From NCBI GenBank assembly GCA_050010515.1, contig JBEKKX010000022.1, forward strand, positions 1-64,000: a DNA stretch of 64,000 bases, given 5' to 3'. Of the stretch, positions 1 to 64,000 are shown piece after piece. This stretch comes from Candidatus Bathyarchaeia archaeon (GTDB taxonomy: Archaea > Thermoproteota > Bathyarchaeia > Bathyarchaeales > Bathycorpusculaceae). The first letter of the stretch is position 1, and each line of letters begins with the position of its first letter. The notes beneath the pieces are model-generated. The model made no database searches and had not been told where the DNA came from. It saw only the letters and a program-made list of their open reading frames with translations. The position numbers and the translations under genes are program-made.

Positions 1-266
1 GCTCCTAAATGCATTAGCAGCGTTAAGATTGAACAGACCGGAAAAAACCAGATCCATCACCATGCTAGCAAGATAGCAGAAATTAACACAAACCAATCGA
101 ATTAGCAACAGACTGGCGCGCGTTTTTTATCCCCATTTTTCAAATGATACATTTTTCATATATCACATACATGCCAGAAAGTAGATTTTAGCCACCACAT
201 CACGTAATATCGGGACAAGGCAGCGCGCTCTTCACCAAAAAAGCCTGTTTTTCACCATTTTGCGCT

Positions 267-1055
267 TCAGATAAACTTTTTTAAATCTGCGGTTTTGATG
301 TTTCTAAATCCTTTAATGGTTTCCCCGTTAAACGTGATATTATAAAGTTTTATTTTTTCGCGCGTTTCAGCAGCTAGCCATTCAAGCAATTCTTTACCGA
401 TCTTAAGCTTTTTTCGCTTAACTTCAATAGATGCTACATGCTTCTTGGAGTATTGGCCTACAATGTATCCGAAATCCATTCCCGCTAATGCGATCAGTTT
501 AGCCCCCATCCCTGCTGCTAGAAAGACTGCTCGGTCACCGTCAGTGAAGCCCAGAAAATTATGGACATTGGAACGAGGATGCGCCTGTGTGCTACCTATA
601 GCTTTGGAGAACGCTGGCACATATTTTTTCAACTTATCAATATTATCGCCATGCGCATGAATAACCACGATAGCCCCTAGACGCTGAGCATAAACAATAT
701 CGCTAATTGTTCCATCCAAGTCGGTTACGATTACATTTGGCGCTGTTCCTGATATTTGAACGAAAGCTGTTGTCGCTCCATCGGCCACAAGGGTCACAGT
801 CTTTTGCAAGAGTCCTTCTTTCATGACTTGTCTGAGGTCTTCTTCAAGAGATGGACCAGCACCAAAAACCAACACGGGTCTATTTTCAATTAGCTTCCTT
901 AGGTCAGCCACATGCCCAACCCGCTCAGCCAGCAGTACGCTTAGCAAATCAGTTGCCCGCTGGTCTTCGCACTGGTCGTACCCGAAGGTTTCAAGAATTT
1001 TGTTATACCACGGCAACCAATCATCTAATGTAAAGTTCACGTTTTCTTTCCTCAA
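267..1055 (-). CDS. mptE: 6-hydroxymethyl-7,8-dihydropterin pyrophosphokinase (DUF115 family)
   Basis: GAGPSL, VADGA, VTDLDG, HAHGDN, GFTDGDRA and GMDFG motifs; adjacent to RFAP synthase. Confidence 0.85.
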   Translation of the reverse strand: MRKENVNFTLDDWLPWYNKILETFGYDQCEDQRATDLLSVLLAERVGHVADLRKLIENRPVLVFGAGPSLEEDLRQVMKEGLLQKTVTLVADGATTAFVQISGTAPNVIVTDLDGTISDIVYAQRLGAIVVIHAHGDNIDKLKKYVPAFSKAIGSTQAHPRSNVHNFLGFTDGDRAVFLAAGMGAKLIALAGMDFGYIVGQYSKKHVASIEVKRKKLKIGKELLEWLAAETREKIKLYNITFNGETIKGFRNIKTADLKKFI

Positions 1056-1104
1056 TTATTCTGGATAAATCTTGCTTTTTCAGCGTTCTGCCAAGCTATG
1101 GATT

Positions 1105-2103
1105 CTATGAAGTTGATGATTTTATGTAGGCTCCTTTATTGTTTGCTGTTGTGAAGAATACTTGCCCGCCAACGCTTTCTTGCAAGAACCTCTTAGTTGA
1201 AATGGATAATTTTTTTGCTTCTACCTTGCCATGGGCAAGTCCGTAAACGGTTGGTCCCCAGGAACTTTGCCCAGCGCCATGGGCTCCGTTTTTCAGCATG
1301 TGCTTTATGCATTTTCCTGCTGGGGAGCTTGAAAAACGTTCTCCTTGAACAGCTGCAAAGTAGTCTCCCACTATATTTTGAATTTCGGTTAAGGATTTTC
1401 CAAAGGTTTCTATGTCTCTTTCCTTGAGTGCTGGCAGCAGACCCATAACTATCAGGTGACTTATGAGGGCGGCTTTTTCTCTATGCATAGGCTGCAAATG
1501 CTTAAACGCTGTGGCTTCCTGTGATCCAGATAATCCTTTCTTAACGTGGGGGATAGCTACAACAAAAAACCAATCCTCTGGAAATGACTGACGGAATATT
1601 ACAGGCGGAAGGTTTTCCAAGGCTTGTGGATTGGGCTTGTTTCCTTGACTTTTTAATCCAGCTTCAACAACAAAACCGCCTTGCTCGAAAAGCGCTGTTC
1701 CCACACCAGAAACCTGTCCCCTTCCCGTTAAACGCGCAAGACTTTCAACAGAGACCTTCATATGGAAAAGCTTTGATACTGCAACGGCAGCGGCTAACGA
1801 TAACTGGGTTCCGGAGCCTAATCCAACGTGCTCAGGGATAGTTTGCCTTACGTTAATAGAAACTTGGGGTTTTATGTTATACTTCTTAAGCAATAGCTCC
1901 ACTATGGGTCGTAAATTTTCGCTTTTTTCGCCCTTAAATTCAAGATCTTGGGATGATTCAGCCTCAAGAATCACGCTAGGACGATTTATGGCTACTCCTA
2001 TTCCGCCAAAAACCCGCCCCAGTTCGCCTCCTAAATCAATAAATCCTAAATGAAGTCTGGCTGGAGTTCTAACGTAGACCTTCATTCTTAACCGTCCATG
2101 CAC
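1105..2103 (-). CDS. mptG: beta-ribofuranosylaminobenzene 5'-phosphate synthase (GHMP kinase family)
   Basis: TPARLHLGFIDL, PEHVGLGSGTQ, GQSSWGPT motifs. Confidence 0.85.
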   Translation of the reverse strand: MHGRLRMKVYVRTPARLHLGFIDLGGELGRVFGGIGVAINRPSVILEAESSQDLEFKGEKSENLRPIVELLLKKYNIKPQVSINVRQTIPEHVGLGSGTQLSLAAAVAVSKLFHMKVSVESLARLTGRGQVSGVGTALFEQGGFVVEAGLKSQGNKPNPQALENLPPVIFRQSFPEDWFFVVAIPHVKKGLSGSQEATAFKHLQPMHREKAALISHLIVMGLLPALKERDIETFGKSLTEIQNIVGDYFAAVQGERFSSSPAGKCIKHMLKNGAHGAGQSSWGPTVYGLAHGKVEAKKLSISTKRFLQESVGGQVFFTTANNKGAYIKSSTS

Positions 2104-2423
2104 CTATCTTTTAAGTTAAATTGGCTGCCGACTCAAGCGGCATAATTAAGCTGCATGAGTCATGAAGCACCATCGGTAAAATTCGATTATATCTATTAAC
2201 CTTTGCGTTTGCTTTTTGATTATCTGTTTTTCTCTCAAATAAGTGGGATTTACTGTTTAAGTAATTAACATTTAGTCAACTATGCAGGGTTCAAAAAGAC
2301 GAAAGGTTAACTTCTTTTTGTTGACGAATTTCTGTAGCAAATAGTATACCTTATAGTGGAGGCATTTTGATGTGGGATTTTGTTTTTTAGCTTCTGTCGG
2401 AAAAGTTGCTAAGGGGATAGCGT

Positions 2424-2437
2424 TTATTAGTCTCGAA
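2424..2437 (+). repeat. left att core TTATTAGTCTCGAA
   Basis: Identical to 20036-20049; about 35 bp from the integrase stop codon. Confidence 0.85.
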
Positions 2438-2471
2438 GGTCGCGTTTTTTGATTAATAAACGCCTTTTCTC

Positions 2472-3620
2472 TCATGCCTTAATCCTCCGATACAGATGCA
2501 CTCCTCCGATTTCGTCGTATTTGGTGTAGCCTTGACTAGCCAGTTTTTCAGCTTCTTCCACTGTTGAAGCTCTAGCTGTCTCCCAGTCTAAATCATTGAA
2601 AACTACCGTGTTGGTGTACTTGTCGGTGGAGTTGCTGCTTTTATGGCCTAGTTTCTGTTGAACTTCTTTCTGGGGCCTAAGCTGCTTGATTAAGCGGTGT
2701 GCAAAGCCATAGCGGAAAGTGTGAATGTGGATTAGACTAAGCCGGTCAGCTTCGCCTGGGTTCTCTCTACAAATTTTGAGACGTAAATTCTTGAATTGGT
2801 CAGTGTAGGTCTTCGGGTGTGGGCAGAAAATATACGGCTGATATTTACGGTTTAAGGATTGGATTCTTGCTATTGTGGCTTCAGGTACTTTGATTGTTCG
2901 GGGTCTGCTACCTTTTTCAGGTTGATTGATGCTGATTGTGCAGTTAGCGGTGTTAAGGTCGGACCATTTGATATGGCAAACTTCCCCGCGTCTTGCTCCA
3001 GTGTCATGTGTCGCTAAAAGGTAAGTTCCTAATCGGTGTCCTGCGGCGTTAACATATAGTTTTAATTCGTCAGGTGTTGCTATGAAGGCTTCTTTCGGTT
3101 GATAGTTGGTTTTGATTGGCTCCCAGAAAATCTTTAGCGTTTTGCAGTAGCTTTTGTAGCTGCAAACTGCTATGTATTTTTTGCTTGGTTTCTCTTTGTC
3201 GTTGTACTCGGGTTCAACTGCTAAAACGGTTTCGACTGATTCAGGATTTTTAAGGTCGGCTCCTTTTCCGATTAATCCGGCAAGCACTGAGCAGCGTACT
3301 GTTATCGTGTTGTCGCCTAATCCTCTCTTTTTCAGCTTCCAAGCGTACTCTAAGAGACTACTTTCTTTTACACCCGCAACAGTCTTGATTTCTGTTGACG
3401 GTTCCAAATTTTTCGCCTTATCCTGCAGGATTGCGCATATTTGGCTATCCTTGACATTAGTATTCTCAACATTTAACACTTGCCCATTACTAAAACGGAA
3501 ACCGCAACTTCTACATAGAAACCTCTGTGCTTTACAGCCGTCACTCAAAACTCTAAGGCCATCTTTAAAGAACTTCTCACTATGACAAGAAGGGCATTTA
3601 ATAGCGATTTGAGACTCCAA
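2472..3620 (-). CDS. tyrosine integrase with N-terminal Zn finger
   Basis: Full catalytic set: TGARRGE (R), EKG (K), HTFR, LGH, DKY; N-terminal CPSC...CRSC. Confidence 0.92.
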   Translation of the reverse strand: MESQIAIKCPSCHSEKFFKDGLRVLSDGCKAQRFLCRSCGFRFSNGQVLNVENTNVKDSQICAILQDKAKNLEPSTEIKTVAGVKESSLLEYAWKLKKRGLGDNTITVRCSVLAGLIGKGADLKNPESVETVLAVEPEYNDKEKPSKKYIAVCSYKSYCKTLKIFWEPIKTNYQPKEAFIATPDELKLYVNAAGHRLGTYLLATHDTGARRGEVCHIKWSDLNTANCTISINQPEKGSRPRTIKVPEATIARIQSLNRKYQPYIFCPHPKTYTDQFKNLRLKICRENPGEADRLSLIHIHTFRYGFAHRLIKQLRPQKEVQQKLGHKSSNSTDKYTNTVVFNDLDWETARASTVEEAEKLASQGYTKYDEIGGVHLYRRIKA

Positions 3621-3622
3621 TT

Positions 3623-3913
3623 TTAGGAGCCTCCCTTAATTTTTCGGGTTTCAAGATGGTTTTTGCCTACAATTTTCATATTACAAGAGGCACACCGGAC
3701 AGCGCCATGCGTCCGAAGTCGTTTGTTACAGTCAACACAGAAATGCTTGCCATTGAGGGAGGCACGATTTGAGAAAGTCACTATAACAATCGGCGGCTGT
3801 TTACTCCGAGCATCAACAGACTTTAGCAAGGCCTCAAGGTTGGAGAGTTTCTTTTTCAAGCTGTCAGGTGTGTAGGATTCGAGAATTTCGTTAACGCTTT
3901 CTGTTGCGGTCAA
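3623..3913 (-). CDS. small Zn-finger protein
   Basis: CVDC...CASC; TTG at 3913 overlaps the helicase stop and follows GAGGAGG. Confidence 0.65.
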   Translation of the reverse strand: MTATESVNEILESYTPDSLKKKLSNLEALLKSVDARSKQPPIVIVTFSNRASLNGKHFCVDCNKRLRTHGAVRCASCNMKIVGKNHLETRKIKGGS

Positions 3914-5925
3914 ACTGAATCCTCCTCTGGAGCGCCTATATAGCTGTAACCCGGACATCTTAACGGAATTTCAGATAGCTTGTTTAAATCTCCCCAGTTA
4001 GGCGCCGTGCAACTTGGCTTATCGAAGTTAACACATTCAACAGAACAATAACGCTTAGGAGTTGGCGGTGTTTCTAGTGGTGTTGTTTTCCAGATACGCA
4101 TTTCTCGCCTTGACCCTTTTGGTACTACCTCAAAATTCCAACCACTTGCAATAATCGCGTTTTTAGAGTTGTTAAGTTGATGAGTAAAATAACATGCAGC
4201 AGTAGGCCAACGTTTGCTTTTTACATTCATATTAAGCTGGGTGGCCGTGGAAGTAACCTGATTAAAAACATAGTCAGGAGTGTTAACCCCAGGGTTATCT
4301 TCAGTAGCATTAGTAAGAGCCAAGTTTTCTTTACAATACGCTAGAAAGGCGTCAGCTACTACGTTATTCTCAATGTCTGCCGTGTTTTGACTTTTCAAGT
4401 TCTCTTCCATAGCCTCAATAAAATCCTCTTCTTTTTCACCGAGAGCAACAGCCAAGATACAACCCCATTCTGTAAAATCTGATAGCCGAAAAAGTTTTGA
4501 AGGCTTAACCGTATCTTTAAGATTCAATGCTTTAACAATGACATCAAGAAAACCGCTCAAAATTTCAGGTAAAACTTTGTTAAATTCTGTTTCAAGTTCT
4601 TGATCTGTGCGACGCTCAACGTTTGGCTCAGTTGGATGCATGATTGTCCTATTCAGTAAGTCGCCTTTAGTTACTGACAAATTTAAGCCATTAAGCATGA
4701 TACACCGCTTAAACGAACGAATAAAAGAATCATCATCAGTATACAATGCGCGACTCTCTTGACCCGCTCCAGTTACAGCTTTGCATAACATCTCACTAAA
4801 CCATCGAGGCAAATATTCCAAGTTGTCAAAAATCGGTATGTAATGATGATCTAGCACTTGGAGAGCTGCGTTTTCATCTCTCGGAATCCCAAGCAAAGGC
4901 GCTGAAGAAGGGTCGAATACTGTTCGGATATACCTCTGTGCTGTACTCTTATGTGAGCCGGGGCAGCCATGCATCTCGTTAACTGGATGCGAAATATCAG
5001 GGATAAAGTAAGATGCAGATTGCACCAATAATAAAAGCTGTCTATGAGCGGTCAGCACAGCGTCTTTACATGCACCAATATTAACAAAGGGTAAAAGTTT
5101 TCTTGGATCGCCATGTTGCACTGCCTCAACTAACGGTCTTTGATGATCGTAACGTATAAATAAAATAGGCACATTTACCTCAAGACACCAACCGTTTTTA
5201 GTAATGTGATAAGCCCTATGTCGTGAATCAGCCATGTCTATCCATATTGACCCGTCGCCGCTGGGGTCGAGAGCTACACGGTTAGACATTTTATAATATT
5301 TGCCGTGTGCAGCGGTATACTTCAATAGTTGAATAACTTGAGTCGAGGATTCTCTGTTTAAAATTGTTTTCTCTGCTTCATATAAAAGATGTGATAGATA
5401 TGTTCTAAATTTTTCCTCTTTTAATCTTACTATTTCCTTTGACGCACTTACGCACTTGACGGTATTCCCGCAATCTTTTATGCCTCCTTCTGGATTACAA
5501 TCTCCCTCTTTTACCTCATTAATTTTTTTCAGCGGTGGTGTAGAAGTTTCAGAAACAGCGTCAACTGCGTCAACTGCGTCAAGGTCAAGAGGCACACATG
5601 CAAACTCTATTTTGTGTTGGTCATGGAATAATTCGATATTGCTTTCACAAATTAACTTATAAAGTCTTTCAGCTTGAGAGCCCTTTTTTTCTTTTTCCTC
5701 TTCTGATTCACCGTTTTGTTTTGCTTGTTCTTTTGCAGCTTCTTTTAGTTGTTTTGCTGTTGGTTCTGTTTCTTCTTTGTCTAATATTGGTTGTTTTAAT
5801 GGGTCGTTTCGTGCGTGTGCTTTTTCGCATGTGTAAATTTGTTGTCCGTTTTCGGCTATGTAGCTGGGTACTACTAGGCCTCCGCATGTTCGGCAAACTA
5901 GATTAAATTTTATAGCGTCGGTCAT
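3910..5925 (-). CDS. putative replicative P-loop ATPase/helicase (SF3-like) with N-terminal Zn finger
   Basis: Walker A GCPGSHKST, Walker B IPIFDN, LCKAVTG..RALYTD and DLLNR motifs typical of mobile-element replication ATPases. Confidence 0.75.
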   Translation of the reverse strand: MTDAIKFNLVCRTCGGLVVPSYIAENGQQIYTCEKAHARNDPLKQPILDKEETEPTAKQLKEAAKEQAKQNGESEEEKEKKGSQAERLYKLICESNIELFHDQHKIEFACVPLDLDAVDAVDAVSETSTPPLKKINEVKEGDCNPEGGIKDCGNTVKCVSASKEIVRLKEEKFRTYLSHLLYEAEKTILNRESSTQVIQLLKYTAAHGKYYKMSNRVALDPSGDGSIWIDMADSRHRAYHITKNGWCLEVNVPILFIRYDHQRPLVEAVQHGDPRKLLPFVNIGACKDAVLTAHRQLLLLVQSASYFIPDISHPVNEMHGCPGSHKSTAQRYIRTVFDPSSAPLLGIPRDENAALQVLDHHYIPIFDNLEYLPRWFSEMLCKAVTGAGQESRALYTDDDSFIRSFKRCIMLNGLNLSVTKGDLLNRTIMHPTEPNVERRTDQELETEFNKVLPEILSGFLDVIVKALNLKDTVKPSKLFRLSDFTEWGCILAVALGEKEEDFIEAMEENLKSQNTADIENNVVADAFLAYCKENLALTNATEDNPGVNTPDYVFNQVTSTATQLNMNVKSKRWPTAACYFTHQLNNSKNAIIASGWNFEVVPKGSRREMRIWKTTPLETPPTPKRYCSVECVNFDKPSCTAPNWGDLNKLSEIPLRCPGYSYIGAPEEDSV
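5439..5582. repeat. inverted iteron-like repeats around an A/T tract; candidate origin
   Basis: TTGACGC-like x3 (5439, 5448, 5456) facing GCGTCAA x3 (5558, 5567, 5576). Confidence 0.55.
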
Positions 5926-6077
5926 GGTTGTTCAGCTCCGCAAACGCCCGGGCTTTCATTAATCAGGGTTTTCGCAATTTCCCATTTCAACCGTGAGCAA
6001 ACATACCTGAATGTATCTTTGGTTATGGTTTCTTTAGTGAGATGCTTACAGCTATTACAGCAAAAATCTTTAGTCAA
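5922..6077 (-). CDS. small Cys-rich protein
   Basis: CCNSCKH...CS...C; TTG start overlaps the upstream stop, with GAGGAGG SD. Confidence 0.6.
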   Translation of the reverse strand: MTKDFCCNSCKHLTKETITKDTFRYVCSRLKWEIAKTLINESPGVCGAEQP

Positions 6078-6241
6078 TGAAAAAGCCTCCTCTGAGTTTT
6101 TGCTCTGCAAAAAAAGGTTTTTTTCCGTTGAATCTGAAGGCCATGTTTAGGCGTGTAAATTAATGTTCTTCCATCTTTAAGATTGAAGATAACACTTTCA
6201 ACATCAGCCGGATTCAGTTTTTCAAAAGGTAGCTGAAGCAA
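6074..6241 (-). CDS. 55-aa hypothetical protein (below the ORF-track cutoff)
   Basis: MLQLPFEKLNPADVESVIFNLKDGRTLIYTPKHG...; fills an operon gap and its stop overlaps the next start. Confidence 0.5.
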   Translation of the reverse strand: MLQLPFEKLNPADVESVIFNLKDGRTLIYTPKHGLQIQRKKTFFCRAKTQRRLFH

Positions 6242-6243
6242 AC

Positions 6244-6468
6244 TTAAGCATCCCCTGGCAATCGTCGCTCGCCTATTTTCCGGTTAGTTTTGGCACGCCA
6301 AACTTTGCAGCCTACCCCTCCCCCATGATTGCATGCATAATTTTTAGGGTTGAATTTGTTTTCTCGCTTACATTCAAACTCGAATTTGCAGGGATATTTT
6401 TCTGCTTCTTGAGCTTGGCAGTGTTCTTGAAGTGGTTTAAAATTGGTAGTAAATCGGTTCAATGGCAA
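6244..6468 (-). CDS. small Cys/His protein
   Basis: CKFEFEC...YACNH...C; part of the coupled operon. Confidence 0.55.
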   Translation of the reverse strand: MPLNRFTTNFKPLQEHCQAQEAEKYPCKFEFECKRENKFNPKNYACNHGGGVGCKVWRAKTNRKIGERRLPGDA

Positions 6469-6584
6469 AACCTCAAGGTCATCATCATTTTTTCGGTAAA
6501 ATCAGCGCACTTAGTCGGTTCGTGGTCGCAAGCATATTTTCCGAGTTGGTAGTTGGCACAGTTTCTAAATTCTTTACAGGTCAA
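6459..6584 (-). CDS. 41-aa Cys/His mini-protein (below the ORF-track cutoff)
   Basis: MTCKEFRNCANYQLGKYACDHEPTKCADF...; abuts both neighbouring genes. Confidence 0.5.
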   Translation of the reverse strand: MTCKEFRNCANYQLGKYACDHEPTKCADFTEKMMMTLRFCH

Positions 6585-6770
6585 TTATGGTCTCTCCCTT
6601 TCTCCAATCGGCAAAAACTGCTTACACGCTTTCCATGATGCGTGTGTTGAGTAGCCTAAACGACAATGACTAGTCGTGTACTGTGTGAAGAAAGTGCAAT
6701 TATGGCAAAACTGAGGTTTTGGCGCTTTAGGCTGCAAAAAACTTAAAAGGCTTCGATTGCTATCAATCAA
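6585..6770 (-). CDS. small Cys-rich protein
   Basis: CHNC...C...C; overlaps the upstream stop. Confidence 0.55.
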   Translation of the reverse strand: MIDSNRSLLSFLQPKAPKPQFCHNCTFFTQYTTSHCRLGYSTHASWKACKQFLPIGERERP

Positions 6771-6990
6771 TAACGGTAGTCTCCAGTATCGTGTCAGGTG
6801 CGGGGGATTGCTGGCTAACGTGCTTCTCCTGGCGGGGGGTCACGTTAGTCTTTTTAGTTTTATTGATTCTTGTAGAGTCAAAACGGTGTCCACACCTAGG
6901 ACATTTCACCGGCAGATCGACTCTTGGCTGCCATGTGTTACCACATCGGTCACACATGAGTTTTATAACTTCCTCTTTGATTGTTTGCAT
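6763..6990 (-). CDS. Zn-ribbon protein, first gene of the leftward operon
   Basis: CDRCGNTW...CPRCG pattern common in archaeal viruses and plasmids. Confidence 0.7.
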   Translation of the reverse strand: MQTIKEEVIKLMCDRCGNTWQPRVDLPVKCPRCGHRFDSTRINKTKKTNVTPRQEKHVSQQSPAPDTILETTVID

Positions 6991-7010
6991 GGTTTCTTCT
7001 ATACTGTAGA

Positions 7011-7040
7011 TTAATTTAAATCTTGTTGTATCTGATACAA
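7011..7040 (-). promoter_or_regulatory. TATA-like box with adjacent palindromic operator for the leftward operon
   Basis: TTTAAATT 23-30 nt upstream of ATG 6990; perfect palindrome TTGTATC-T-GATACAA at 7026-7040. Confidence 0.55.
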
Positions 7041-7071
7041 TAATTAGTGAGGTAGGTAGGTAAGAGTAACA

Positions 7072-7227
7072 ATAGTTAACCGCTATTATAGTTAACCGCT
7101 ACAAAATATAGCGCATAACTACTCTTTTTAAACAATTTTAGCGTTTAACTAAACCTAAGCGAGGATATACTAAAACGTAAGAGAGGATATAGTAAAACGT
7201 AAGAAAAGCATCTATTAGCGTCTATTA
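7072..7227. repeat. three paired direct repeats
   Basis: ATAGTTAACCGCTA x2 (7072, 7088); GAGGATATA[C/G]TAAAACGTAAGA x2 (7161, 7183); GC[A/G]TCTATTA x2 (7208, 7218). Confidence 0.8.
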
Positions 7228-7479
7228 CTTTTTATGTGTGGGGGGTTGCTGGCTAGTATATTTTTTCCATGGCTGAAGGTGCGCGCGCACTTTTACAAAA
7301 GAACTTTTTTCTTATGAGGGAATCGGGAGATTATCAGAAAAGCAGAAAGCAAGGCCACGACTTACGACTCAATTTTTATCACCTTCTCCCGTGTTCCCTT
7401 TCCTCCGTTTCCTTTCTGAAAAACTTGTGACATATGAAGGAAAAACCACTTTAAAACAGAAAACCCACATAATTGGTTG

Positions 7480-7565
7480 GGGCAATCCAGAAGGCTTAGT
7501 ACCCGAGTGAAAAAGTCTATTCAGCTGAGCAGACTTTCTGCGACAGTTGTAAGGGGCTTAGTTAC
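7480..7565 (+). repeat. long inverted repeat, left copy (86 bp)
   Basis: Reverse complement of 11752-11834 except for an extra GTC at 7515-7517. Confidence 0.95.
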
Positions 7566-7632
7566 TCTTTCTCATGATGAACATCGGTTATCAAGTTAAT
7601 CGTATGATACAATAGGAGAGAACCCTTTTCTC

Positions 7633-7642
7633 TTTTTCTATT
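7633..7642 (+). promoter_or_regulatory. element motif TTTTTCTATT (first of 8 exact copies)
   Basis: Also at 7911, 8766, 9569, 10877, 11887, 14934 (+) and 14787-14796 (-), each just upstream of a start codon. Confidence 0.7.
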
Positions 7643-7655
7643 GAGGTCTTTAGAC

Positions 7656-7886
7656 TTGGTTAAGAAGAAAAACGATGTAAAGAGCGCGTTTTTAGTTTTG
7701 GTGTCCATGATCTTATTTGTTTTAGGTACAACACTTCTTTATGGTGCGCTGACACTTCATTCGATTAGTCTGATGGGCTATACACTTGCCTTTTCCACTG
7801 TGCCTCTATATCATATGTTGACGTTCGACCTTGGTGCAATCTTTTTCTTTTCTGGATTAATCACTCTAATTTATGCGTTTACTTAG
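7656..7886 (+). CDS. small two-TM membrane protein
   Basis: Two hydrophobic segments; TTG 7656 follows GAGG. Confidence 0.65.
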   Translation: MVKKKNDVKSAFLVLVSMILFVLGTTLLYGALTLHSISLMGYTLAFSTVPLYHMLTFDLGAIFFFSGLITLIYAFT

Positions 7887-7933
7887 CCACCGAAAACACC
7901 GCTAAACCTTTTTTTCTATTAGAGGTTTCACCA

Positions 7934-8419
7934 TTGAGTTATCGTGGTAATCAAAAGGGTAATTATGGCAATCAAAAAAGGGGTCATGTAGGGTTTTTGG
8001 GTAGAAAAAAGAAGCCGAAACAACCGAAAGAAGAGGACGTTGTTTATTTCAGAAACGCGGATCCTCCAGAGCAAAAGATACAACCTGAAACTGTGGCATG
8101 GCAGAACAGACCGTTAGATCAAGGCGTAAGTCTTTTTCTTGTTAGACCAACGACTTTCACGGTTCCAGGTGCAAAAACGGTTTTGCCTTCAGACCTGACA
8201 CTGCAAGAAAAGAACGCTTATGAAATTGCGCTTTTATCCGAAAGTCAAAAACTGGGTCTAGAAGCTGTATCAGGTGACAGCTCAGTAAGAAAATATCGAA
8301 TCCTCAAAACAGTCGACCAACTGCCAACAGATAAACCCTTGAGTTTTAGTGATTATCAGTTTATCGGAAACATCAAAAATAGCTTACGGAGTCACGGCTA
8401 TACAGTTTTGCCTCAATAA
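7934..8419 (+). CDS. hypothetical protein with basic MSYRG N-terminus
   Basis: ORF with SD; N-terminus shared with the 8790 protein. Confidence 0.7.
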   Translation: MSYRGNQKGNYGNQKRGHVGFLGRKKKPKQPKEEDVVYFRNADPPEQKIQPETVAWQNRPLDQGVSLFLVRPTTFTVPGAKTVLPSDLTLQEKNAYEIALLSESQKLGLEAVSGDSSVRKYRILKTVDQLPTDKPLSFSDYQFIGNIKNSLRSHGYTVLPQ

Positions 8420-8500
8420 CTCTAAGTCAAGAGAATTCTCTACACTTTCTGAAGATATACTTCGTATTCTACTCCCATTTAGTTTTCTTTTGATGATTCA

Positions 8501-8761
8501 ATGGGTAGCAAGTCAAAAGGAATAGGCATTTTATTCTTACTCCTTAGCGTCTGTTCGTTCTTAGTCAATTTTCACGTTTGGACGCCTTTTCTAATCGGAA
8601 AAATAACGTTTCTTTGGGATCCACTCAGTTATTTTAGCGCACGAATAGTTGGTAAAATCGTATTATTTGGGTCATCGCTCATTACATATTTGAACTATAT
8701 TTTTTCGTTGTTTTGGTCAGCATTTCTTTTCTTTATTGGTTTGATCTTGATTTCTCATTAA
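8501..8761 (+). CDS. small membrane protein
   Basis: Hydrophobic, 2-3 TM segments. Confidence 0.65.
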   Translation: MGSKSKGIGILFLLLSVCSFLVNFHVWTPFLIGKITFLWDPLSYFSARIVGKIVLFGSSLITYLNYIFSLFWSAFLFFIGLILISH

Positions 8762-8789
8762 ACCATTTTTCTATTGAGTGATTTGAAAC

Positions 8790-9551
8790 TTGTCATATAG
8801 AGGTAAACCTAAAGGCTCTTACGGTCAACAGAGGCATGGAACAAGCACTTTTAAAAGTTTTGGCAAGGGAAAACCAAACGCTGATACGTTGAAAGCGCTC
8901 AGGTCTTTTGAGCACACTTCAGATCAACATTCTGCTAAAGACCTTATGAAGTTCGCGGAGATAACGCCTACCGTCATTGTGTACTTGCAAGCATGGAGAG
9001 GCATAAGCAACAGTGAAATGAAAAGAATCATGGAGAGCAAAGGCGATAAGGCTAAAGCTGAAAAATTGGCTCTGATTGCACGTCGACGGGGTTCTGCCAA
9101 ACTTATGATTCAGGATAACAGCAAAAAAGGCAAGGTTTCCCGACATCATTTCAAGATTGTTAAAAAGAAAGCTACTAAAGAACCTGAGAAGGCTAAAGAA
9201 ATCGTTAAAGAGGCTGAAAAGGAACTTGCAAAAGCAGAGACTAAAATCATAAAAGAAGAGTCTCATTTACCCTCTGAAAAAGAGATTCTTGACCGAGCAC
9301 AGCAACTTTATCAAAAAGAGAACTTTAAAGGCAAATACGAAGATAGCGCGGTTGAACAACTACCAACAAAAGGCGAACTTAGCGAAGAGGGCTATCTGCA
9401 AGCTGCCAAACTTGATTTAATGACGAAAACAGATACAAAGGCGTCAAGAGATGTCATGGATTACGTCGAAGGCATAAAAAACGAGCTAGAAAAAATCGGT
9501 TTCACGGTTGAACCGCTCGCGGGTTTTGACGTCACAGACCTAAAATATTAA
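8790..9551 (+). CDS. Lys-rich hypothetical protein with MSYRG N-terminus and probable coiled coil
   Basis: 253-aa ORF with a K/E-rich helix. Confidence 0.75.
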   Translation: MSYRGKPKGSYGQQRHGTSTFKSFGKGKPNADTLKALRSFEHTSDQHSAKDLMKFAEITPTVIVYLQAWRGISNSEMKRIMESKGDKAKAEKLALIARRRGSAKLMIQDNSKKGKVSRHHFKIVKKKATKEPEKAKEIVKEAEKELAKAETKIIKEESHLPSEKEILDRAQQLYQKENFKGKYEDSAVEQLPTKGELSEEGYLQAAKLDLMTKTDTKASRDVMDYVEGIKNELEKIGFTVEPLAGFDVTDLKY

Positions 9552-9592
9552 TCCCTTTTTTCTTTTGTTTTTTCTATTAAAGGCGTCTAAAA

Positions 9593-10864
9593 ATGAAACT
9601 GAAGAAACTTAGCGTAATAATCGTTCTTTCGGTCTTAGTGTTATCTTGTTTTTGCTTTTCTCAAATTAACTTAACTCACGCTCAATATGTCAATGATGCG
9701 ATAACAAGTACGGTCACTGGGTTATCTACTCCGTATTGTGTAGCTATAACGCCTAACGGTCAATACGCTTATGTCAGTAATGAGTATCATAACACCGTTT
9801 CAGTTATTAGCACATCCTTAAACTCAATAGTTGCAACTGTTACGGGATTTTCAAACGCTGTCGAAGGGTTAGCCGTCACTCCCGACGGAAACTATGTTTA
9901 TGTTTGCAATTTTGACGCTAACAACGTTTTAGTGATAAGCACTAGCTCCAATACGGTAACAGCCACAATAACGGGGTTAGATCAACCTTACAGCATAGCT
10001 ATTTCAGGTCAATACGCTTACGTTGCTAACGACGGGGATAATACGGTTTCAGTGATAAGCACTAGCTCTAACACGATTGTTGCTACAGTGACGGGTTTAG
10101 GAAACACGCCTAACGGTATCGCCATTAACGGAAACTATGCGTATGTGGCAAACGCAGGGAGTAGCACCGTTTCAGTTATCAGCACATCCTCAAACTCGGT
10201 TGTTGCTACCATATCAGGGTTAGATGATCCTCAAGGAATAGCTATTACTCCCAACGGAAACTATGCCGTTGTATCAAATTTTGAGGGTAACGACTTAACC
10301 GTTATCAGTATAGCTTCTAACTCGATTGTTGCTACAGTGTCAGGGTTAGATAATCCCGATTGGGTAGCTGTAACTCCGAATAGTCAATACGCTATCGCTG
10401 TCAATAGCGCTACTCCGAGCACAGCGTCCGTTATAGATTTAACTTCAGATACCCTTGTTGACACCGTATCGGGATTAAATGGGCCTCAAGGAATAGCCAT
10501 TACTCCAAACGGAAACTACGCTTATGTAACAAACTGGGGAGTAAGTTTTGACGGAACTACCGTTTCAGTAATTAGTATCAGCTATGTTTCAGAGCCGAGC
10601 CCTACGCCTTCGAGCCCTACACCTTCACCTAGTCCTGGTGGTGGTTCAGGGAGTTATCCTACACCTTGGCCCAGTTCAGAGCCGACTATTAGCCCTACTC
10701 CCGTCGTTACGCCTATCGTTACCAATGTTAAAAGTTGGTTTACGAATACTTTGTTATTTGAGGTTATAGGTGTTATCGCATTTTTTGGGCTCTTATCTTT
10801 CGTAGCTTTTTCTGTCACGCATAAGCATCCTGCAAGGCGTCGTCATTCAAAACGTCGTCACTAA
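9593..10864 (+). CDS. YVTN/YncE-type beta-propeller surface protein
   Basis: Signal peptide, about 7 repeats of P.GIAITPNG.YAYV.N...TVSVIST, Pro/Ser/Thr linker, C-terminal TM and basic tail. Confidence 0.9.
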   Translation: MKLKKLSVIIVLSVLVLSCFCFSQINLTHAQYVNDAITSTVTGLSTPYCVAITPNGQYAYVSNEYHNTVSVISTSLNSIVATVTGFSNAVEGLAVTPDGNYVYVCNFDANNVLVISTSSNTVTATITGLDQPYSIAISGQYAYVANDGDNTVSVISTSSNTIVATVTGLGNTPNGIAINGNYAYVANAGSSTVSVISTSSNSVVATISGLDDPQGIAITPNGNYAVVSNFEGNDLTVISIASNSIVATVSGLDNPDWVAVTPNSQYAIAVNSATPSTASVIDLTSDTLVDTVSGLNGPQGIAITPNGNYAYVTNWGVSFDGTTVSVISISYVSEPSPTPSSPTPSPSPGGGSGSYPTPWPSSEPTISPTPVVTPIVTNVKSWFTNTLLFEVIGVIAFFGLLSFVAFSVTHKHPARRRHSKRRH

Positions 10865-10901
10865 CCCTTTTTCTTGTTTTTCTATTAGAGATGTAATTAC
10901 A

Positions 10902-11720
10902 TTGAACGTTCAATTAAAATTTAAAAACAAAAAAGCGATTGTGGCTATTGCATTTCTGCTTTGTTTAAGCGCTGCTTTTCTTAACCTCTCGTTAGTTCAC
11001 GCTACCACTGATTCCACACCAACATCAACAAGCTCTTTCAACGATTGGAACGGTGAAGTTTACTTTTGCCCTATTATCGCAACTAGCTCAGGACCGTTGC
11101 AATCTGTTGGCGTCGAGTTAGGCGCTGTATCGGGAAATGTAGAAACCGCTCTATACAGCACGTTTAGCGGTACTCAAATTAGCGGTTTAATCGGTGAATC
11201 TTCTTCGACTGTTGCTACTTCAGGATGGGATGATTTAGCTATACCTAGTGACTATTCGATTGTTCCTGGACAAACCTATTACTTAAGTGTACAAGTGGAC
11301 AATGTTAACACGGTCATATACGAGACTGGTTCTGTAAACATGTATGAAATCTATAACTATGCTTATGGCAGCTTCCCAACTTCTACGCCTTCAGTCACGG
11401 TTACAAGTACATGCCTTTGTATGAGAATGACTTATGGCAGTACCGTTCAAGCTACGCCTACACCGACACCTTATCAAGCTCCAACACCGACGCCTTACGG
11501 CACTCAACCGACACCTTATCAATATCCAACACCGACTCCAACAACTTACAATTATGGGCCTACTCCAACACCTGCAACCGTTTATGTGCTCGGTTACGGT
11601 TTTAGCGACACTGATCTTCTAATTATTGTTGTGGCTATCGCTATTATCTGTGTTTGCGGTGCTTATGTCGGCTGGTCTATCAATCAAGGCAATAAACACA
11701 AAGGCAGAAAACACCATTAA
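10902..11720 (+). CDS. membrane-anchored surface protein
   Basis: Signal peptide, beta-rich domain, PTPTPY linker, C-terminal TM and basic tail. Confidence 0.8.
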   Translation: MNVQLKFKNKKAIVAIAFLLCLSAAFLNLSLVHATTDSTPTSTSSFNDWNGEVYFCPIIATSSGPLQSVGVELGAVSGNVETALYSTFSGTQISGLIGESSSTVATSGWDDLAIPSDYSIVPGQTYYLSVQVDNVNTVIYETGSVNMYEIYNYAYGSFPTSTPSVTVTSTCLCMRMTYGSTVQATPTPTPYQAPTPTPYGTQPTPYQYPTPTPTTYNYGPTPTPATVYVLGYGFSDTDLLIIVVAIAIICVCGAYVGWSINQGNKHKGRKHH

Positions 11721-11751
11721 AGAATAGCCCTTTTTCCCTTTTTTAAAAAAT

Positions 11752-11834
11752 GTAACTAAGCCCCTTACAACTGTCGCAGAAAGTCTGCTCAGCTGAATAT
11801 TTTTCACTCGGGTACTAAGCCTTCTGGATTGCCC
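11752..11834 (-). repeat. long inverted repeat, right copy (83 bp)
   Basis: Reverse complement of 7480-7565. Confidence 0.95.
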
Positions 11835-11910
11835 ACATTGGTGTATCTATTTTCCCGGACGCATGTATTATTTAGGACATTTCCCTTTTTTCTATTGTTA
11901 GGTGTTACGA

Positions 11911-13641
11911 TTGAAACTCAAGAAACTCTTAGTTATCTCTCTAATTACGCTACTCTGTCTCTCAGTTTTAGTTAGTCTTTCAACGATTCCAATGGCTCAC
12001 GCTCAGAGCTATAATATTCAATCTATTCAAGGCCCTATCACTGGAGAGGCTGATAGCGGAACAACCGTAACGTTCACGCTTAACTCTGCACCTATTAGCG
12101 GTGACCTTTTGATTGCATGTATTGGAGGTACGGGTTCTGCAGGTGAAAGTATATCGAGTATCACGGAAACGGGAGTTACATGGACGCCTCAAGAAACTAA
12201 TACTGCTAATACGGGTTTTGTGACAGCTATTTGGGCTGGAGTAGTAGGTTCTGGAGCTGTAAAAGGAGGCACCGTTACTTTTAGTCAAACATTAAACGGT
12301 GGTACTTTCGCGTATGTTGACGAGTATTCAGGGCTTTTGACAACTGGGTTTTTAGACAAAATTAATCTTGCGTCAGGTACAAGTACAACGGCTGCCACTG
12401 GAACAACAGCCACAACAAGCGATGCTAACGAGCTAGCTATTGGTGTCATATTTGGTGGCGAGGTCTTTAGCTCTCAAACTAACGGATTCACGCCTTACGG
12501 CAATACGGTGTATGACTATGACGCTATGGTTTATTTGTCACTGATTGTTAGTCAAACGGGAGCTCAAAGCTGTAGCATGACTCAAGCAAACGGCTATACC
12601 TTTCAAGGTTGTATTGCCACTTTTATCGCTGCTGCTGTAGTTACTACCGCTCAAATTATTTTCACTTCTAACCCGACTGGGAGCGGATTCATAACTGTTA
12701 ACGGAACGGCAGAGACAACGCCTTACACAATCGCCTCTGCTAACATAGGTGACACTTACGACATTTCAGCGAATACTCCAGCAAACACAGTGACGAATGA
12801 AACCCAATATGTTTTTACTCAATGGGCTTCGACTTCGATAGGTACTAAAACAACCGCGAGTTATGCTTATGTTGTGCCTGCAGTTGGAGAGACTGTTACA
12901 GCGTCTTTTACTGAGCAATACGCTATAGCTCCGTCCTCTGATTCTGATTCTTCTCTTACGCCTTCGACTGTGACCTGGGTTAACTCTGGAGGCAATCAGC
13001 TTTTCAGTTACACGGCTAACACTGGGTATGCTATAGCAACCGTTATGATTGACGGTGTACCGTTTTCGATAACTGGGAGTTATCAGTTTTCCGATGTCGT
13101 AACCTATCACACTATTTTAGTCACTTCGATAAGTACAGCAACACCGACAGCGCCGCCTAGTGGATCAACAGGGGGAGGTACTTATCCGAATCCTCCGACT
13201 GGAACTTTAACCGTGAGTAATGTAGCTCTCGGATATTTCAGCGTGAATCAAACAGGGTCAGCTAGTCTAACGCTAACTTTTACTGATAACTCTTGGACGG
13301 TTGAAAGCGTAACTTTCGGAACTCCGTTTAGCACTTGGGTTTCTGCCAATGTGCCGTCGGGTCAATTTACGGCTGGAGTGTTGCATGTACCTATAAGCTA
13401 TGCAGTTCCTTCTTACATGACTACTGGAATATTCACTGGAACGGTCACGGTAGTTGTGCAGGATGCTTGTGGAACAACCTATACGGGTACTTCTAAAATC
13501 ACGATTACCATTTTGCCGACTCCCGTAACTAACATCATGGGCTATATACACGCTCACCTTTTGCTTGTTTGTGTAGCTGCCATTATCTTTGTCTTAGCTA
13601 TTTGTGGCTTAATTGCTACGTTCTCAAGGCGCCGCCATTAA
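11911..13641 (+). CDS. large Ser/Thr-rich adhesin-like surface protein
   Basis: MKLKK signal peptide like the 9593 protein (TTG 11911 preferred over 11902), beta-rich domains, C-terminal TM and RRRH. Confidence 0.8.
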   Translation: MKLKKLLVISLITLLCLSVLVSLSTIPMAHAQSYNIQSIQGPITGEADSGTTVTFTLNSAPISGDLLIACIGGTGSAGESISSITETGVTWTPQETNTANTGFVTAIWAGVVGSGAVKGGTVTFSQTLNGGTFAYVDEYSGLLTTGFLDKINLASGTSTTAATGTTATTSDANELAIGVIFGGEVFSSQTNGFTPYGNTVYDYDAMVYLSLIVSQTGAQSCSMTQANGYTFQGCIATFIAAAVVTTAQIIFTSNPTGSGFITVNGTAETTPYTIASANIGDTYDISANTPANTVTNETQYVFTQWASTSIGTKTTASYAYVVPAVGETVTASFTEQYAIAPSSDSDSSLTPSTVTWVNSGGNQLFSYTANTGYAIATVMIDGVPFSITGSYQFSDVVTYHTILVTSISTATPTAPPSGSTGGGTYPNPPTGTLTVSNVALGYFSVNQTGSASLTLTFTDNSWTVESVTFGTPFSTWVSANVPSGQFTAGVLHVPISYAVPSYMTTGIFTGTVTVVVQDACGTTYTGTSKITITILPTPVTNIMGYIHAHLLLVCVAAIIFVLAICGLIATFSRRRH

Positions 13642-13955
13642 ACCTCTTTTCTTTTAAGTTTCTTTTTCTTATGGAGTGGCCAAAGGGTTTCTTCAGCCTT
13701 AATTTCTTCACGTATTTTGTCAACAACATCTTTCCCTAAAGCATTTTCAACACGCTCAGAAGCTGAAAGTGTAGATTTATCTGAACCCCCATGAGGAACT
13801 TGTTTGAACTCGTCGTGGAGATACCCTATGACGGTGGATCTTTCAAGACCTATAACTTCTACAATTTTCTCAATTATCTCGTTTTTATGTTGATTCTCAA
13901 AGCCAGAATGCACTTTGCAGGCTACTTCCAGTCCATGTATCAATGCTTTGCCCAT
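13638..13955 (-). pseudogene. HTH fragment resembling the ParB-like protein's HTH region
   Basis: KIVEVIGLERSTVIGYL versus EIVAKIGLSHTTVDRYY in 18977-19933. Confidence 0.4.
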
Positions 13956-14125
13956 TTGGGCTAAACATTGGTTGGAATCCCTTTTGACCTTGTCATCGGA
14001 GCTCTCGTTGGTGCGTAACGCATGCGGTACTTTTGAAATAGTTTTAGAAATGCAAAAACAAGTTTGCTTTTCAGTTATGGGAAAGTATCCATGCTTGAGT
14101 GTTTTAGAAGCTGAAAACCTTCAAG

Positions 14126-14773
14126 TTAGATTTCTTTTTCTCTTTCAGCTTTGTCAGAATCAACGGTTTTCCAGTTGGTTGCAGCATAACTGTTTCGTGG
14201 TATAGGTGCGTAAGAACCTGCTTGGTGTCGTTGTTCTTGCATGGACGCATAACTGTTTCTTGGGAGTCCTGCATAACTTACAGTTTTCAGCGTTAGCAAA
14301 TCCTGAAACAACAGGTTTACGTCCCGATTGTTTAATGTGGCCTCAAAACCTTTTGGAACAACCGGCTGTGGCTGCCATTTCTTTCCTCTCTCCAAATCGT
14401 AATCCGCCTTGAAATCATAGAACTCTGGGGTAATAAAAACGGGTGCCTCAATCTTAACGTCATTCTGATTTTTCAAATAAGTTATGCGAGCTCTAAACTG
14501 AGGCTCTCGGTTGTAGTGAACTTTGTATCTCCGATAACTTGTTACGCCTTGAAACCCTCTTCCAGCTAAATGTTTTTCTACTGAAACAACAGCGGTTTCT
14601 TGTTGATAATCCTGCCAGATATGCCTTGCAGCGACAAGCAACACATTATTTTTTAAATCACTCCAATCTACTATTCTATCCTCATAGACCGTGAGGACGA
14701 CAACAATTTTAAATTTGTGAGCCTTCCTTTTTCCAGGTCTTAGAATCTGTGCGTACACCGAGTAGTCTGGCAT
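14126..14773 (-). CDS. hypothetical protein with a C-terminal SYAxxPRNSYA duplication
   Basis: 215-aa ORF with upstream motif and GGAG SD. Confidence 0.7.
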   Translation of the reverse strand: MPDYSVYAQILRPGKRKAHKFKIVVVLTVYEDRIVDWSDLKNNVLLVAARHIWQDYQQETAVVSVEKHLAGRGFQGVTSYRRYKVHYNREPQFRARITYLKNQNDVKIEAPVFITPEFYDFKADYDLERGKKWQPQPVVPKGFEATLNNRDVNLLFQDLLTLKTVSYAGLPRNSYASMQEQRHQAGSYAPIPRNSYAATNWKTVDSDKAEREKEI

Positions 14774-14852
14774 AATTTATTTCTCCAATAGAAAAATAAT
14801 AGAACCTATGTTTGGATGGCTTAAGGGTTTTTAACTCAAAAAGGCATACAAG

Positions 14853-14870
14853 TCCGTTGCCTGCAACGGA
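14853..14870. promoter_or_regulatory. palindromic operator-like site between divergent genes
   Basis: TCCGTTGC-CT-GCAACGGA. Confidence 0.5.
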
Positions 14871-14951
14871 TACCGAACTGCTTCAGAACTAGCCTATCAT
14901 TTTAGAGATTATCCATGCGTTACTAAGCAAACATTTTTCTATTGAACGCTT

Positions 14952-16043
14952 ATGTCAGCAATAGAGAAAGAACTAGGTGAAGAGGTTGCTAAGTTTCTAA
15001 GGGCTATCTCTCCGTCTAACCCTGAAGCACCGGATAAGCTGGGTCCTTCCGCTCAAACATATTATCCTGGGCTAGGTTGGTTTCAGCGTTACCTTGTTGA
15101 ACAATCCCTTTCTAAAGAATCTGCTTTCCCTAGAATCAAGTCAATCCATCTTTTCCTAGTTGCTGTTAAGGCGGATGCAAAAATTGAGAACTCACTCAAG
15201 CGTTGTTTTCCTGATCGAGAGCTGCTTAAGACTTTTGCAACTAGCCTTCTTAAAGAGAACAAGGCGCCTAAAACTGTTAGGTCTTATGTCGGCTCAGTTC
15301 AATCTCTTGCTAAATACTTCGACATTCCAATTACTACAGCCTATAGCGATCTGCCTCCGGCTATTGCAGAGAACGAAAAATATCCCTGGAGTATTGAACA
15401 AGTCGGAGACTTCATTAAGTCTTTTGATTCACCGATGTATAGATGCCTTGGTGTTTGGTTCATTCAAACGGGTCTAAGCAATTACGATCTGTTGCACATG
15501 CCTTATAGCAAAATAAAAGAGCAGTACGAGAATAGCATCAACCCGTTCTGTCTCAATCTTGTGAGGCATAAAACGCGTAAGTTTGAAATCAAGTTTAGGG
15601 CCTTCATCGGTACTCTTGGCATTCGGTACTTTCGCACGTACTATGAGAGTTTGGATCATGCACTCTCGGATGATGATTTGATTTTTAATGTTAGCTCTGT
15701 AGCTGTTGAAAAGTATTTTGAGCGAAGGGCTAAAGAGTTTATATCTAAAGACAAACCGAAAGAGCGCAAGAAGAAAAGCAACTTAACCGTTAACCCCGTT
15801 GCAACCGTAGACGACCCTATTACCGCCACGTTGAAAAAGAAACGGAATCCAATGTGTCCTAGTTCTCTGCGAACTGGGTTTAGAACTTTCTTGAGTGACG
15901 GCAAGGTTACTAACTCAATCATTGAGTACCTCATGGGCCACAACCTAACAAGTGATCTGGAAAAGACATACACCAACAAGTCAGATGATTCATGGAGAAA
16001 GACTTGGCAAGAGTTTGAACCTCTATTAACCTTTCAGGTCTAA
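14952..16043 (+). CDS. second tyrosine recombinase-family protein with atypical active site
   Basis: APKTVRSY, QTGLS, RHKT, SSLRTGF, EYLMGH, KTY. Confidence 0.85.
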   Translation: MSAIEKELGEEVAKFLRAISPSNPEAPDKLGPSAQTYYPGLGWFQRYLVEQSLSKESAFPRIKSIHLFLVAVKADAKIENSLKRCFPDRELLKTFATSLLKENKAPKTVRSYVGSVQSLAKYFDIPITTAYSDLPPAIAENEKYPWSIEQVGDFIKSFDSPMYRCLGVWFIQTGLSNYDLLHMPYSKIKEQYENSINPFCLNLVRHKTRKFEIKFRAFIGTLGIRYFRTYYESLDHALSDDDLIFNVSSVAVEKYFERRAKEFISKDKPKERKKKSNLTVNPVATVDDPITATLKKKRNPMCPSSLRTGFRTFLSDGKVTNSIIEYLMGHNLTSDLEKTYTNKSDDSWRKTWQEFEPLLTFQV

Positions 16044-17032
16044 GCAATCTAGGGGGAGCTGGCTTCAAAAATCAGGGAAGTTGAGTAATTTTGTTAAAAA
16101 GTGTACAGCAGGCGGTACACTTTCTGACCGTATTGCATACTCACTTCTTAAATTTGACCATGAAACTCAAGATAAACTTGCTAAAGCTATCATAAATTAG
16201 CGGTAAGTCCAGTTGAGTTCAGTGCGGTAAAGAGTTTCTTGGTTTGGATTTGTGAGGCTTGTATCTCTCACCTGCCTACCATGTCGAACTTGGCGGATTT
16301 TATACTGTACTTGGTTCTGGAAAAATAACTTTTGTCTTTTCTCTATGGAAACGTGCACGTATATAACGTTTTTTCAGTTCAAAAAAATTTTTGTGAGTGA
16401 AACATACATCAAACGCTCTGTTTGTTTAGCTATAACTAAGCTAACACGTTTTACCATAGATAGAAAGAGCATACCCCCCAAACAAAATAGATTCGCACCC
16501 GCGATTTGCTTTTTCCTAGCGCTAGGTTAACAGTATTAGTGTTTCTCAGGGGCATCGCATAAAAAAATGTAACGCTGCCATATATAAGCCCGTCCATGCT
16601 TGAGGTACACGATTCAGGGATTTCAGCGTTATTTTTTGCTGTCAAAAACATAATCTCTATGGGAAACCAACATAGCAATAATGTAAACATAACATAAACC
16701 CTTACTTTTGGGGTTTTGTAATGCATAAATCCAGCTTTTCCATGAAAAGAATCTATTCAGTGGTAATTTAACCTATGGTGAAATAGCTAAATGTTGCGGT
16801 TATGTGTAAAATTGTGAGAAAAACGTAATCTTTGCCCTGAAAAAGTACGGAATCCGAGCCTAAATTAACCTTCTTTTGGGTTACTGTTTTCATTGTAACG
16901 CATAATTAGCCCAAAGAAAGATTGCTTTTTCAGTGGTTTTTACCCACTTACAGCGCCGAAATATCCTAGTCCATTTTGGACAGACCTATCCTGATTCTGT
17001 GAATAGTTATTTTTCTTATAGAAGGTAAGTAT

Positions 17033-17668
17033 ATGACAAATGAAATTGCAAAGTTTCCGTCTTGTGTCCGTGAGTTTATGGCTGAATTAAGCGGTTACAT
17101 TAAAGCAGACACAACAGTTGACAAATACTTGAAAACAAGCGATCCAGTAAGCATCAAGGATGGAATAGTGCGGATTAACATAAAGCATGAAGTTGCGGAA
17201 AGTGCTGCTAACTATAATCAATTTATCAAGGATTTTAAGGCTGCAAAACAGAAATATCATGCCTTGTCAAGCTACACGGACACCGTTGTACATGTTAAAC
17301 CTGTGCCAATTGAAGAGACAACAGTAAAATTCATGCCTAATTATTATATGCAAGGCGTCCACATTGAAATTTTGCTGAAAGACCTGGTGCTGGATAAGCT
17401 AGGCTATTTTTTTAACCCTGATTCCGAGTTATCTATACCGGATAGCATACAGATACTCCGAAATTGTGGGATGTCCGATATGGTCATCATGCGTAGCTTG
17501 GGTAGTCCAAGAACTACGTTTAATCGTTACTGTAAAATCTTAGATTCTAAAGGGGCCATGGGAGAAACCAAAATGGACACTAAAGAAACCAAAGAGGACA
17601 CGGCAAAAACCATTTTGGACACGTCTCAAACTGAGCAAAAAACCGAGTTAACCACTGTACCAAACTGA
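17033..17668 (+). CDS. hypothetical protein with probable HTH
   Basis: GMSDMVIMRSLGSPRTTFNRY helix-turn-helix-like segment. Confidence 0.65.
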   Translation: MTNEIAKFPSCVREFMAELSGYIKADTTVDKYLKTSDPVSIKDGIVRINIKHEVAESAANYNQFIKDFKAAKQKYHALSSYTDTVVHVKPVPIEETTVKFMPNYYMQGVHIEILLKDLVLDKLGYFFNPDSELSIPDSIQILRNCGMSDMVIMRSLGSPRTTFNRYCKILDSKGAMGETKMDTKETKEDTAKTILDTSQTEQKTELTTVPN

Positions 17669-17902
17669 AAGGAAGAGTGACCAAAACGGACAACCCTGTT
17701 TTACCTTGCCAAACACCAAAATTCAACGGCTGCAAAGGTTGTCAAGCTGTCAACTGTTGCACACGACGCTGTAGCCACTAAAAATTAGTTCTTTTTCTAA
17801 TAGGGATAAAACCCTGAGAGGCTGGGGATCGCTTTAAATCCGCTCAGCCGATAACTCACGGATTGATGAAAAAGCGGTTCCCAGTGTTTTTTTTTTGCAA
17901 GT

Positions 17903-18976
17903 TCACTGTTTAAGCACCTTAGCCTCATAGTCGTCAAGAAACTCGGAGCTTAAGTTTGGGGTACTGTGTTTTTTCTTGAAATCAGCATACTCGGCAATCA
18001 AATTAGCTATTGCATAGTCAATGTGCAAATGAGGCTTTGCTTTTATGATCTCGGTTTTTTTTCCGAAATCCAATAGACAACGTAAAAACACTGTGTCAAC
18101 AAGCCGGTTTATTCTAGGTCTTGAATTGCCAAAATATTTTAAGGTGGCTCTAGCTTGCCTAACCTTACGCGCTAACGTGTCTCTAAACTTCAGGTCCGAG
18201 ATTCCGTATTTATCGCAAATAAAAGAAGAGTAGCTTAAGACGCCTTTGTTGTCGTTAGCGAAGCTATCAACAACCCTCCCCAATTTAGATTTTCTCAGAG
18301 GCAGGTCTTGCTGGTTGAACAAGTTATCAATGTCAGCAACAGGTAGCCTCCGCACGTAGCCCTGGCTTAAACGGTAAAAGTAGGCGTCATTGTTGGCAAA
18401 GCGGCTTTTGGTAAATTTGCTTGCTTCTTGTGGATTTGTCTTTTGAAACTCGGATAAATCAACGTCATTATTAACAAGTAGCTTGTGAATTTCGGTGCCC
18501 TTTAACGTGCAGCCTAAACCGTCAGTAAAACTTAACATGCTTGAGGGTTGAAAGGTAACGTCGCGGTCTAAACTATCATCGAAGGGTATGCTTTCGTCAT
18601 AGGAGGCGCCGACGCCGACCACTAAGCCGCAAGCCAGGCAAACTTTTTCTCCGTCGTCAACCTTATCCGTGAGAGTTTCACACAAACACTCAGGGCAAAC
18701 AAGGTCCAACTGATCGACCCTAACGACGCCTCCCATATTCGACGCTAACCATGCGTCAAGAATCCCTTGATATTTAGCTAACTCATTTTTGCTGTCAAGG
18801 CCTAGTACTTTTCTTAAATTCTCAGGATCAGTAATGTTTTCTCGATACTTAAGCTGGAAAAGCTGTTGATGCAGTTTCATGTCCGGGAGAAGTGCCAGAT
18901 ATTTCTCTTCTGAAAGACCGCTATTCCTAACGTAAGCCAATATTTGTTCAGTGTTTCCGTTTAGTTCAACCAACAT
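17903..18976 (-). CDS. divergent TFB/TFIIB-like protein
   Basis: C-x2-C-x15-C-x2-C ribbon with GEKVC..CGLV matching the host TFB spacing, then PSSMLSFTDGLGCTL resembling host PTSYSVHDKGLSTAI. Confidence 0.65.
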   Translation of the reverse strand: MLVELNGNTEQILAYVRNSGLSEEKYLALLPDMKLHQQLFQLKYRENITDPENLRKVLGLDSKNELAKYQGILDAWLASNMGGVVRVDQLDLVCPECLCETLTDKVDDGEKVCLACGLVVGVGASYDESIPFDDSLDRDVTFQPSSMLSFTDGLGCTLKGTEIHKLLVNNDVDLSEFQKTNPQEASKFTKSRFANNDAYFYRLSQGYVRRLPVADIDNLFNQQDLPLRKSKLGRVVDSFANDNKGVLSYSSFICDKYGISDLKFRDTLARKVRQARATLKYFGNSRPRINRLVDTVFLRCLLDFGKKTEIIKAKPHLHIDYAIANLIAEYADFKKKHSTPNLSSEFLDDYEAKVLKQ

Positions 18977-19933
18977 TTACCATCGCTCTTTTGCTGTTTT
19001 AAGAAGCTCTTGCAGGGTACCTTCTTGCTCAATGAAATCCAATAAGACCTCAACCGCGACAGTGAGACATTCGTTAAGTCTTTTCTGCTTAAACTCTTGT
19101 GAAGGGTCAACCGCTAAGTTATAGACAGCATGTTTAAAATCATCGGGTAAATCGGCTTTGGCGTCACTGATTAGCTTTTCAAGTGTTTGCTGCTCTTCGT
19201 TATTTTCAGCGATTAAAGCGTCAATCTTCTCTTCAGAGGTAGGCTCTTTGGTTTGCCGTTCCCAGTTGGGAACGGGATTATCGTTAAGTAACTCAGGTTC
19301 AACCGGTAAAACCGTTGACGTCAACGGTTCTTTTTCAGTGAAAGTATTCACGTGAATACTTTGTAGTTCTTTAACTTCCGTTGATTCTGCAGGTTGTTGT
19401 GTGGCTTTGAGAGCTCTTGCCTTGCCGCTTGCGATTCCAAGTTGAGAATGTTCTTGGTCTTTCAGTGGTTTCGGATAATAGCGGTCAACGGTTGTGTGAC
19501 TTAACCCGATTTTGGCCACAATCTCTTTAACGCTTAAGTGTCCTTCAGTGGCAAGAAATACTATGTTTTTCTTGAGTTCTTCAGAGGTTCCTTTTCTCCG
19601 ATTGAAGTTAATTGCTGTGCTGTAAAGTACCCTATCGACTTCAGTAATGCAATTTTTCAGAATAATCTTAGTGTATTGAGCGTTAGGGCATTCGGTTAAT
19701 CGATGAAAACCGTCAACAAGCGTCACGCCGTCAGCCATATAGTAGATTGGAGTGATAGGGCCTAGGTTCTGTATGCTTTCTGCAAGGCTGTAACCTTCTT
19801 CATCATCGACAGCAACGATAGTGAAAACTTTGTCGCCGTTAACAGTTTTTTCTTGGATTGTTTTAAACTGAGAATGGTTCTCAGGGGTACTAATTTTTTC
19901 ATTGCTTTCGCTAATAGATTTTTCACTGATCAA
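18977..19933 (-). CDS. ParB/Srx N-terminal domain plus HTH protein
   Basis: LAESIQNLGPITPI, LVDGFHRL, NFNRR and an HTH. Confidence 0.8.
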   Translation of the reverse strand: MISEKSISESNEKISTPENHSQFKTIQEKTVNGDKVFTIVAVDDEEGYSLAESIQNLGPITPIYYMADGVTLVDGFHRLTECPNAQYTKIILKNCITEVDRVLYSTAINFNRRKGTSEELKKNIVFLATEGHLSVKEIVAKIGLSHTTVDRYYPKPLKDQEHSQLGIASGKARALKATQQPAESTEVKELQSIHVNTFTEKEPLTSTVLPVEPELLNDNPVPNWERQTKEPTSEEKIDALIAENNEEQQTLEKLISDAKADLPDDFKHAVYNLAVDPSQEFKQKRLNECLTVAVEVLLDFIEQEGTLQELLKTAKERW

Positions 19934-20035
19934 TTTTAAAACCTCTACAACTGTTCTTATTTAGATAAAATTGAGAACCAAAAAAGGAAAAAAGGGAAGG
20001 TTGTGTTTTGTGCGGGTGATATCTCCAATAAAGAC

Positions 20036-20049
20036 TTATTAGTCTCGAA
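20036..20049 (+). repeat. right att core TTATTAGTCTCGAA
   Basis: Identical to 2424-2437. Confidence 0.85.
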
Positions 20050-20208
20050 AAACATCTTTAGCTTACCCGAAGGTTAGGGTAGAAGCCTTTGTTGCGTCAA
20101 ATCAAGCATGCGCTTGGTTGGGTGTTGCAATGGCTTTGATGGTTTGTAGTTCACCTTAAACGAGGGTTGAATAAAGTACCCGTGTCAAATTGATGGAGGA
20201 TTGTTTAA

Positions 20209-20607
20209 GTGGCGGGAAGTCAAAAAACGATACTTGTTGTTGATGATGACAAATCGATACTTCGAACGTTCACGCGCATTCTTCAAAAAAGCGGCTATGA
20301 AATTGATGTTGCAGAAACCGGAAAAGAAGCTATGGAGAAAGCAGAAAATCACCATTTCGATTTAGCATTAGTTGATATCAGGCTTCCAGATATGGATGGC
20401 ACAGATTTACTTGCTAAACTCAAAAAGCAATTACAGTATACCGTGAAAATAATGATTACTGGCTTTCCATCCCTAGAAACAGGCGTTAAAGCGCTTGATG
20501 AAGGCGCAGATGCTTACTTGGTTAAACCTGTGAAACCTCAGGAACTGCTGATGCTTCTGGAAGAGAAACTGAAAAACCGGGAAGAGCCACCTGAAGCAAG
20601 CACTTAA
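20209..20607 (+). CDS. single-domain response regulator
   Basis: LVVDDD, DIRLPDMDG, ITG, KP. Confidence 0.92.
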   Translation: MAGSQKTILVVDDDKSILRTFTRILQKSGYEIDVAETGKEAMEKAENHHFDLALVDIRLPDMDGTDLLAKLKKQLQYTVKIMITGFPSLETGVKALDEGADAYLVKPVKPQELLMLLEEKLKNREEPPEAST

Positions 20608-20642
20608 AACATAGCGCTTAAGTAAAAGAGAGAAAGTAGAGT

Positions 20643-23525
20643 TTATTCGATGTAGATTGCTGGTTGGTAAGGCATAGCTATCACTGCACGATTCTTAGGG
20701 TCGTAACGTTTCTGATAATCTTCGCTGAACACGTATACTTCAGCTTTAAAGCGTTCCTTCAAAAAGCCAAGTGCACTATCCAAGATTTCTTTCTCATCTA
20801 CAGCTTTAATTTTTAGCATGTTAGCTTTTCTTTCATTTGCCAGTTTATTTAAAGCCTTCATCACTTTGGGAACCATGCCTGCAATGTTCTTCATATGCGG
20901 CTTCAGGTCCTTGTCGGCGGCAAATTCTTTCATTATCTCGTTAATCTTTGCCTCGCCAGCTAAGGTTTTGTCTAAAATTTTTAGGTATGCCTGCCACTTC
21001 CATGATGCAGCTGTGTAGTAGCATATGCGTTTAGGTGTAATCTTCATGGCTTTTAGGATATTGGAAGTGTCTGATATGACATCAACTATCAGGTTCTCCT
21101 GCTCTTCCGCAGCTACATCAACTTTTGCCTCATCAAACACTGGCCATTTTGCAACGCTAATGAAGCCTGCCTCGCCCGTTTGGCTCCAAAGCTCCTCGCA
21201 AATGAAAGGCGCGAAAGGCGCAAGTATTTTAAGCCAAATTTTCACTGCTTCGCCCAGCGCTTTAGAGTCAGTGTTGCCTTTTCGTTGGATATACCAGCGC
21301 AGGTCATTCCAAGTTTCAAACAAGGCAATCTGCAAGGCGGTTCGGGTTTTAAGCTCATCTAAGCTGACTGTGACATCCTTAATTCTCTGTTGAAGTTTAC
21401 TTTGCAGCCATCGTTCCAGCACTGTGTCTTCTTCTTTTTTGGCAGAAGCAATTACTGCGCTTGCTAAACTGCATAATGCTTCAAACTTGCTTTTCAAGTC
21501 GCTTACGTTTTCCGCTCGCCAGTCAGGGTCATCCATGCCCTCTGCACCCAGCAACAGTGCGCTGCGGGTGGCGTCGGCCCCATACTTTTCAACGGCGCCC
21601 TTCATTGTTATGAAGTTGCCTTTGCTCTTGTGCATTTGTTTACCTTCAACCATGAGCATACCGTTTACTCCTATGGCTTTGGGCCAGTGTTCAGGCGGAA
21701 ACAGGGCGGCATGGTGGAAGATACAGAAGGTCAAATGGTTTGGTACAAGTTCTTTAGCTGAGTTTCTGAGGTCAAAGGGGTACCAGTACAAGAATTCTTT
21801 CCGCATTGCTAATAGTAAATCAGCTTTTATTCCAACCGCCTTTTGAAGTTCTGTTGGATCCCCTTTGCCATAAAAAATATAGTCAAACACTTCGGGCGTT
21901 AACGCTTCAGGCTTAATGTTGTTTTGTTTTATGTGCTTGTTTATGGTGTAAAACGCCATGTAAATTGTTGAATCGCTTAGTGTCTCGATTATCCAGCCTT
22001 TTCCCCACGGCAATGGAGTTCCGAAACCTGTGGTTCTGGCGCAAGCCCATTCCCTCAGCCAGTCTATAACAGTGTTGAATGATTGTTTGGCTGAGTCAGG
22101 GTAAATCGTCATTTGAGCTACTACTTCTTTAGCTTTCGCCTTCCACTGTTGGTCGGAGTAGTTTAGGAACCACTGGTCTGAAAGTATCTTTACTATGCAC
22201 TGGGTCATGCATCGGCAAACCACTTGCTCTGGCAAATCGTACATGCTGTCGGCGACGCCGAGCTTACGGAAATCAGCAATAAGCGTATCTTTTACGTCTC
22301 TGACTGATTTTCCAGCGTAAGGTCCGCAATTCTGCTTTAGGACTCCGTTGTGGAATTCTTTTTTGTATAATGCTTTCGTGGCTTCATCAGCTTTGGAGTC
22401 ATTCTGGTCTTTGATGCCCATTTGTTGAACTATTTCAACGGCTGGGTACTCGCCGAAACCCTCGACCTTAATTATTGAGATGGGCTTAATCCGCTTAACG
22501 ACTTCAGGGTCAACGCCAAAATCCTTGAGAACCTCAGGCTTTTCCTGCAAATCCTTGAGTGCCAGCCAATCGTATGGTGCGTGGGCGGGTACACTGTAAA
22601 CGACTCCTGTAGCAGTTTTTGGGTCAACAAACCAGCCTGGCAAAATAGGAAACTTGCTTTTTGTTATGGGGTTTTCGAAAATTTTGCCAATAAGTTCCTT
22701 GCCTTTAAACGAACGTTTTACTTGTACTTTCTTTTCTTGCTCTTTGAGTTTCTCAGCGGCTTCTTGACTAATTATCCAGTTTTCCCCATTAACGGCTGCT
22801 TCAACGTATGTTGCATCGGGATTTATCCACATGTTTGTTATACCGTAGATTGTTTCGGGACGGAAAGTTGCCGCGGGCAAAAACGTGTTCTCGTCAAGCT
22901 TGTATTTTATCAACGTGTATTCTTCTGGAGTTACGCCTTCGCCTACTTGGCGGTCATGATCTCCTGTTGGGCTTTGGTCTTTTGGGCACCACACCACCGG
23001 ATGTGTTCCCCTTGTGACGTAGCCTTTTTCTTTGAGGTTTTTGTATTGCCACTCAATGAATTTCTGGTAAGTAGGCATTAAAGTGGTGAATTCACGTCGC
23101 CAATCTACTGAGAAACCTATGCTTTTAACGGCTAAGCGTGCTTCATTAGTGTAGTATTGAGCCATGTACATTGGGTCAACAAACTTTTTCAGGTCTGATT
23201 CTGGAACGCCATCAACTTCGCGGAGAACTCGAATGTAGTCTTCGTCGCCTCTTGCTACGCGTTGGCTGGCTCCTAGAAGCGGTTGCCCCGTCCAATGCCA
23301 AGCCCAAGGCCAAAGCACGTTGTAACCTTGCATCCGCTTGAACCTAGCATAAGCGTCAACCCGTGAAGCCGTGAACGTGTGTCCAACATGCAATGGACCG
23401 TTCATATATGGGTATGGGAAAGTTACCATTATTTTCTTTCTTTTTGGGTCTGGGTCAGCCTCAAAAATGCGGGCGCTTTCCCATTTGGCTTGCCATTTCT
23501 GCTCGATTTGCTTGGTTTGGCTCAT
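20643..23525 (-). CDS. leuS: leucyl-tRNA synthetase (archaeal type)
   Basis: PYPYMNGPLHVGH, QMHKSKGN, DHDR editing-region motif. Confidence 0.95.
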   Translation of the reverse strand: MSQTKQIEQKWQAKWESARIFEADPDPKRKKIMVTFPYPYMNGPLHVGHTFTASRVDAYARFKRMQGYNVLWPWAWHWTGQPLLGASQRVARGDEDYIRVLREVDGVPESDLKKFVDPMYMAQYYTNEARLAVKSIGFSVDWRREFTTLMPTYQKFIEWQYKNLKEKGYVTRGTHPVVWCPKDQSPTGDHDRQVGEGVTPEEYTLIKYKLDENTFLPAATFRPETIYGITNMWINPDATYVEAAVNGENWIISQEAAEKLKEQEKKVQVKRSFKGKELIGKIFENPITKSKFPILPGWFVDPKTATGVVYSVPAHAPYDWLALKDLQEKPEVLKDFGVDPEVVKRIKPISIIKVEGFGEYPAVEIVQQMGIKDQNDSKADEATKALYKKEFHNGVLKQNCGPYAGKSVRDVKDTLIADFRKLGVADSMYDLPEQVVCRCMTQCIVKILSDQWFLNYSDQQWKAKAKEVVAQMTIYPDSAKQSFNTVIDWLREWACARTTGFGTPLPWGKGWIIETLSDSTIYMAFYTINKHIKQNNIKPEALTPEVFDYIFYGKGDPTELQKAVGIKADLLLAMRKEFLYWYPFDLRNSAKELVPNHLTFCIFHHAALFPPEHWPKAIGVNGMLMVEGKQMHKSKGNFITMKGAVEKYGADATRSALLLGAEGMDDPDWRAENVSDLKSKFEALCSLASAVIASAKKEEDTVLERWLQSKLQQRIKDVTVSLDELKTRTALQIALFETWNDLRWYIQRKGNTDSKALGEAVKIWLKILAPFAPFICEELWSQTGEAGFISVAKWPVFDEAKVDVAAEEQENLIVDVISDTSNILKAMKITPKRICYYTAASWKWQAYLKILDKTLAGEAKINEIMKEFAADKDLKPHMKNIAGMVPKVMKALNKLANERKANMLKIKAVDEKEILDSALGFLKERFKAEVYVFSEDYQKRYDPKNRAVIAMPYQPAIYIE

Positions 23526-23797
23526 GAAACTTGTGATTAAGTCATTTGGCTATTAAGAGTTTTGCTTTATGTGTTGACAGCTTTCTAATGTTCGCATGGG
23601 AGTGCTCGTTTCGAGAATGGTTTGTGCAATTTTGTTTGAGTTTTTGAATGCAAAATGAGGGGGAGGGGGGTACTTTTTTGACCTAGTTTTCATAACTAAA
23701 TAGAGCGTATGTCTCTGCAAGAAGAAATAGTTGCGAACTTGAAAAAAGTCGAAAAAGTCTTATGTACTTGATTTTAACAATAGGGAAGTGATGAAGC

Positions 23798-24178
23798 ATG
23801 CAAGATAATACAGAAACAAGAATTAAGCAAGACCTTTTTGATGAAATCCAAAATTTAGAACAAAATTACGGGGTAATTGAGAGTTTTCTTTCAGGAAAGG
23901 ACTATGATGCCTTAGCTATCGGTGAAGCAATTCAAGCTTTCAAAGACAGCTTAAGCCGAGCCAGCGCATTCGTCCTTGCCCTATACAACCTGAAAGGTAA
24001 ACGAGTTAGCATTCCATGGGAACCCCTCTTTACAAGCTTAGATTATGCTTTAGCAACGATTGCGGTTTCTTCCTCGCCAAAGCAGAAAGCGGCAGTTAAA
24101 ACCATTCTATCCATGTCTGAAGAGCAAATTGGGCAGGTTCTAGCTTACTTTTCAGCTCTGAAGGAGTCGCTGAAATAA
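23798..24178 (+). CDS. hypothetical protein
   Basis: 126-aa ORF with plausible upstream signals. Confidence 0.65.
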   Translation: MQDNTETRIKQDLFDEIQNLEQNYGVIESFLSGKDYDALAIGEAIQAFKDSLSRASAFVLALYNLKGKRVSIPWEPLFTSLDYALATIAVSSSPKQKAAVKTILSMSEEQIGQVLAYFSALKESLK

Positions 24179-24686
24179 GTAGAAAACTAAGTTGCAAGTA
24201 TTTTTCGACATAGAGACCCAGTTTATTTGGGTTTCCAGGTCTCCTCCGAAAATGGGGCACGGTTCTAACTAAACTGTAAACTGAATGAGCAAACAAACCG
24301 TAAAAACAGCCAACATTACTGTAAGACGTAAACATATGTGACTGACTTTAGCACAGTAGCACTGATTTTTCTAATGAACACAAGACACTAAACGTAGAAA
24401 AAGTAGAAACTCAAATCATTAGTCGTTTCTTTCGAGCATACCACCAATCATAAACTTCGCCAAAGCAGTAGACAAAAATGACCATTCCAACATAGAAAGA
24501 TGCATCCGCAATAATGATGTCAATATCACTCAAGCCAATCACAAATTTCGCTCAAGCAGTCCAAGCTTAAAACAGTTATTTCGAAATTCGGCTACATATC
24601 GAAATAAAATAAAGCCTCAAATTTTGCTAGAGAAATTCAGTTGCTAAATTGATACCCTGTCCCGCCTTTGTAATTAAAAATAAAAT

Positions 24687-25112
24687 TCATTTGATATTCT
24701 TGAATTCGTCTAGTAAGTCGTTGATTTGGGCGAATAATTCGAGAAAACGGTAACCCCTTTTAGTTGTACTGTATTTGTTTAGTTTTTTCTCAAGCAAACC
24801 CTGAGATATTAAAGCGTCAATTTGGCTTTTAAGCTGGGAATAATTTAGGTTTGCATTGTACATTATGCTTGTTTTGGTTTTTTGTTGCTCGCAAAAAAGT
24901 AGAATCTCTGCTATAATATCCATTTTTCCTCTTCTTGAGCCATTAGCAATACTCAATTCTTTTTCATGCTTTAGAAGAGCAAACTGGAGTTCCTGTGAAT
25001 TTAATTTCGCGGTTCCAGGCAAACTGCCTGTCAAACAACTTTCCCCATCTTTAATTTGATTTATAGCTTCTTTGGCTCTTAAACGAATGTGATTGTACAT
25101 CAACAATAACAA
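24687..25112 (-). CDS. winged-helix transcriptional regulator
   Basis: RRGKMDIIAEIL..KTSIMYNANLNY..Y.TT.RG; true start probably downstream. Confidence 0.8.
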   Translation of the reverse strand: MLLLMYNHIRLRAKEAINQIKDGESCLTGSLPGTAKLNSQELQFALLKHEKELSIANGSRRGKMDIIAEILLFCEQQKTKTSIMYNANLNYSQLKSQIDALISQGLLEKKLNKYSTTKRGYRFLELFAQINDLLDEFKNIK

Positions 25113-25280
25113 CCAATCAAATTGGCGTTTGTCTTGTTAGGGTCATTTTTTTCTGAGAAATTTTTTGTGCGACTTTTTGGTTTTGCTTAGTTGCGACTTT
25201 GGGGTGGGTTGGCTGGAAAATGGGGGCTTAACGCTTTAAATAATGAAGTTTAGTTAGCATGGATAAGAAGCGGAAGTATT

Positions 25281-25706
25281 ATGCTTGAGCGTTTAACGCT
25301 TTACTCTGATGGAGGTGCAAGAGGAAATCCTGGACCTGCCGCCATCGCGTATCTTGCAGCAACGGAAGCAGGGCAGATCATTAAGGCGGATTCCCGTTTC
25401 ATAGGAAAACATACGAATAACCAGGCAGAATACAAAGCGTTGATAGCCGCACTGCAGTTTGCCGTAGCCAATAAAGTTGAAGAAGCCGTTTGCCACCTTG
25501 ACAGCGAATTAGTCGCAAAACAGCTTAACGGGGAATACAGCGTAAAAAATTTTGAGTTACAAAAACTTTGGCGTAGCGCAAAAGAATTGAAAGGCTGCTT
25601 TAAAAAAATAAGCTTTGTTAATGTTCCCCGAAGCAACCCTTACATTCAAAGGGCAGATGCTCTTGTAAATAAAATTTTAGATGAAGAATCCAAAAAGCAC
25701 CTGTAG
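25281..25706 (+). CDS. rnhA: ribonuclease HI
   Basis: DGGARGNPGP, TNNQAEY, DSELV, AD.L.N. Confidence 0.9.
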   Translation: MLERLTLYSDGGARGNPGPAAIAYLAATEAGQIIKADSRFIGKHTNNQAEYKALIAALQFAVANKVEEAVCHLDSELVAKQLNGEYSVKNFELQKLWRSAKELKGCFKKISFVNVPRSNPYIQRADALVNKILDEESKKHL

Positions 25707-25896
25707 CTAAAGGATCATAAAACATAACTGGGAAGTTGATTCGTTATTATGGGTTGTATTATAGGCGGATGAGTTGTAAGCTTCAGAAAATGGTCACTCC
25801 TCTAAGCAGGGAGAAGCTTGTTGTTGCTCGCAAGAAAGAGGTGATTAAATGTCCAAGGTGTGATTATGTCATGGATTTTGTGGAAGCATATAGGCC

Positions 25897-26799
25897 TTAT
25901 GGAGATGAGGCTGATGATTTTGACGGATAGTCTGTTTTATTTGCGCCGGAGGCGCCTTTGTTCTTGAAATAGGTTCTTGTGTATTCAAGTGTTTGCTTTA
26001 GCTTTGTAGAGAAACTAATTATGCTGACCATAAGTAATACAGCTCCTGTCCACACTAACATGGTACCTTGAATGGCGTAAGGTGTTGCAGGGATTAGAGG
26101 GTCGGGGAAAGTGAACTTGGCTGTTGGAAACATGAGGAGCAATCCTGAAATTAAAAATGTGAAAGATGCTATGAATAAAGATACCACCACTAAAGAAGAT
26201 GGTGCTGTAAGTTTAGCGTTGCTGTAGTGATTCCAAAGAATAAAACCTACAATAGCCATTAAAACAGAGAGATAAAGTAATTGATTGTAATTAAGAAATG
26301 AACAATTATATTCAGCTCCAATAAATTGGGTATTATACGCAACTCTTTCAGTATCCAAAGCGTATGCCCCCCAAGGAAAAAACTTTTCCGAAAGCACGTT
26401 AATTTCTAAGTAAACAATTACTGCGCATATAGTTCCCGTAACTAACAGTGTGAAACCAGAGGCAGAAAAAATTGTGTTGCGGTTAACCTTCCCAGAACCT
26501 GAAAGTTTCCAAATAAAAAGACCAATAAATGCTAAAGCGACACCAATGTCAAACAGTTGAGTGTATTTAAGAAATTGAAACGGTGATGGTAGTTGCGTTA
26601 TATCTCCATAGACAGCAACAAAGGGTTTTAACTGGAGCCTGTAACCATTCACGTAGTCCCAGAAAGGATACGAATTTAAGATTTGTATAATAAAAAATAA
26701 ATATGCTGATAACCCTGAACCCAATAAGAAAAGAAATATCCCCAAGATGCTATATGGATTTATAACTCTCTTTTGATTTTCTTTTCCTATTTTACTCAC
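25897..26799 (-). CDS. multi-pass membrane protein
   Basis: About 6 hydrophobic segments. Confidence 0.7.
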   Translation of the reverse strand: MSKIGKENQKRVINPYSILGIFLFLLGSGLSAYLFFIIQILNSYPFWDYVNGYRLQLKPFVAVYGDITQLPSPFQFLKYTQLFDIGVALAFIGLFIWKLSGSGKVNRNTIFSASGFTLLVTGTICAVIVYLEINVLSEKFFPWGAYALDTERVAYNTQFIGAEYNCSFLNYNQLLYLSVLMAIVGFILWNHYSNAKLTAPSSLVVVSLFIASFTFLISGLLLMFPTAKFTFPDPLIPATPYAIQGTMLVWTGAVLLMVSIISFSTKLKQTLEYTRTYFKNKGASGANKTDYPSKSSASSP

Positions 26800-26952
26800 T
26801 TAACCTATTTCCCCTTAAACCCCTGATAAAACTTGTTGCGTTTGGATAATAACATTTCTGGCTATTTCTACGCTATGCAGAACCTGCTTATAGAGGAATA
26901 TCATCTGCATACCAGCATTTTCCCCAAGTGAATGCGATCTTTTCTCAATAGT

Positions 26953-27057
26953 TTTAAAGTTGCCGATACTATGGAAGATGCAATTAAGCTAATGGAAGTA
27001 GGCTACGAATTTCACGCTGAGATTGAAGGACATAAGCTATTCTGAAAGAGGAAATGA
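26953..27057 (+). pseudogene. C-terminal remnant of a tyrosine integrase
   Basis: FKVADTMEDAIKLMEVGYEFHAEIEGHKLF*KRK* resembles the 2472-3620 tail ARASTVEEAEKLASQGYTKYDEIGGVHLYRRIK. Confidence 0.65.
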
Positions 27058-27133
27058 AATAATGGATTATTCTAAAACAAAGGGGTTATAACAAACGCCG
27101 TGTTCGTTAACATAAGGAACGTGGGTTGAGAAA

Positions 27134-27520
27134 GTGTTTGTTCATGCAAGCATTCGTACAAGCAACATGGAGAAATCCATTGACTTTTACACAAGACTTC
27201 TAGGCTTGAAGCTTCTGAGTCGCCGAGAGATTAAGCAGAACAACGCTGAAATCGCTTTCCTTCAAGACGCAGAGGGCAAAGGCTGCACGCTTGAATTAAC
27301 CTTCTACCGTAACCAAACGAAATTTGCTCAGCCGGAATATGAAGAGCGATTGTTTGATCATTTAGGGTTTGAAGTTGCTGACATGGGCAAGGTTATTGCT
27401 GCTTTGCGGAAGGAAAATGTAACGATTACTGATGAACCCTTCAAATTTGGATCGAACGGGCCAGTAATTGCCTTTGTTGAGGATCCAGATGGAACGCTTA
27501 TTGAGTTGATTGAAAGGTAA
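27134..27520 (+). CDS. VOC/glyoxalase family protein
   Basis: HASIRT..SIDFY, LELT, HLGFEV, DPDG..IELIE. Confidence 0.88.
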   Translation: MFVHASIRTSNMEKSIDFYTRLLGLKLLSRREIKQNNAEIAFLQDAEGKGCTLELTFYRNQTKFAQPEYEERLFDHLGFEVADMGKVIAALRKENVTITDEPFKFGSNGPVIAFVEDPDGTLIELIER

Positions 27521-27521
27521 G

Positions 27522-27827
27522 TTACAGGTTAATCATAATATCGTTATTTTCGACTTTTAGCTCATATACGGGTTCAGGTTTTTTTGTTGGTCCTTTAACA
27601 AAATTGCCTGTTTTAAGGTCAAACGTGGAGCCGTGGCACGGGCATACAACTGTTTCACCTTGAAGTTTCCCCTTAGATAATTGACAACCCCTATGCGTGC
27701 ACACATTGCCGATGGCATAGTAACTTCCGTTTACGTTGACAAGCAATATTTTTTTATCATTGATTTCTAAGCCCATCATAATGTTTGGTTTTACATCACT
27801 TATTGATGCTAACTTGATAAATCCCAT
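27522..27827 (-). CDS. Rieske 2Fe-2S ferredoxin
   Basis: CTH...CPCHGSTFD. Confidence 0.92.
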   Translation of the reverse strand: MGFIKLASISDVKPNIMMGLEINDKKILLVNVNGSYYAIGNVCTHRGCQLSKGKLQGETVVCPCHGSTFDLKTGNFVKGPTKKPEPVYELKVENNDIMINL

Positions 27828-27959
27828 AACATATCACCTCACAAAAGTAACTTTTAAAAGTTACTCATAGAATCTGGGCCTAACTTTCTTGCTGTATTCC
27901 TCTATAGCTTTGGCTCTTTCTTCTTCCTCTTTATCTTTGGCTTCAGCTTCTTTTTCAGC

Positions 27960-28122
27960 AGGACTGCTGCACTGTGAGATGAGAAAAAGTTTGAAAGACT
28001 TTGGCGTTGCAGACGCTTATGTCCTTGCAGCTGCTAGAAAACTGAAAGCGAAGGTTTTGACTGGCGATTTAGCCTTCAAGAACGTTAAGGATGCTGTTTT
28101 GATATATAGTTGTTCACCGTAA
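27960..28122 (+). pseudogene. C-terminal fragment of a PIN/VapC toxin
   Basis: FGVADAYVLAAARKLKAKVLTGDLAF without the N-terminal PIN residues; start approximate. Confidence 0.55.
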
Positions 28123-28203
28123 TAGCTAATAGAATTATTAGTTAATGCCTAGTTATGCCAAAGCTTATAGGTAGCTTACCGAATAGCCAAGAATAGAAGA
28201 AAA

Positions 28204-29577
28204 TTGTTAAAGCAAAAGAGAAAAGTTTTTCGCGTCTCAATTATCTTAGGTTTACTTAGTGCCGCGCTGCTTTTGCTTGTGGCAAGCAGTTTCTTTGTTT
28301 CTTCTGCAGCCGCATCCACTCAAATTGAAGCATCTGGAAACGGAAACGTGATCATAGCAAATTTTAACGTTCCTGTAGATCCTGGCTCATCTGCTTTCAT
28401 GTCCCGCGTCGTCTCCACTGCGCAAAACCAAAAAGCAGCCGCCATAGTTATCGAGATGAATACTCCTGGCGGAACCCTCAGCGACATGCTCTCTATCATA
28501 TCCTCCATCACGGCGGCGAATCTAACAGGCATTCCAACATACACTTTTATCGTGCCCAATGGCTTGGGCGCTTCCGCTGGCAGCTACATAGCCATGGCAA
28601 CAAACAGTATTCTCATGGCGCCAGGTTCAGAAATTGGTCCAAGCACACCCATCGTAGTCGGCGGCACCGCGCTGGAGCAAAACCATACTGAAGATGCAAT
28701 GATTGAAACAATGCAGGCCCTTGCAGTGAGTTGGGGGCGCAACACCACCGCGGCTTTCAACATGGTTTATGCTGATCAAGCATTTACAGCCAATGAGGCA
28801 GTAGCTTTTCATGTTGCGGATGGCATAGCAAACTCGTTATCCGACGCGCTTAACCAGTGGGGCTTGTCTGGAAACCATCAGGTGGTCCTAAGTGAAGACC
28901 TCTACGAGCAAATACTTAGCGCCTTGAGCAATTCTACTCTGGATGGCATTCTCTTCCTCGTCGGAGTCGTCGCAGTTGTTCTGGATGTTTTCCACCCAAC
29001 CATCTTGCTGACCATTTTAGGTGTTATTGCTATTGTCGCGGGCTTAGTGGGCGCGGAGATAATTGGTGCTTCGCTACTCGGTATCGTAATACTGGTGGTG
29101 GCTGCTGGGCTGATTGTTGCGGAGTTGAAGCTGGGACACGGGTTCGCGCTTATGGCAGGAGTAATCCTCGGCGCCTTCGGCATCTATTATCTCTCGTTAG
29201 GGTTGCAGTATTCGCCTTCGCCGATAACGGGGCTGGTGGAAATTGAGCTTAGCTTGCTTGTAGTATTTGGAGTAATCATTGGCTTGTACATCAGGTGGGT
29301 GATTGGGCCAATCAGGCGGCGCTCCAAACTCACGGGTGCAGAAGCCATGATAGGCAAAATAGGAGTGGCTATTACTGACCTTAAACCTAAAGGAGACGTA
29401 AGAGTAGCTGGGGAAAACTGGCGCGCTGAATCCTTATCTGGAGATATCGAGAAAGGCGAGCAAGTCAACGTTAAAGCTTTGAAAGGCTTGGTTGTCATGG
29501 TTGAAAAAGTTCAAGAACAAAAAGTACAAGCAACAAACGATTCATCAACTCAAACTGACGCTAATAAAACCAAATAG
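28204..29577 (+). CDS. nfeD: NfeD family membrane-bound protease
   Basis: NTPGG, ASAG, MAPGS.IG, TM block, C-terminal OB-like G.V.V.GE.W.A. Confidence 0.88.
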   Translation: MLKQKRKVFRVSIILGLLSAALLLLVASSFFVSSAAASTQIEASGNGNVIIANFNVPVDPGSSAFMSRVVSTAQNQKAAAIVIEMNTPGGTLSDMLSIISSITAANLTGIPTYTFIVPNGLGASAGSYIAMATNSILMAPGSEIGPSTPIVVGGTALEQNHTEDAMIETMQALAVSWGRNTTAAFNMVYADQAFTANEAVAFHVADGIANSLSDALNQWGLSGNHQVVLSEDLYEQILSALSNSTLDGILFLVGVVAVVLDVFHPTILLTILGVIAIVAGLVGAEIIGASLLGIVILVVAAGLIVAELKLGHGFALMAGVILGAFGIYYLSLGLQYSPSPITGLVEIELSLLVVFGVIIGLYIRWVIGPIRRRSKLTGAEAMIGKIGVAITDLKPKGDVRVAGENWRAESLSGDIEKGEQVNVKALKGLVVMVEKVQEQKVQATNDSSTQTDANKTK

Positions 29578-29756
29578 CAAGTGTGCGATTAAAAAGCGAT
29601 TTACAAAACTAACGAGGAATACTTGATTGATGTAGCTTTGAAAAAAGGCTAATTGGGCTCACAGTTTTTGTAGGTTGTTCTTAAGCGTTTTCTGAGAAAG
29701 TTTATATGTAACTTTTTGATTACATGTAATCAAAATTATACATTGGGCTGAAAACA

Positions 29757-30935
29757 ATGAAAAACACTGTCGAAACACTAAACATAGAAAAAACAAACGA
29801 TTCTAACTTCAATTTTAACAAAATCGTCACAGACGCACTTGGCGTCTTTTTCAAAGACGCATTAAGAGTCGCGTTCACCAACCCTGCCCAGGCAATTTTC
29901 TTTGCACGGACCCTAAGATGGCAAAGAAAGGCCGCACAAATAAGAGCCAACTGGTCAAAACAGGGTTTACAGGTTCCCCCCGTCCTAATTTTCAGCGTGA
30001 CAAGCGCTTGCAACCTTCACTGCGAGGGATGTTATAATCAGTATTTACGTGGCAACCGTCACGGTGAAATCAGTGACGAAAGGCTGAAGAAAGCCTTTGC
30101 AGAAGCAAAGGAACTTGGAATCTCTTTTGTCGTACTGGCAGGAGGTGAACCGTTGATGCGACCGGATGTGCTTGATATTCCGAAGGATTATCCTGAAATT
30201 ATGTTTCTCATGTTTACGAATGGATTATTGGTCAACGACAAAGTTCTCGAGCAAATTACAAAAGAAAGAAACACGGTTCCTCTGATTAGTCTTGAAGGGT
30301 ACGAAGCTAACACCGACGCTCGCCGCGGCACCGGAGTATACGATGCCCTTCTCAAAACTGTTGGCAAACTGAAGGAAAAAAAAGTATTTTGGGGCACTTC
30401 CTTGACCATGACTAGAACCAATTTCGACGAAGTTACAGATGAGGAATTTGTAAGAAAACTCGTGGAAGCAGGCTGCAAACTCTTCATGCTAGTTGAATAC
30501 ACGCCGGTCAGAGAAGGAACAGAAGATTGGGTGCTCACCGAAGAACAAAAATCCAAAGTCGTACCCGTAAGAAACAGTTTGCGTGCCAAGTTCCCGGCTT
30601 TATTTATTGCTCTTCCATGGGACGAAGACGAAATAGGTGGGTGCCTCTCAGCAGGAAGAGGATTCATTCACATCAGCGCTGAAGGCGCGGTGGAGCCATG
30701 CCCCTTTATCCCATATTCAGACGTGAACCTAAACGATGTTACGCTCAAAGAAGCCTTACAATCAAAACTGTTGAGAACTATCAGAGAAAACCATGACTCG
30801 CTCCAAGAAACTCGCGGTTGCGCCCTCTGGGAGAAGAGAAACTGGGTCAAATCCATCGCCAACCCAAGCGACCCATCGCTTACCCGATTTGCCAGTAACA
30901 CAACGTCCGAATGCCCCAGGGTAGAAAAGCCTTAG
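29757..30935 (+). CDS. radical SAM/SPASM-type protein
   Basis: CNLHCEGC, GGEP, GCLSAGR..HI..G.VEPCPF. Confidence 0.9.
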   Translation: MKNTVETLNIEKTNDSNFNFNKIVTDALGVFFKDALRVAFTNPAQAIFFARTLRWQRKAAQIRANWSKQGLQVPPVLIFSVTSACNLHCEGCYNQYLRGNRHGEISDERLKKAFAEAKELGISFVVLAGGEPLMRPDVLDIPKDYPEIMFLMFTNGLLVNDKVLEQITKERNTVPLISLEGYEANTDARRGTGVYDALLKTVGKLKEKKVFWGTSLTMTRTNFDEVTDEEFVRKLVEAGCKLFMLVEYTPVREGTEDWVLTEEQKSKVVPVRNSLRAKFPALFIALPWDEDEIGGCLSAGRGFIHISAEGAVEPCPFIPYSDVNLNDVTLKEALQSKLLRTIRENHDSLQETRGCALWEKRNWVKSIANPSDPSLTRFASNTTSECPRVEKP

Positions 30936-30952
30936 GCAAGAGAGATGAAACA

Positions 30953-31165
30953 ATGCAGGTAACAGCATTAACCATAGTCTTTGCTGGAGTGATTATTATC
31001 TTGAGTATAGCTGCAATTAAGACAGCAATTCCCGACTCGCAGGCAAGTAAATTAAATCTAGTAGGATACAGAACTTGCTGTCCTTTCGCCCCGATAAGCA
31101 CTGCAATCGGCGTTGCCTTGGTTATCACCTTATTCCTCGTAGCAAGGCGAATGGCTGTGATGTGA
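30953..31165 (+). CDS. small two-TM protein with NLVGYRTCCPFAP loop
   Basis: Directly downstream of the radical SAM gene; related to 62189-62410. Confidence 0.65.
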   Translation: MQVTALTIVFAGVIIILSIAAIKTAIPDSQASKLNLVGYRTCCPFAPISTAIGVALVITLFLVARRMAVM

Positions 31166-31220
31166 TGAGAATGAAAGCAGGCTATTCAGTTCATAAAATA
31201 GGAGTTGACGAAAAAGCTTC

Positions 31221-31523
31221 ATGACTGAACTTAATGATCTCGCGAAAACTTTGGATGCGTTAGGTCATCCGCTACGTTTAAAGATCGTAGCATTACTTGC
31301 AGGGGGAGAGATGTACTTGAACGAAATAGCCAACGAACTCTGCGTCAATAGGGCACTGGCAAAAGTTCACCTAAAGAAACTCGAAAGAGCAGGAATAGTG
31401 AAAAGCCGAATAGAATTAGCCCCAGGAGAGGCTAAAGCACTTCGCTACTATAAGCTTCAACAGTTTGAAATTCACGTCTCTCCACAAATCCTAAGAAAGG
31501 AGGTGGAAAACAGTGGATGTTAG
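31221..31523 (+). CDS. ArsR-family regulator
   Basis: ALGHPLRLKI, HLKKLERAGIV. Confidence 0.88.
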   Translation: MTELNDLAKTLDALGHPLRLKIVALLAGGEMYLNEIANELCVNRALAKVHLKKLERAGIVKSRIELAPGEAKALRYYKLQQFEIHVSPQILRKEVENSGC

Positions 31524-31818
31524 AGCATGGATAATCGGGTTTACATGGTTTGCCGTCATGGTAATAGCCTCCACGTACCTCTCAATCGGAAAAATAAGCT
31601 GGGCCACAACCGTAGCTGTTGGACTACTCGTTACAGTCGGCTTCATAGTGACATTTGCAGTCGCTTTCGGACTTGAATATTACCAAACACAAATGGACAA
31701 AGAAAAACCCTCAACCAAAACATTAGCACAAATGTTAACGGAGCTAACAGAGATAAAGTCGATGGTCAACGAGCTTGCGAAGAAGGTTGACGCGATACAG
31801 AAAGACTTGCAAGAATAA
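31513..31818 (+). CDS. small membrane protein with coiled-coil tail
   Basis: 2 TM segments; overlaps the ArsR stop. Confidence 0.7.
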   Translation: MDVRAWIIGFTWFAVMVIASTYLSIGKISWATTVAVGLLVTVGFIVTFAVAFGLEYYQTQMDKEKPSTKTLAQMLTELTEIKSMVNELAKKVDAIQKDLQE

Positions 31819-31994
31819 GCTAACGCGCTAAGTGAAGTCTCTTATTTGGTCTTTCCTTTTTCATTTTTTTCCTCTGATTCTCATTCATTCTTTTCCTCGC
31901 TATTATGCCTGCAATTTTGGAGACTATCGCAATGCTTTGGATTTAAGGACTTATTTACCCGCAGAGTTAATAACGAAAGAAAAGCATATTTAAG

Positions 31995-33482
31995 TTGAAG
32001 CACTTTAGGTTTTGGAGAGTAATAGTTACATTGCCTGTTTTTTATAAGATTGACACCGAAGTTCCTCCCAGCTACTACGAAAAACTATTCGACTTCATAT
32101 ACACGCAATATTTGACTCCGCAGAAGCAGCGTTTCTCCAATCTCTCCAAAGAGACAACCCCAAACAGTAACCGCATCTCCTACGTTGTCCTCAACGCGCA
32201 GGGAAAGCAAATCCTGCAAGTGGAGGTTGTGGGCACTGACTCTGTAAACGTGACCATAACGCCTCTGGACACGCAGGTACCCGAAGAAGCAATAGCAGAA
32301 GCCCGACAAGACGTGGTTATTGCTACGCAGATGTTCGAGGAAAAAGCCCGCAAAGCCACATGGTACTTCGCGTGGCAGGAAGGCGAAAAAATCGTTCCCG
32401 AAAAAGTTAAGCTTCACGAAAAAAGCTTCCAACGCATCTTTTTGGAAACCCAAGTTCTCCTCTCCTTTGTATTCATAGTTTTAGGTATGGGATTATTCAT
32501 TGTGGTTTACGTGTATTATCACCAGTATTTCTGGATCGCCCCGATAATCCTAATTGCGTCACAATCCGTGTTTATTTTCTACTCTGCCAAAATTATTGCC
32601 AGATCAGGCGACTGGACCATCACCAAAGACAACCCCACTATACACTTCTTGGAATATCAGCCGCCAATCGGCTCACTCGGCACGCTTGACGACTACAAAC
32701 AAATCTCGCCCGAGCAACTGGTAGCCCTCAAAAAGGAAGTCTACGAAGAAATCATAGCTAAACACGGCGAAATCGACTGCAACGAAGCAGAAAGCGTCTT
32801 CTCCAAATACAATGTATCCTGCAGGCAGGGCAGCTTGTCAGCCAAAAAAATCAACGTCTACGAGCTAGTGAAGAATGTGGCTGACCGCTTTGGCTTCAAA
32901 GTGCCTAAAATCGTTATTTCAAATACCATGGTTCCCAACGCCGCTGCTTCCGGGCCCAGCCCCAGCCGAGGCATAGTCCTCATAACCACTGGCCTGCTTG
33001 TACAGCTTGATGAACCTGAAGTAGTAAGCGTCTTAGGGCACGAGTTCGGCCACCTCAAGGGCAGAGACCCACTCATCCTTTTCGGATTATTAAGCGCCGA
33101 GTTCATATTTCGATTCTACGTTCTACTCGCACTGTTCCCAGAAATATTTTTGTCTTTACTGTTCTTCGTCTACTTCTTCGCAGTCATGACGCTCATATTC
33201 TTCATAGCCAAATTCTTCGAAGCCCGCGCTGACCTAACATCCGCCATAATGATGGGGCAACCCAAAATCTTAGCGAACTCATTAGAAAAAATCGGTTTCC
33301 GACGCCTCTTATTCGAACGCACGCCCAGTTTCCGCCTCCAAGAATGGGTCGGATTAGACAGCCACCCTCCCATATACTGGCGAGTGAACCGCCTAAAGAA
33401 ACTATCTGAACCGGTACAGGTCAAGCATCCCCTTGTGCAATCCATCAAAGAAGTGCTCAGTGGATTCCGCGCAACCCTATAA
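31995..33482 (+). CDS. M48/HtpX-family Zn metalloprotease
   Basis: PNAAA, HEFGH, EARAD, SHPP. Confidence 0.88.
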
Positions 33483-33585
33483 GCCAACAACATACAACTT
33501 CATTTACCACAATAAAGCCTGTTCTAAGCCCTTGACTCTCAAGGGTTAACCTGATTCGCAGTCATATTTGGTTCGTTGGTGCACA

Positions 33586-35487
33586 TTATTCCGGTTTTTT
33601 TGGTCTCATTTGTCTTTTTTTCTTGACGTAGACCACTGCTACTGAAAAGGTTGCAACTAAGAGAATTGACAAGCTAACATATGGAAATAACGATCCGCTT
33701 TCATTAGTTGTCTTTTCATTGCTCTTGGGTGGTTGAGTCGTGGTATTGAGAGATTGAACTGTCAAGTCTTTGAAAATTACGGCGCTATCTACGTTATTTG
33801 TTATTAACATTATCATTTCATTGCTGTTCGTTGCATTATATGGAGTTACCATACTGTCTATGAGAGTGCCGTTTGTGTTGTATAAATCAGCAGTTATTCC
33901 GTTGTCAGATATACTTTCTTTGACATTGTACCATGCATTTTCTTTTATGTTCTCAGAAGCGTTCATGAAAACTGTGTTGCTTCCATTACCTTGTATTGCG
34001 CTAGACATTTCATAGGCGTTCAGTGCACTAACGTTTAAGCTGTAATTTCCGCTGCTATTTTGAAGGATAAAACAAAACTGATTGTTTATTGTTTGATTAA
34101 AATCGTTTGGCAACATTAGAGGCGCCAAGTCTGGTGGCACATTTACTGGTATTGTCATTGTTTCCTCAGGTACCTGTATTGTTCTTATTTGGTTGTTTCT
34201 TCCCATTCTTATTGTTTGTTCGCTTGCTGGTATTGTTATTGTTTCTGTTTGAACGTTCGATCCCGTTTGCCCAGCTTGCAGTACAGTGAAATCGTAGCTG
34301 AACGAAACAGCTGTCCCTAATGGGATGCTAAGAAAATCGTCAACACCTTGCAGTGGTTGAACTACGTAAGCTGCAAAGGATGGTTGCCCATATATGTAGT
34401 TATAGTCGGGGGTCTCAAACTGAACAAATGATTCAGGTCCGGCAAAAACTGTAAGTGTTTCGCTGTCGGCACCGGCATAATTTGAAGCACCACTCCAACT
34501 TGTTCTAATGTAGTATGTGCCTGCTGAGGTGAAGTTCCAAGTCAACATGTACCCGCCACTATCATTTGTAACTGTTGTGAAATAATCATAGGAAGATCCG
34601 CTACTAACGTATATAGAGACGTTTTCCCCCGAGTACGTTGGTGAAATTGAACCTGAAATCGTAAGAGCACGCGGATTTTCTCCGATACTTGATTGTTCTT
34701 GAGACATATTAGCACTTGATTGTTCTTGAGACAGACTAATAGTTATAGACGAAGGAAGTAAAGGCGTGTTCAAACTTGATGAAACCTGTCCTGGTGATGA
34801 TTGCTCAGTGCTATTAAGGGGAATAATCACAGGTTCTGCGTTAGCTAGGGATGCAGATTGGTCTCCAACTTTCCAGTCTTCGGCAGGGGTGGTCTCAGCT
34901 GTCCAGTAAGTTTTATTGCTGTAAACGAAATCGGTGGGTGCCATCCCAGCGGTATGATAGACCGGCGTGTAGGGTAGGTAAACTCCAACATTCATGTGAC
35001 CGGGGTTTATTCCTATATAGTGAATCAAAACAACATTTAAGCCTCCAGCCTGCATGATGGAAGCCGCCAGGAGTGACAATGCAACGCAATCTCCAGAATT
35101 GTTTACAAGAGTTTCAACAGGATATTCCACACCATTAATAGCATATGGGATTTGGTGAACCAGCGTTAACACGGCATCAGCAAACTGTTCGTTGCTGTAG
35201 GGCAGATTGCGAGTAATATTTTGAATGCTCTCCGCGATGGGTTCGACAGCTTGAGGCGTAACAAAATTTGCGTAGTCACTGTCGCTATTTACTGTATGGC
35301 TAATGTTACTATAATAGTCGTAGAGTGAAGGCTGTACTGAAACATACAACTTTTGGTTGAGGAGCCTATATTGAGCTTGAAAAGTAGAGGTCTTTTCGCA
35401 GTTGGCTACTATAGAGGTAGGCGTTATGAGAACTAGTAACAAAATGCCAATTAGTAGAATGATGGCTTTCTGGTACTTAAAATGCAT
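33586..35487 (-). CDS. exported transglutaminase-like/Ig-like surface protein
   Basis: YPVETL..GDC..SLL, HM.VGV, Ig-like segment, C-terminal TM. Confidence 0.75.
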   Translation of the reverse strand: MHFKYQKAIILLIGILLLVLITPTSIVANCEKTSTFQAQYRLLNQKLYVSVQPSLYDYYSNISHTVNSDSDYANFVTPQAVEPIAESIQNITRNLPYSNEQFADAVLTLVHQIPYAINGVEYPVETLVNNSGDCVALSLLAASIMQAGGLNVVLIHYIGINPGHMNVGVYLPYTPVYHTAGMAPTDFVYSNKTYWTAETTPAEDWKVGDQSASLANAEPVIIPLNSTEQSSPGQVSSSLNTPLLPSSITISLSQEQSSANMSQEQSSIGENPRALTISGSISPTYSGENVSIYVSSGSSYDYFTTVTNDSGGYMLTWNFTSAGTYYIRTSWSGASNYAGADSETLTVFAGPESFVQFETPDYNYIYGQPSFAAYVVQPLQGVDDFLSIPLGTAVSFSYDFTVLQAGQTGSNVQTETITIPASEQTIRMGRNNQIRTIQVPEETMTIPVNVPPDLAPLMLPNDFNQTINNQFCFILQNSSGNYSLNVSALNAYEMSSAIQGNGSNTVFMNASENIKENAWYNVKESISDNGITADLYNTNGTLIDSMVTPYNATNSNEMIMLITNNVDSAVIFKDLTVQSLNTTTQPPKSNEKTTNESGSLFPYVSLSILLVATFSVAVVYVKKKRQMRPKKPE

Positions 35488-36094
35488 ATAACCCCAGCAA
35501 GTACTTTTTCTATGCCATTCGCGCTTTGAATAAAACGCGTTATAAAAACGTGGCGCTATTTATATTTTTTGCGTTTCGGGCTTTGGGACAATAGTCAGTT
35601 GGGCTTTGATCTTTTTCTAATGGCATATTTGTGGAAAAAAGCGTTTGAGAAGAAAGCTGCATCTTGATGATCCTCCTTATTCTGCCTTACAATTACTCCA
35701 AGCCTTCTATTATCCGAAGAAAAGCCACTTTCACACTATCACACACATTTCTCAGAAAATACTCCGAAAGAAAAGCATTTAGGGATATGTTCGAGGTCTC
35801 CGACTTGCCTTTTCAGGACAGAGCTGTTCATGTCAATCCTTAAATCTATTAGGGTTGCTGTCATCTTTATCCGTTTTTTCTGAAGCTAAATACTGGTGCG
35901 TCGCAAACGGGATTTAGGGACGCAGGCTGCGTGAAAACTTGAATTTAGATTTAGTTTTAGAAGCTGCTTATGTTTAAAAACGCCTTTTGACACCCCACTG
36001 GATAGCTATAACTTAGCAATTTTCTGAAATTGAGAATAGTTTTCACACATTATCAACATGCATGCGTGCACACAAGCAAAAACAAAGCTTGTAG

Positions 36095-36487
36095 TCATTC
36101 GAATTTCTTGCCGCATTTTTTGCAGTATTGGGCATCAAAGTCTCGCTTTGCTCCACAATTGGGACAAACACCTATGTTTGCTATCGGTTGTTGTTTTTCC
36201 ACACCTTTTATTTTCTTTCTATCTTGTTGTTCCGTGATGTAGCCCGTAATTAGCAAGGCAATTCCAGCAATTAGTATAGGAAGGGCGTAATTTTGATAGG
36301 GATTAAATGCCAAACCAATCTGACCAATCCAGGTCGTTTTATAGTATATATATGTGTAAAGACCCAATAAAAGGAAAAGCCCGCCAAAAACGTAGCCAAA
36401 TGAACTAATCGTTCTCCAATCCAGATATCGCATGTGTCGTCTCTTGTCTTGATTTGCATTTAAGTTTTCATCCAATTCATCCACCAT
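36095..36487 (-). CDS. membrane protein with C-terminal Zn ribbon
   Basis: 2 TM segments plus CPNCG...CKKCG. Confidence 0.75.
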   Translation of the reverse strand: MVDELDENLNANQDKRRHMRYLDWRTISSFGYVFGGLFLLLGLYTYIYYKTTWIGQIGLAFNPYQNYALPILIAGIALLITGYITEQQDRKKIKGVEKQQPIANIGVCPNCGAKRDFDAQYCKKCGKKFE

Positions 36488-37114
36488 GTACCTATATGTG
36501 CTTTTACGTAGGCTGAAAGGAAAGTCGATTTATACGTGTTTTCCTTTTCGAGGGACAAAATGTAGTTTTCAGTTTAATGCAGGTTTTCCAAGTCTGTTTT
36601 TTTGTTTAAAAAATTTTATTTTCTCAGCATAACTTTTTTGGCTGATTGTTTAAGTTTCTTAGCTGCCATAATGCGTTAACGATTTTTTCATTAATTAGAC
36701 TACAGAGCTCTCAGTAGCCCAGGATAGGTTCAAACTCTCGTTCAAACATTTTTCAAGCACTACCAATTTGCGAGTGATTTCTCGTTTGAACGCGATTGAA
36801 ATGGCTACGTTTTACTCGCTTTTTGATAGTGTACCCGAGAGTTCGACTATTTTCAGCGGTCATGTTATATACATGTTATGGCGTTCCCGAAAATCAAAAG
36901 CCCACAGACATTAATTTCAGGAATGCTGCTTAATGTGACGTCTATTTAGGAAAATGGACTCTCGGCGGGTCCGGTGGGATGCGTTTAAAATATTAAGCAA
37001 ATCCTATCGCGAAGCACAAAGAGCCACGGTTAAGATATTAGTTGAATTAAATTTCATTCCCAAACCATAATTGATTTTTAGCCTATTTTACATGATTGCT
37101 GTTAGGAATTCTAA

Positions 37115-37669
37115 TCAAGAAAGATTCAATGGGTAAACAGATTGTGAAAAGCTTGTGGCGAGAGCGTTTGTATTTGATGTGCCGAGTAGCACGTATTCTC
37201 CGCTATTCAGCTGAATTATGAGGTCTGTTGAATTGTTGGAAACAACATAGGCTGTGTTTCCATTTCCAAGTGTAAATATGCCTACATTAAAATGGTCGTA
37301 ATTCGTTCCATGCTGTTTTGACAAGGTTAGATTCCCTGAACCTATCTGCCCAACGTAAGCAGAGGCTATTTTATTGGCGGTGATATTCAGGTTTCCAGCG
37401 CCACTAAAGCTGGGCGACTGTACACTCACGTATCCAGAGCCCACCGTTATTGTTGAGGGCGTGTTAGAGGCAAAAAACAGAAAAACTCCCAGTCCGATTA
37501 CCAGTATTCCGATAATCATCAACACAACAAAAGTGCGTCTAATTGTTTTTGCTCGTCTTCCAGTTGTAAAAGCTAACAGCAAAAGAACGGCACCAGTCAC
37601 GACTAAAACTACCAGCGCAATTGTTCCCAAACTTATGGACGGCTGTACTGTAAATTGCTCAACAGACAT
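37115..37669 (-). CDS. membrane protein
   Basis: 2 TM segments plus a beta-rich domain. Confidence 0.7.
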   Translation of the reverse strand: MSVEQFTVQPSISLGTIALVVLVVTGAVLLLLAFTTGRRAKTIRRTFVVLMIIGILVIGLGVFLFFASNTPSTITVGSGYVSVQSPSFSGAGNLNITANKIASAYVGQIGSGNLTLSKQHGTNYDHFNVGIFTLGNGNTAYVVSNNSTDLIIQLNSGEYVLLGTSNTNALATSFSQSVYPLNLS

Positions 37670-38137
37670 CTACTTCGCCTCATTTACTTTGCTATTTGTA
37701 TTGCGACTAACTTTCCAGAAAAGATACACAATATAGGACAATGTCCAGACTATTCCAAGCACCATTGGAATTATGAACGCGAGAATATATTGAAACCCAA
37801 CTATGAACAGCAGTAAATAGCCTATGAGGGTAAGTGTCAGCAGGGGACCGAGCAGCAACGCCCATATCCTGCCGCCGATTCCTGTTTCTGCGTTATCTCC
37901 ATGGGTCGGCAGCGATGAGTCTGTCCCGAAGCGGGTAACATTAAACTTATGAAGCTCCTTGCAATGTGGGCATTTGAATATCCTTTGGGTTCCCAAACGT
38001 ATTGAGTAGAATGACGCTGATGGAATGAACTCATAATTAAACCTATAATGACAATGCGGACACTCCACAATTGACGTAGTCAAATTATCTTGCCTCGCAC
38101 ATAGATGACGCTTAATGAATTTTCCTACAACAAACAT
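37670..38137 (-). CDS. Zn-finger membrane protein
   Basis: CPHC...CPHC plus 2 TM segments. Confidence 0.65.
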   Translation of the reverse strand: MFVVGKFIKRHLCARQDNLTTSIVECPHCHYRFNYEFIPSASFYSIRLGTQRIFKCPHCKELHKFNVTRFGTDSSLPTHGDNAETGIGGRIWALLLGPLLTLTLIGYLLLFIVGFQYILAFIIPMVLGIVWTLSYIVYLFWKVSRNTNSKVNEAK

Positions 38138-38254
38138 TTAAGAGTTTATATAGTGCACGATTAAAAAATGCTGCAAATGCGTGGGTTTTTACACACACTT
38201 AAATCGCCAGTATAAAACTATATTGCTAAAGCAACCATTTGTGGGTGAAGCGCA

Positions 38255-39253
38255 ATGATGGAACAGCGGGATTTCGAAAATGAAGAAGTCGAATGGAAGG
38301 TTAATGAAATCCCTGTGTACGGAACCCTTACACGTCCAAAAGGTGAAGATCCTCATTCCGCAGTTGTCTTTGTAGCGGGTAGCGGTCCAACCGACCGGGA
38401 CTGGTGCTCGCCGCTCCTACCCGGAAAAAACGGTAGCGGCAAGTTGCTGGCTGAAGCACTCGCAAGTCAAGGATTTCTAACCTTACGTTACGATAAACGC
38501 GCATCTGGACCGCATGTTCAAGAAAACATTCCTAAAATGATAGGCAAAATCAGCATGCAAAGCCACATAGACGAATTGTCAGGGGCAGTAGAAACCCTAA
38601 TTTCAGGAAAGTATACAGACCGGAACAATCTTTTTGTGCTTACCAGTAGTGAAGGAGCCATCCACGCCTTAAACTACCACTTGCAGGCAAGGGTCAAATT
38701 CAAAGGGATGGTGCTGACTGGTGCGCCAGGACGATCTATTGGTCAAGTAGCGCGCAGTCAAATCTACAACCAGATTAAGTTTCTGCCCAACAAGGAGACA
38801 ATTATGAAATACTACGACGACACCATCGCCACGTTTGTAATTGGTAAACCAGTAGTGCCGGATTCTTCTCTTCCCGAAGGCATCAAGCTACTGCTGCTTT
38901 CGTTAGCAAATCCAGCGAACTTGCCTTTTTCTCGAGAGTTGTGGACCTATAATCCCTCAGAATTTATCCCAAAAGTGAAAGAGCCAATACTGGTCATTAT
39001 CGGCAAGAAGGACATCCAAACCGATTGGCAAGCTGACGGAAAGGCACTAGAGACCGCAACTGCTAATAAAAATAATATGATTTTTTTCTATCCTGAAAAC
39101 GCTAATCATGTTTTGAAACATGAAACAAGACCATTTGAAAAACTCTCCGCCGCTGAGGCTGCAGTTTCCTATAACGCTGAAGACCGTGAACTTGACAAAG
39201 ATACGTTGAACACAATCCTGAGCTGGCTTATAAAACAAACACGAGTACCGTGA
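38255..39253 (+). CDS. alpha/beta hydrolase
   Basis: GSGPTDRD, RYDKR, SSEG nucleophile, G.KD.Q, NHVLK. Confidence 0.88.
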   Translation: MMEQRDFENEEVEWKVNEIPVYGTLTRPKGEDPHSAVVFVAGSGPTDRDWCSPLLPGKNGSGKLLAEALASQGFLTLRYDKRASGPHVQENIPKMIGKISMQSHIDELSGAVETLISGKYTDRNNLFVLTSSEGAIHALNYHLQARVKFKGMVLTGAPGRSIGQVARSQIYNQIKFLPNKETIMKYYDDTIATFVIGKPVVPDSSLPEGIKLLLLSLANPANLPFSRELWTYNPSEFIPKVKEPILVIIGKKDIQTDWQADGKALETATANKNNMIFFYPENANHVLKHETRPFEKLSAAEAAVSYNAEDRELDKDTLNTILSWLIKQTRVP

Positions 39254-39700
39254 AAGTCTAACCATCGCATTTTAACTCTTGCTTGAAACTCGACCCAAAA
39301 CAAGAATAACAAGAAAAGAGGACCCCTAAGGCTGCCGCGCTTGAACAATTTAGCCTGCTTTATTGCCCCATCCTTCCCAGTGCTTGACAGTAAATTGATG
39401 CTATAAAAGTTTGGTTAAGGAAGGCTGGTAGTTATGGTGGCGCTTGGAGTGAAACCAAAAAGAAATATAACCAATGATTAATCAGGCTAATTGAAGGCTG
39501 TAATAGAATAGCGCACATCGGAAATACTCCTCATAACAAACTTTATTTTTGAAAATGAGCTTCTGTTGGCGCGGCGCGCTAAATATGGGACAAATGAATG
39601 CTGTCTGAGATTCCAAAGTCGACAAAGACCCTTCTTATGGAGAAGCTGAAAATTTAAATATCGGTTACGTAAAATAGCGGGAGTTATGGTTTAATAGAGT

Positions 39701-40276
39701 ATGTTAGAATACCTTGTTTTCGTTGCCGCTTTTGCGACATTGGTTGCGACCTATGTTTACATAAGTTCGATGTTCAAAGGTGTTGCCAAGCCGAATAGGG
39801 TGTCTTGGCTTATGTGGTCAATCGCACCTCTCATCGCAACCGCAGCGGCTATATCCAACGGGGTGGGCTGGGCAGTTTTACCAGTATTCATGTCGGGTGT
39901 TTCGCCATTTCTGATATTTACTGCTTCGTTTGTTACAAAGAAAGCCTACTGGAAGCTCGCATCGTTTGATTATGTTTGCGGGGTATTATCAGGGCTGGCC
40001 TTAGTTCTTTGGTATGTGACCAAAGACCCGAATGTAGCGATAGCCTTTGCAATTGCGAGCGATGGATTGGCCTCAATACCAACTCTCACAAAGGCATGGA
40101 ACCATCCAGAGACTGAGTCCGCTTGGCCGTTCACAGTCGGAGTATTCAATGCTTTGACAAGTTTCGGGGCTGCCACAATGTGGACTTTCTCGGAGTACGC
40201 CTTCCCATTGTACCTGATAGCAATAAACGTCATGCTTTCTTTCTCAGTGTATAATAAAAAGCTATTTCATTTCTAG
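39701..40276 (+). CDS. multi-pass membrane protein
   Basis: KPNRVSW, PT..KAW..P.TE; hydrophobic. Confidence 0.75.
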   Translation: MLEYLVFVAAFATLVATYVYISSMFKGVAKPNRVSWLMWSIAPLIATAAAISNGVGWAVLPVFMSGVSPFLIFTASFVTKKAYWKLASFDYVCGVLSGLALVLWYVTKDPNVAIAFAIASDGLASIPTLTKAWNHPETESAWPFTVGVFNALTSFGAATMWTFSEYAFPLYLIAINVMLSFSVYNKKLFHF

Positions 40277-40528
40277 CAAAGTAACTAAAGTATCAGACAT
40301 ACGGGGTCTACTGGTCTACTTTAAGAAACGCAAGCCCTAAAAATAAGTTGCTTTTTCATTTTTTGTTCGATCGCGCGCGATTTTCTGTTCCTCTTGCTAT
40401 TTGCAGTAGTGTTTTCCTCTCTGAGTGTATTCCTTTCTCTAAAATTCCTTGCAAAATAATCAACTTTACATTGAATTCTAACAATTGTTACCCGAGAGTT
40501 TGAAAGTCGACCTGACTAGGGTTTAATG

Positions 40529-40601
40529 TAGCCCGGGAGAGATTCGAACTCTCGTCGGCGGGTCCAAAGCCCGCTATGCTTGACCACTACACCACCGGGC
40601 T
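40529..40601 (-). tRNA. tRNA-Gln(UUG)
   Basis: Cloverleaf; anticodon arm GCGGG-CTTTGGA-CCCGC; T-loop GTTCGAATC. Confidence 0.95.
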
Positions 40602-40893
40602 GCAAGTCTTCTTTTTTGTTAACGCTAGAGTTTTAGGACATTTTTTATCCTTCATGAGGGATGTAGGTTGGCACTTTGTTTTTCATTAACATTTTTCTTA
40701 TGCTTATTTCCATCAACAATATCTAGCTAGTGCGTAAATTTGTAAAATAAAGTGTGCAATAGCTTTATTAAGACCACAAAGCTTAAATAACAGAAGCATT
40801 CATCACCTTAGTTTGCGCGGGCCGAATGTACTGTTTTCTAGCCAGATTGGCCTATAGTGACGGTTCTACGCATGTTGAAAGGAGTAGAAAAAA

Positions 40894-41832
40894 TTGAGCA
40901 AAAAAGAAACCAAAACACAAACGCGCTTGTCTGACAAGTGCGCAGAGTGCGGTAGCGAAAACCTAGTTCACGATTATGACACCGGAGAAACCGTTTGCGG
41001 CGACTGCGGCTTAGTCCTGTACGAGCAAATGATGGATAAAGGACCAGAATGGCGCGCGTTTACCCAAGAGGAGAAAGCGTCAAGAAGCCGAGTTGGAGTT
41101 CCCACATCTTATTCTGTTCATGACAAAGGCTTATCCACAGCAATTAGCCAAGTCGACCGAGATGCCTTCGGAAGAAAACTGCCCCTATCCACAAGGTTGC
41201 AAATGTGGCGTCTTAGGAAATGGCAAATACGCAGCCGAGTACACTCATCCGTCGACCGAAACCTAGCTCAAGCCATGGCAGAGCTCGATCGTCTCTCCGA
41301 CAAAGTCTACATTCCACCACCAATCAAAGAAAAAGCTGCTGTAATTTACCGAAAAGCTCTAGACAAAGGCCTTGTTCGAGGAAGATCAATCGCCGCTATC
41401 GCTGCTGCTGCACTTTATGCTGCTTGCCGTGGAAGCGGAACACCACGTACACTGCGGGAAATAGCTGAAGCTAGCCTTGTCGATAAGAAAGACGTCGCAA
41501 GATGCTACAGGCTATTGCTGCGTGAGCTTGATGTTCACATGCCTATTGCTGACCCACTTACTTACGTCTCTAAAATCGCAGAAAAAACTGGCATTTCAGG
41601 CAAAACACAGGGTGCAGCCATCCAAATTCTCAGAGACGCAAGACGCAAGCGTGCTGCTGCTGGAAAAGACCCGATGGGTTTAGCTGCTGCTGCCTTATAC
41701 ATTGCTTGTTTGCAGAACAACGAGAAAAAGACTCAAAAAGACATCGCTGAAGCTGCTGGCGTAACTGAAGTAACCGTACGCAACCGCTACAAAACACTTA
41801 AGAAACAATTGAATCTTGAGTTGCCCGATTAA
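40894..41832 (+). CDS. tfb: transcription initiation factor TFB
   Basis: Zn ribbon, GPEWRAF, two cyclin repeats, VTEVTVRNRY. Confidence 0.97.
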   Translation: MSKKETKTQTRLSDKCAECGSENLVHDYDTGETVCGDCGLVLYEQMMDKGPEWRAFTQEEKASRSRVGVPTSYSVHDKGLSTAISQVDRDAFGRKLPLSTRLQMWRLRKWQIRSRVHSSVDRNLAQAMAELDRLSDKVYIPPPIKEKAAVIYRKALDKGLVRGRSIAAIAAAALYAACRGSGTPRTLREIAEASLVDKKDVARCYRLLLRELDVHMPIADPLTYVSKIAEKTGISGKTQGAAIQILRDARRKRAAAGKDPMGLAAAALYIACLQNNEKKTQKDIAEAAGVTEVTVRNRYKTLKKQLNLELPD

Positions 41833-41835
41833 ACA

Positions 41836-42069
41836 TTAAACATTTTCTTTAGATGAAGCATCAGTTTCTTCTTTTTCTTCCTCAAGCTCCATAACTACGG
41901 CTCCAATGTAACCACAGTCTTCACAGTAATATTGTTCACCCGTTAACCAAACAGCTAGACTGCTCGTCAACTTTAACTTTGGGCTACAACATCTCGGACA
42001 ATAAATCTGCGTTCGTTTTCGATGCTTAATCGATTTGAGTACTTCGCGAATATCATCTACTTTTTTCAT
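41836..42069 (-). CDS. small Zn-ribbon protein
   Basis: CPRC...CEDCGY; ATG at 42069. Confidence 0.7.
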   Translation of the reverse strand: MKKVDDIREVLKSIKHRKRTQIYCPRCCSPKLKLTSSLAVWLTGEQYYCEDCGYIGAVVMELEEEKEETDASSKENV

Positions 42070-42098
42070 CAATTTGCACCTCTGCTTCGACTTTGCGG

Positions 42099-42407
42099 TT
42101 ATTGCACTTCGATGTTTTCTGTCGGATAACCTATTTTCATCAAGAATTCGCGCACTCTGTCTCTGTGATCTCCCTGCAGCATAATTTGACCGTTTTTGCT
42201 TGTTCCTCCGCACGCACAAAAGGTTTTGAGTTTTTGTGCAAGGCTTGGCAAGTTCGAGTTTTTATCGTCCATGCCATCGACTATAGTGGTTGGTCTGCCA
42301 AATTTTCTAGTTTCAAGCCTAATGCGAATTCTCTGCTGCTCTTTTTCGATTTCTCCACAAACGCATAAGTCCTTTGGAAGCCCGCATGTTGAACAAACTT
42401 CAGCCAT
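42099..42407 (-). CDS. sui1: translation initiation factor aIF1/SUI1
   Basis: CGLPKDLCVC, LKTFCACGG, LQGDHR. Confidence 0.93.
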   Translation of the reverse strand: MAEVCSTCGLPKDLCVCGEIEKEQQRIRIRLETRKFGRPTTIVDGMDDKNSNLPSLAQKLKTFCACGGTSKNGQIMLQGDHRDRVREFLMKIGYPTENIEVQ

Positions 42408-42875
42408 GACACTCAACAGTGAATTAGCATCTGTAATATATAAAAGTTTCAAGTCTGCCATGTCAACTTTCTAACTTTACACTCATAAAGCGATGTTGGG
42501 AACGCTTTTGCGCCTCTATGAAAGCGAGCACGATTAAACCAGTCTCTATAATCGCTTAATTTGCCTTCAAGCCACTCAAGGAACACCCGTAAATGATTAA
42601 CAAACTCGCGGTTCAGGTTCTGGATGCACCACTCGACTTTGCCTTTATCCTGAGGGTAAGATGGATGAGCAAAATGCGCTTCAACTCCATGAACACTGCA
42701 CCAACTCTTCCATTGATCCCTAAACTGTAGTCCATGATCAGAAAGAATCGCCTTCGGAAGCCACTTTTACTCCTTGACCTTGGCGTTATCTCACGAAAAA
42801 AAAGAATAAACAAACAGCCCAAATAAACTGTATCTATCTATTATTAGGACAGTGCCGTATTATCGGAGAATTATA

Positions 42876-43029
42876 TGGTCGGGAGAGCAGGATTTGAACC
42901 TGCGACGGCTCGGTATCTGTGGCCTGTGCAGGCTAGAATGAAGCCCACCAAGGGTAGACCTCTACAGCGTCTCCACCAGCTAAGCAAATTAGCCAGCTCG
43001 AGAGCTCTGCCAGGCTGAGCTACCTCCCG
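42876..43029 (-). tRNA. tRNA-Tyr(GUA) with two introns (30/31 and 37/38) and encoded CCA
   Basis: C1-G72 and A73; introns 42969-42998 and 42915-42961 each with a bulge-helix-bulge; spliced arm CTCGG-CTGTAGA-CCGAG. Confidence 0.88.
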
Positions 43030-43189
43030 ACAAAGTCCATAAAGATAAGATGAAAGAATTTATGTTTTTTGGAATTTTACAGGATTTTTATACATACTAA
43101 ACATTTTAATCTGTAGCAAGTGTACGTTCAGATAGGTTTTTATTTGAAAAAACTGTAACGCGTTTTAAGGATAAAAAGAGGCATATTTA

Positions 43190-44155
43190 ATGGCAAAAAC
43201 TATCGGCATAGTTACTTCGGGTGGAGATGCACCAGGCATGAACGCCGCCATCCGAGCTATAACACGAATAGGCCATGCGAATGGTCTTCAAGTTATAGGT
43301 TTCGAAAGAGGATGGGACGGACTACTAAATAACTCGTTCAAAAGATTGACTCCGCGAAGTGTCGGCGGCATTATCCAGTTAGGCGGCACCATACTTCACA
43401 CCCTTCGATGCCCAAGTTTCGAGGAAGAGGGCAGTTGGGAAAAAGCAGCAGAAACATTATCCATTAATGATGTTGATAGTTTAGTGGTAATTGGAGGCGA
43501 CGGCTCATTTAAGGGTGCCCTAGACCTAAGCAGAGAAAGCGACGCCTTAATGATTGGGATACCAGCCACAATTGACAATGACGTTTACGGAACAGACGAA
43601 ACAATCGGGTTTGACACTGCAGTCAACACGGCTGTAGGTGCCATTGACAAAATTAGGGATACAGCGATTTCTCATGAAAGAATTTTCATTGTGGAGGTAA
43701 TGGGTCGGAAAAGAGGATTCTTAGCGCTGGAAGTAGGCATATGCATAGGTGCAGAGGTAATTTTGATTCCAGAGAACCCAATGAGCATTGCTGAAATTAT
43801 AAAGCTGATGGAGGAAAACGCGAAAAAAGGCAAAAGAGCAGGAATAATAGTTGCGGCAGAAGGCTTCGGCAATACAGGTAAGTTAGCTCAAGAAATGCAA
43901 CAGCAAACAGAATCTGAAGTCAGACTATCAATTATTGGCTATGCTCAGCGTGGCGGAAGCCCAACAGCACGCAGCAGGTTACTGGCTAGTTTATTCGCGG
44001 AGAAAGCAGTTGAATTAATTTGCCAAGGGCAGGGTAGCATGGCAGTTGGATTACAGAACGGTGCAATTGTGGGTTTTGAGCTTGAGAAAGCCGCTAAAAA
44101 CAGGAAGCCAATAGATTTACGGTTGTTACAAGTAGCTGAAATGCTTGCAACATAA
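43190..44155 (+). CDS. pfkA: ATP-dependent 6-phosphofructokinase (PfkA family)
   Basis: TSGGDAPGMN, GGDGS, PATIDND, EVMGR, QRGG. Confidence 0.92.
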   Translation: MAKTIGIVTSGGDAPGMNAAIRAITRIGHANGLQVIGFERGWDGLLNNSFKRLTPRSVGGIIQLGGTILHTLRCPSFEEEGSWEKAAETLSINDVDSLVVIGGDGSFKGALDLSRESDALMIGIPATIDNDVYGTDETIGFDTAVNTAVGAIDKIRDTAISHERIFIVEVMGRKRGFLALEVGICIGAEVILIPENPMSIAEIIKLMEENAKKGKRAGIIVAAEGFGNTGKLAQEMQQQTESEVRLSIIGYAQRGGSPTARSRLLASLFAEKAVELICQGQGSMAVGLQNGAIVGFELEKAAKNRKPIDLRLLQVAEMLAT

Positions 44156-44198
44156 ACTTTAACCATTTCACTTTTTTACTAGCAATCTTTTTTGAATT

Positions 44199-45446
44199 TT
44201 AGAGTAGTGACTCGTAGATTTTGCTTGTTTGCTCAGCGACTTTGTGCCAAGTAAAATACTCCAGCACTCTTCGCCTTCCGTTTTCGCCCCAGTTTTTTGA
44301 TTTTTCAGGGTCACGCAGCGTCTCGTTTATTCCCCATGCTATGTCCGCGGGGTCTTCACCGTTAATGTGCACGCCGTTTTGGTCTGGACCGACAGTTATC
44401 ACTTGCTCTTTGAAGCCTACAACGCCTCTCGCGCTGACTACTACTGGTTTCTCCATAGCCATCGCCTCTAAACTTACAATTCCGAACGGCTCATAAATCG
44501 ATGGAAAAACACACACGTCAGAGGCGGCATAATGGAGAATCCGTTCTTTTTCAGACACAAAGTCGAAGCGGTAAACGATTTTATCCTTGATGTTTAATCT
44601 TTCTGCTGTTTCAACAATGTCAGCTTGTTCGTCACCTTTGCCTAAAATAACCAGTTTAGTATTAGGGTACTCTTTGAGAACCATAGGCATCGCCTGCAGT
44701 AAATTGCGTACGCCTTTCACCCAAGTAAGCCTTCCCACGAAAAGCAGCATGTTCCAACCGTCAGGAACGCCGTATTTTTCTCTGATTGCATCCACATCTT
44801 CTTTTTGTACTTTTCGCGGATCGTACGTTTCAGGGTCCACACCGTTCCATACAACGCTGATTTTTGAAGGTGACCAGCCGTGTTTTACAAGGTCGTCTTG
44901 CATAGCGTAACTGACAGTTACTATGCGGTCGGAGTTTTGAGCCATAGCCCTCTCTAAATGGGACACTACTTCGGAGCCTTGCCCGCCGCTTCTGCCCCAT
45001 TCTGTACTGTGCGTGTGGAAAACTACGGGTATCTTGGTTTCGTTCTTAATGACTAAGCCTGCAATACTGCTCAGCCAGTCGTGTACGCAGACGACGTCAA
45101 ATTTGTATTTCTCTTTTTTAATTAGACTATTGATGAATTTGGTTGAGCTTAGGATGTTGTAGATGAAGATGTCGTTGAAGACTTTGATGTTAGTGCCCCA
45201 TTTTTTCAGGTCATCCACCACAAAGAAGGGCCAGATGTTGCTTGCGTCAACTATAAGTGGCCTGTGAACTTCTACTCCTCGCAGGATTTCTTTTGTTTTT
45301 AATCCGTTATTATTGAGGGTGAAGACTGAGACGTCGTGTCCAATGTCAACGAATTCATGGGTGATGTATTCAGCGTAAGTGCCTAAACCGCCTACAAGTT
45401 GAGGAGGATATTCATAGACGAAGAAGCCAATTCGCAAAACCGTCAC
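44199..45446 (-). CDS. GT4 glycosyltransferase (glycogen synthase-like)
   Basis: EYPP..VGGLG, HDW, EPFGIVSLEAMA. Confidence 0.88.
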   Translation of the reverse strand: MTVLRIGFFVYEYPPQLVGGLGTYAEYITHEFVDIGHDVSVFTLNNNGLKTKEILRGVEVHRPLIVDASNIWPFFVVDDLKKWGTNIKVFNDIFIYNILSSTKFINSLIKKEKYKFDVVCVHDWLSSIAGLVIKNETKIPVVFHTHSTEWGRSGGQGSEVVSHLERAMAQNSDRIVTVSYAMQDDLVKHGWSPSKISVVWNGVDPETYDPRKVQKEDVDAIREKYGVPDGWNMLLFVGRLTWVKGVRNLLQAMPMVLKEYPNTKLVILGKGDEQADIVETAERLNIKDKIVYRFDFVSEKERILHYAASDVCVFPSIYEPFGIVSLEAMAMEKPVVVSARGVVGFKEQVITVGPDQNGVHINGEDPADIAWGINETLRDPEKSKNWGENGRRRVLEYFTWHKVAEQTSKIYESLL

Positions 45447-45646
45447 CTAAGCTTGCCTTAACTATGGCTTGAATGGTATTTATACTTTAAAATAACTATT
45501 GAGGGTTTTAGAACGGTTATCTTTCGTATTTAGTTCTGTTTTAAAATGATTTTCGTTGGGAACGAAATATAGGTGTGTAAGCTACTACCTTACGGGATCA
45601 GGTGTCAATACCTTTTGTTGATACATTGCCTAAAGCGTTAAGGCTC

Positions 45647-46165
45647 TTAACCTTTCACTTTCTCTAATAACTGCATAATCTTCGAATAACTCTCCAAGCT
45701 ACACCGCCAGCCAGCAGAAACCATATCATTCACAGCCAGCTTAGCCTCTTCTTTCGAGAGGAGCCCTTCAAAAACAGCTCTTACCAAAACGTACGGCGTG
45801 CCCACATACTCGATTCCGTACACCTTCGCCGTCTTCCTAGCTACCTCATCATCAATAACCGCCAGCGCCTCATATTCTTTGGCGAGAGCCAACACGTCAG
45901 CATCAGCAACATGAAGCCCACGTGTCTCAGACAACCGAGAAAGAAAAGCGGTATTTTTGGGTTTACAAACCTTGAAAACGCCATTATCAAACAATTTCTC
46001 CAATGCAATTGCATCTGGAACACCCTTCAGTTTGCCTTTATCCACAACTTCTGCCTTAACCAACGGAGACGTTAATTTTTCTCCTTTTAAATTCTCGATA
46101 ATTCCACTTAATCCAGCTTTGGACAGGTAGATCAATAGGGTGGAATTGAACACCAATGACTTCAC
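45647..46165 (-). CDS. PIN-domain protein (DUF3368-like)
   Basis: VFNST.LI.L, IDD..AR..A..G....GT. Confidence 0.8.
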   Translation of the reverse strand: MKSLVFNSTLLIYLSKAGLSGIIENLKGEKLTSPLVKAEVVDKGKLKGVPDAIALEKLFDNGVFKVCKPKNTAFLSRLSETRGLHVADADVLALAKEYEALAVIDDEVARKTAKVYGIEYVGTPYVLVRAVFEGLLSKEEAKLAVNDMVSAGWRCSLESYSKIMQLLEKVKG

Positions 46166-46500
46166 TTACGCTTCGCCGCCGACGCTTCTCTAAACTCTTT
46201 CTCTACATCTTCAGGCTCATATCTGACCCATTCAATGTTGCGTTGCTTCACTAAATCAGCAAACTCCCAAAGTGAAAGCTTTGCAATATCTGCTGCTTTA
46301 GCGAAAGTTGCTTCCCCTTTCTGCAAAAGCTCCAGGGCAGCTTGTTTTCTCCATTCCATGATGCCTTTTTCAAGAAGATTTCTGACAACCGTTGCTTTGT
46401 CTAGTTTTTCTTTTTTTATGATTTCAAGAATTTCTTTCTCTAACTCAGCGGGAACTCTTACGGCTAATGGTTTAAGTGTCAACACGACCACTGTATACAA
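46162..46500 (-). CDS. UPF0175-family antitoxin-like protein
   Basis: TFAKAADIA.LS.WEF; overlaps the PIN gene. Confidence 0.8.
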   Translation of the reverse strand: MYTVVVLTLKPLAVRVPAELEKEILEIIKKEKLDKATVVRNLLEKGIMEWRKQAALELLQKGEATFAKAADIAKLSLWEFADLVKQRNIEWVRYEPEDVEKEFREASAAKRK

Positions 46501-46676
46501 TAGGTATCAAATGAATACATAAATCTTGTGCCGACGTTGAACATTCCAGATTCAGAAAAAAAAGACGCAGGAAAAAATCCCGAGTAACGGGAATTGAAAG
46601 ATAACAAGCGTTATCCAACAAGTCTAAAATACTTTTTATCGGTCAATGAAGAAATAGGTTACTCAGGAGTGAAAGT

Positions 46677-47213
46677 TTGAAGTCAGCGTTAATAATTTAC
46701 TGGTCAAGCACAGGAAACACCGAAAAAGTAGCTTACGCCATTAAAGAAGGCTTGGAAAGCGCGGGGTTAAAAGTTGAATTGAAAAAGCCTCAAGATGCTG
46801 CTGGAACAGACTTTTTTGATTATGATTTGGTTTGTGTTGGTTCTCCATCAATTGAGTGGCAGCCTGCTAAACCAATGGCTGATTTCCTTAAGGGCAAACT
46901 GGCTTTTTACCGAAATCAAGGAAAAATTAAGCCGTGTGCCCCTAAAGTGGAAGGCAAAAACGCGTTGGTTTTCTGCACTTATTCTGGACCACACACAGGC
47001 ATGGATGAGGCGACTCCAGCGGGAAAATGTATGAGACAGTACTTTGAGCATTTTGGTTTTAACGTAGTTGGTGAATGGTACGTGCCGGGCGAGTTTCATG
47101 GAAGAGAGGATTTGAGCACTCAGGGCAGGCTTGGCGATATCAGGGGAAAGCCAACAGCCGAGGATTTGGCGAAAATTAAAAAGGACGCGGAACAAATAGT
47201 GAAGAGTTTGTAA
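46677..47213 (+). CDS. flavodoxin-like protein
   Basis: YWSSTGNTEKVA, GSP. Confidence 0.85.
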   Translation: MKSALIIYWSSTGNTEKVAYAIKEGLESAGLKVELKKPQDAAGTDFFDYDLVCVGSPSIEWQPAKPMADFLKGKLAFYRNQGKIKPCAPKVEGKNALVFCTYSGPHTGMDEATPAGKCMRQYFEHFGFNVVGEWYVPGEFHGREDLSTQGRLGDIRGKPTAEDLAKIKKDAEQIVKSL

Positions 47214-47220
47214 TTGAGAA

Positions 47221-47598
47221 GTGGTTGGTATGGCTAAAACAGTTAATTTGCCAGAAAAGATTTATGACGATTTAGCTAAAGTTGCTGAAGAATTAACCTT
47301 CATGGCGAAAAAGCCGATTTCCCAATCAATGGCAATAAACCTTCTAATCGAAATTTACCATGCACACCTCAATAACCGTTGCGCGCTTGACGCTTTCAGC
47401 CAGCAACTAGCCAGCTTAGACATCATGTCACCAAAAGAATTTGACAAGTACTGGGATGAACCAAGAAAGGTTAAACGCAAGAATAAAACGCATAAGGTGC
47501 GAAAATCAACTATGGATTTGGCTGGTTCAGGCGCTAAATATGCTACGCCAGAAGAAATGAAGAAGGCGTTAGACAAACTTAGGAAAGAAGATGAATAA
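47221..47598 (+). CDS. hypothetical protein (RHH-like N-terminus)
   Basis: KTVNLPEKIYDDL. Confidence 0.6.
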   Translation: MVGMAKTVNLPEKIYDDLAKVAEELTFMAKKPISQSMAINLLIEIYHAHLNNRCALDAFSQQLASLDIMSPKEFDKYWDEPRKVKRKNKTHKVRKSTMDLAGSGAKYATPEEMKKALDKLRKEDE

Positions 47599-47635
47599 TT
47601 AACGCTTGTCTGAACTTTAAACCGATTATAACTGG

Positions 47636-48175
47636 CTAAAGAACGGCTAATGTTCTCTTCGTTATCTCTTCAGCCAGCTTATCCCTGTTAGCTAACGTTA
47701 CTGTGAATATTTCTGAGTCTTCCCGTTGTATTGCCTCGTTTATCAGTGGGTCTCTAGCTTTCGCATGCACAACAGCTAACACCACCTTTCTGCTTTCTAA
47801 TGCTTGCTTTACGGCTTGTTTGAACTTCTGTGAAAAAAGTTCCATGGGACCAATCTCATCAATAGCGATAACGCCGCATTTTTCTACTGCCTCCACGATA
47901 GCGGTTGCGCCTATGTTTTCTAGGTCTTCTAGGTTAACATGGTACTTGCCGATTTGTGGACCCGTTCTCTGGTTGATGTGTGCTAGCCAGCCGTGTTTGT
48001 TGTTGGTTAAGTCTATGATTTCGAAGCCTACGCGCACGTTACCTTCTCTTGCTTCACGGCTTATCATTCCACCAACACTGATGCCCTCGGCTTTAAGTGC
48101 TTCCACTGTCTCGATGAGCACTGTTGTCTTTCCAACGCCTGGGTTGCCAGTTAAAAGCAAAACTCGCTTCTGCAA
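47636..48175 (-). CDS. THEP1-like NTPase
   Basis: TGNPGVGKTT, IDEIGPME. Confidence 0.9.
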   Translation of the reverse strand: MQKRVLLLTGNPGVGKTTVLIETVEALKAEGISVGGMISREAREGNVRVGFEIIDLTNNKHGWLAHINQRTGPQIGKYHVNLEDLENIGATAIVEAVEKCGVIAIDEIGPMELFSQKFKQAVKQALESRKVVLAVVHAKARDPLINEAIQREDSEIFTVTLANRDKLAEEITKRTLAVL

Positions 48176-48255
48176 TGCTTTCGCTCCTTCTATTACCAGA
48201 AGTCTAATATGGCAATAAAATTCTTTTCATAACAACATGCACTGGAGCGTCACTT

Positions 48256-49461
48256 ATGGAAGAGTATAAGGCGGATTTTCCAAGCGAAATAATCAGGGAG
48301 GGCAAAGTGCAAGTTTTAGTGCCCAAACTCGAAGCTTACGAAGTGAACCCTTCCGATTATGCACCGTCTAAAGCTCCAGTCTTCTACAATCCAGTCATGG
48401 AGTTTAACCGTGACTTAACGGTTTTAGCGTTCCAAGCCTACCAACGCATGGCTGGCAGAAAAATCTCCATTTGCGACCCCTTAACCAGCCAAGGAATCCG
48501 CGGAGTCCGCTTCGCCGCTGAAATTAGCGGAGTAAAAAAAGTGTTAATCAGCGACATTAACGAGAGAGCATTCAAGCTTGCAAAGCACAACGTGCAAATC
48601 AACGGGCTCGAAAAAACGGTCACTGTTAAGCATAAGGACGCGAACTGCGTTTTAAGCTGCCATGCCTCGCCTAAGAAAAGGTTTGACATTATTGATGTTG
48701 ACCCGTTTGGCACTCCAGCTCCATACTTAGACCCAGCCCTCCGAGCAATCCGCAACAACGGCTTATTATCTTCAACAGCAACCGACCTAGCACCCCTGTG
48801 CGGAGTCCACGCTAAAGCTTGCATTCGAAAGTACGGCGGCAGACCATTGCGAACGGAGTACTGCCATGAGCTTGCTGTTCGGCTTTTAGCCGGCTGCACC
48901 GCCACCTTAGCGGCGAAGCATGATATCGGAATTCAGGTCGTTTTCAGCCACAGCAGCGAGCATTACATTCGAGTTTACGCTAAAATCGCATATGGCGCAA
49001 AGAAAGCAGATGAAAGCATCAAAAGCCTCGGGTATATTCTGCACTGTTTCAACTGTTTCCACAGAGAAACCACACACCAACCCTTCGGCAACCTGCAATG
49101 CCCCGAATGCGGCTCAAAAATGGATTACGCGGGTCCCTTGTGGCTGGGAAACATCTTCGACCAGAACTTCATTGAATTAATGATAAAAGAAAACAAAACT
49201 GTAGCCTTCAGAAACAGCGCTAGAATCACGAAACTTCTCGCTTTAACCAAAGACGAAGCCTCAGCGCCCATAACATACTACGTGCTTGACAAGTTAAGCG
49301 GAAAACTTGGTCTCCCATCACCATCCATACAAGCCTTCCTCAATGCGCTCCGCAAAAGCGGTTTCCAAGCTGTACAGACCCACTTTAACACTAGAGGCGT
49401 AAGAACCGATGCCCCTGTGATGGCAATGCATAAACTGCTCAAAGAAGCAAGCGGTAGTTAG
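48256..49461 (+). CDS. trm1: tRNA G26 N2,N2-dimethyltransferase
   Basis: VFYNP.M..NRD, GIRG.R, DVDPFGTP, GPLW.G. Confidence 0.93.
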   Translation: MEEYKADFPSEIIREGKVQVLVPKLEAYEVNPSDYAPSKAPVFYNPVMEFNRDLTVLAFQAYQRMAGRKISICDPLTSQGIRGVRFAAEISGVKKVLISDINERAFKLAKHNVQINGLEKTVTVKHKDANCVLSCHASPKKRFDIIDVDPFGTPAPYLDPALRAIRNNGLLSSTATDLAPLCGVHAKACIRKYGGRPLRTEYCHELAVRLLAGCTATLAAKHDIGIQVVFSHSSEHYIRVYAKIAYGAKKADESIKSLGYILHCFNCFHRETTHQPFGNLQCPECGSKMDYAGPLWLGNIFDQNFIELMIKENKTVAFRNSARITKLLALTKDEASAPITYYVLDKLSGKLGLPSPSIQAFLNALRKSGFQAVQTHFNTRGVRTDAPVMAMHKLLKEASGS

Positions 49462-49534
49462 ATAACAATTTGTTTTGGGCAACAAAAGTTTAAAGAGCAA
49501 AGTCGCCAGTCGTTAAAGTAACAAGTGAATAATC

Positions 49535-50341
49535 ATGAACGATAAAATCACAGTAATTGGTACAGGCATGATGGGTGGCGCCGTAGTCAAAAGCCTGCTG
49601 AAAGGCGGCTACGAGGGCAAAATAACAGCGGTTGATATTGATCTTGAAAGGCTCAAGGAATTTGAAAACCTCGGCGTAAAAACATCAACAGACAACAAAA
49701 AAGCCGCCGTCGACGCAGACATAGTTTTCATTGTTGTTAAGCCTGGTGACGTCGAAAAGGTACTCAAAGAAATCAGCAAGGAAATCAAGGACAAACTGTT
49801 GATTTCTGTGGCTGCTACGGTTCCTTTGAAGTTTTTGAAGAAGAATGCTCCTGACGCAAGGATAGTGCGTATTATGCCTAATCTTGGCGCGCTGGTGCAA
49901 GCAGCCTACACGGCTTATTGTTGCGAAGCAAACGTTACTCAACAAGACAAAGAGAAAGTTAAAATTTTGTTGAACATGATGGGCATTTGCGACGAATTGG
50001 ACGAGAAATATATGGATGCAATAACAGCTGTTAGCGGCAGCGGACCTGGTTACCTGTCGATTATCATTGAGGCTATGACTTATGCGGGATTAAAGGTTGG
50101 GTTACCGCGTGATATAGCGTTAACCTGTGCAGCCCAAACTGTTATGGGCGCAGGCAAACTTGTTATTGACTTGCATGAGGACCCGTCAAAAATTAAGGAT
50201 ATGACGACCACTCCGGGCGGCACAACTATCGAAGCCATATACCAGATTGAACAAAGCCAAATTAGGTCAGCAATGATACGGGCAATCGAAGAAGCCACGA
50301 AGAAAAGCCAAGCCATCAGGGAAAAACTAAACTTAAACTAG
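49535..50341 (+). CDS. proC: pyrroline-5-carboxylate reductase
   Basis: IG.G.MG, RIMPN, SGSGP, TPGGTT. Confidence 0.95.
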   Translation: MNDKITVIGTGMMGGAVVKSLLKGGYEGKITAVDIDLERLKEFENLGVKTSTDNKKAAVDADIVFIVVKPGDVEKVLKEISKEIKDKLLISVAATVPLKFLKKNAPDARIVRIMPNLGALVQAAYTAYCCEANVTQQDKEKVKILLNMMGICDELDEKYMDAITAVSGSGPGYLSIIIEAMTYAGLKVGLPRDIALTCAAQTVMGAGKLVIDLHEDPSKIKDMTTTPGGTTIEAIYQIEQSQIRSAMIRAIEEATKKSQAIREKLNLN

Positions 50342-50351
50342 CAGACCAGCC

Positions 50352-51008
50352 ATGTTTGAAGCGGTTATTTTGGACTGGGACGGAACCCTAGCTGACACGC
50401 GGCAAGCAATCGTTATCGCGTTTCAAAAAGCATTAAGCGAAATAAACTGCAAAGTTAGCGACGAGTATATTGAACGCCGTATCGGAATTGGTGCAGCAGA
50501 CACCTTCCGGGATATATTGCGGTCGGCTAAAATGCAGTTTGACGAGAAATTAATCCAGCGCTTAGTCGAGCGCAAGAGCCAACTTGAAATCGAGCTAACA
50601 GACCGAGTGAAACTGTTTCTGGGCGCCAGAGAACTTCTTGAAGCGTTACATGGCAAAGTGAAAATGGGTTTGGCATCGATGAATAACCGCTCAGTAGTCA
50701 TCCACTTGCTCAAAGCAAAAGACCTAGAAAAATACTTTGACACAGTTCTTACGGCTGAGTCAATTTCACATTCAAAACCAAACCCAGAAATTTTCTTAAA
50801 AGCTGCATCTAAACTGAAAGCAAGCCCTGAAAAATGCGTAGTTGTCGAGGATTCGATTTTCGGTGTCAAAGCCGCAAAATTAGCAAACATGGGCTGTGTT
50901 GCCGTTGTAACAGGTGTTTATTCTCGGCTGGAACTGGAAAAAGAAAAGCCTGATTTGATCGTTAAAACGTTAAAAGATAAGCAAATCATTCCTTTTATTC
51001 TGCAGTAA
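50352..51008 (+). CDS. HAD family phosphatase
   Basis: DWDGTL, KPNP, EDS..G. Confidence 0.9.
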   Translation: MFEAVILDWDGTLADTRQAIVIAFQKALSEINCKVSDEYIERRIGIGAADTFRDILRSAKMQFDEKLIQRLVERKSQLEIELTDRVKLFLGARELLEALHGKVKMGLASMNNRSVVIHLLKAKDLEKYFDTVLTAESISHSKPNPEIFLKAASKLKASPEKCVVVEDSIFGVKAAKLANMGCVAVVTGVYSRLELEKEKPDLIVKTLKDKQIIPFILQ

Positions 51009-51086
51009 TATAACCTTGTAGTAGTCTGTTGACAACCACATAGCTTTAAGAATTCTTGAAATTAAATATAAATTACTCTCAAAACT

Positions 51087-51377
51087 GTGGGAAGGGAAAT
51101 ATTCTTGAGTAATCTTATTTCAAACAAAAAAACCAGGATTCCACTATTCCAAGTTCTGCTGCTAGACAATGATAGTAGCGAAGACGTTGAGGTGCAAGAG
51201 TCGAAACAGGTGGATTTTTTCCAAGTCAAAGAACACCTGAAAAACGGCGGATCAGTCTTCATCACAAGTAAAGACTCGCAAAAACTAGTTCACCCCAAAG
51301 CCAAAGCCCAGCTAAACTATAGCAAATCAAGAAAAAACTACGGAGCCCTCTTCCGACAGCACCTGAGAAGCCCATAA
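51087..51377 (+). CDS. hypothetical protein
   Basis: ORF downstream of a TATA-like tract. Confidence 0.55.
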   Translation: MGREIFLSNLISNKKTRIPLFQVLLLDNDSSEDVEVQESKQVDFFQVKEHLKNGGSVFITSKDSQKLVHPKAKAQLNYSKSRKNYGALFRQHLRSP

Positions 51378-51599
51378 ACGTGCGACGTGCATCCAGATAA
51401 GATTCCCTTTACTCCTCTCTCTCTTCCATAAATTTTTTTGGATGCACGCCACTCCCAGTTATCATTAATTTGTGAGTGATGGTTCCTAAATTAACTATAG
51501 ACCGGGTCATTTCAGCTAGCGAAAAAAGCACGATACTTAAAGTTACCGACCAAGACGCACCATGCTATTTTAGGTCGATTCCAAAACTTAAATAATGTT

Positions 51600-51950
51600 T
51601 TGACTGATATTCGTTTGAGGTGGCAAACGTTGGTTGTTTGTCCAAGGTGCGGTAGCAACATTCAAGATAGAAAGTTGTTGTTCCTTACTAACCGAAACGC
51701 AATTACCTGCCAAGTGTGTTCTTTAAGACTTCGAGTTAAGAACAAGAACGTTAACAGTGCTATCGGTGGCGCTGGGGGTGGATTGGGAGGAGTACTCGCG
51801 TACTTTCTTATCATTTTATGTTTTCTGACGGGCAACATAGTGTATTTGGTACTCCTAGTACCATTGTTTGCAGCACTTTTCTTGGTTACTTCTCTTTTGG
51901 TAATAAAATACGTAAAAGTCGAATTGGAAACACCCCAAATAAGTCCGTGA
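51600..51950 (+). CDS. Zn-finger membrane protein
   Basis: CPRC...CQVC plus 2 TM segments. Confidence 0.6.
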   Translation: MTDIRLRWQTLVVCPRCGSNIQDRKLLFLTNRNAITCQVCSLRLRVKNKNVNSAIGGAGGGLGGVLAYFLIILCFLTGNIVYLVLLVPLFAALFLVTSLLVIKYVKVELETPQISP

Positions 51951-52031
51951 AGACCTTCAAGCAACCTGACGATCCAGTTGACGTTAATCTTGCCTTATTG
52001 GGTCCTAATATAAGATGTAAACGATAAGCGC

Positions 52032-53117
52032 CTATTCTTTCCGCCTCAATGCTTGTGGAATATAAGCGCATCGTGGGTCTGAACCGAAAATGTCTCCCGT
52101 GTAAAACAACGCTGAAGACCGGCAGCCACCGCAAATCTCACGGTACTCACAAACGCCACATTTGCCTTTTATGTTCTTTTTATCTTTCACTTGGGTGAAG
52201 AACGGGGAATTTTGCATTTCAGCCCAGATTTCCTTAAGCGACTTCTCCTTAATGTTTCCAATCCTGTAAGCGTCGTTGTAACTGCAGGGTATAGCGTCGC
52301 CGTTTTCCGCAATACTCATGAATTTGCCGAAGAAGCATCTGCCTAAGAAGAAGTTGTTGTACCAGTTGTCAAAATCAGGCATCCCTCGCTGCTTTGCAAC
52401 TCGCGCATAGAAGGGAATGTACACGTTAATTCCAGGTTTCCCTTTATACTCTAATGTCAAATCGTAGAGTTTGTTGCAAACCCATTCATACTGCTGCGGT
52501 TTGAGGTCAGCTTTAAGGCTGCTTTTGTCTTTGCTGTAGGGGATAAAACCGTGAAAAACCACCCAGCGGGCATCATATTTGCGTGCTAAATCAAGCACGT
52601 GACGCATATCTTCCTCGTTGGCGTTTGTCACAGAGTCGCCAGCGTTGGCAAAGGTGTATACTAGGCAGTTTAACAGTTTCTCACGTGAAAACTTCTCTAT
52701 CGCTGAAACCGCGGCTGCATAAGCGCCTTTGCCGCGAATAGCATCATTTGTTTTCTCTGCGCCGTCGATGCTTACAGAAATTTTAACTTCGTTTTTAACA
52801 ATGTTTTCAAAGGCTGTCTGGTCCATTAAGCGCCCATCAATTATGATGCTTACGTTCAAACCAAGCTTTCTAGCATAACTTATGACTTCGAAAAGATCCT
52901 TTCGCAGAAACGGTTGCCCACCAGTGATTCCGAAGAAGCTGGCGCCAAAATCGTAAACTTCATCAACAATTTTCATGGCGCCTGCAGTATCGAGTTCATC
53001 TGCAACAGCGGGTTTGCCTGCAGAAGTACAATGTACACAATTGCTGTCGCATGCGAAAGTGCATCGCCAAGGAACAATGAACAAGGGACCCTTACTCTTC
53101 AACCTTACTTTCTCCAT
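52032..53117 (-). CDS. radical SAM/SPASM protein (AhbD/PqqE-like)
   Basis: CDSNCVHC; SPASM C..CEYREICGGCR..DP.C. Confidence 0.9.
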   Translation of the reverse strand: MEKVRLKSKGPLFIVPWRCTFACDSNCVHCTSAGKPAVADELDTAGAMKIVDEVYDFGASFFGITGGQPFLRKDLFEVISYARKLGLNVSIIIDGRLMDQTAFENIVKNEVKISVSIDGAEKTNDAIRGKGAYAAAVSAIEKFSREKLLNCLVYTFANAGDSVTNANEEDMRHVLDLARKYDARWVVFHGFIPYSKDKSSLKADLKPQQYEWVCNKLYDLTLEYKGKPGINVYIPFYARVAKQRGMPDFDNWYNNFFLGRCFFGKFMSIAENGDAIPCSYNDAYRIGNIKEKSLKEIWAEMQNSPFFTQVKDKKNIKGKCGVCEYREICGGCRSSALFYTGDIFGSDPRCAYIPQALRRKE

Positions 53118-53286
53118 GGATATGTGTGCTAATCCAAAGCGAATATGCTATTTAACGCTTCACATTTTTTTATGATTTTTTTAAGTTTAATTAAATGATT
53201 AGGAATTAAGCAGGCTATATCCAACACTGCTTTGTTCCAAAAGAGTTATTACTTTAATTAAAGCTGATAATAATTGGGGAAGGAGA

Positions 53287-53460
53287 ATGAGTGAGGAGAA
53301 GCTAGTTGATACCAGCCAGCTTAATTGTGATCATGAAAATCAAAGATTGTATACGGACAGATGCTTTGATATACTTAATGGTTTCGAGTTGACTTTTACT
53401 CGCTGCATCAACTGCCACAAAATTGTCAGCTTAGAAGCCAAGAAATTTTCCAGTCAATAA
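53287..53460 (+). CDS. 57-aa Zn-finger-like protein (below the ORF-track cutoff)
   Basis: MSEEKL..CDH..RCINCHK; AGGAG SD. Confidence 0.55.
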   Translation: MSEEKLVDTSQLNCDHENQRLYTDRCFDILNGFELTFTRCINCHKIVSLEAKKFSSQ

Positions 53461-53472
53461 ACTCCCGCGTGC

Positions 53473-53880
53473 CTACCGTTTTTTGGCGTAAAGATAAAGC
53501 GGTCCCTGTTTTAGCAGATCCAAAACCCGTTGCGTTTGACCAGTTGATAGCTTGCATGTTTTTGGGTCGGTTAGGAACGGAAGCTCTTCAGGCGCGTTTT
53601 GAATAATGTGAAGATCTTCCCATGTTACTTTGATGTCATCGTAGGGGTATTGGTGTTCTTCATTTTCAACCCATGCGCCTGCATCCAATTCGTCGCCTTC
53701 AGGCAACGCGGTGAAAGGCCCAACCAAACTCTTGTCATCTGTGTTATAGAGAAAGATTACGGTACCTGCCTTAATTTCATCCAAAGACTTGGATTCTTTT
53801 TCCGCGCAAGTATAACGCTTCTTACTTAAACACTGTTGCTGCGACACATTATTGCAAAAAAGCACATATCCATCATACAT
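53473..53880 (-). CDS. DCD/EVE (PUA-like) domain protein
   Basis: GYVLFCNN..C, IKAG.VIFLYN..L.GPF.A. Confidence 0.6.
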   Translation of the reverse strand: MYDGYVLFCNNVSQQQCLSKKRYTCAEKESKSLDEIKAGTVIFLYNTDDKSLVGPFTALPEGDELDAGAWVENEEHQYPYDDIKVTWEDLHIIQNAPEELPFLTDPKTCKLSTGQTQRVLDLLKQGPLYLYAKKR

Positions 53881-54186
53881 ATTTAATAAGCCTACCTTCT
53901 AGTAATTTGAAGCCTCTGGGCGCTTATTTCCTTTTCTTTTTTATCAATTGAGCCTTTGTCAACTTACCGCTACTTCTAGCATCCCCAGCACAGCAGTTTC
54001 TGAAAGTTACATATATCCCATCGGAGTGGTAGCTGCTGCCGCCTTTATTGGAGCCATATTATTAATAACGTTTCAGTTTAGGAAACAACAATCCACAGAA
54101 TCTAGACGATTTTAATTGAATAATGCAATAGCAAAGAAGATTTAGAAAATTATTTAAAGCTATATTCGATTGCTAACTCGTATTAG

Positions 54187-55581
54187 GTGGAATACGCTTT
54201 CAAGGCTCTTTCAGTAGCAAAATTCGGCGGCAGCCTCTTAGATGTGGAAGGCAAAGGAATCCCTAAAATCATCAAACAAATAAAAGCAAGCAGCAAAAAA
54301 GACGGTTTTGGCCCAATCATTGTTTTTTCAGCGCCCATGGGCTGTACCGACGCGCTTATACGGATAGGTGAATCTTACGCGCAAGCGTGCCCGCTTCCTC
54401 TTGAACCTGTTTTTGAAGTTTATGAACGGCTAGCGAAGGCTCACGTTAAAGGAAAATGGCATAAACAAGCAGTAAATGAGTTGGCTAATTACAAGGCGTT
54501 AACGCAGGCTACTCTTGACTCCGTTAATAAACGCTTCAGCGGCAACATTAAAGCCAGAATCCTAACTTTAGGCGGAGAACTCGCCATGTCCACATTAGCA
54601 GATTACATTTTAAAAAGCAACGGTTTAGACTCTTGCTGTGTCTCGCTGGAAGATTGGCCCATTGTAACTGACGACAACTTTGAGGATGCAATTCCTAATT
54701 ACGAGTTAAGCAAAAAAAGAATCCACACTTTAATCGAACCGCTGGAGGACGGCAAAATAGTTTCTTTAGCAGGCTTCTTAGGCGTTACAGCCGACGGTCT
54801 TGAAACCATATTGGGCAGAGGCGGTTCAGATTTAACGGCAGTTTTCACTTCCTGCCTCTTGAAAGACCTGTACGATACTGAAACATTATTGTACAAAGAT
54901 GTACCAGTTCAAAGCGCTGACCCGAAAGTAGTGCGTGGACAGAAGACTGAGCATGTTAAGGCGCTTACTTATAATGAGGCTCATAAAGCTTCAATGATGG
55001 GTATGAAAATAGTGCAGAGCCCAGCAATTGCCATGGCTAGGCGCTTTACACAACCTTTAATGGTGGTCCCGATTGATGAGCCTGAAATGTTCACGGTAAT
55101 TGAGGCAGAAACAAGCGGTGGAGAGATAGTGAAGTGTTTAACAGGCAAATCGGGCTGCGCAATCCTATCAATGAATGATGAGAAAAGCAGGTCGCTGGAA
55201 GATTCCCTAAGAATATGGGAAAAAAGAAATGACTTCATGGATTTAGGCGCCGAAACCATGGAGACAGGGGAGCGGATTCGCGATTTCCTCTTTTTAGACT
55301 CAGATTTCCTAAAGAAAAACGAGGAAAAACTTAAGGGCTTTGACGAAAACATGAAAATAGAATACGGCTTAGGCGTAGTCACTCTCATCGGCGACAGAAT
55401 GAAGGATTCTCCAGGCGTTGCTTCATTGGCTATTAGCGCTATTTCAGGAATTAACATTAAACGCGGCATCTTTGCACCGCACACATCACAAATAATAATA
55501 GTGGTCGAGGAAAAGAACGTTAACGCCACCGTTGCAGCTATCCACCTAAAGAAACAAGAAATGAACAAACAATCCCGTTAA
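54187..55581 (+). CDS. lysC: aspartate kinase
   Basis: KFGGS, LGRGGSDLTA, KDV...ADP, ACT-like C-terminus. Confidence 0.88.
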   Translation: MEYAFKALSVAKFGGSLLDVEGKGIPKIIKQIKASSKKDGFGPIIVFSAPMGCTDALIRIGESYAQACPLPLEPVFEVYERLAKAHVKGKWHKQAVNELANYKALTQATLDSVNKRFSGNIKARILTLGGELAMSTLADYILKSNGLDSCCVSLEDWPIVTDDNFEDAIPNYELSKKRIHTLIEPLEDGKIVSLAGFLGVTADGLETILGRGGSDLTAVFTSCLLKDLYDTETLLYKDVPVQSADPKVVRGQKTEHVKALTYNEAHKASMMGMKIVQSPAIAMARRFTQPLMVVPIDEPEMFTVIEAETSGGEIVKCLTGKSGCAILSMNDEKSRSLEDSLRIWEKRNDFMDLGAETMETGERIRDFLFLDSDFLKKNEEKLKGFDENMKIEYGLGVVTLIGDRMKDSPGVASLAISAISGINIKRGIFAPHTSQIIIVVEEKNVNATVAAIHLKKQEMNKQSR

Positions 55582-55895
55582 CAGCAAAGAATCCATAATT
55601 TTTTTCTATGTTATTACAAAATTAGCTCATGCCCAAAAATTTTTGAGACTAAACAGTTTTTTCACCGCGTTAACGTTAACATCATTGTTAAAATAACAAA
55701 ACACCCGTTTTACATGATGCCGCTTGATTTTTTCTGCCCAGTCTTTAAGCTCATAAGGTTTTCATTTCTAAAGCGCCTCAGAAAACACTCGGAAAACGTC
55801 CACAGCAAGCATTCTGCACCCAGAGTAAGGAGCCGGACTTGCCCAAACAGGTTCAAGTCCCAATGAAAACCGAACTACGGTAAAGCGATTTTTCG

Positions 55896-56459
55896 TTATT
55901 TGGTTTTTGATTTTTCTGAATTAAGGTATTGGGTCACGTGAGATGATGGATTTGAAGGTGCCGTATTATGAACAGCAGTGGTCTGGGTTTTGCTTTTGCG
56001 ATGCAGGACAAAGATTATCAGAAGGCTTCCGAATACGGCGATAATTACTGTTATCAGCACGTAGCTTTGGGATGTTCCTGTTGAATTGTTGCTGCCTGGG
56101 ATCTCTGGGTTTGTCACATACGAGAATGTCACATCAATCGAGTTGGACAGGTCGTTCTCGAAATTCAGCGTGTAGGTTCCGTTTTGCTGCGCGACGAAAC
56201 TGAATGTCGTGGTTTTATCGATTATGCCTAAGTTAACAATTTCAGCGTAGTTGGGATCGCTCACCCAAAACTGAACACTGCCGGTGGTAGAGATTGTGCC
56301 GTTAAATGTGGTTCCTTGAGGTAGCACATACTGTAATTGGTTTGATGATGCGGAAAGAGTGAAGGTTGGAACTGTAGTGGCAAACGCTGAAACAGCCATC
56401 AATGACGCTAACAGCAGAACTGCCGATGCGGTAGACATTAGTAATTTGGTTTTTTTCAT
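55896..56459 (-). CDS. exported membrane-anchored protein (GOLD-like)
   Basis: Signal peptide, F.A...GTY.L.F.N, C-terminal TM. Confidence 0.65.
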   Translation of the reverse strand: MKKTKLLMSTASAVLLLASLMAVSAFATTVPTFTLSASSNQLQYVLPQGTTFNGTISTTGSVQFWVSDPNYAEIVNLGIIDKTTTFSFVAQQNGTYTLNFENDLSNSIDVTFSYVTNPEIPGSNNSTGTSQSYVLITVIIAVFGSLLIIFVLHRKSKTQTTAVHNTAPSNPSSHVTQYLNSEKSKTK

Positions 56460-56574
56460 TTTCCCAACCGACAGATGCTTTAGAGAAGTTAAGACAGGGC
56501 TTAATAAAAATCGCGTTGAAAAAGAGAAAAAATAACTTGGCTGAGCCATAAATGTGAGTTGGACACTTTGAAAG

Positions 56575-56649
56575 TGGACCGGGCGGGATTTGAACCCGCG
56601 GCTTCCGCGTTGCGAACGCGGCGATCATACCAGGCTGATCTACCGGCCC
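56575..56649 (-). tRNA. tRNA-Ala(CGC)
   Basis: G3-U70 pair; anticodon arm CCGCG-TTCGCAA-CGCGG. Confidence 0.95.
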
Positions 56650-56750
56650 GTTCAAGTGCTTTTCTGAAAAAATACCTTACGAGTACATTTAGAGTTTTCG
56701 GTTAACAAAGTCTTGGCCTAAAAGAAATGAGGCTATGGGTAGATTAAGGC

Positions 56751-56927
56751 TTATTCTTCGCCGTACCCGTGTTCTAGTCTGCCGTGAGTTTTGCGGTAAG
56801 AAAACTCGTGTTCTTCCTTCACGTTGCCGAAGCAGTTTATGTGTTTCTGCAGGTCTGCTTTAGTTAAGAATATGCAAGGGCAGTGAGGACACTTGTAATT
56901 TATGTTGTTGTTTGCTTCTTCCACCAT
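56751..56927 (-). CDS. 58-aa C2H2-like Zn-finger protein (below the ORF-track cutoff)
   Basis: YKCPHCPCIFLTKADLQKH. Confidence 0.6.
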   Translation of the reverse strand: MVEEANNNINYKCPHCPCIFLTKADLQKHINCFGNVKEEHEFSYRKTHGRLEHGYGEE

Positions 56928-56967
56928 ATTTTTCCCTTCATTTTACGGTTTTTAAGTTATACGTTTT

Positions 56968-59900
56968 CTAGTGAATGTTAAGGTATATTTTTTTGGCGTC
57001 TAACTCTGATTCGTGCCATTCTGCTTCAACTTCACTGCGACTGCCATGCAAATACACTTTCCTAGCTCTCACCAGTCCAGCCATCTCTTCCAGATACGGC
57101 TTCAGGAGCGTCATGCTTTCCGCATCCAACTCGGCAATGTGAACCGACTCTAAAACATCCGTCGGTACAAACCCCATCTCTTTGCGCAATGCTTGGACAC
57201 GACGCGCCAGATCTCGCATTATGCCTTCGCCCAGTAGGGTTTCGTCTCGTTGCCCGCTTACGAATACGGTTATGTCGCCTTCTTGACTGGAAACCCAGTT
57301 CTCGCCTCCAACGTACTCCGGAACCTGCACTGCGTATTCTGCGGCTTTCACGTTTGTAAGCTCCAAGAACAATGCCTCAAGACACTTTAATGCTGCTAGT
57401 GTTTTTTGTGGCGCAACCACGATTGCTTTACTAAGTGGCCACCTTCGCTTCAGCTTCCCCTGTTGCCTGGCAGCGTAAGCTATTGACACGGTTTTAAGCA
57501 GAACTTCAAATTGCTCTTCAAGGGCTTTGTCACGCATTTTCTGGTTTGGCACAGGCCAAGCAGCGAAATTGACCGATTCGGGCAGTTCCGGTTCAAGTTG
57601 CCTGTAAACTTTCTGGTACAATACCTCGCTCAGGTAAGGCGTGACTGGGTTGAAGAGCAACGTTACCGTCTTCAGCGTATGATGCAGCAGCGCATAGATG
57701 GTTTGGCGTCTCTCAAGCGTTTCAGGCTCATCAGACCAAAGTTCCTTTCGAATCATAGGCACGTAAAGCCTGCTCAGTGTTTCAATTACGAAATCATCCA
57801 AAACGGCTACGGCAACGTTGAATTCGCACCTTTCAAGCTTGTTGGTGTAGTCTTCAATTTTCTCTTGCAGCTTAGACAACAGCCACAAGTCAGCTGCCTC
57901 AAGCTTATTTGCCTCAAAAGCCCAAGCTAACGTGTACTTGCCTGGATCGAACTCGTCGAAAGCTGCGTTTTGCATAAAGAACCTGCTTAAATGATACAGC
58001 GTCGACAGAACTTGGTATGGACGACGGTTTAGTTCTTGCATGTCAAAATTCATAAAATCAATCGGCGAGCATTTACGCGTCATATAAAAGCGGCACAGGT
58101 CAGCCGAGTTCTTCTCCAACAGCTTGTTGGTTTCAACCACGTTGCCTAAGCTTTTACTCATTTTTCTGCCTTTCGCATCCTGCGTTAAACCTTGAAACAG
58201 AAATGACTTGTATGGGGCAACTGGTTCTCCAGTTAAAACAACGTATTCAAGCAGCAACGAGTTCGCCCAGCCTCTCGTTTGGTCAATGCCTTCAGTTAAG
58301 AAGGCTGTTGGCACAAACTTCTCAACTTCTTCGTCGGTAAAGCGTGCGTACGGTGAAGCGCCACTATTGTGCCAAGTGTCCAACACGAAGTCTTCTCGGC
58401 GCATGCTTCCGCCGCATTTTTCGCATTTAAATGTGATTCGGTCAACCCACGGCTTGTGCAACTCAAAGTTTTCAGGAATTGGTTCTTGCGAGTTTTCGAT
58501 TAGTTCTTTTTTGCTTCCGACTATGCGCTTGTTGCCGCATTTTTCGCACGCCCAAATTGGCAGTGGTGTGCCCCAGATGCGTTCTCGGCTTATGCACCAT
58601 GGTTTTCCTTCTTTCAGAAAACCTAAAAACCGGTTCTTCGGTTCCTCAAAAAAGTATTCAACTTTCTCAGCAGCTTCCAACACTTTGCTGTTTAACTTGT
58701 CTGTGCGTAAAAAATATTCTTTTCTTGCAAGCCAAACTAGCTTGTGGTGAGAACGCCAGCAAGTTGGGTACTCATGTTTCACCTTTGCAACTTTGACGAA
58801 AGCGTTCTGGTTGCGGAGTTCTTCAACAACCAAGTAATCAGCTTCACGAGCAAAAACACTGGCGAACATTCCTGCGTCTTTGGTGAATTTTACATCATCG
58901 TCGAATGGAGCGAAGATGGGGACGCCTCTGCGTTGGGCTGCCCAAAAATCGTCTTCACCGTTTCCAGGCGAAAGATGCACAACTCCTGTGGCAGTGTTAA
59001 CGTCAACGAAGTCTTCGCCTATAACCTTATGCACCAACGGATGCTGAGTTTCAAGCTCCGCTTGTTTAGGAATTAAGTCTTTTAATGGGTAGTCGTAGGC
59101 TGTGCCTTCCAAGCTTTTACCCAACATTTGTTCGGTGACTTGATACTTAATTATATCGAGTTCCTGCATGACTGGCTCGACGCGTTGCTTCACCATTATC
59201 CAAGTTTCTTCGCCGACTTTCACCTTCACGTATTCAGCGTTTGGCTGAACCGCGAGCATGGTGTCGGTTATTATTGTGAAGGGCATTGTTGTCCAAACAA
59301 GGAAAAACTCGTTTTTGCTGCCAGAGACTTTGAATTTAAAGTATAATGATGGATCCTCCACTTCTTTGTAGCTGCCTTCGTAACCAACTTCTGCGCTGCT
59401 CAGTGAGGTTTGGCATCCTGGGCAGTAAGCGACTACGTAGTGTCCTTCTTCGAGGAGGTTTTGTTCCCATGCCCGTTTTAGGATTTGCCATTCACGTTCG
59501 ATGTAGCTGTCTTTGTAGGTCCAGTAAGCTTTCTCCTGATTGATGAAAACGCCGAGGTTTGTGTCGGCTTCAAGCCACATCGCATGATAGCGCATGATGG
59601 CTTTTTTGCATTCCTCGATGAAGCGTTCTTGACCAACATATTCGAGGAGTTCACGTTTGTTTTTGACGCCGAGGAGTTTTTCAACTTCCAGTTCCACTGG
59701 CAAGCCTTGGCAGTCCCATCCAGCCCAAAAAGGCATGTAGTAGCCCTGCATGGTTTTCCATCGGTAACGAATATCCTTCATCACCCGACCACGAGCATGC
59801 CCAATATGCGGGATACCATTTAACGTGGGCGGTCCCTCCACGTAGCCTAAGATGCCTTTAGCGTCTTTTTCAATAAGCTCAAGTTTGGCTCGTATCTGAT

Positions 59901-60000
59901 TTTTCATCCAGAATTCGCGGATTTCCTTTTCAAGCTCAATCGGACTGTAATTTGTCGGCAAACCTTGGCTTGAATCAGCTTCTTTTGATAGGGCAGTCAC
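56968..60000 (-). CDS. ileS: isoleucyl-tRNA synthetase
   Basis: EGPP..NG.PHIGH, GWDCQGLPVE, WTTMP, EG.DQTRGW, KMSKS. Confidence 0.96.
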   Translation of the reverse strand: MTALSKEADSSQGLPTNYSPIELEKEIREFWMKNQIRAKLELIEKDAKGILGYVEGPPTLNGIPHIGHARGRVMKDIRYRWKTMQGYYMPFWAGWDCQGLPVELEVEKLLGVKNKRELLEYVGQERFIEECKKAIMRYHAMWLEADTNLGVFINQEKAYWTYKDSYIEREWQILKRAWEQNLLEEGHYVVAYCPGCQTSLSSAEVGYEGSYKEVEDPSLYFKFKVSGSKNEFFLVWTTMPFTIITDTMLAVQPNAEYVKVKVGEETWIMVKQRVEPVMQELDIIKYQVTEQMLGKSLEGTAYDYPLKDLIPKQAELETQHPLVHKVIGEDFVDVNTATGVVHLSPGNGEDDFWAAQRRGVPIFAPFDDDVKFTKDAGMFASVFAREADYLVVEELRNQNAFVKVAKVKHEYPTCWRSHHKLVWLARKEYFLRTDKLNSKVLEAAEKVEYFFEEPKNRFLGFLKEGKPWCISRERIWGTPLPIWACEKCGNKRIVGSKKELIENSQEPIPENFELHKPWVDRITFKCEKCGGSMRREDFVLDTWHNSGASPYARFTDEEVEKFVPTAFLTEGIDQTRGWANSLLLEYVVLTGEPVAPYKSFLFQGLTQDAKGRKMSKSLGNVVETNKLLEKNSADLCRFYMTRKCSPIDFMNFDMQELNRRPYQVLSTLYHLSRFFMQNAAFDEFDPGKYTLAWAFEANKLEAADLWLLSKLQEKIEDYTNKLERCEFNVAVAVLDDFVIETLSRLYVPMIRKELWSDEPETLERRQTIYALLHHTLKTVTLLFNPVTPYLSEVLYQKVYRQLEPELPESVNFAAWPVPNQKMRDKALEEQFEVLLKTVSIAYAARQQGKLKRRWPLSKAIVVAPQKTLAALKCLEALFLELTNVKAAEYAVQVPEYVGGENWVSSQEGDITVFVSGQRDETLLGEGIMRDLARRVQALRKEMGFVPTDVLESVHIAELDAESMTLLKPYLEEMAGLVRARKVYLHGSRSEVEAEWHESELDAKKIYLNIH

Positions 60001-60089
60001 TTTGCATTCCCGACCGCAAAATAGGCTAAAAGACTATATAAAAGTATTAAGCTACAGCAATTGGGTACACTTCAAAACATCGACCCTGT

Positions 60090-60905
60090 TCACGCTTTTA
60101 GCTTCTTCTTTAGTCTAAGCAGCAAGTCTGTTGTGGCAACTGCTGCGAAGACTATGGTTGCGGCTGCGACGGCGTAGAAGACGGAATAATTACCTGATGC
60201 GCCGATTGGGACGGGGGACTTTTCTGGTGATATTGCAGAAGCTGGAGAAGGCACTGGAAGCCACGCGTATTCAATGCTAACGTTTGAAGTTGCACCGTTA
60301 ACGATTATCCCTGCGCCGTTAACGATCATACCTCCATTGTCGCCTGTAACAGTCCAACTATTGTTATATGGGGCGTTTCTGCCGTCAATGAAAACGGCAT
60401 AAACATTTACAGGCCAAGTTTGCGTTCCGACTCCAATAGAAGTCTCATTGAATGCTCCGAATTGTATTTTGACGGTTTGGTTTCCTACTCCGTTAACGGT
60501 GTAGTTTAGCCAGCCTGAAGTTAGCCACTTTCCAGTGTTGTTGATGTCGCTTGAATCAGGAATTAACAATCGGTCAAAGCTGGTTATGGTTATGTTGGAG
60601 TTTTGCGCAGTTATGCTTAAGTTCCCGTTGTTTGGGCTGTCTGAGAGCGGGTCATCGTTGCTTGTCAGGTTTGAGGGGGTTAATTGAAGGTTGGTGAAAA
60701 ACCAAGTGTTGTTTACTAAGGTGGCAGTTTCATAAGAGCCGTTGTACGCAAAAGCTATGGTGCTGTTGTTTTCTGGAATTGCGAACGTGTCTGTCGGCAA
60801 AAAGTTTGTAGTGCTAGCTGCATGCACGGAAAGATAAGTCCAAGGTGAAAGTATAACAACTGTGCAGATTATTGCCATAGTTGTCAGGGTGATTTTCCTA
60901 TTCAT
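60090..60905 (-). CDS. exported membrane-anchored protein
   Basis: Signal peptide, Asn/Thr-rich body, C-terminal TM. Confidence 0.7.
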   Translation of the reverse strand: MNRKITLTTMAIICTVVILSPWTYLSVHAASTTNFLPTDTFAIPENNSTIAFAYNGSYETATLVNNTWFFTNLQLTPSNLTSNDDPLSDSPNNGNLSITAQNSNITITSFDRLLIPDSSDINNTGKWLTSGWLNYTVNGVGNQTVKIQFGAFNETSIGVGTQTWPVNVYAVFIDGRNAPYNNSWTVTGDNGGMIVNGAGIIVNGATSNVSIEYAWLPVPSPASAISPEKSPVPIGASGNYSVFYAVAAATIVFAAVATTDLLLRLKKKLKA

Positions 60906-61049
60906 TTTTTGTCAGTACTCCGTTTACTGCATGAAACTCAAACATGCAAGCAATACTTAATGCGATGCTTTAGAACAATCGTTCTTGCATTTAGAACGCG
61001 CTGTAACTGTTACCCTAGCTCGTTTTGGTTCTGGATGTATAAATAGATG

Positions 61050-61496
61050 CTAAAGAAAACAGAGAAAGCAAGAATTGCTATCAACCCGATAGTTAGTAAT
61101 GTTTTGTTCATTCGTTTCGCTCCAGTTCTTTCCTTTTAGGTCTCTTTCTGAGAACAACAACAAGACAGCGATGATTGCGACAACAATTGCAGATACGACG
61201 GATAACGCTGGTATAAGGTTAATCGATTCGCCTTTTGCGGAAGTAGGCGCTATCAAAGTCGTAGGCGCTGGCAAAGTTGGTCCTGTTGAGGGTGCAGTGG
61301 ACGGGATGGGCGCTGGAATTGATGTGGTTTGTGGCGTGGAAGACGATTGTGATACTTGTCCAGATGGAAAATAGTAGGTGGCTCCAACTAGCGAAAGCGC
61401 TAATGCGATAGCAAGAACTGACGCCAACAACATTTTCTTGATAAGCAAGCTCACTTTCTCAAACTCTTCCCAAATGGCTCTGAAATGTAAGGTCAT
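61050..61496 (-). CDS. small membrane protein with Pro/Thr linker
   Basis: Signal/TM, PT-rich linker, second TM; start uncertain. Confidence 0.55.
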   Translation of the reverse strand: MTLHFRAIWEEFEKVSLLIKKMLLASVLAIALALSLVGATYYFPSGQVSQSSSTPQTTSIPAPIPSTAPSTGPTLPAPTTLIAPTSAKGESINLIPALSVVSAIVVAIIAVLLLFSERDLKGKNWSETNEQNITNYRVDSNSCFLCFL

Positions 61497-61617
61497 AGCG
61501 TGTTATTTAATGCTATATTTTCTTACAGGTGTTCTAATGTTTCGAACGGCTGCTATGTTGATTTTTTGGGATAGTTCTTAAATTGTCGATGCGCTTTATT
61601 GGCGAGTGTGAAGGGCT

Positions 61618-62040
61618 TTGTCTGCCGACGAGTCTAAGGATGTGTTAAGAGGAACTACTCTTGAAGTCTACCGCTTCTTATTAAAGAGCAGCAAGCCTGT
61701 TGGCATTCGAGAGCTTCAAAGAGCCCTTAACTTGAGCAGTCCTTCAGTTGCGACGTATCATCTTTCTAAACTGGAGGACGCGGGTCTTCTGAAAAGGCAA
61801 GGCGGTGGTTACACTGTTGACCGGTTTCTTTTGGAAAACAGCGTAAAAATCAGCCGTTTCCTGATCCCAAGATATCTCTTCTACGCTATTTTCGCGTTTG
61901 CGGTCCTGCTTTTTGAATTGACGGTTATAAGACCGCCTGTTCTAACACGTGAATACGTCTTCTCCGTGGCTGCAACAGCCATATTTACCCTTGCTTTCTG
62001 CTACGAAACTGTTAAAACCTATCAAAGAGGCAGCTTGTAG
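61618..62040 (+). CDS. membrane-anchored winged-HTH regulator
   Basis: GTTLEVY, GIRELQRAL.LSSPS.A.YHL.KL plus 2 TM segments. Confidence 0.82.
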   Translation: MSADESKDVLRGTTLEVYRFLLKSSKPVGIRELQRALNLSSPSVATYHLSKLEDAGLLKRQGGGYTVDRFLLENSVKISRFLIPRYLFYAIFAFAVLLFELTVIRPPVLTREYVFSVAATAIFTLAFCYETVKTYQRGSL

Positions 62041-62188
62041 CACAAATGATGTTCTCGCATTCTGCTTACTTTTGTCGTTGGGAGAAACGGGAGTTCTTAT
62101 TTATAAATAAAATAGTACGTTGCCTTGTCCCGATATTACCTAAGAGCAGGGTCTCTAAATGGAACAATAACAGTGCTTTGGCTCTCGC

Positions 62189-62410
62189 CTATGCATCAGA
62201 TAAACCTGTGGGAAATTCCAGTTTCTTTCCTTTTTTTCCACACCAGTAGATGGCCCCAGCACCAACCCAGAGTAAAACTGCGATTACGGGTGCAAGTGGA
62301 TCGAACGAATAGTACCCAAGTAGGTTTGGTTCAGTTACATGTGCAGGAATCAATGAGGAAACCCCTAAAACTACGAAGATGGCTACTCCAGCCCAAAAAT
62401 ACCACTTCAT
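62189..62410 (-). CDS. small two-TM protein with NLLGYYSFDPLAP loop
   Basis: ATGA overlap with the radical SAM stop; related to 30953-31165. Confidence 0.65.
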   Translation of the reverse strand: MKWYFWAGVAIFVVLGVSSLIPAHVTEPNLLGYYSFDPLAPVIAVLLWVGAGAIYWCGKKGKKLEFPTGLSDA

Positions 62411-63579
62411 CCAACGCACCATCCGAAACGCTTCACATTATTCGGGTAAACATTCTCTTTCACCATCAAGTCACGCAAGCAAACAGGATCAGTCTCCAAA
62501 TAATCTCCTGTGCAAGCATAGGCTCTGCCTCTGCATCCTCCGCAGGACTCCCTATATTCGCAGGTTCCGCATTCTCCTCTCAACGCTTTTCTTTGCCTGA
62601 GATTGTTGAGGATTTTTGAGTTGCGCCAAATATCAGTTAGGCTTTGCTCGCGAATGTTTCCGGCTTTAATTGGCAAAAAAGTGCACGGGTAAACATCTCC
62701 GTCCGGACGTAAACTAAAGTATAATATGCCTGCATGGCATCCGACTGCGTTATGTATCCAGAACTCTTTAAGGAGTAAATCCTTTGGTTTTGTGTCGTGT
62801 GATTTGTGCATTTCCATGGCAATTTCTGGATAAAGCGGTTCTCCCCCTGACATGGTGAAAACCATTTCTGTTTCTTCCTGCATCGCTTGCAGGTACCGTA
62901 TTAAGCTAACTCTTTGCTCTTGAGTCATCGCCTGATCCATTACGTCTTTTCCTCGCCCAACTGGAACTAGGTCGTAAACGGCAAACTGGTCCACGCCTAA
63001 GTTGGCTAAAAATTCTATTCTCTTCGGCATCTCGTTAAACGTGTCTTTCAACGCCATTGTAGTTACGATTACTTTTAGGTCAACATCTGAGCAGGCTTGA
63101 ATTGCTGCTACTGCTTTTTTGAAGGTGCCTGGCACATTTCTAAGTTTGTCGTGGCTTTCAGGATTAATTGAGTCAATCGGTATGCCTATCGCTTTAATTC
63201 CTGCGTCCTTTAGTTCCAAGGCTACTTTATGGTTGATTAACACCCCATTTGAAAGCATAGCTGTTATAATTCCGACGTCGTCGCAGTATTCTGCAAGTGT
63301 CAAAACGAAGTCTTTTCTGAGAAGAGGTTCGCCGCCGCTGAAAATCAAAGCTTCGGTTCCAAGATTTGCCATCTCATCTATGGCATGCATTGCTTCTCTA
63401 ACGTTAAGCTCGTTTGGCAGGGCTTCTCTGGCTGAAACATGACAGTGAAGGCATCGAAGATTGCAGGCTTTAGTTACAGCGTACGATACAATAAGGGGAG
63501 TGTTGGATTCTCCTTCCAAACCCTTGCCTAAGAATTTTTGGCGAAGCATCAGATCAAGGAGTTTAAGTCCAGTTCCCAA
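62407..63579 (-). CDS. radical SAM/SPASM protein (AhbC/D-, PqqE-like)
   Basis: CNLRCLHC, SGGEP, GCHAG, VYPC, C..CEYRESCGGCR..DP.C. Confidence 0.9.
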   Translation of the reverse strand: MGTGLKLLDLMLRQKFLGKGLEGESNTPLIVSYAVTKACNLRCLHCHVSAREALPNELNVREAMHAIDEMANLGTEALIFSGGEPLLRKDFVLTLAEYCDDVGIITAMLSNGVLINHKVALELKDAGIKAIGIPIDSINPESHDKLRNVPGTFKKAVAAIQACSDVDLKVIVTTMALKDTFNEMPKRIEFLANLGVDQFAVYDLVPVGRGKDVMDQAMTQEQRVSLIRYLQAMQEETEMVFTMSGGEPLYPEIAMEMHKSHDTKPKDLLLKEFWIHNAVGCHAGILYFSLRPDGDVYPCTFLPIKAGNIREQSLTDIWRNSKILNNLRQRKALRGECGTCEYRESCGGCRGRAYACTGDYLETDPVCLRDLMVKENVYPNNVKRFGWCVG

Positions 63580-63615
63580 TATCCCTCACCGTTTTTTCCT
63601 CAAGTTTTGGAGAAT

Positions 63616-64000
63616 TTAGAGTTTGGGTCGTATCAGCCATAATTGAATCACTCTACGCAATACCCACGCTACTGCAAAAGTCATAGCCACCACTATCACT
63701 AAGATCATAATGTTGGGTCCAATGTCAAACGCGGATTCTGTAACTTGCGGTGGATCTAAATCGATGATTTTAACGCCTTGAATGGTCGCTAGTCCATCAT
63801 GCCCAATGTAGTATTCTGTTCCGTTAACGATGTTGCCTTGTGGGTTTTGAACGCCCTGAACCACGTTGACGCTTTGTTCGTAACCGTTAACGTAGAGGTG
63901 CATGCCCGTGGAATCTCGAGTGAATTCAACTTCAACCCACTGGTTTAGAGGAACCGGCTGTGTTGTCACTATCTCGTTGAATCCTCCACTGTCAGTTAAC
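63616..64000 (-). CDS. C-terminal part of a LamG-like membrane-anchored protein (extends beyond the window)
   Basis: LNQW..V.FT....M.LYVNG; C-terminal TM. Confidence 0.65.
   Translation of the reverse strand, partial: LTDSGGFNEIVTTQPVPLNQWVEVEFTRDSTGMHLYVNGYEQSVNVVQGVQNPQGNIVNGTEYYIGHDGLATIQGVKIIDLDPPQVTESAFDIGPNIMILVIVVAMTFAVAWVLRRVIQLWLIRPKL

Follow-up and report, generated by a model that had tools for sequence, protein, structure and literature searches.

A diverged TFB-like protein and a conserved upstream motif in an integrated element of Bathyarchaeia: a candidate element-specific transcription factor

The window analysed here is a 64,000-nucleotide stretch of contig JBEKKX010000022.1 from a Candidatus Bathyarchaeia archaeon. 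It contains an integrated element (Table 1) whose limits are defined by direct repeats and by an empty site in three congeners (G339, G364 and G354), where the flanks are contiguous and lie 14–17 nt apart. The element has its own integrase at 2472–3620 (PF00589, E 7.7e-18). Near its other end lies the gene of a TFB-like protein, and the att repeats together with the empty sites establish that this protein is element-encoded, as the original prediction had proposed. The gene directly upstream is ParB-like (phrog_2159, E 1.9e-10) and has weak HTH matches. The adjacency of the two genes is kept in three homologous loci (L001, L002 and L003), and they form an operon.

Table 1. Features of the integrated element, of the TFB-like protein that it encodes and of the host TFB used for comparison. 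SD, Shine-Dalgarno site.
Feature	Coordinates	Strand	Details
Integrated element	2424..20049	.	17.6 kb; 14-bp direct repeats TTATTAGTCTCGAA at 2424 and 20036
Eight exact TTTTTCTATT sites	7633..14943	+ and -	7633, 7911, 8766, 9569, 10877, 11887, 14934 (+); 14787 (-)
Motif variant TTTTTCTTAT	17010..17019	+	Followed by SD and ATG of a 211-aa gene, 17033-17668
Motif variant TTTTTCTAAT with conserved non-coding unit	17792..17897	+	Unit of ~95 nt, ends in T10
TFB-like protein gene	17903..18976	-	357-aa ORF
Single cyclin-fold domain, equivalent of TFB repeat 1	17957..18259	-	Residues 240-340
Alpha/beta insert	18263..18469	-	Residues 170-238; no counterpart in TFB
B-reader/B-linker-like post-ribbon segment	18470..18616	-	Residues 121-169
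TFB/TFIIB-type zinc ribbon	18617..18703	-	Residues 92-120; C94, C97, C113, C116
N-terminal helical domain, HTH-like	18713..18904	-	Residues ~25-88
ParB-like/HTH gene	18977..19933	-	Upstream of the TFB-like gene, abutting without a gap
Host canonical TFB	40894..41832	+	312 aa; outside the element, for comparison only

The TFB-like ORF is a genuine gene under purifying selection, with dN/dS of 0.12–0.21 against six homologous loci. It has 20 close homologues, and 61 representatives remain after clustering at 50%; it is present as a single copy in the source genome. Of 301 Bathyarchaeia genomes, only 5 have a full-length family member. Databases label the protein “hypothetical protein” or “TFIIB-type zinc ribbon-containing protein.” No relative was found by tblastn among 50,697 phage and archaeal-virus records or by a scan of IMG/VR with a profile of the family alignment. 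The family is therefore separate from, and much more diverged than, the TFBs annotated in viruses. A tblastn search of a plasmid collection also gave no match, and the single protein returned only chance-level phmmer matches among PDB sequences.

The link to TFB is clearest in the zinc ribbon, CPECLCETLTDKVDDGEKVCLACGLV, at residues 94–119. Its C-x2-C-x15-C-x2-C spacing had been noted as that of the host TFB, and we confirmed it in both proteins, which are identical at 14 of 27 positions in a pairwise BLASTP alignment (E 1e-5). For the protein by itself, the Pfam model PF08271 gives 17 bits, under its 29-bit cut-off, and about ten small zinc-ribbon ORFs in the genome that are unrelated to it also have ribbon scores in this range (17–21 bits). 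Across the family, PF08271 matches 39 of 64 members, some of them above the cut-off (best E 3.1e-12). A family profile searched against the PDB finds the Pyrococcus furiosus TFB ribbon 1pft first (E 1.1e-8) and then yeast TFIIB, human TFIIB and Brf2, a match about five orders of magnitude above any non-TFIIB ribbon in that database. In another 268 Bathyarchaeia genomes, the ribbon region of the profile matches ORFs of ~310–350 aa, which we interpret as host TFBs. Judged by sequence, then, the ribbon is of the TFB type, and its resemblance goes beyond chance.

Conservation in the family is highest in the ribbon and the core of the segment that follows it. Residues 133–158 form the most conserved stretch of all, gap-free and with a mean top-residue frequency of 0.59. 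In TFB, the ribbon and the reader/linker are the parts that contact RNA polymerase. Profile–profile alignment with 30 Thermoproteota TFBs joins residues 86–306 to TFB 8–183 (E 9.6e-10, probability 96.5), and it reproduces both of the pairings that had been proposed by eye, PSSMLSFTDGLGCTL with host PTSYSVHDKGLSTAI and ICDKYGI with LSDKVYI. Outside the ribbon, no significant sequence similarity to TFB remains (E 0.02–0.11): residues 140–161 are colinear with TFB 66–87 but weak by themselves (E 0.11), and residues 226–306 align with TFB 106–183 at E 0.02–0.035 when the ribbon is left out. The post-ribbon segment is modelled as extended, with low pLDDT (49–75). The insert that follows is modelled as helices (174–189), three strands (193–212) and further helices (213–238). 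It appears as a gap on the TFB side of the hhalign alignment, and its length varies across the family.

The fold of the C-terminal region was assessed on a structure model with a pLDDT of 87.4. On the VIA-align scale, where Z under ~13 is common for helical domains, residues 240–339 align with residues 111–208 of the human TFIIB core 5wh1_A (Z 10.1, rmsd 3.4, 94 residues), and further alignments were obtained with Brf2 8ity_V (Z 8.9), P. woesei TFB 1ais_B (Z 7.9), yeast TFIIB 7o4i_M (Z 8.9, 141–338 against 80–221) and yeast TFIIB 3k1f_M (Z 8.7, 83–331 against 15–214, 137 residues, rmsd 12.8 across domains). Rows 1–31 of this search are cyclin-fold entries by title, save one MCM-ORC entry. In Foldseek, the best rows are TFIIB chains (probability 0.84–0.90, E 0.16–0.21), the best row in BFVD is a Mimivirus TFIIB (E 6.8e-3), and the weak rows include chains of the vaccinia polymerase complex, which we take to be Rap94. 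Neither model gave a match at E 0.001 against the PDB or against BFVD, so that only the ranking of these rows is informative. Of the fold comparison suggested with the original prediction, the cyclin fold thus stands in the model (Z 7.9–10.1), and a Foldseek match at E 0.001 was not obtained. In this high-confidence model, the lone cyclin fold can be superposed on cyclin repeat 1 of TFIIB/TFB, which confirms at the level of fold the weak likeness to one cyclin repeat that had been read from the sequence. The Pfam cyclin model PF00382 matches none of the 64 family members, and the canonical TFB core of two PF00382 domains is not matched, there being one cyclin fold, at 240–340. The second repeat is missing, as predicted, since a single helix remains after residue 340 and the protein ends 17 residues later. 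In TFB, the second cyclin repeat reads the BRE and the B-ribbon docks on RNA polymerase; with the second repeat, the BRE-reading HTH is therefore absent.

At the other end of the protein, 93 residues precede the first cysteine, against 15 in the host TFB, which accords with the predicted N-terminal extension of ~90 aa. Its modelled helices (30–45, 51–58 and 63–80) have pLDDT above 90. VIA alignments pair this domain with wHTH domains (MgaSpn, ScpB and DeoR) at Z 5.2–5.8, and ESM Atlas structure rows point to sigma-70 region 4/LuxR at a TM of ~0.5, under the bar of the tool. Among 64 family members, three match Sigma70_r4_2 (PF08281; best E 8.6e-4) and three match GerE; P0055 matches region 4 of TIGR02937 (E 9e-4), and no scan gave a sigma region 2 signal. 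We treat these matches as leads only, by which the extension looks HTH-like and is a putative DNA-binding domain. Neither this likeness nor the alpha/beta insert between linker and cyclin fold had figured in the original prediction. Phage late sigma factors such as T4 gp55 are minimal, phage-encoded proteins that direct host RNA polymerase to a short promoter-proximal element. The likeness of the element protein to gp55 would be one of function only, by analogy: gp55 belongs to another protein superfamily, and the weak sigma region 4-like signal of the N-terminal domain is the sole link.

From the N terminus, the architecture comprises an HTH-like domain, a B-ribbon, a reader/linker-like segment, an alpha/beta insert and one cyclin repeat. 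Ribbon, linker and repeat-1 cyclin in that order are those of the TFIIB-like superfamily in the wide sense (Brf, Rrn7/TAF1B, Rap94), and we assign the protein to the TFB/TFIIB-like superfamily as a strongly diverged member borne by the element. Like canonical TFB/TFIIB, it has a B-ribbon of C-x2-C-x15-C-x2-C, a conserved segment that aligns, weakly by itself, at the reader/linker position (P-x-S ... G-L-x-T) and a repeat-1 cyclin fold, and the order and spacing of the parts are alike. Unlike canonical TFB, it has an HTH-like N-terminal domain of ~90 aa and an alpha/beta insert of ~70 aa before the cyclin fold, lacks the second cyclin repeat with its BRE-reading HTH, and is carried sporadically on mobile elements.

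It is useful to compare this architecture with noncanonical relatives. Sulfolobus TFB3 is described as a truncated TFB: the ribbon is retained, the C-terminal DNA-binding HTH is gone, and the protein acts with TFB1/TBP to activate a dedicated set of genes (PMC6101594). The element protein resembles it in being a truncated TFB with a four-Cys ribbon and no C-terminal DNA-binding HTH. By the description given in that source, TFB3 has a coiled-coil instead of the cyclin core and is encoded by a chromosomal gene, whereas the element protein has one cyclin repeat and an extra HTH-like domain and is element-borne. TFB homologues are also annotated in some rudiviruses, in Aoguangviridae and in the Asgard viruses JinchiV1, PBV300 and Baiyanviruses (PMC13700489; PMC10768690; bioRxiv 10.1101/2020.01.16.907410). 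These share with our case a TFB-like gene on an archaeal mobile or viral genome and presumed use of host RNA polymerase; in those accounts they are labelled simply TFB, so that the comparison is one of annotation, not of domain make-up. Poxvirus Rap94 and VITF-3, as the cited sources present them, are virus-encoded proteins with atypical TFIIB-like modules (B-ribbon, B-reader, B-cyclin) amid other domains and are tied to stage-specific promoter use (PMC8119876, PMC12917281). Our claim of homology to them is limited to the TFIIB-like fold; they serve a virus-encoded polymerase in the eukaryotic cytoplasm with TBP-like partners, and here the putative target is the host archaeal RNA polymerase. 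Because virus-encoded TFB homologues (PMC13700489, PMC10768690) and the truncated TFB3 (PMC6101594) are already known, as far as these sources describe them, the original prediction of an “undescribed system” was too strong.

The element also carries a short motif. The eight exact copies of TTTTTCTATT in Table 1 compare with 54 in the entire 2.38-Mb genome, where a reversed-pattern control gives 38. The relaxed form TTTTTCTWWTR occurs 13 times in the element and 82 times in the rest of the genome, or 0.74 against 0.035 per kb. Enrichment in the element is thus about 21- to 57-fold, which bears out the clustering noticed at the outset. After each of the eight sites come a purine and an SD-like tract, and a start codon lies 8–15 nt on. 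Relative to start codons, the motif occupies −24 to −15, and Shine-Dalgarno sites come immediately 3′ of it; a purine comes next after the motif at 19 of 21 exact sites. The 211-aa gene that follows the variant at 17010 has a homologue in locus L013, led by TTTTTCTTTT and an SD. The non-coding unit at 17792 and the TFB-like gene are convergent, the unit facing the 3′ end of the gene, and four other loci (L001, L002, L006 and L013) have the exact motif at the equivalent position. Rfam gave no match in 17600–17950, and RNAalifold found no consensus structure in six motif-led units.

The suggestion that related elements with the gene would share the motif was upheld at 7 of 10 non-self loci, where the exact 10-mer lies within 1.2 kb downstream of the TFB-like gene on the opposite strand. 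Proteins at those loci are 54–81% identical to the TFB-like protein, with dS of 0.7–1.8. These observations support the motif as a conserved cis-element that co-occurs with the TFB-like gene in related elements. Such co-occurrence can reflect shared ancestry and would equally fit another conserved element protein as the reader. In genome G261, the 9-mer core occurs four times, once as part of the exact 10-mer, and no motif cluster was seen around distant members of the family in G300, G131 and G317 (27–37% identity). A search around distant members for another repeated motif (L087–L090, L060) gave nothing clear besides L088, which has four TTTTCTATT copies at 713–1468.

The position of the motif bears on how it could act. 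In host genes, which have SD leaders, TATA-like boxes are found between −62 and −30. The motif therefore does not have the spacing of a canonical TATA box and may lie inside transcripts. Read as a canonical TATA box, it would place transcription starts ~25 nt downstream, inside ORFs, and remove the SD sites. As an intrinsic terminator it fails at 14787/14934, a divergent pair with no gene upstream to be terminated, and its CTATT half is invariant; we rejected both assignments. No conserved TATA or BRE was found at a fixed distance upstream of the 21 exact sites, where the sole feature to stand out is a T at −37 in 17 of these (not independent) sites. The motif could just as well serve as an operator or a 5′-UTR element, or as the target of a different protein of the element, for example the ParB-like HTH protein. 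The ParB-like gene itself is preceded by a TATA-like TTTTATCTAAATAA box and an SD, and the motif is absent there.

The best explanation for these features, which we hold at roughly even odds (about 0.5), is that the protein is an element-specific initiation factor or activator built on a diverged TFB. The ribbon and linker would dock on host RNA polymerase in the fashion of TFB, and polymerase binding as a TFB-derived factor is probable. Since the BRE-reading second repeat is missing, DNA targeting would come from the N-terminal HTH, the remaining cyclin repeat or both, possibly with host TBP. The protein would then serve about ten transcription units that carry TTTTTCTWWT-purine 5′ of their SD. 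That it is itself the reader of this motif is less probable than not. The ParB/TFB-like pair would be transcribed from an ordinary TATA-plus-SD promoter at the element edge, and an operon with a TATA-like box and without the motif fits a layout of early factor and late promoters. In a stronger form, which we think improbable, the protein would be a single-polypeptide, TBP-independent promoter-specificity factor: its sigma region 4/LuxR-like HTH or lone cyclin fold would read TTTTTCTWWT near the start site, and the TFB ribbon and linker would load host RNA polymerase and open the DNA.

Other readings share part of this evidence. A less likely one is that the protein is a co-activator like TFB3, which would dock on RNA polymerase through its ribbon and help host TFB and TBP to assemble preinitiation complexes on the promoters of the element, selecting no promoter itself. 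TFB3, as described, is likewise truncated with a ribbon and activates with TFB1/TBP (PMC6101594), and the BRE-reading second repeat is likewise absent here. The host, which has a second TFB on contig C7 and two TBP genes (L015:1480–2049 and L017:1204–1764), offers two canonical TFBs and two TBPs as partners. The cyclin repeat and extra HTH-like domain are unlike TFB3, however, and suggest that the element protein makes DNA contacts of its own, which speaks against this role.

Somewhat less probable still is an ordinary DNA-binding regulator, or a replication or partition accessory of the ParB-like neighbor, that makes no contact with RNA polymerase, the motif being an operator, a 5′-UTR element or a terminator remnant for other factors. 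The strict operon with the ParB-like gene fits this reading, as does locus L003, where the pair follows a 691-aa gene at the position of the window's 671-aa gene. Cyclin folds also occur in origin-recognition proteins, the one MCM-ORC entry among the VIA rows being a case in point; weak ribbon scores are common in unrelated ORFs; and the motif is T-rich and abuts SD sites. Against it, the ribbon is specifically TFB-type by the margin over non-TFIIB ribbons given above, ribbon, linker and cyclin fold keep TFB order and spacing, and the motif is no terminator at the divergent pair. The least likely reading is an inhibitor or competitor that plays no positive part at the motif and whose ribbon and linker fill the TFB site, so that host transcription is damped or reprogrammed: the most conserved parts are indeed the ribbon and linker, the DNA-reading half of TFB is missing, and archaeal viruses are described as targeting host RNA polymerase with repressors such as ATV ORF145/RIP (PMC5123050), but a simple plug would have no need of a conserved cyclin repeat and an HTH-like domain, and an integrated, apparently tolerated element argues against strong shut-off.

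An element-specific factor built on TFB would be relevant to gene control in archaeal mobile elements more broadly. To our knowledge, known archaeal viruses and plasmids all rely on host RNA polymerase, and viral “TFB” genes have been annotated and not dissected. The present element offers a compact test case: a TFB cut to its polymerase-docking half and one cyclin repeat, with a putative new DNA-binding head and a sharply defined 10-nt element before about ten genes. If the link between protein and motif is true, the TFB scaffold would be re-targetable in the manner of bacterial sigma factors, and the system would open a way to study how promoters are recognized where BRE, and possibly also TATA/TBP, play no part. 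If TBP-independent reading is also true, this family of Bathyarchaeia elements would have a private late-gene programme, an archaeal counterpart of phage late sigma factors. If the motif link is false, the protein nonetheless represents a TFIIB-like architecture that is new and unannotated, and it serves as a marker for a family of integrated elements of uncultured Bathyarchaeia.

The TFB-like ORF is a genuine gene on which purifying selection acts, since pairwise comparison with six homologous loci gives dN/dS values of 0.12–0.21 at dS of 0.7–1.8. It is single-copy in its genome. About 20 close homologues (identity 42–100%), several of them from Candidatus Bathyarchaeia MAGs, are all unnamed "hypothetical proteins," and an exhaustive HMMER scan yields a family of 61 representatives at 50% clustering. 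Full-length members occur in 5 of 301 sampled Bathyarchaeia genomes; none was found in IMG/VR, a phage/archaeal-virus collection, or plasmid collections. In family member P0037 (759 aa), an intein containing a LAGLIDADG domain is inserted near the ribbon–linker region. Another, P0047 (278 aa), is named "TFIIB-type zinc ribbon-containing protein" and lies on a 9.9-kb contig of a MAG labelled Bacteroidota, a label that probably reflects a binning error rather than bacterial occurrence.

The gene is carried by a mobile element. Direct repeats of 14 nt, TTATTAGTCTCGAA, bound 17.6 kb, and in the congeneric genomes G339, G364, and G354 the flank that ends before 2424 adjoins the one that begins after 20049, with 14–17 nt between them (uninterrupted site at G339:C13, G364:C26, and G354:C5). 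Because these congeners join the two flanks, the stretch is an integrated element with exact borders. Its left end holds a tyrosine integrase (PF00589, E 7.7e-18), and the ParB-like/TFB-like gene pair is kept in three MAG loci. In one related locus, L003, the order of 691-aa gene, homologue of 3623-3958, ParB-like gene, and TFB-like gene matches a circular permutation of this element; its 691-aa gene occupies the position of the 671-aa gene here, yet tblastn detects no similarity between the two. The gene set at 7641-13641 may correspond to a structural module like those of spindle-shaped or enveloped archaeal viruses. Next to the hydrophobic-helix and MSYRG proteins, it encodes secreted proteins anchored at the C terminus (9593-13641). 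Some 1 kb without a long ORF (16044-17032) may hold an origin or non-coding region, and the 34-aa ORF sits between a 211-aa gene and a motif-led non-coding unit.

Features of the element, of related loci, and of the modelled TFB-like protein
Feature	Position	Strand	Remarks
Direct repeat, 14 nt	2424-2437; 20036-20049		element borders
Largest element protein, 671 aa	3910-5925	(-)	nothing in Pfam, PHROGs, NCBIfam
Hydrophobic-helix small proteins, 81 and 86 aa	7641-7886; 8501-8761	(+)	
Paralogous basic proteins	7934-8419; 8790-9551	(+)	start MSYRG; TTG starts
215-aa gene	14126-14773	(-)	transcribed divergently from second integrase-like gene
Second, divergent integrase-like gene	14952-16043	(+)	phrog_1, E 8e-6
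34-aa ORF, 7 Cys	17677-17781	(+)	GTG start, SD upstream; kept in L001, L002
Motif-led non-coding unit	17792-17897	(+)	about 95-110 nt
Motif-led non-coding unit, L001	4178-4291	(-)	
Motif-led non-coding unit, L002	11045-11163	(-)	
Motif-led non-coding unit, L013	425-544	(-)	
TFB-like gene	17903-18976	(-)	357 aa ORF
ParB-like/HTH gene	18977-19933		adjoins TFB-like gene, zero gap; phrog_2159, E 1.9e-10
N-terminal helical domain	residues about 9-80		model
Ribbon			model; between N-terminal helical domain and extended segment
Extended segment	residues 121-159		low confidence in model
Alpha/beta insert	residues 170-238		model
Helical domain and one terminal helix	helical domain: residues 240-340		model

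The encoded protein carries a TFB-type ribbon. As the original prediction stated, the ribbon, here placed at residues 94–119, has a C-x2-C-x15-C-x2-C spacing identical to that of host TFB (40894-41832), and BLASTP aligns the two over the ribbon at E 1e-5. Taken singly, the protein scores only 17 bits against PF08271, under the cut-off of 29, and about 10 unrelated small ORFs of the same genome score similarly. At the family level, profile searches give a clear TFB-type signal: PF08271 is matched by 39 of 64 members (best E 3.1e-12), and the 64-sequence profile matches the P. furiosus TFB ribbon (1pft) at E 1.1e-8, followed by yeast TFIIB, human TFIIB, and Brf2 at 0.006–0.02, with no other ribbon type outscoring these. 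The ribbon region of this profile also matches ORFs of ~310–350 aa in 268 further Bathyarchaeia genomes, which are taken to be host TFBs.

Similarity to TFB continues past the ribbon. In hhalign comparison with an alignment of 30 Thermoproteota TFBs, residues 86–306 of the full-length query align with TFB 8–183 (166 columns, E 9.6e-10, probability 96.5), reproducing the pairings proposed at the outset, PSSMLSFTDGLGCTL with PTSYSVHDKGLSTAI in the linker and ICDKYGI with LSDKVYI in the cyclin region. With the ribbon removed, the match of 226–306 to TFB 106–183 is weak but colinear (E 0.02–0.035); the linker by itself is weak (E 0.11). The family is most conserved in the post-ribbon core, residues 133–158, which exceeds even the ribbon.

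A first structural model, built on 16 sequences, was of middling quality (pLDDT 64.8); the second, built on 64, was good (pLDDT 87.4, pTM 0.50). Among 48,161 PDB representatives compared by VIA-align, the best match is the human TFIIB core 5wh1_A (Z 10.1, rmsd 3.4, 94 residues), on whose cyclin repeat 1 (111–208) model residues 240–339 superpose; since Z below ~13 is common for helical domains, the cyclin call rests on how uniform the listed matches are and on their being colinear with the sequence-level alignment. Indeed, rows 1–31 are by entry title cyclins, cyclin–CDK, TFIIB/Brf-containing complexes, and Rb pocket, the sole exception being an MCM–ORC chain that we take to be ORC6. P. woesei TFB 1ais_B is matched over its first repeat (Z 7.9), yeast TFIIB in the PIC by model 141–338 against 80–221 (Z 8.9), and 3k1f_M by model 83–331 against 15–214 (Z 8.7, rmsd 12.8 across domains). 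The first model gave a similar outcome. Foldseek returned no match at E ≤ 0.001, yet TFIIB chains (7zs9_M, probability 0.84; 7o4i_M, probability 0.90 over 265 columns) head its list and make up at least 6 of the first 15 rows, and the top BFVD row is Mimivirus TFIIB (E 6.8e-3). The Pfam TFIIB cyclin model matches 0 of 64 family members. The protein has, in TFB order, the single cyclin fold that had been claimed, which is equivalent to TFB repeat 1, and, again in line with the claim, lacks repeat 2; it has no room for one. Ahead of the ribbon, residues 25–98 of the first model match winged-helix DNA-binding domains (Z 5.2–5.8), and residues 1–92 retrieve mainly sigma-70 region 4/LuxR HTH clusters in an ESM Atlas structure search (TM ~0.5, below the tool's bar). 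Sigma70_r4_2 is matched by 3 of 64 members (best E 8.6e-4), GerE also by 3 of 64, and the region 4 end of TIGR02937 by one (E 9e-4). As leads only, these matches suggest an HTH-like extension.

The 10-mer TTTTTCTATT is a selected cis-motif travelling with the TFB-like gene. The 2.38-Mb genome holds 54 copies (reversed control 38), 8 of them inside 7633-14943; relaxing the pattern to TTTTTCTWWT-purine gives 13 sites in the element versus 82 elsewhere (0.74 versus 0.035 per kb). Every exact copy in the element is directed at a gene: after it come a purine, in most cases an SD-like GAGG/GGAG, and, 8–15 nt past the motif, a start codon. This sequel is not seen at the 46 exact copies outside. Exact copies lead both the second integrase-like gene and the divergent 215-aa gene; the motif therefore extends beyond the structural gene array. 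A variant at 17010 leads the 211-aa gene, and one at 17792 leads the conserved non-coding unit of about 95 nt, which ends in T10 and converges on the TFB-like gene at its 3′ end. Such units, present also in L001, L002, L010, L012, and L013, share an ACTCA(C/A)GG-like box and a terminal T-run, gave no consensus fold (nor, for the one in the window, an Rfam match), and could be small RNAs or antisense regulators. The motif is absent from the ParB/TFB-like operon, where a TATA-like TTTTATCTAAATAA box lies ~20 nt before the SD. In host genes (983 ORFs), the SD signal peaks at −14 to −8 and TATA-like hexamers are spread over −62 to −30; the operon has this host-gene layout.

Motif and gene were expected to co-occur, and in most of the related loci scanned they do. 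The scan took in 11 of 13 related loci, L011 and L014 being without downstream DNA and L005 being the window itself. Of the 10 non-self loci, 7 carry the exact 10-mer on the strand opposite the gene and no more than 1.2 kb downstream of it (L001, L002, L003, L006, L010, L012, and L013, with three copies each in L010 and L012); L002 and L006 are nearly identical in sequence and so not independent. L007 and L008 offer only 86–115 nt of downstream sequence, and L009 has no exact 10-mer in 6.2 kb. Distant members (27–37% identity) show no motif cluster, except for four TTTTCTATT copies in L088.

The geometry of the motif is odd for a TATA box. A purine follows 19 of the 21 exact sites, and upstream of them no box is conserved at a constant distance; the geometry is compatible with a promoter-proximal or initiator element, with the pyrimidine–purine junction at the motif's 3′ edge, and equally compatible with an operator or 5′-UTR element. 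In 17 of the 21 sites, which are not independent, the position 37 nt before the motif is a T, and several show TATA-like strings around −42 to −33. Should this be a weak TATA box, the motif would fall in the 5′ UTR. The original prediction had the TFB-like protein steering host RNA polymerase to a TATA-less motif; as a hypothesis only, this protein might be the reader, a role for which the element encodes equally good candidates, among them notably the ParB-like HTH protein.

TFB homologues are annotated in Aoguangviridae, Asgard viruses, and a subset of rudiviruses (PMC13700489, PMC10768690, bioRxiv 10.1101/2020.01.16.907410). In Sulfolobus, a truncated TFB, TFB3, works with TFB1/TBP to activate a regulon (PMC6101594), and poxviruses use the atypical TFIIB-like factors Rap94 and VITF-3 at stage-specific promoters (PMC8119876, PMC12917281). 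A literature search finds Bathyarchaeia, virus, and TFIIB together in one paper, on RNA polymerase subunit evolution, and a term search of a Bathyarchaeia virus survey (PMC10848311) finds neither TFB nor TFIIB. Unlike all these factors, as far as the accessible parts of their descriptions go, the present family combines an HTH-like head, ribbon, linker, insert, and one cyclin and is undetectable as TFB beyond the ribbon by standard models. We file the protein as TFIIB-like in the wide sense; two of the features that define a canonical TFB were looked for and are absent, so it does not belong to that class. Its ribbon and linker would dock on host RNA polymerase, and the protein would act in initiation at the element's genes.
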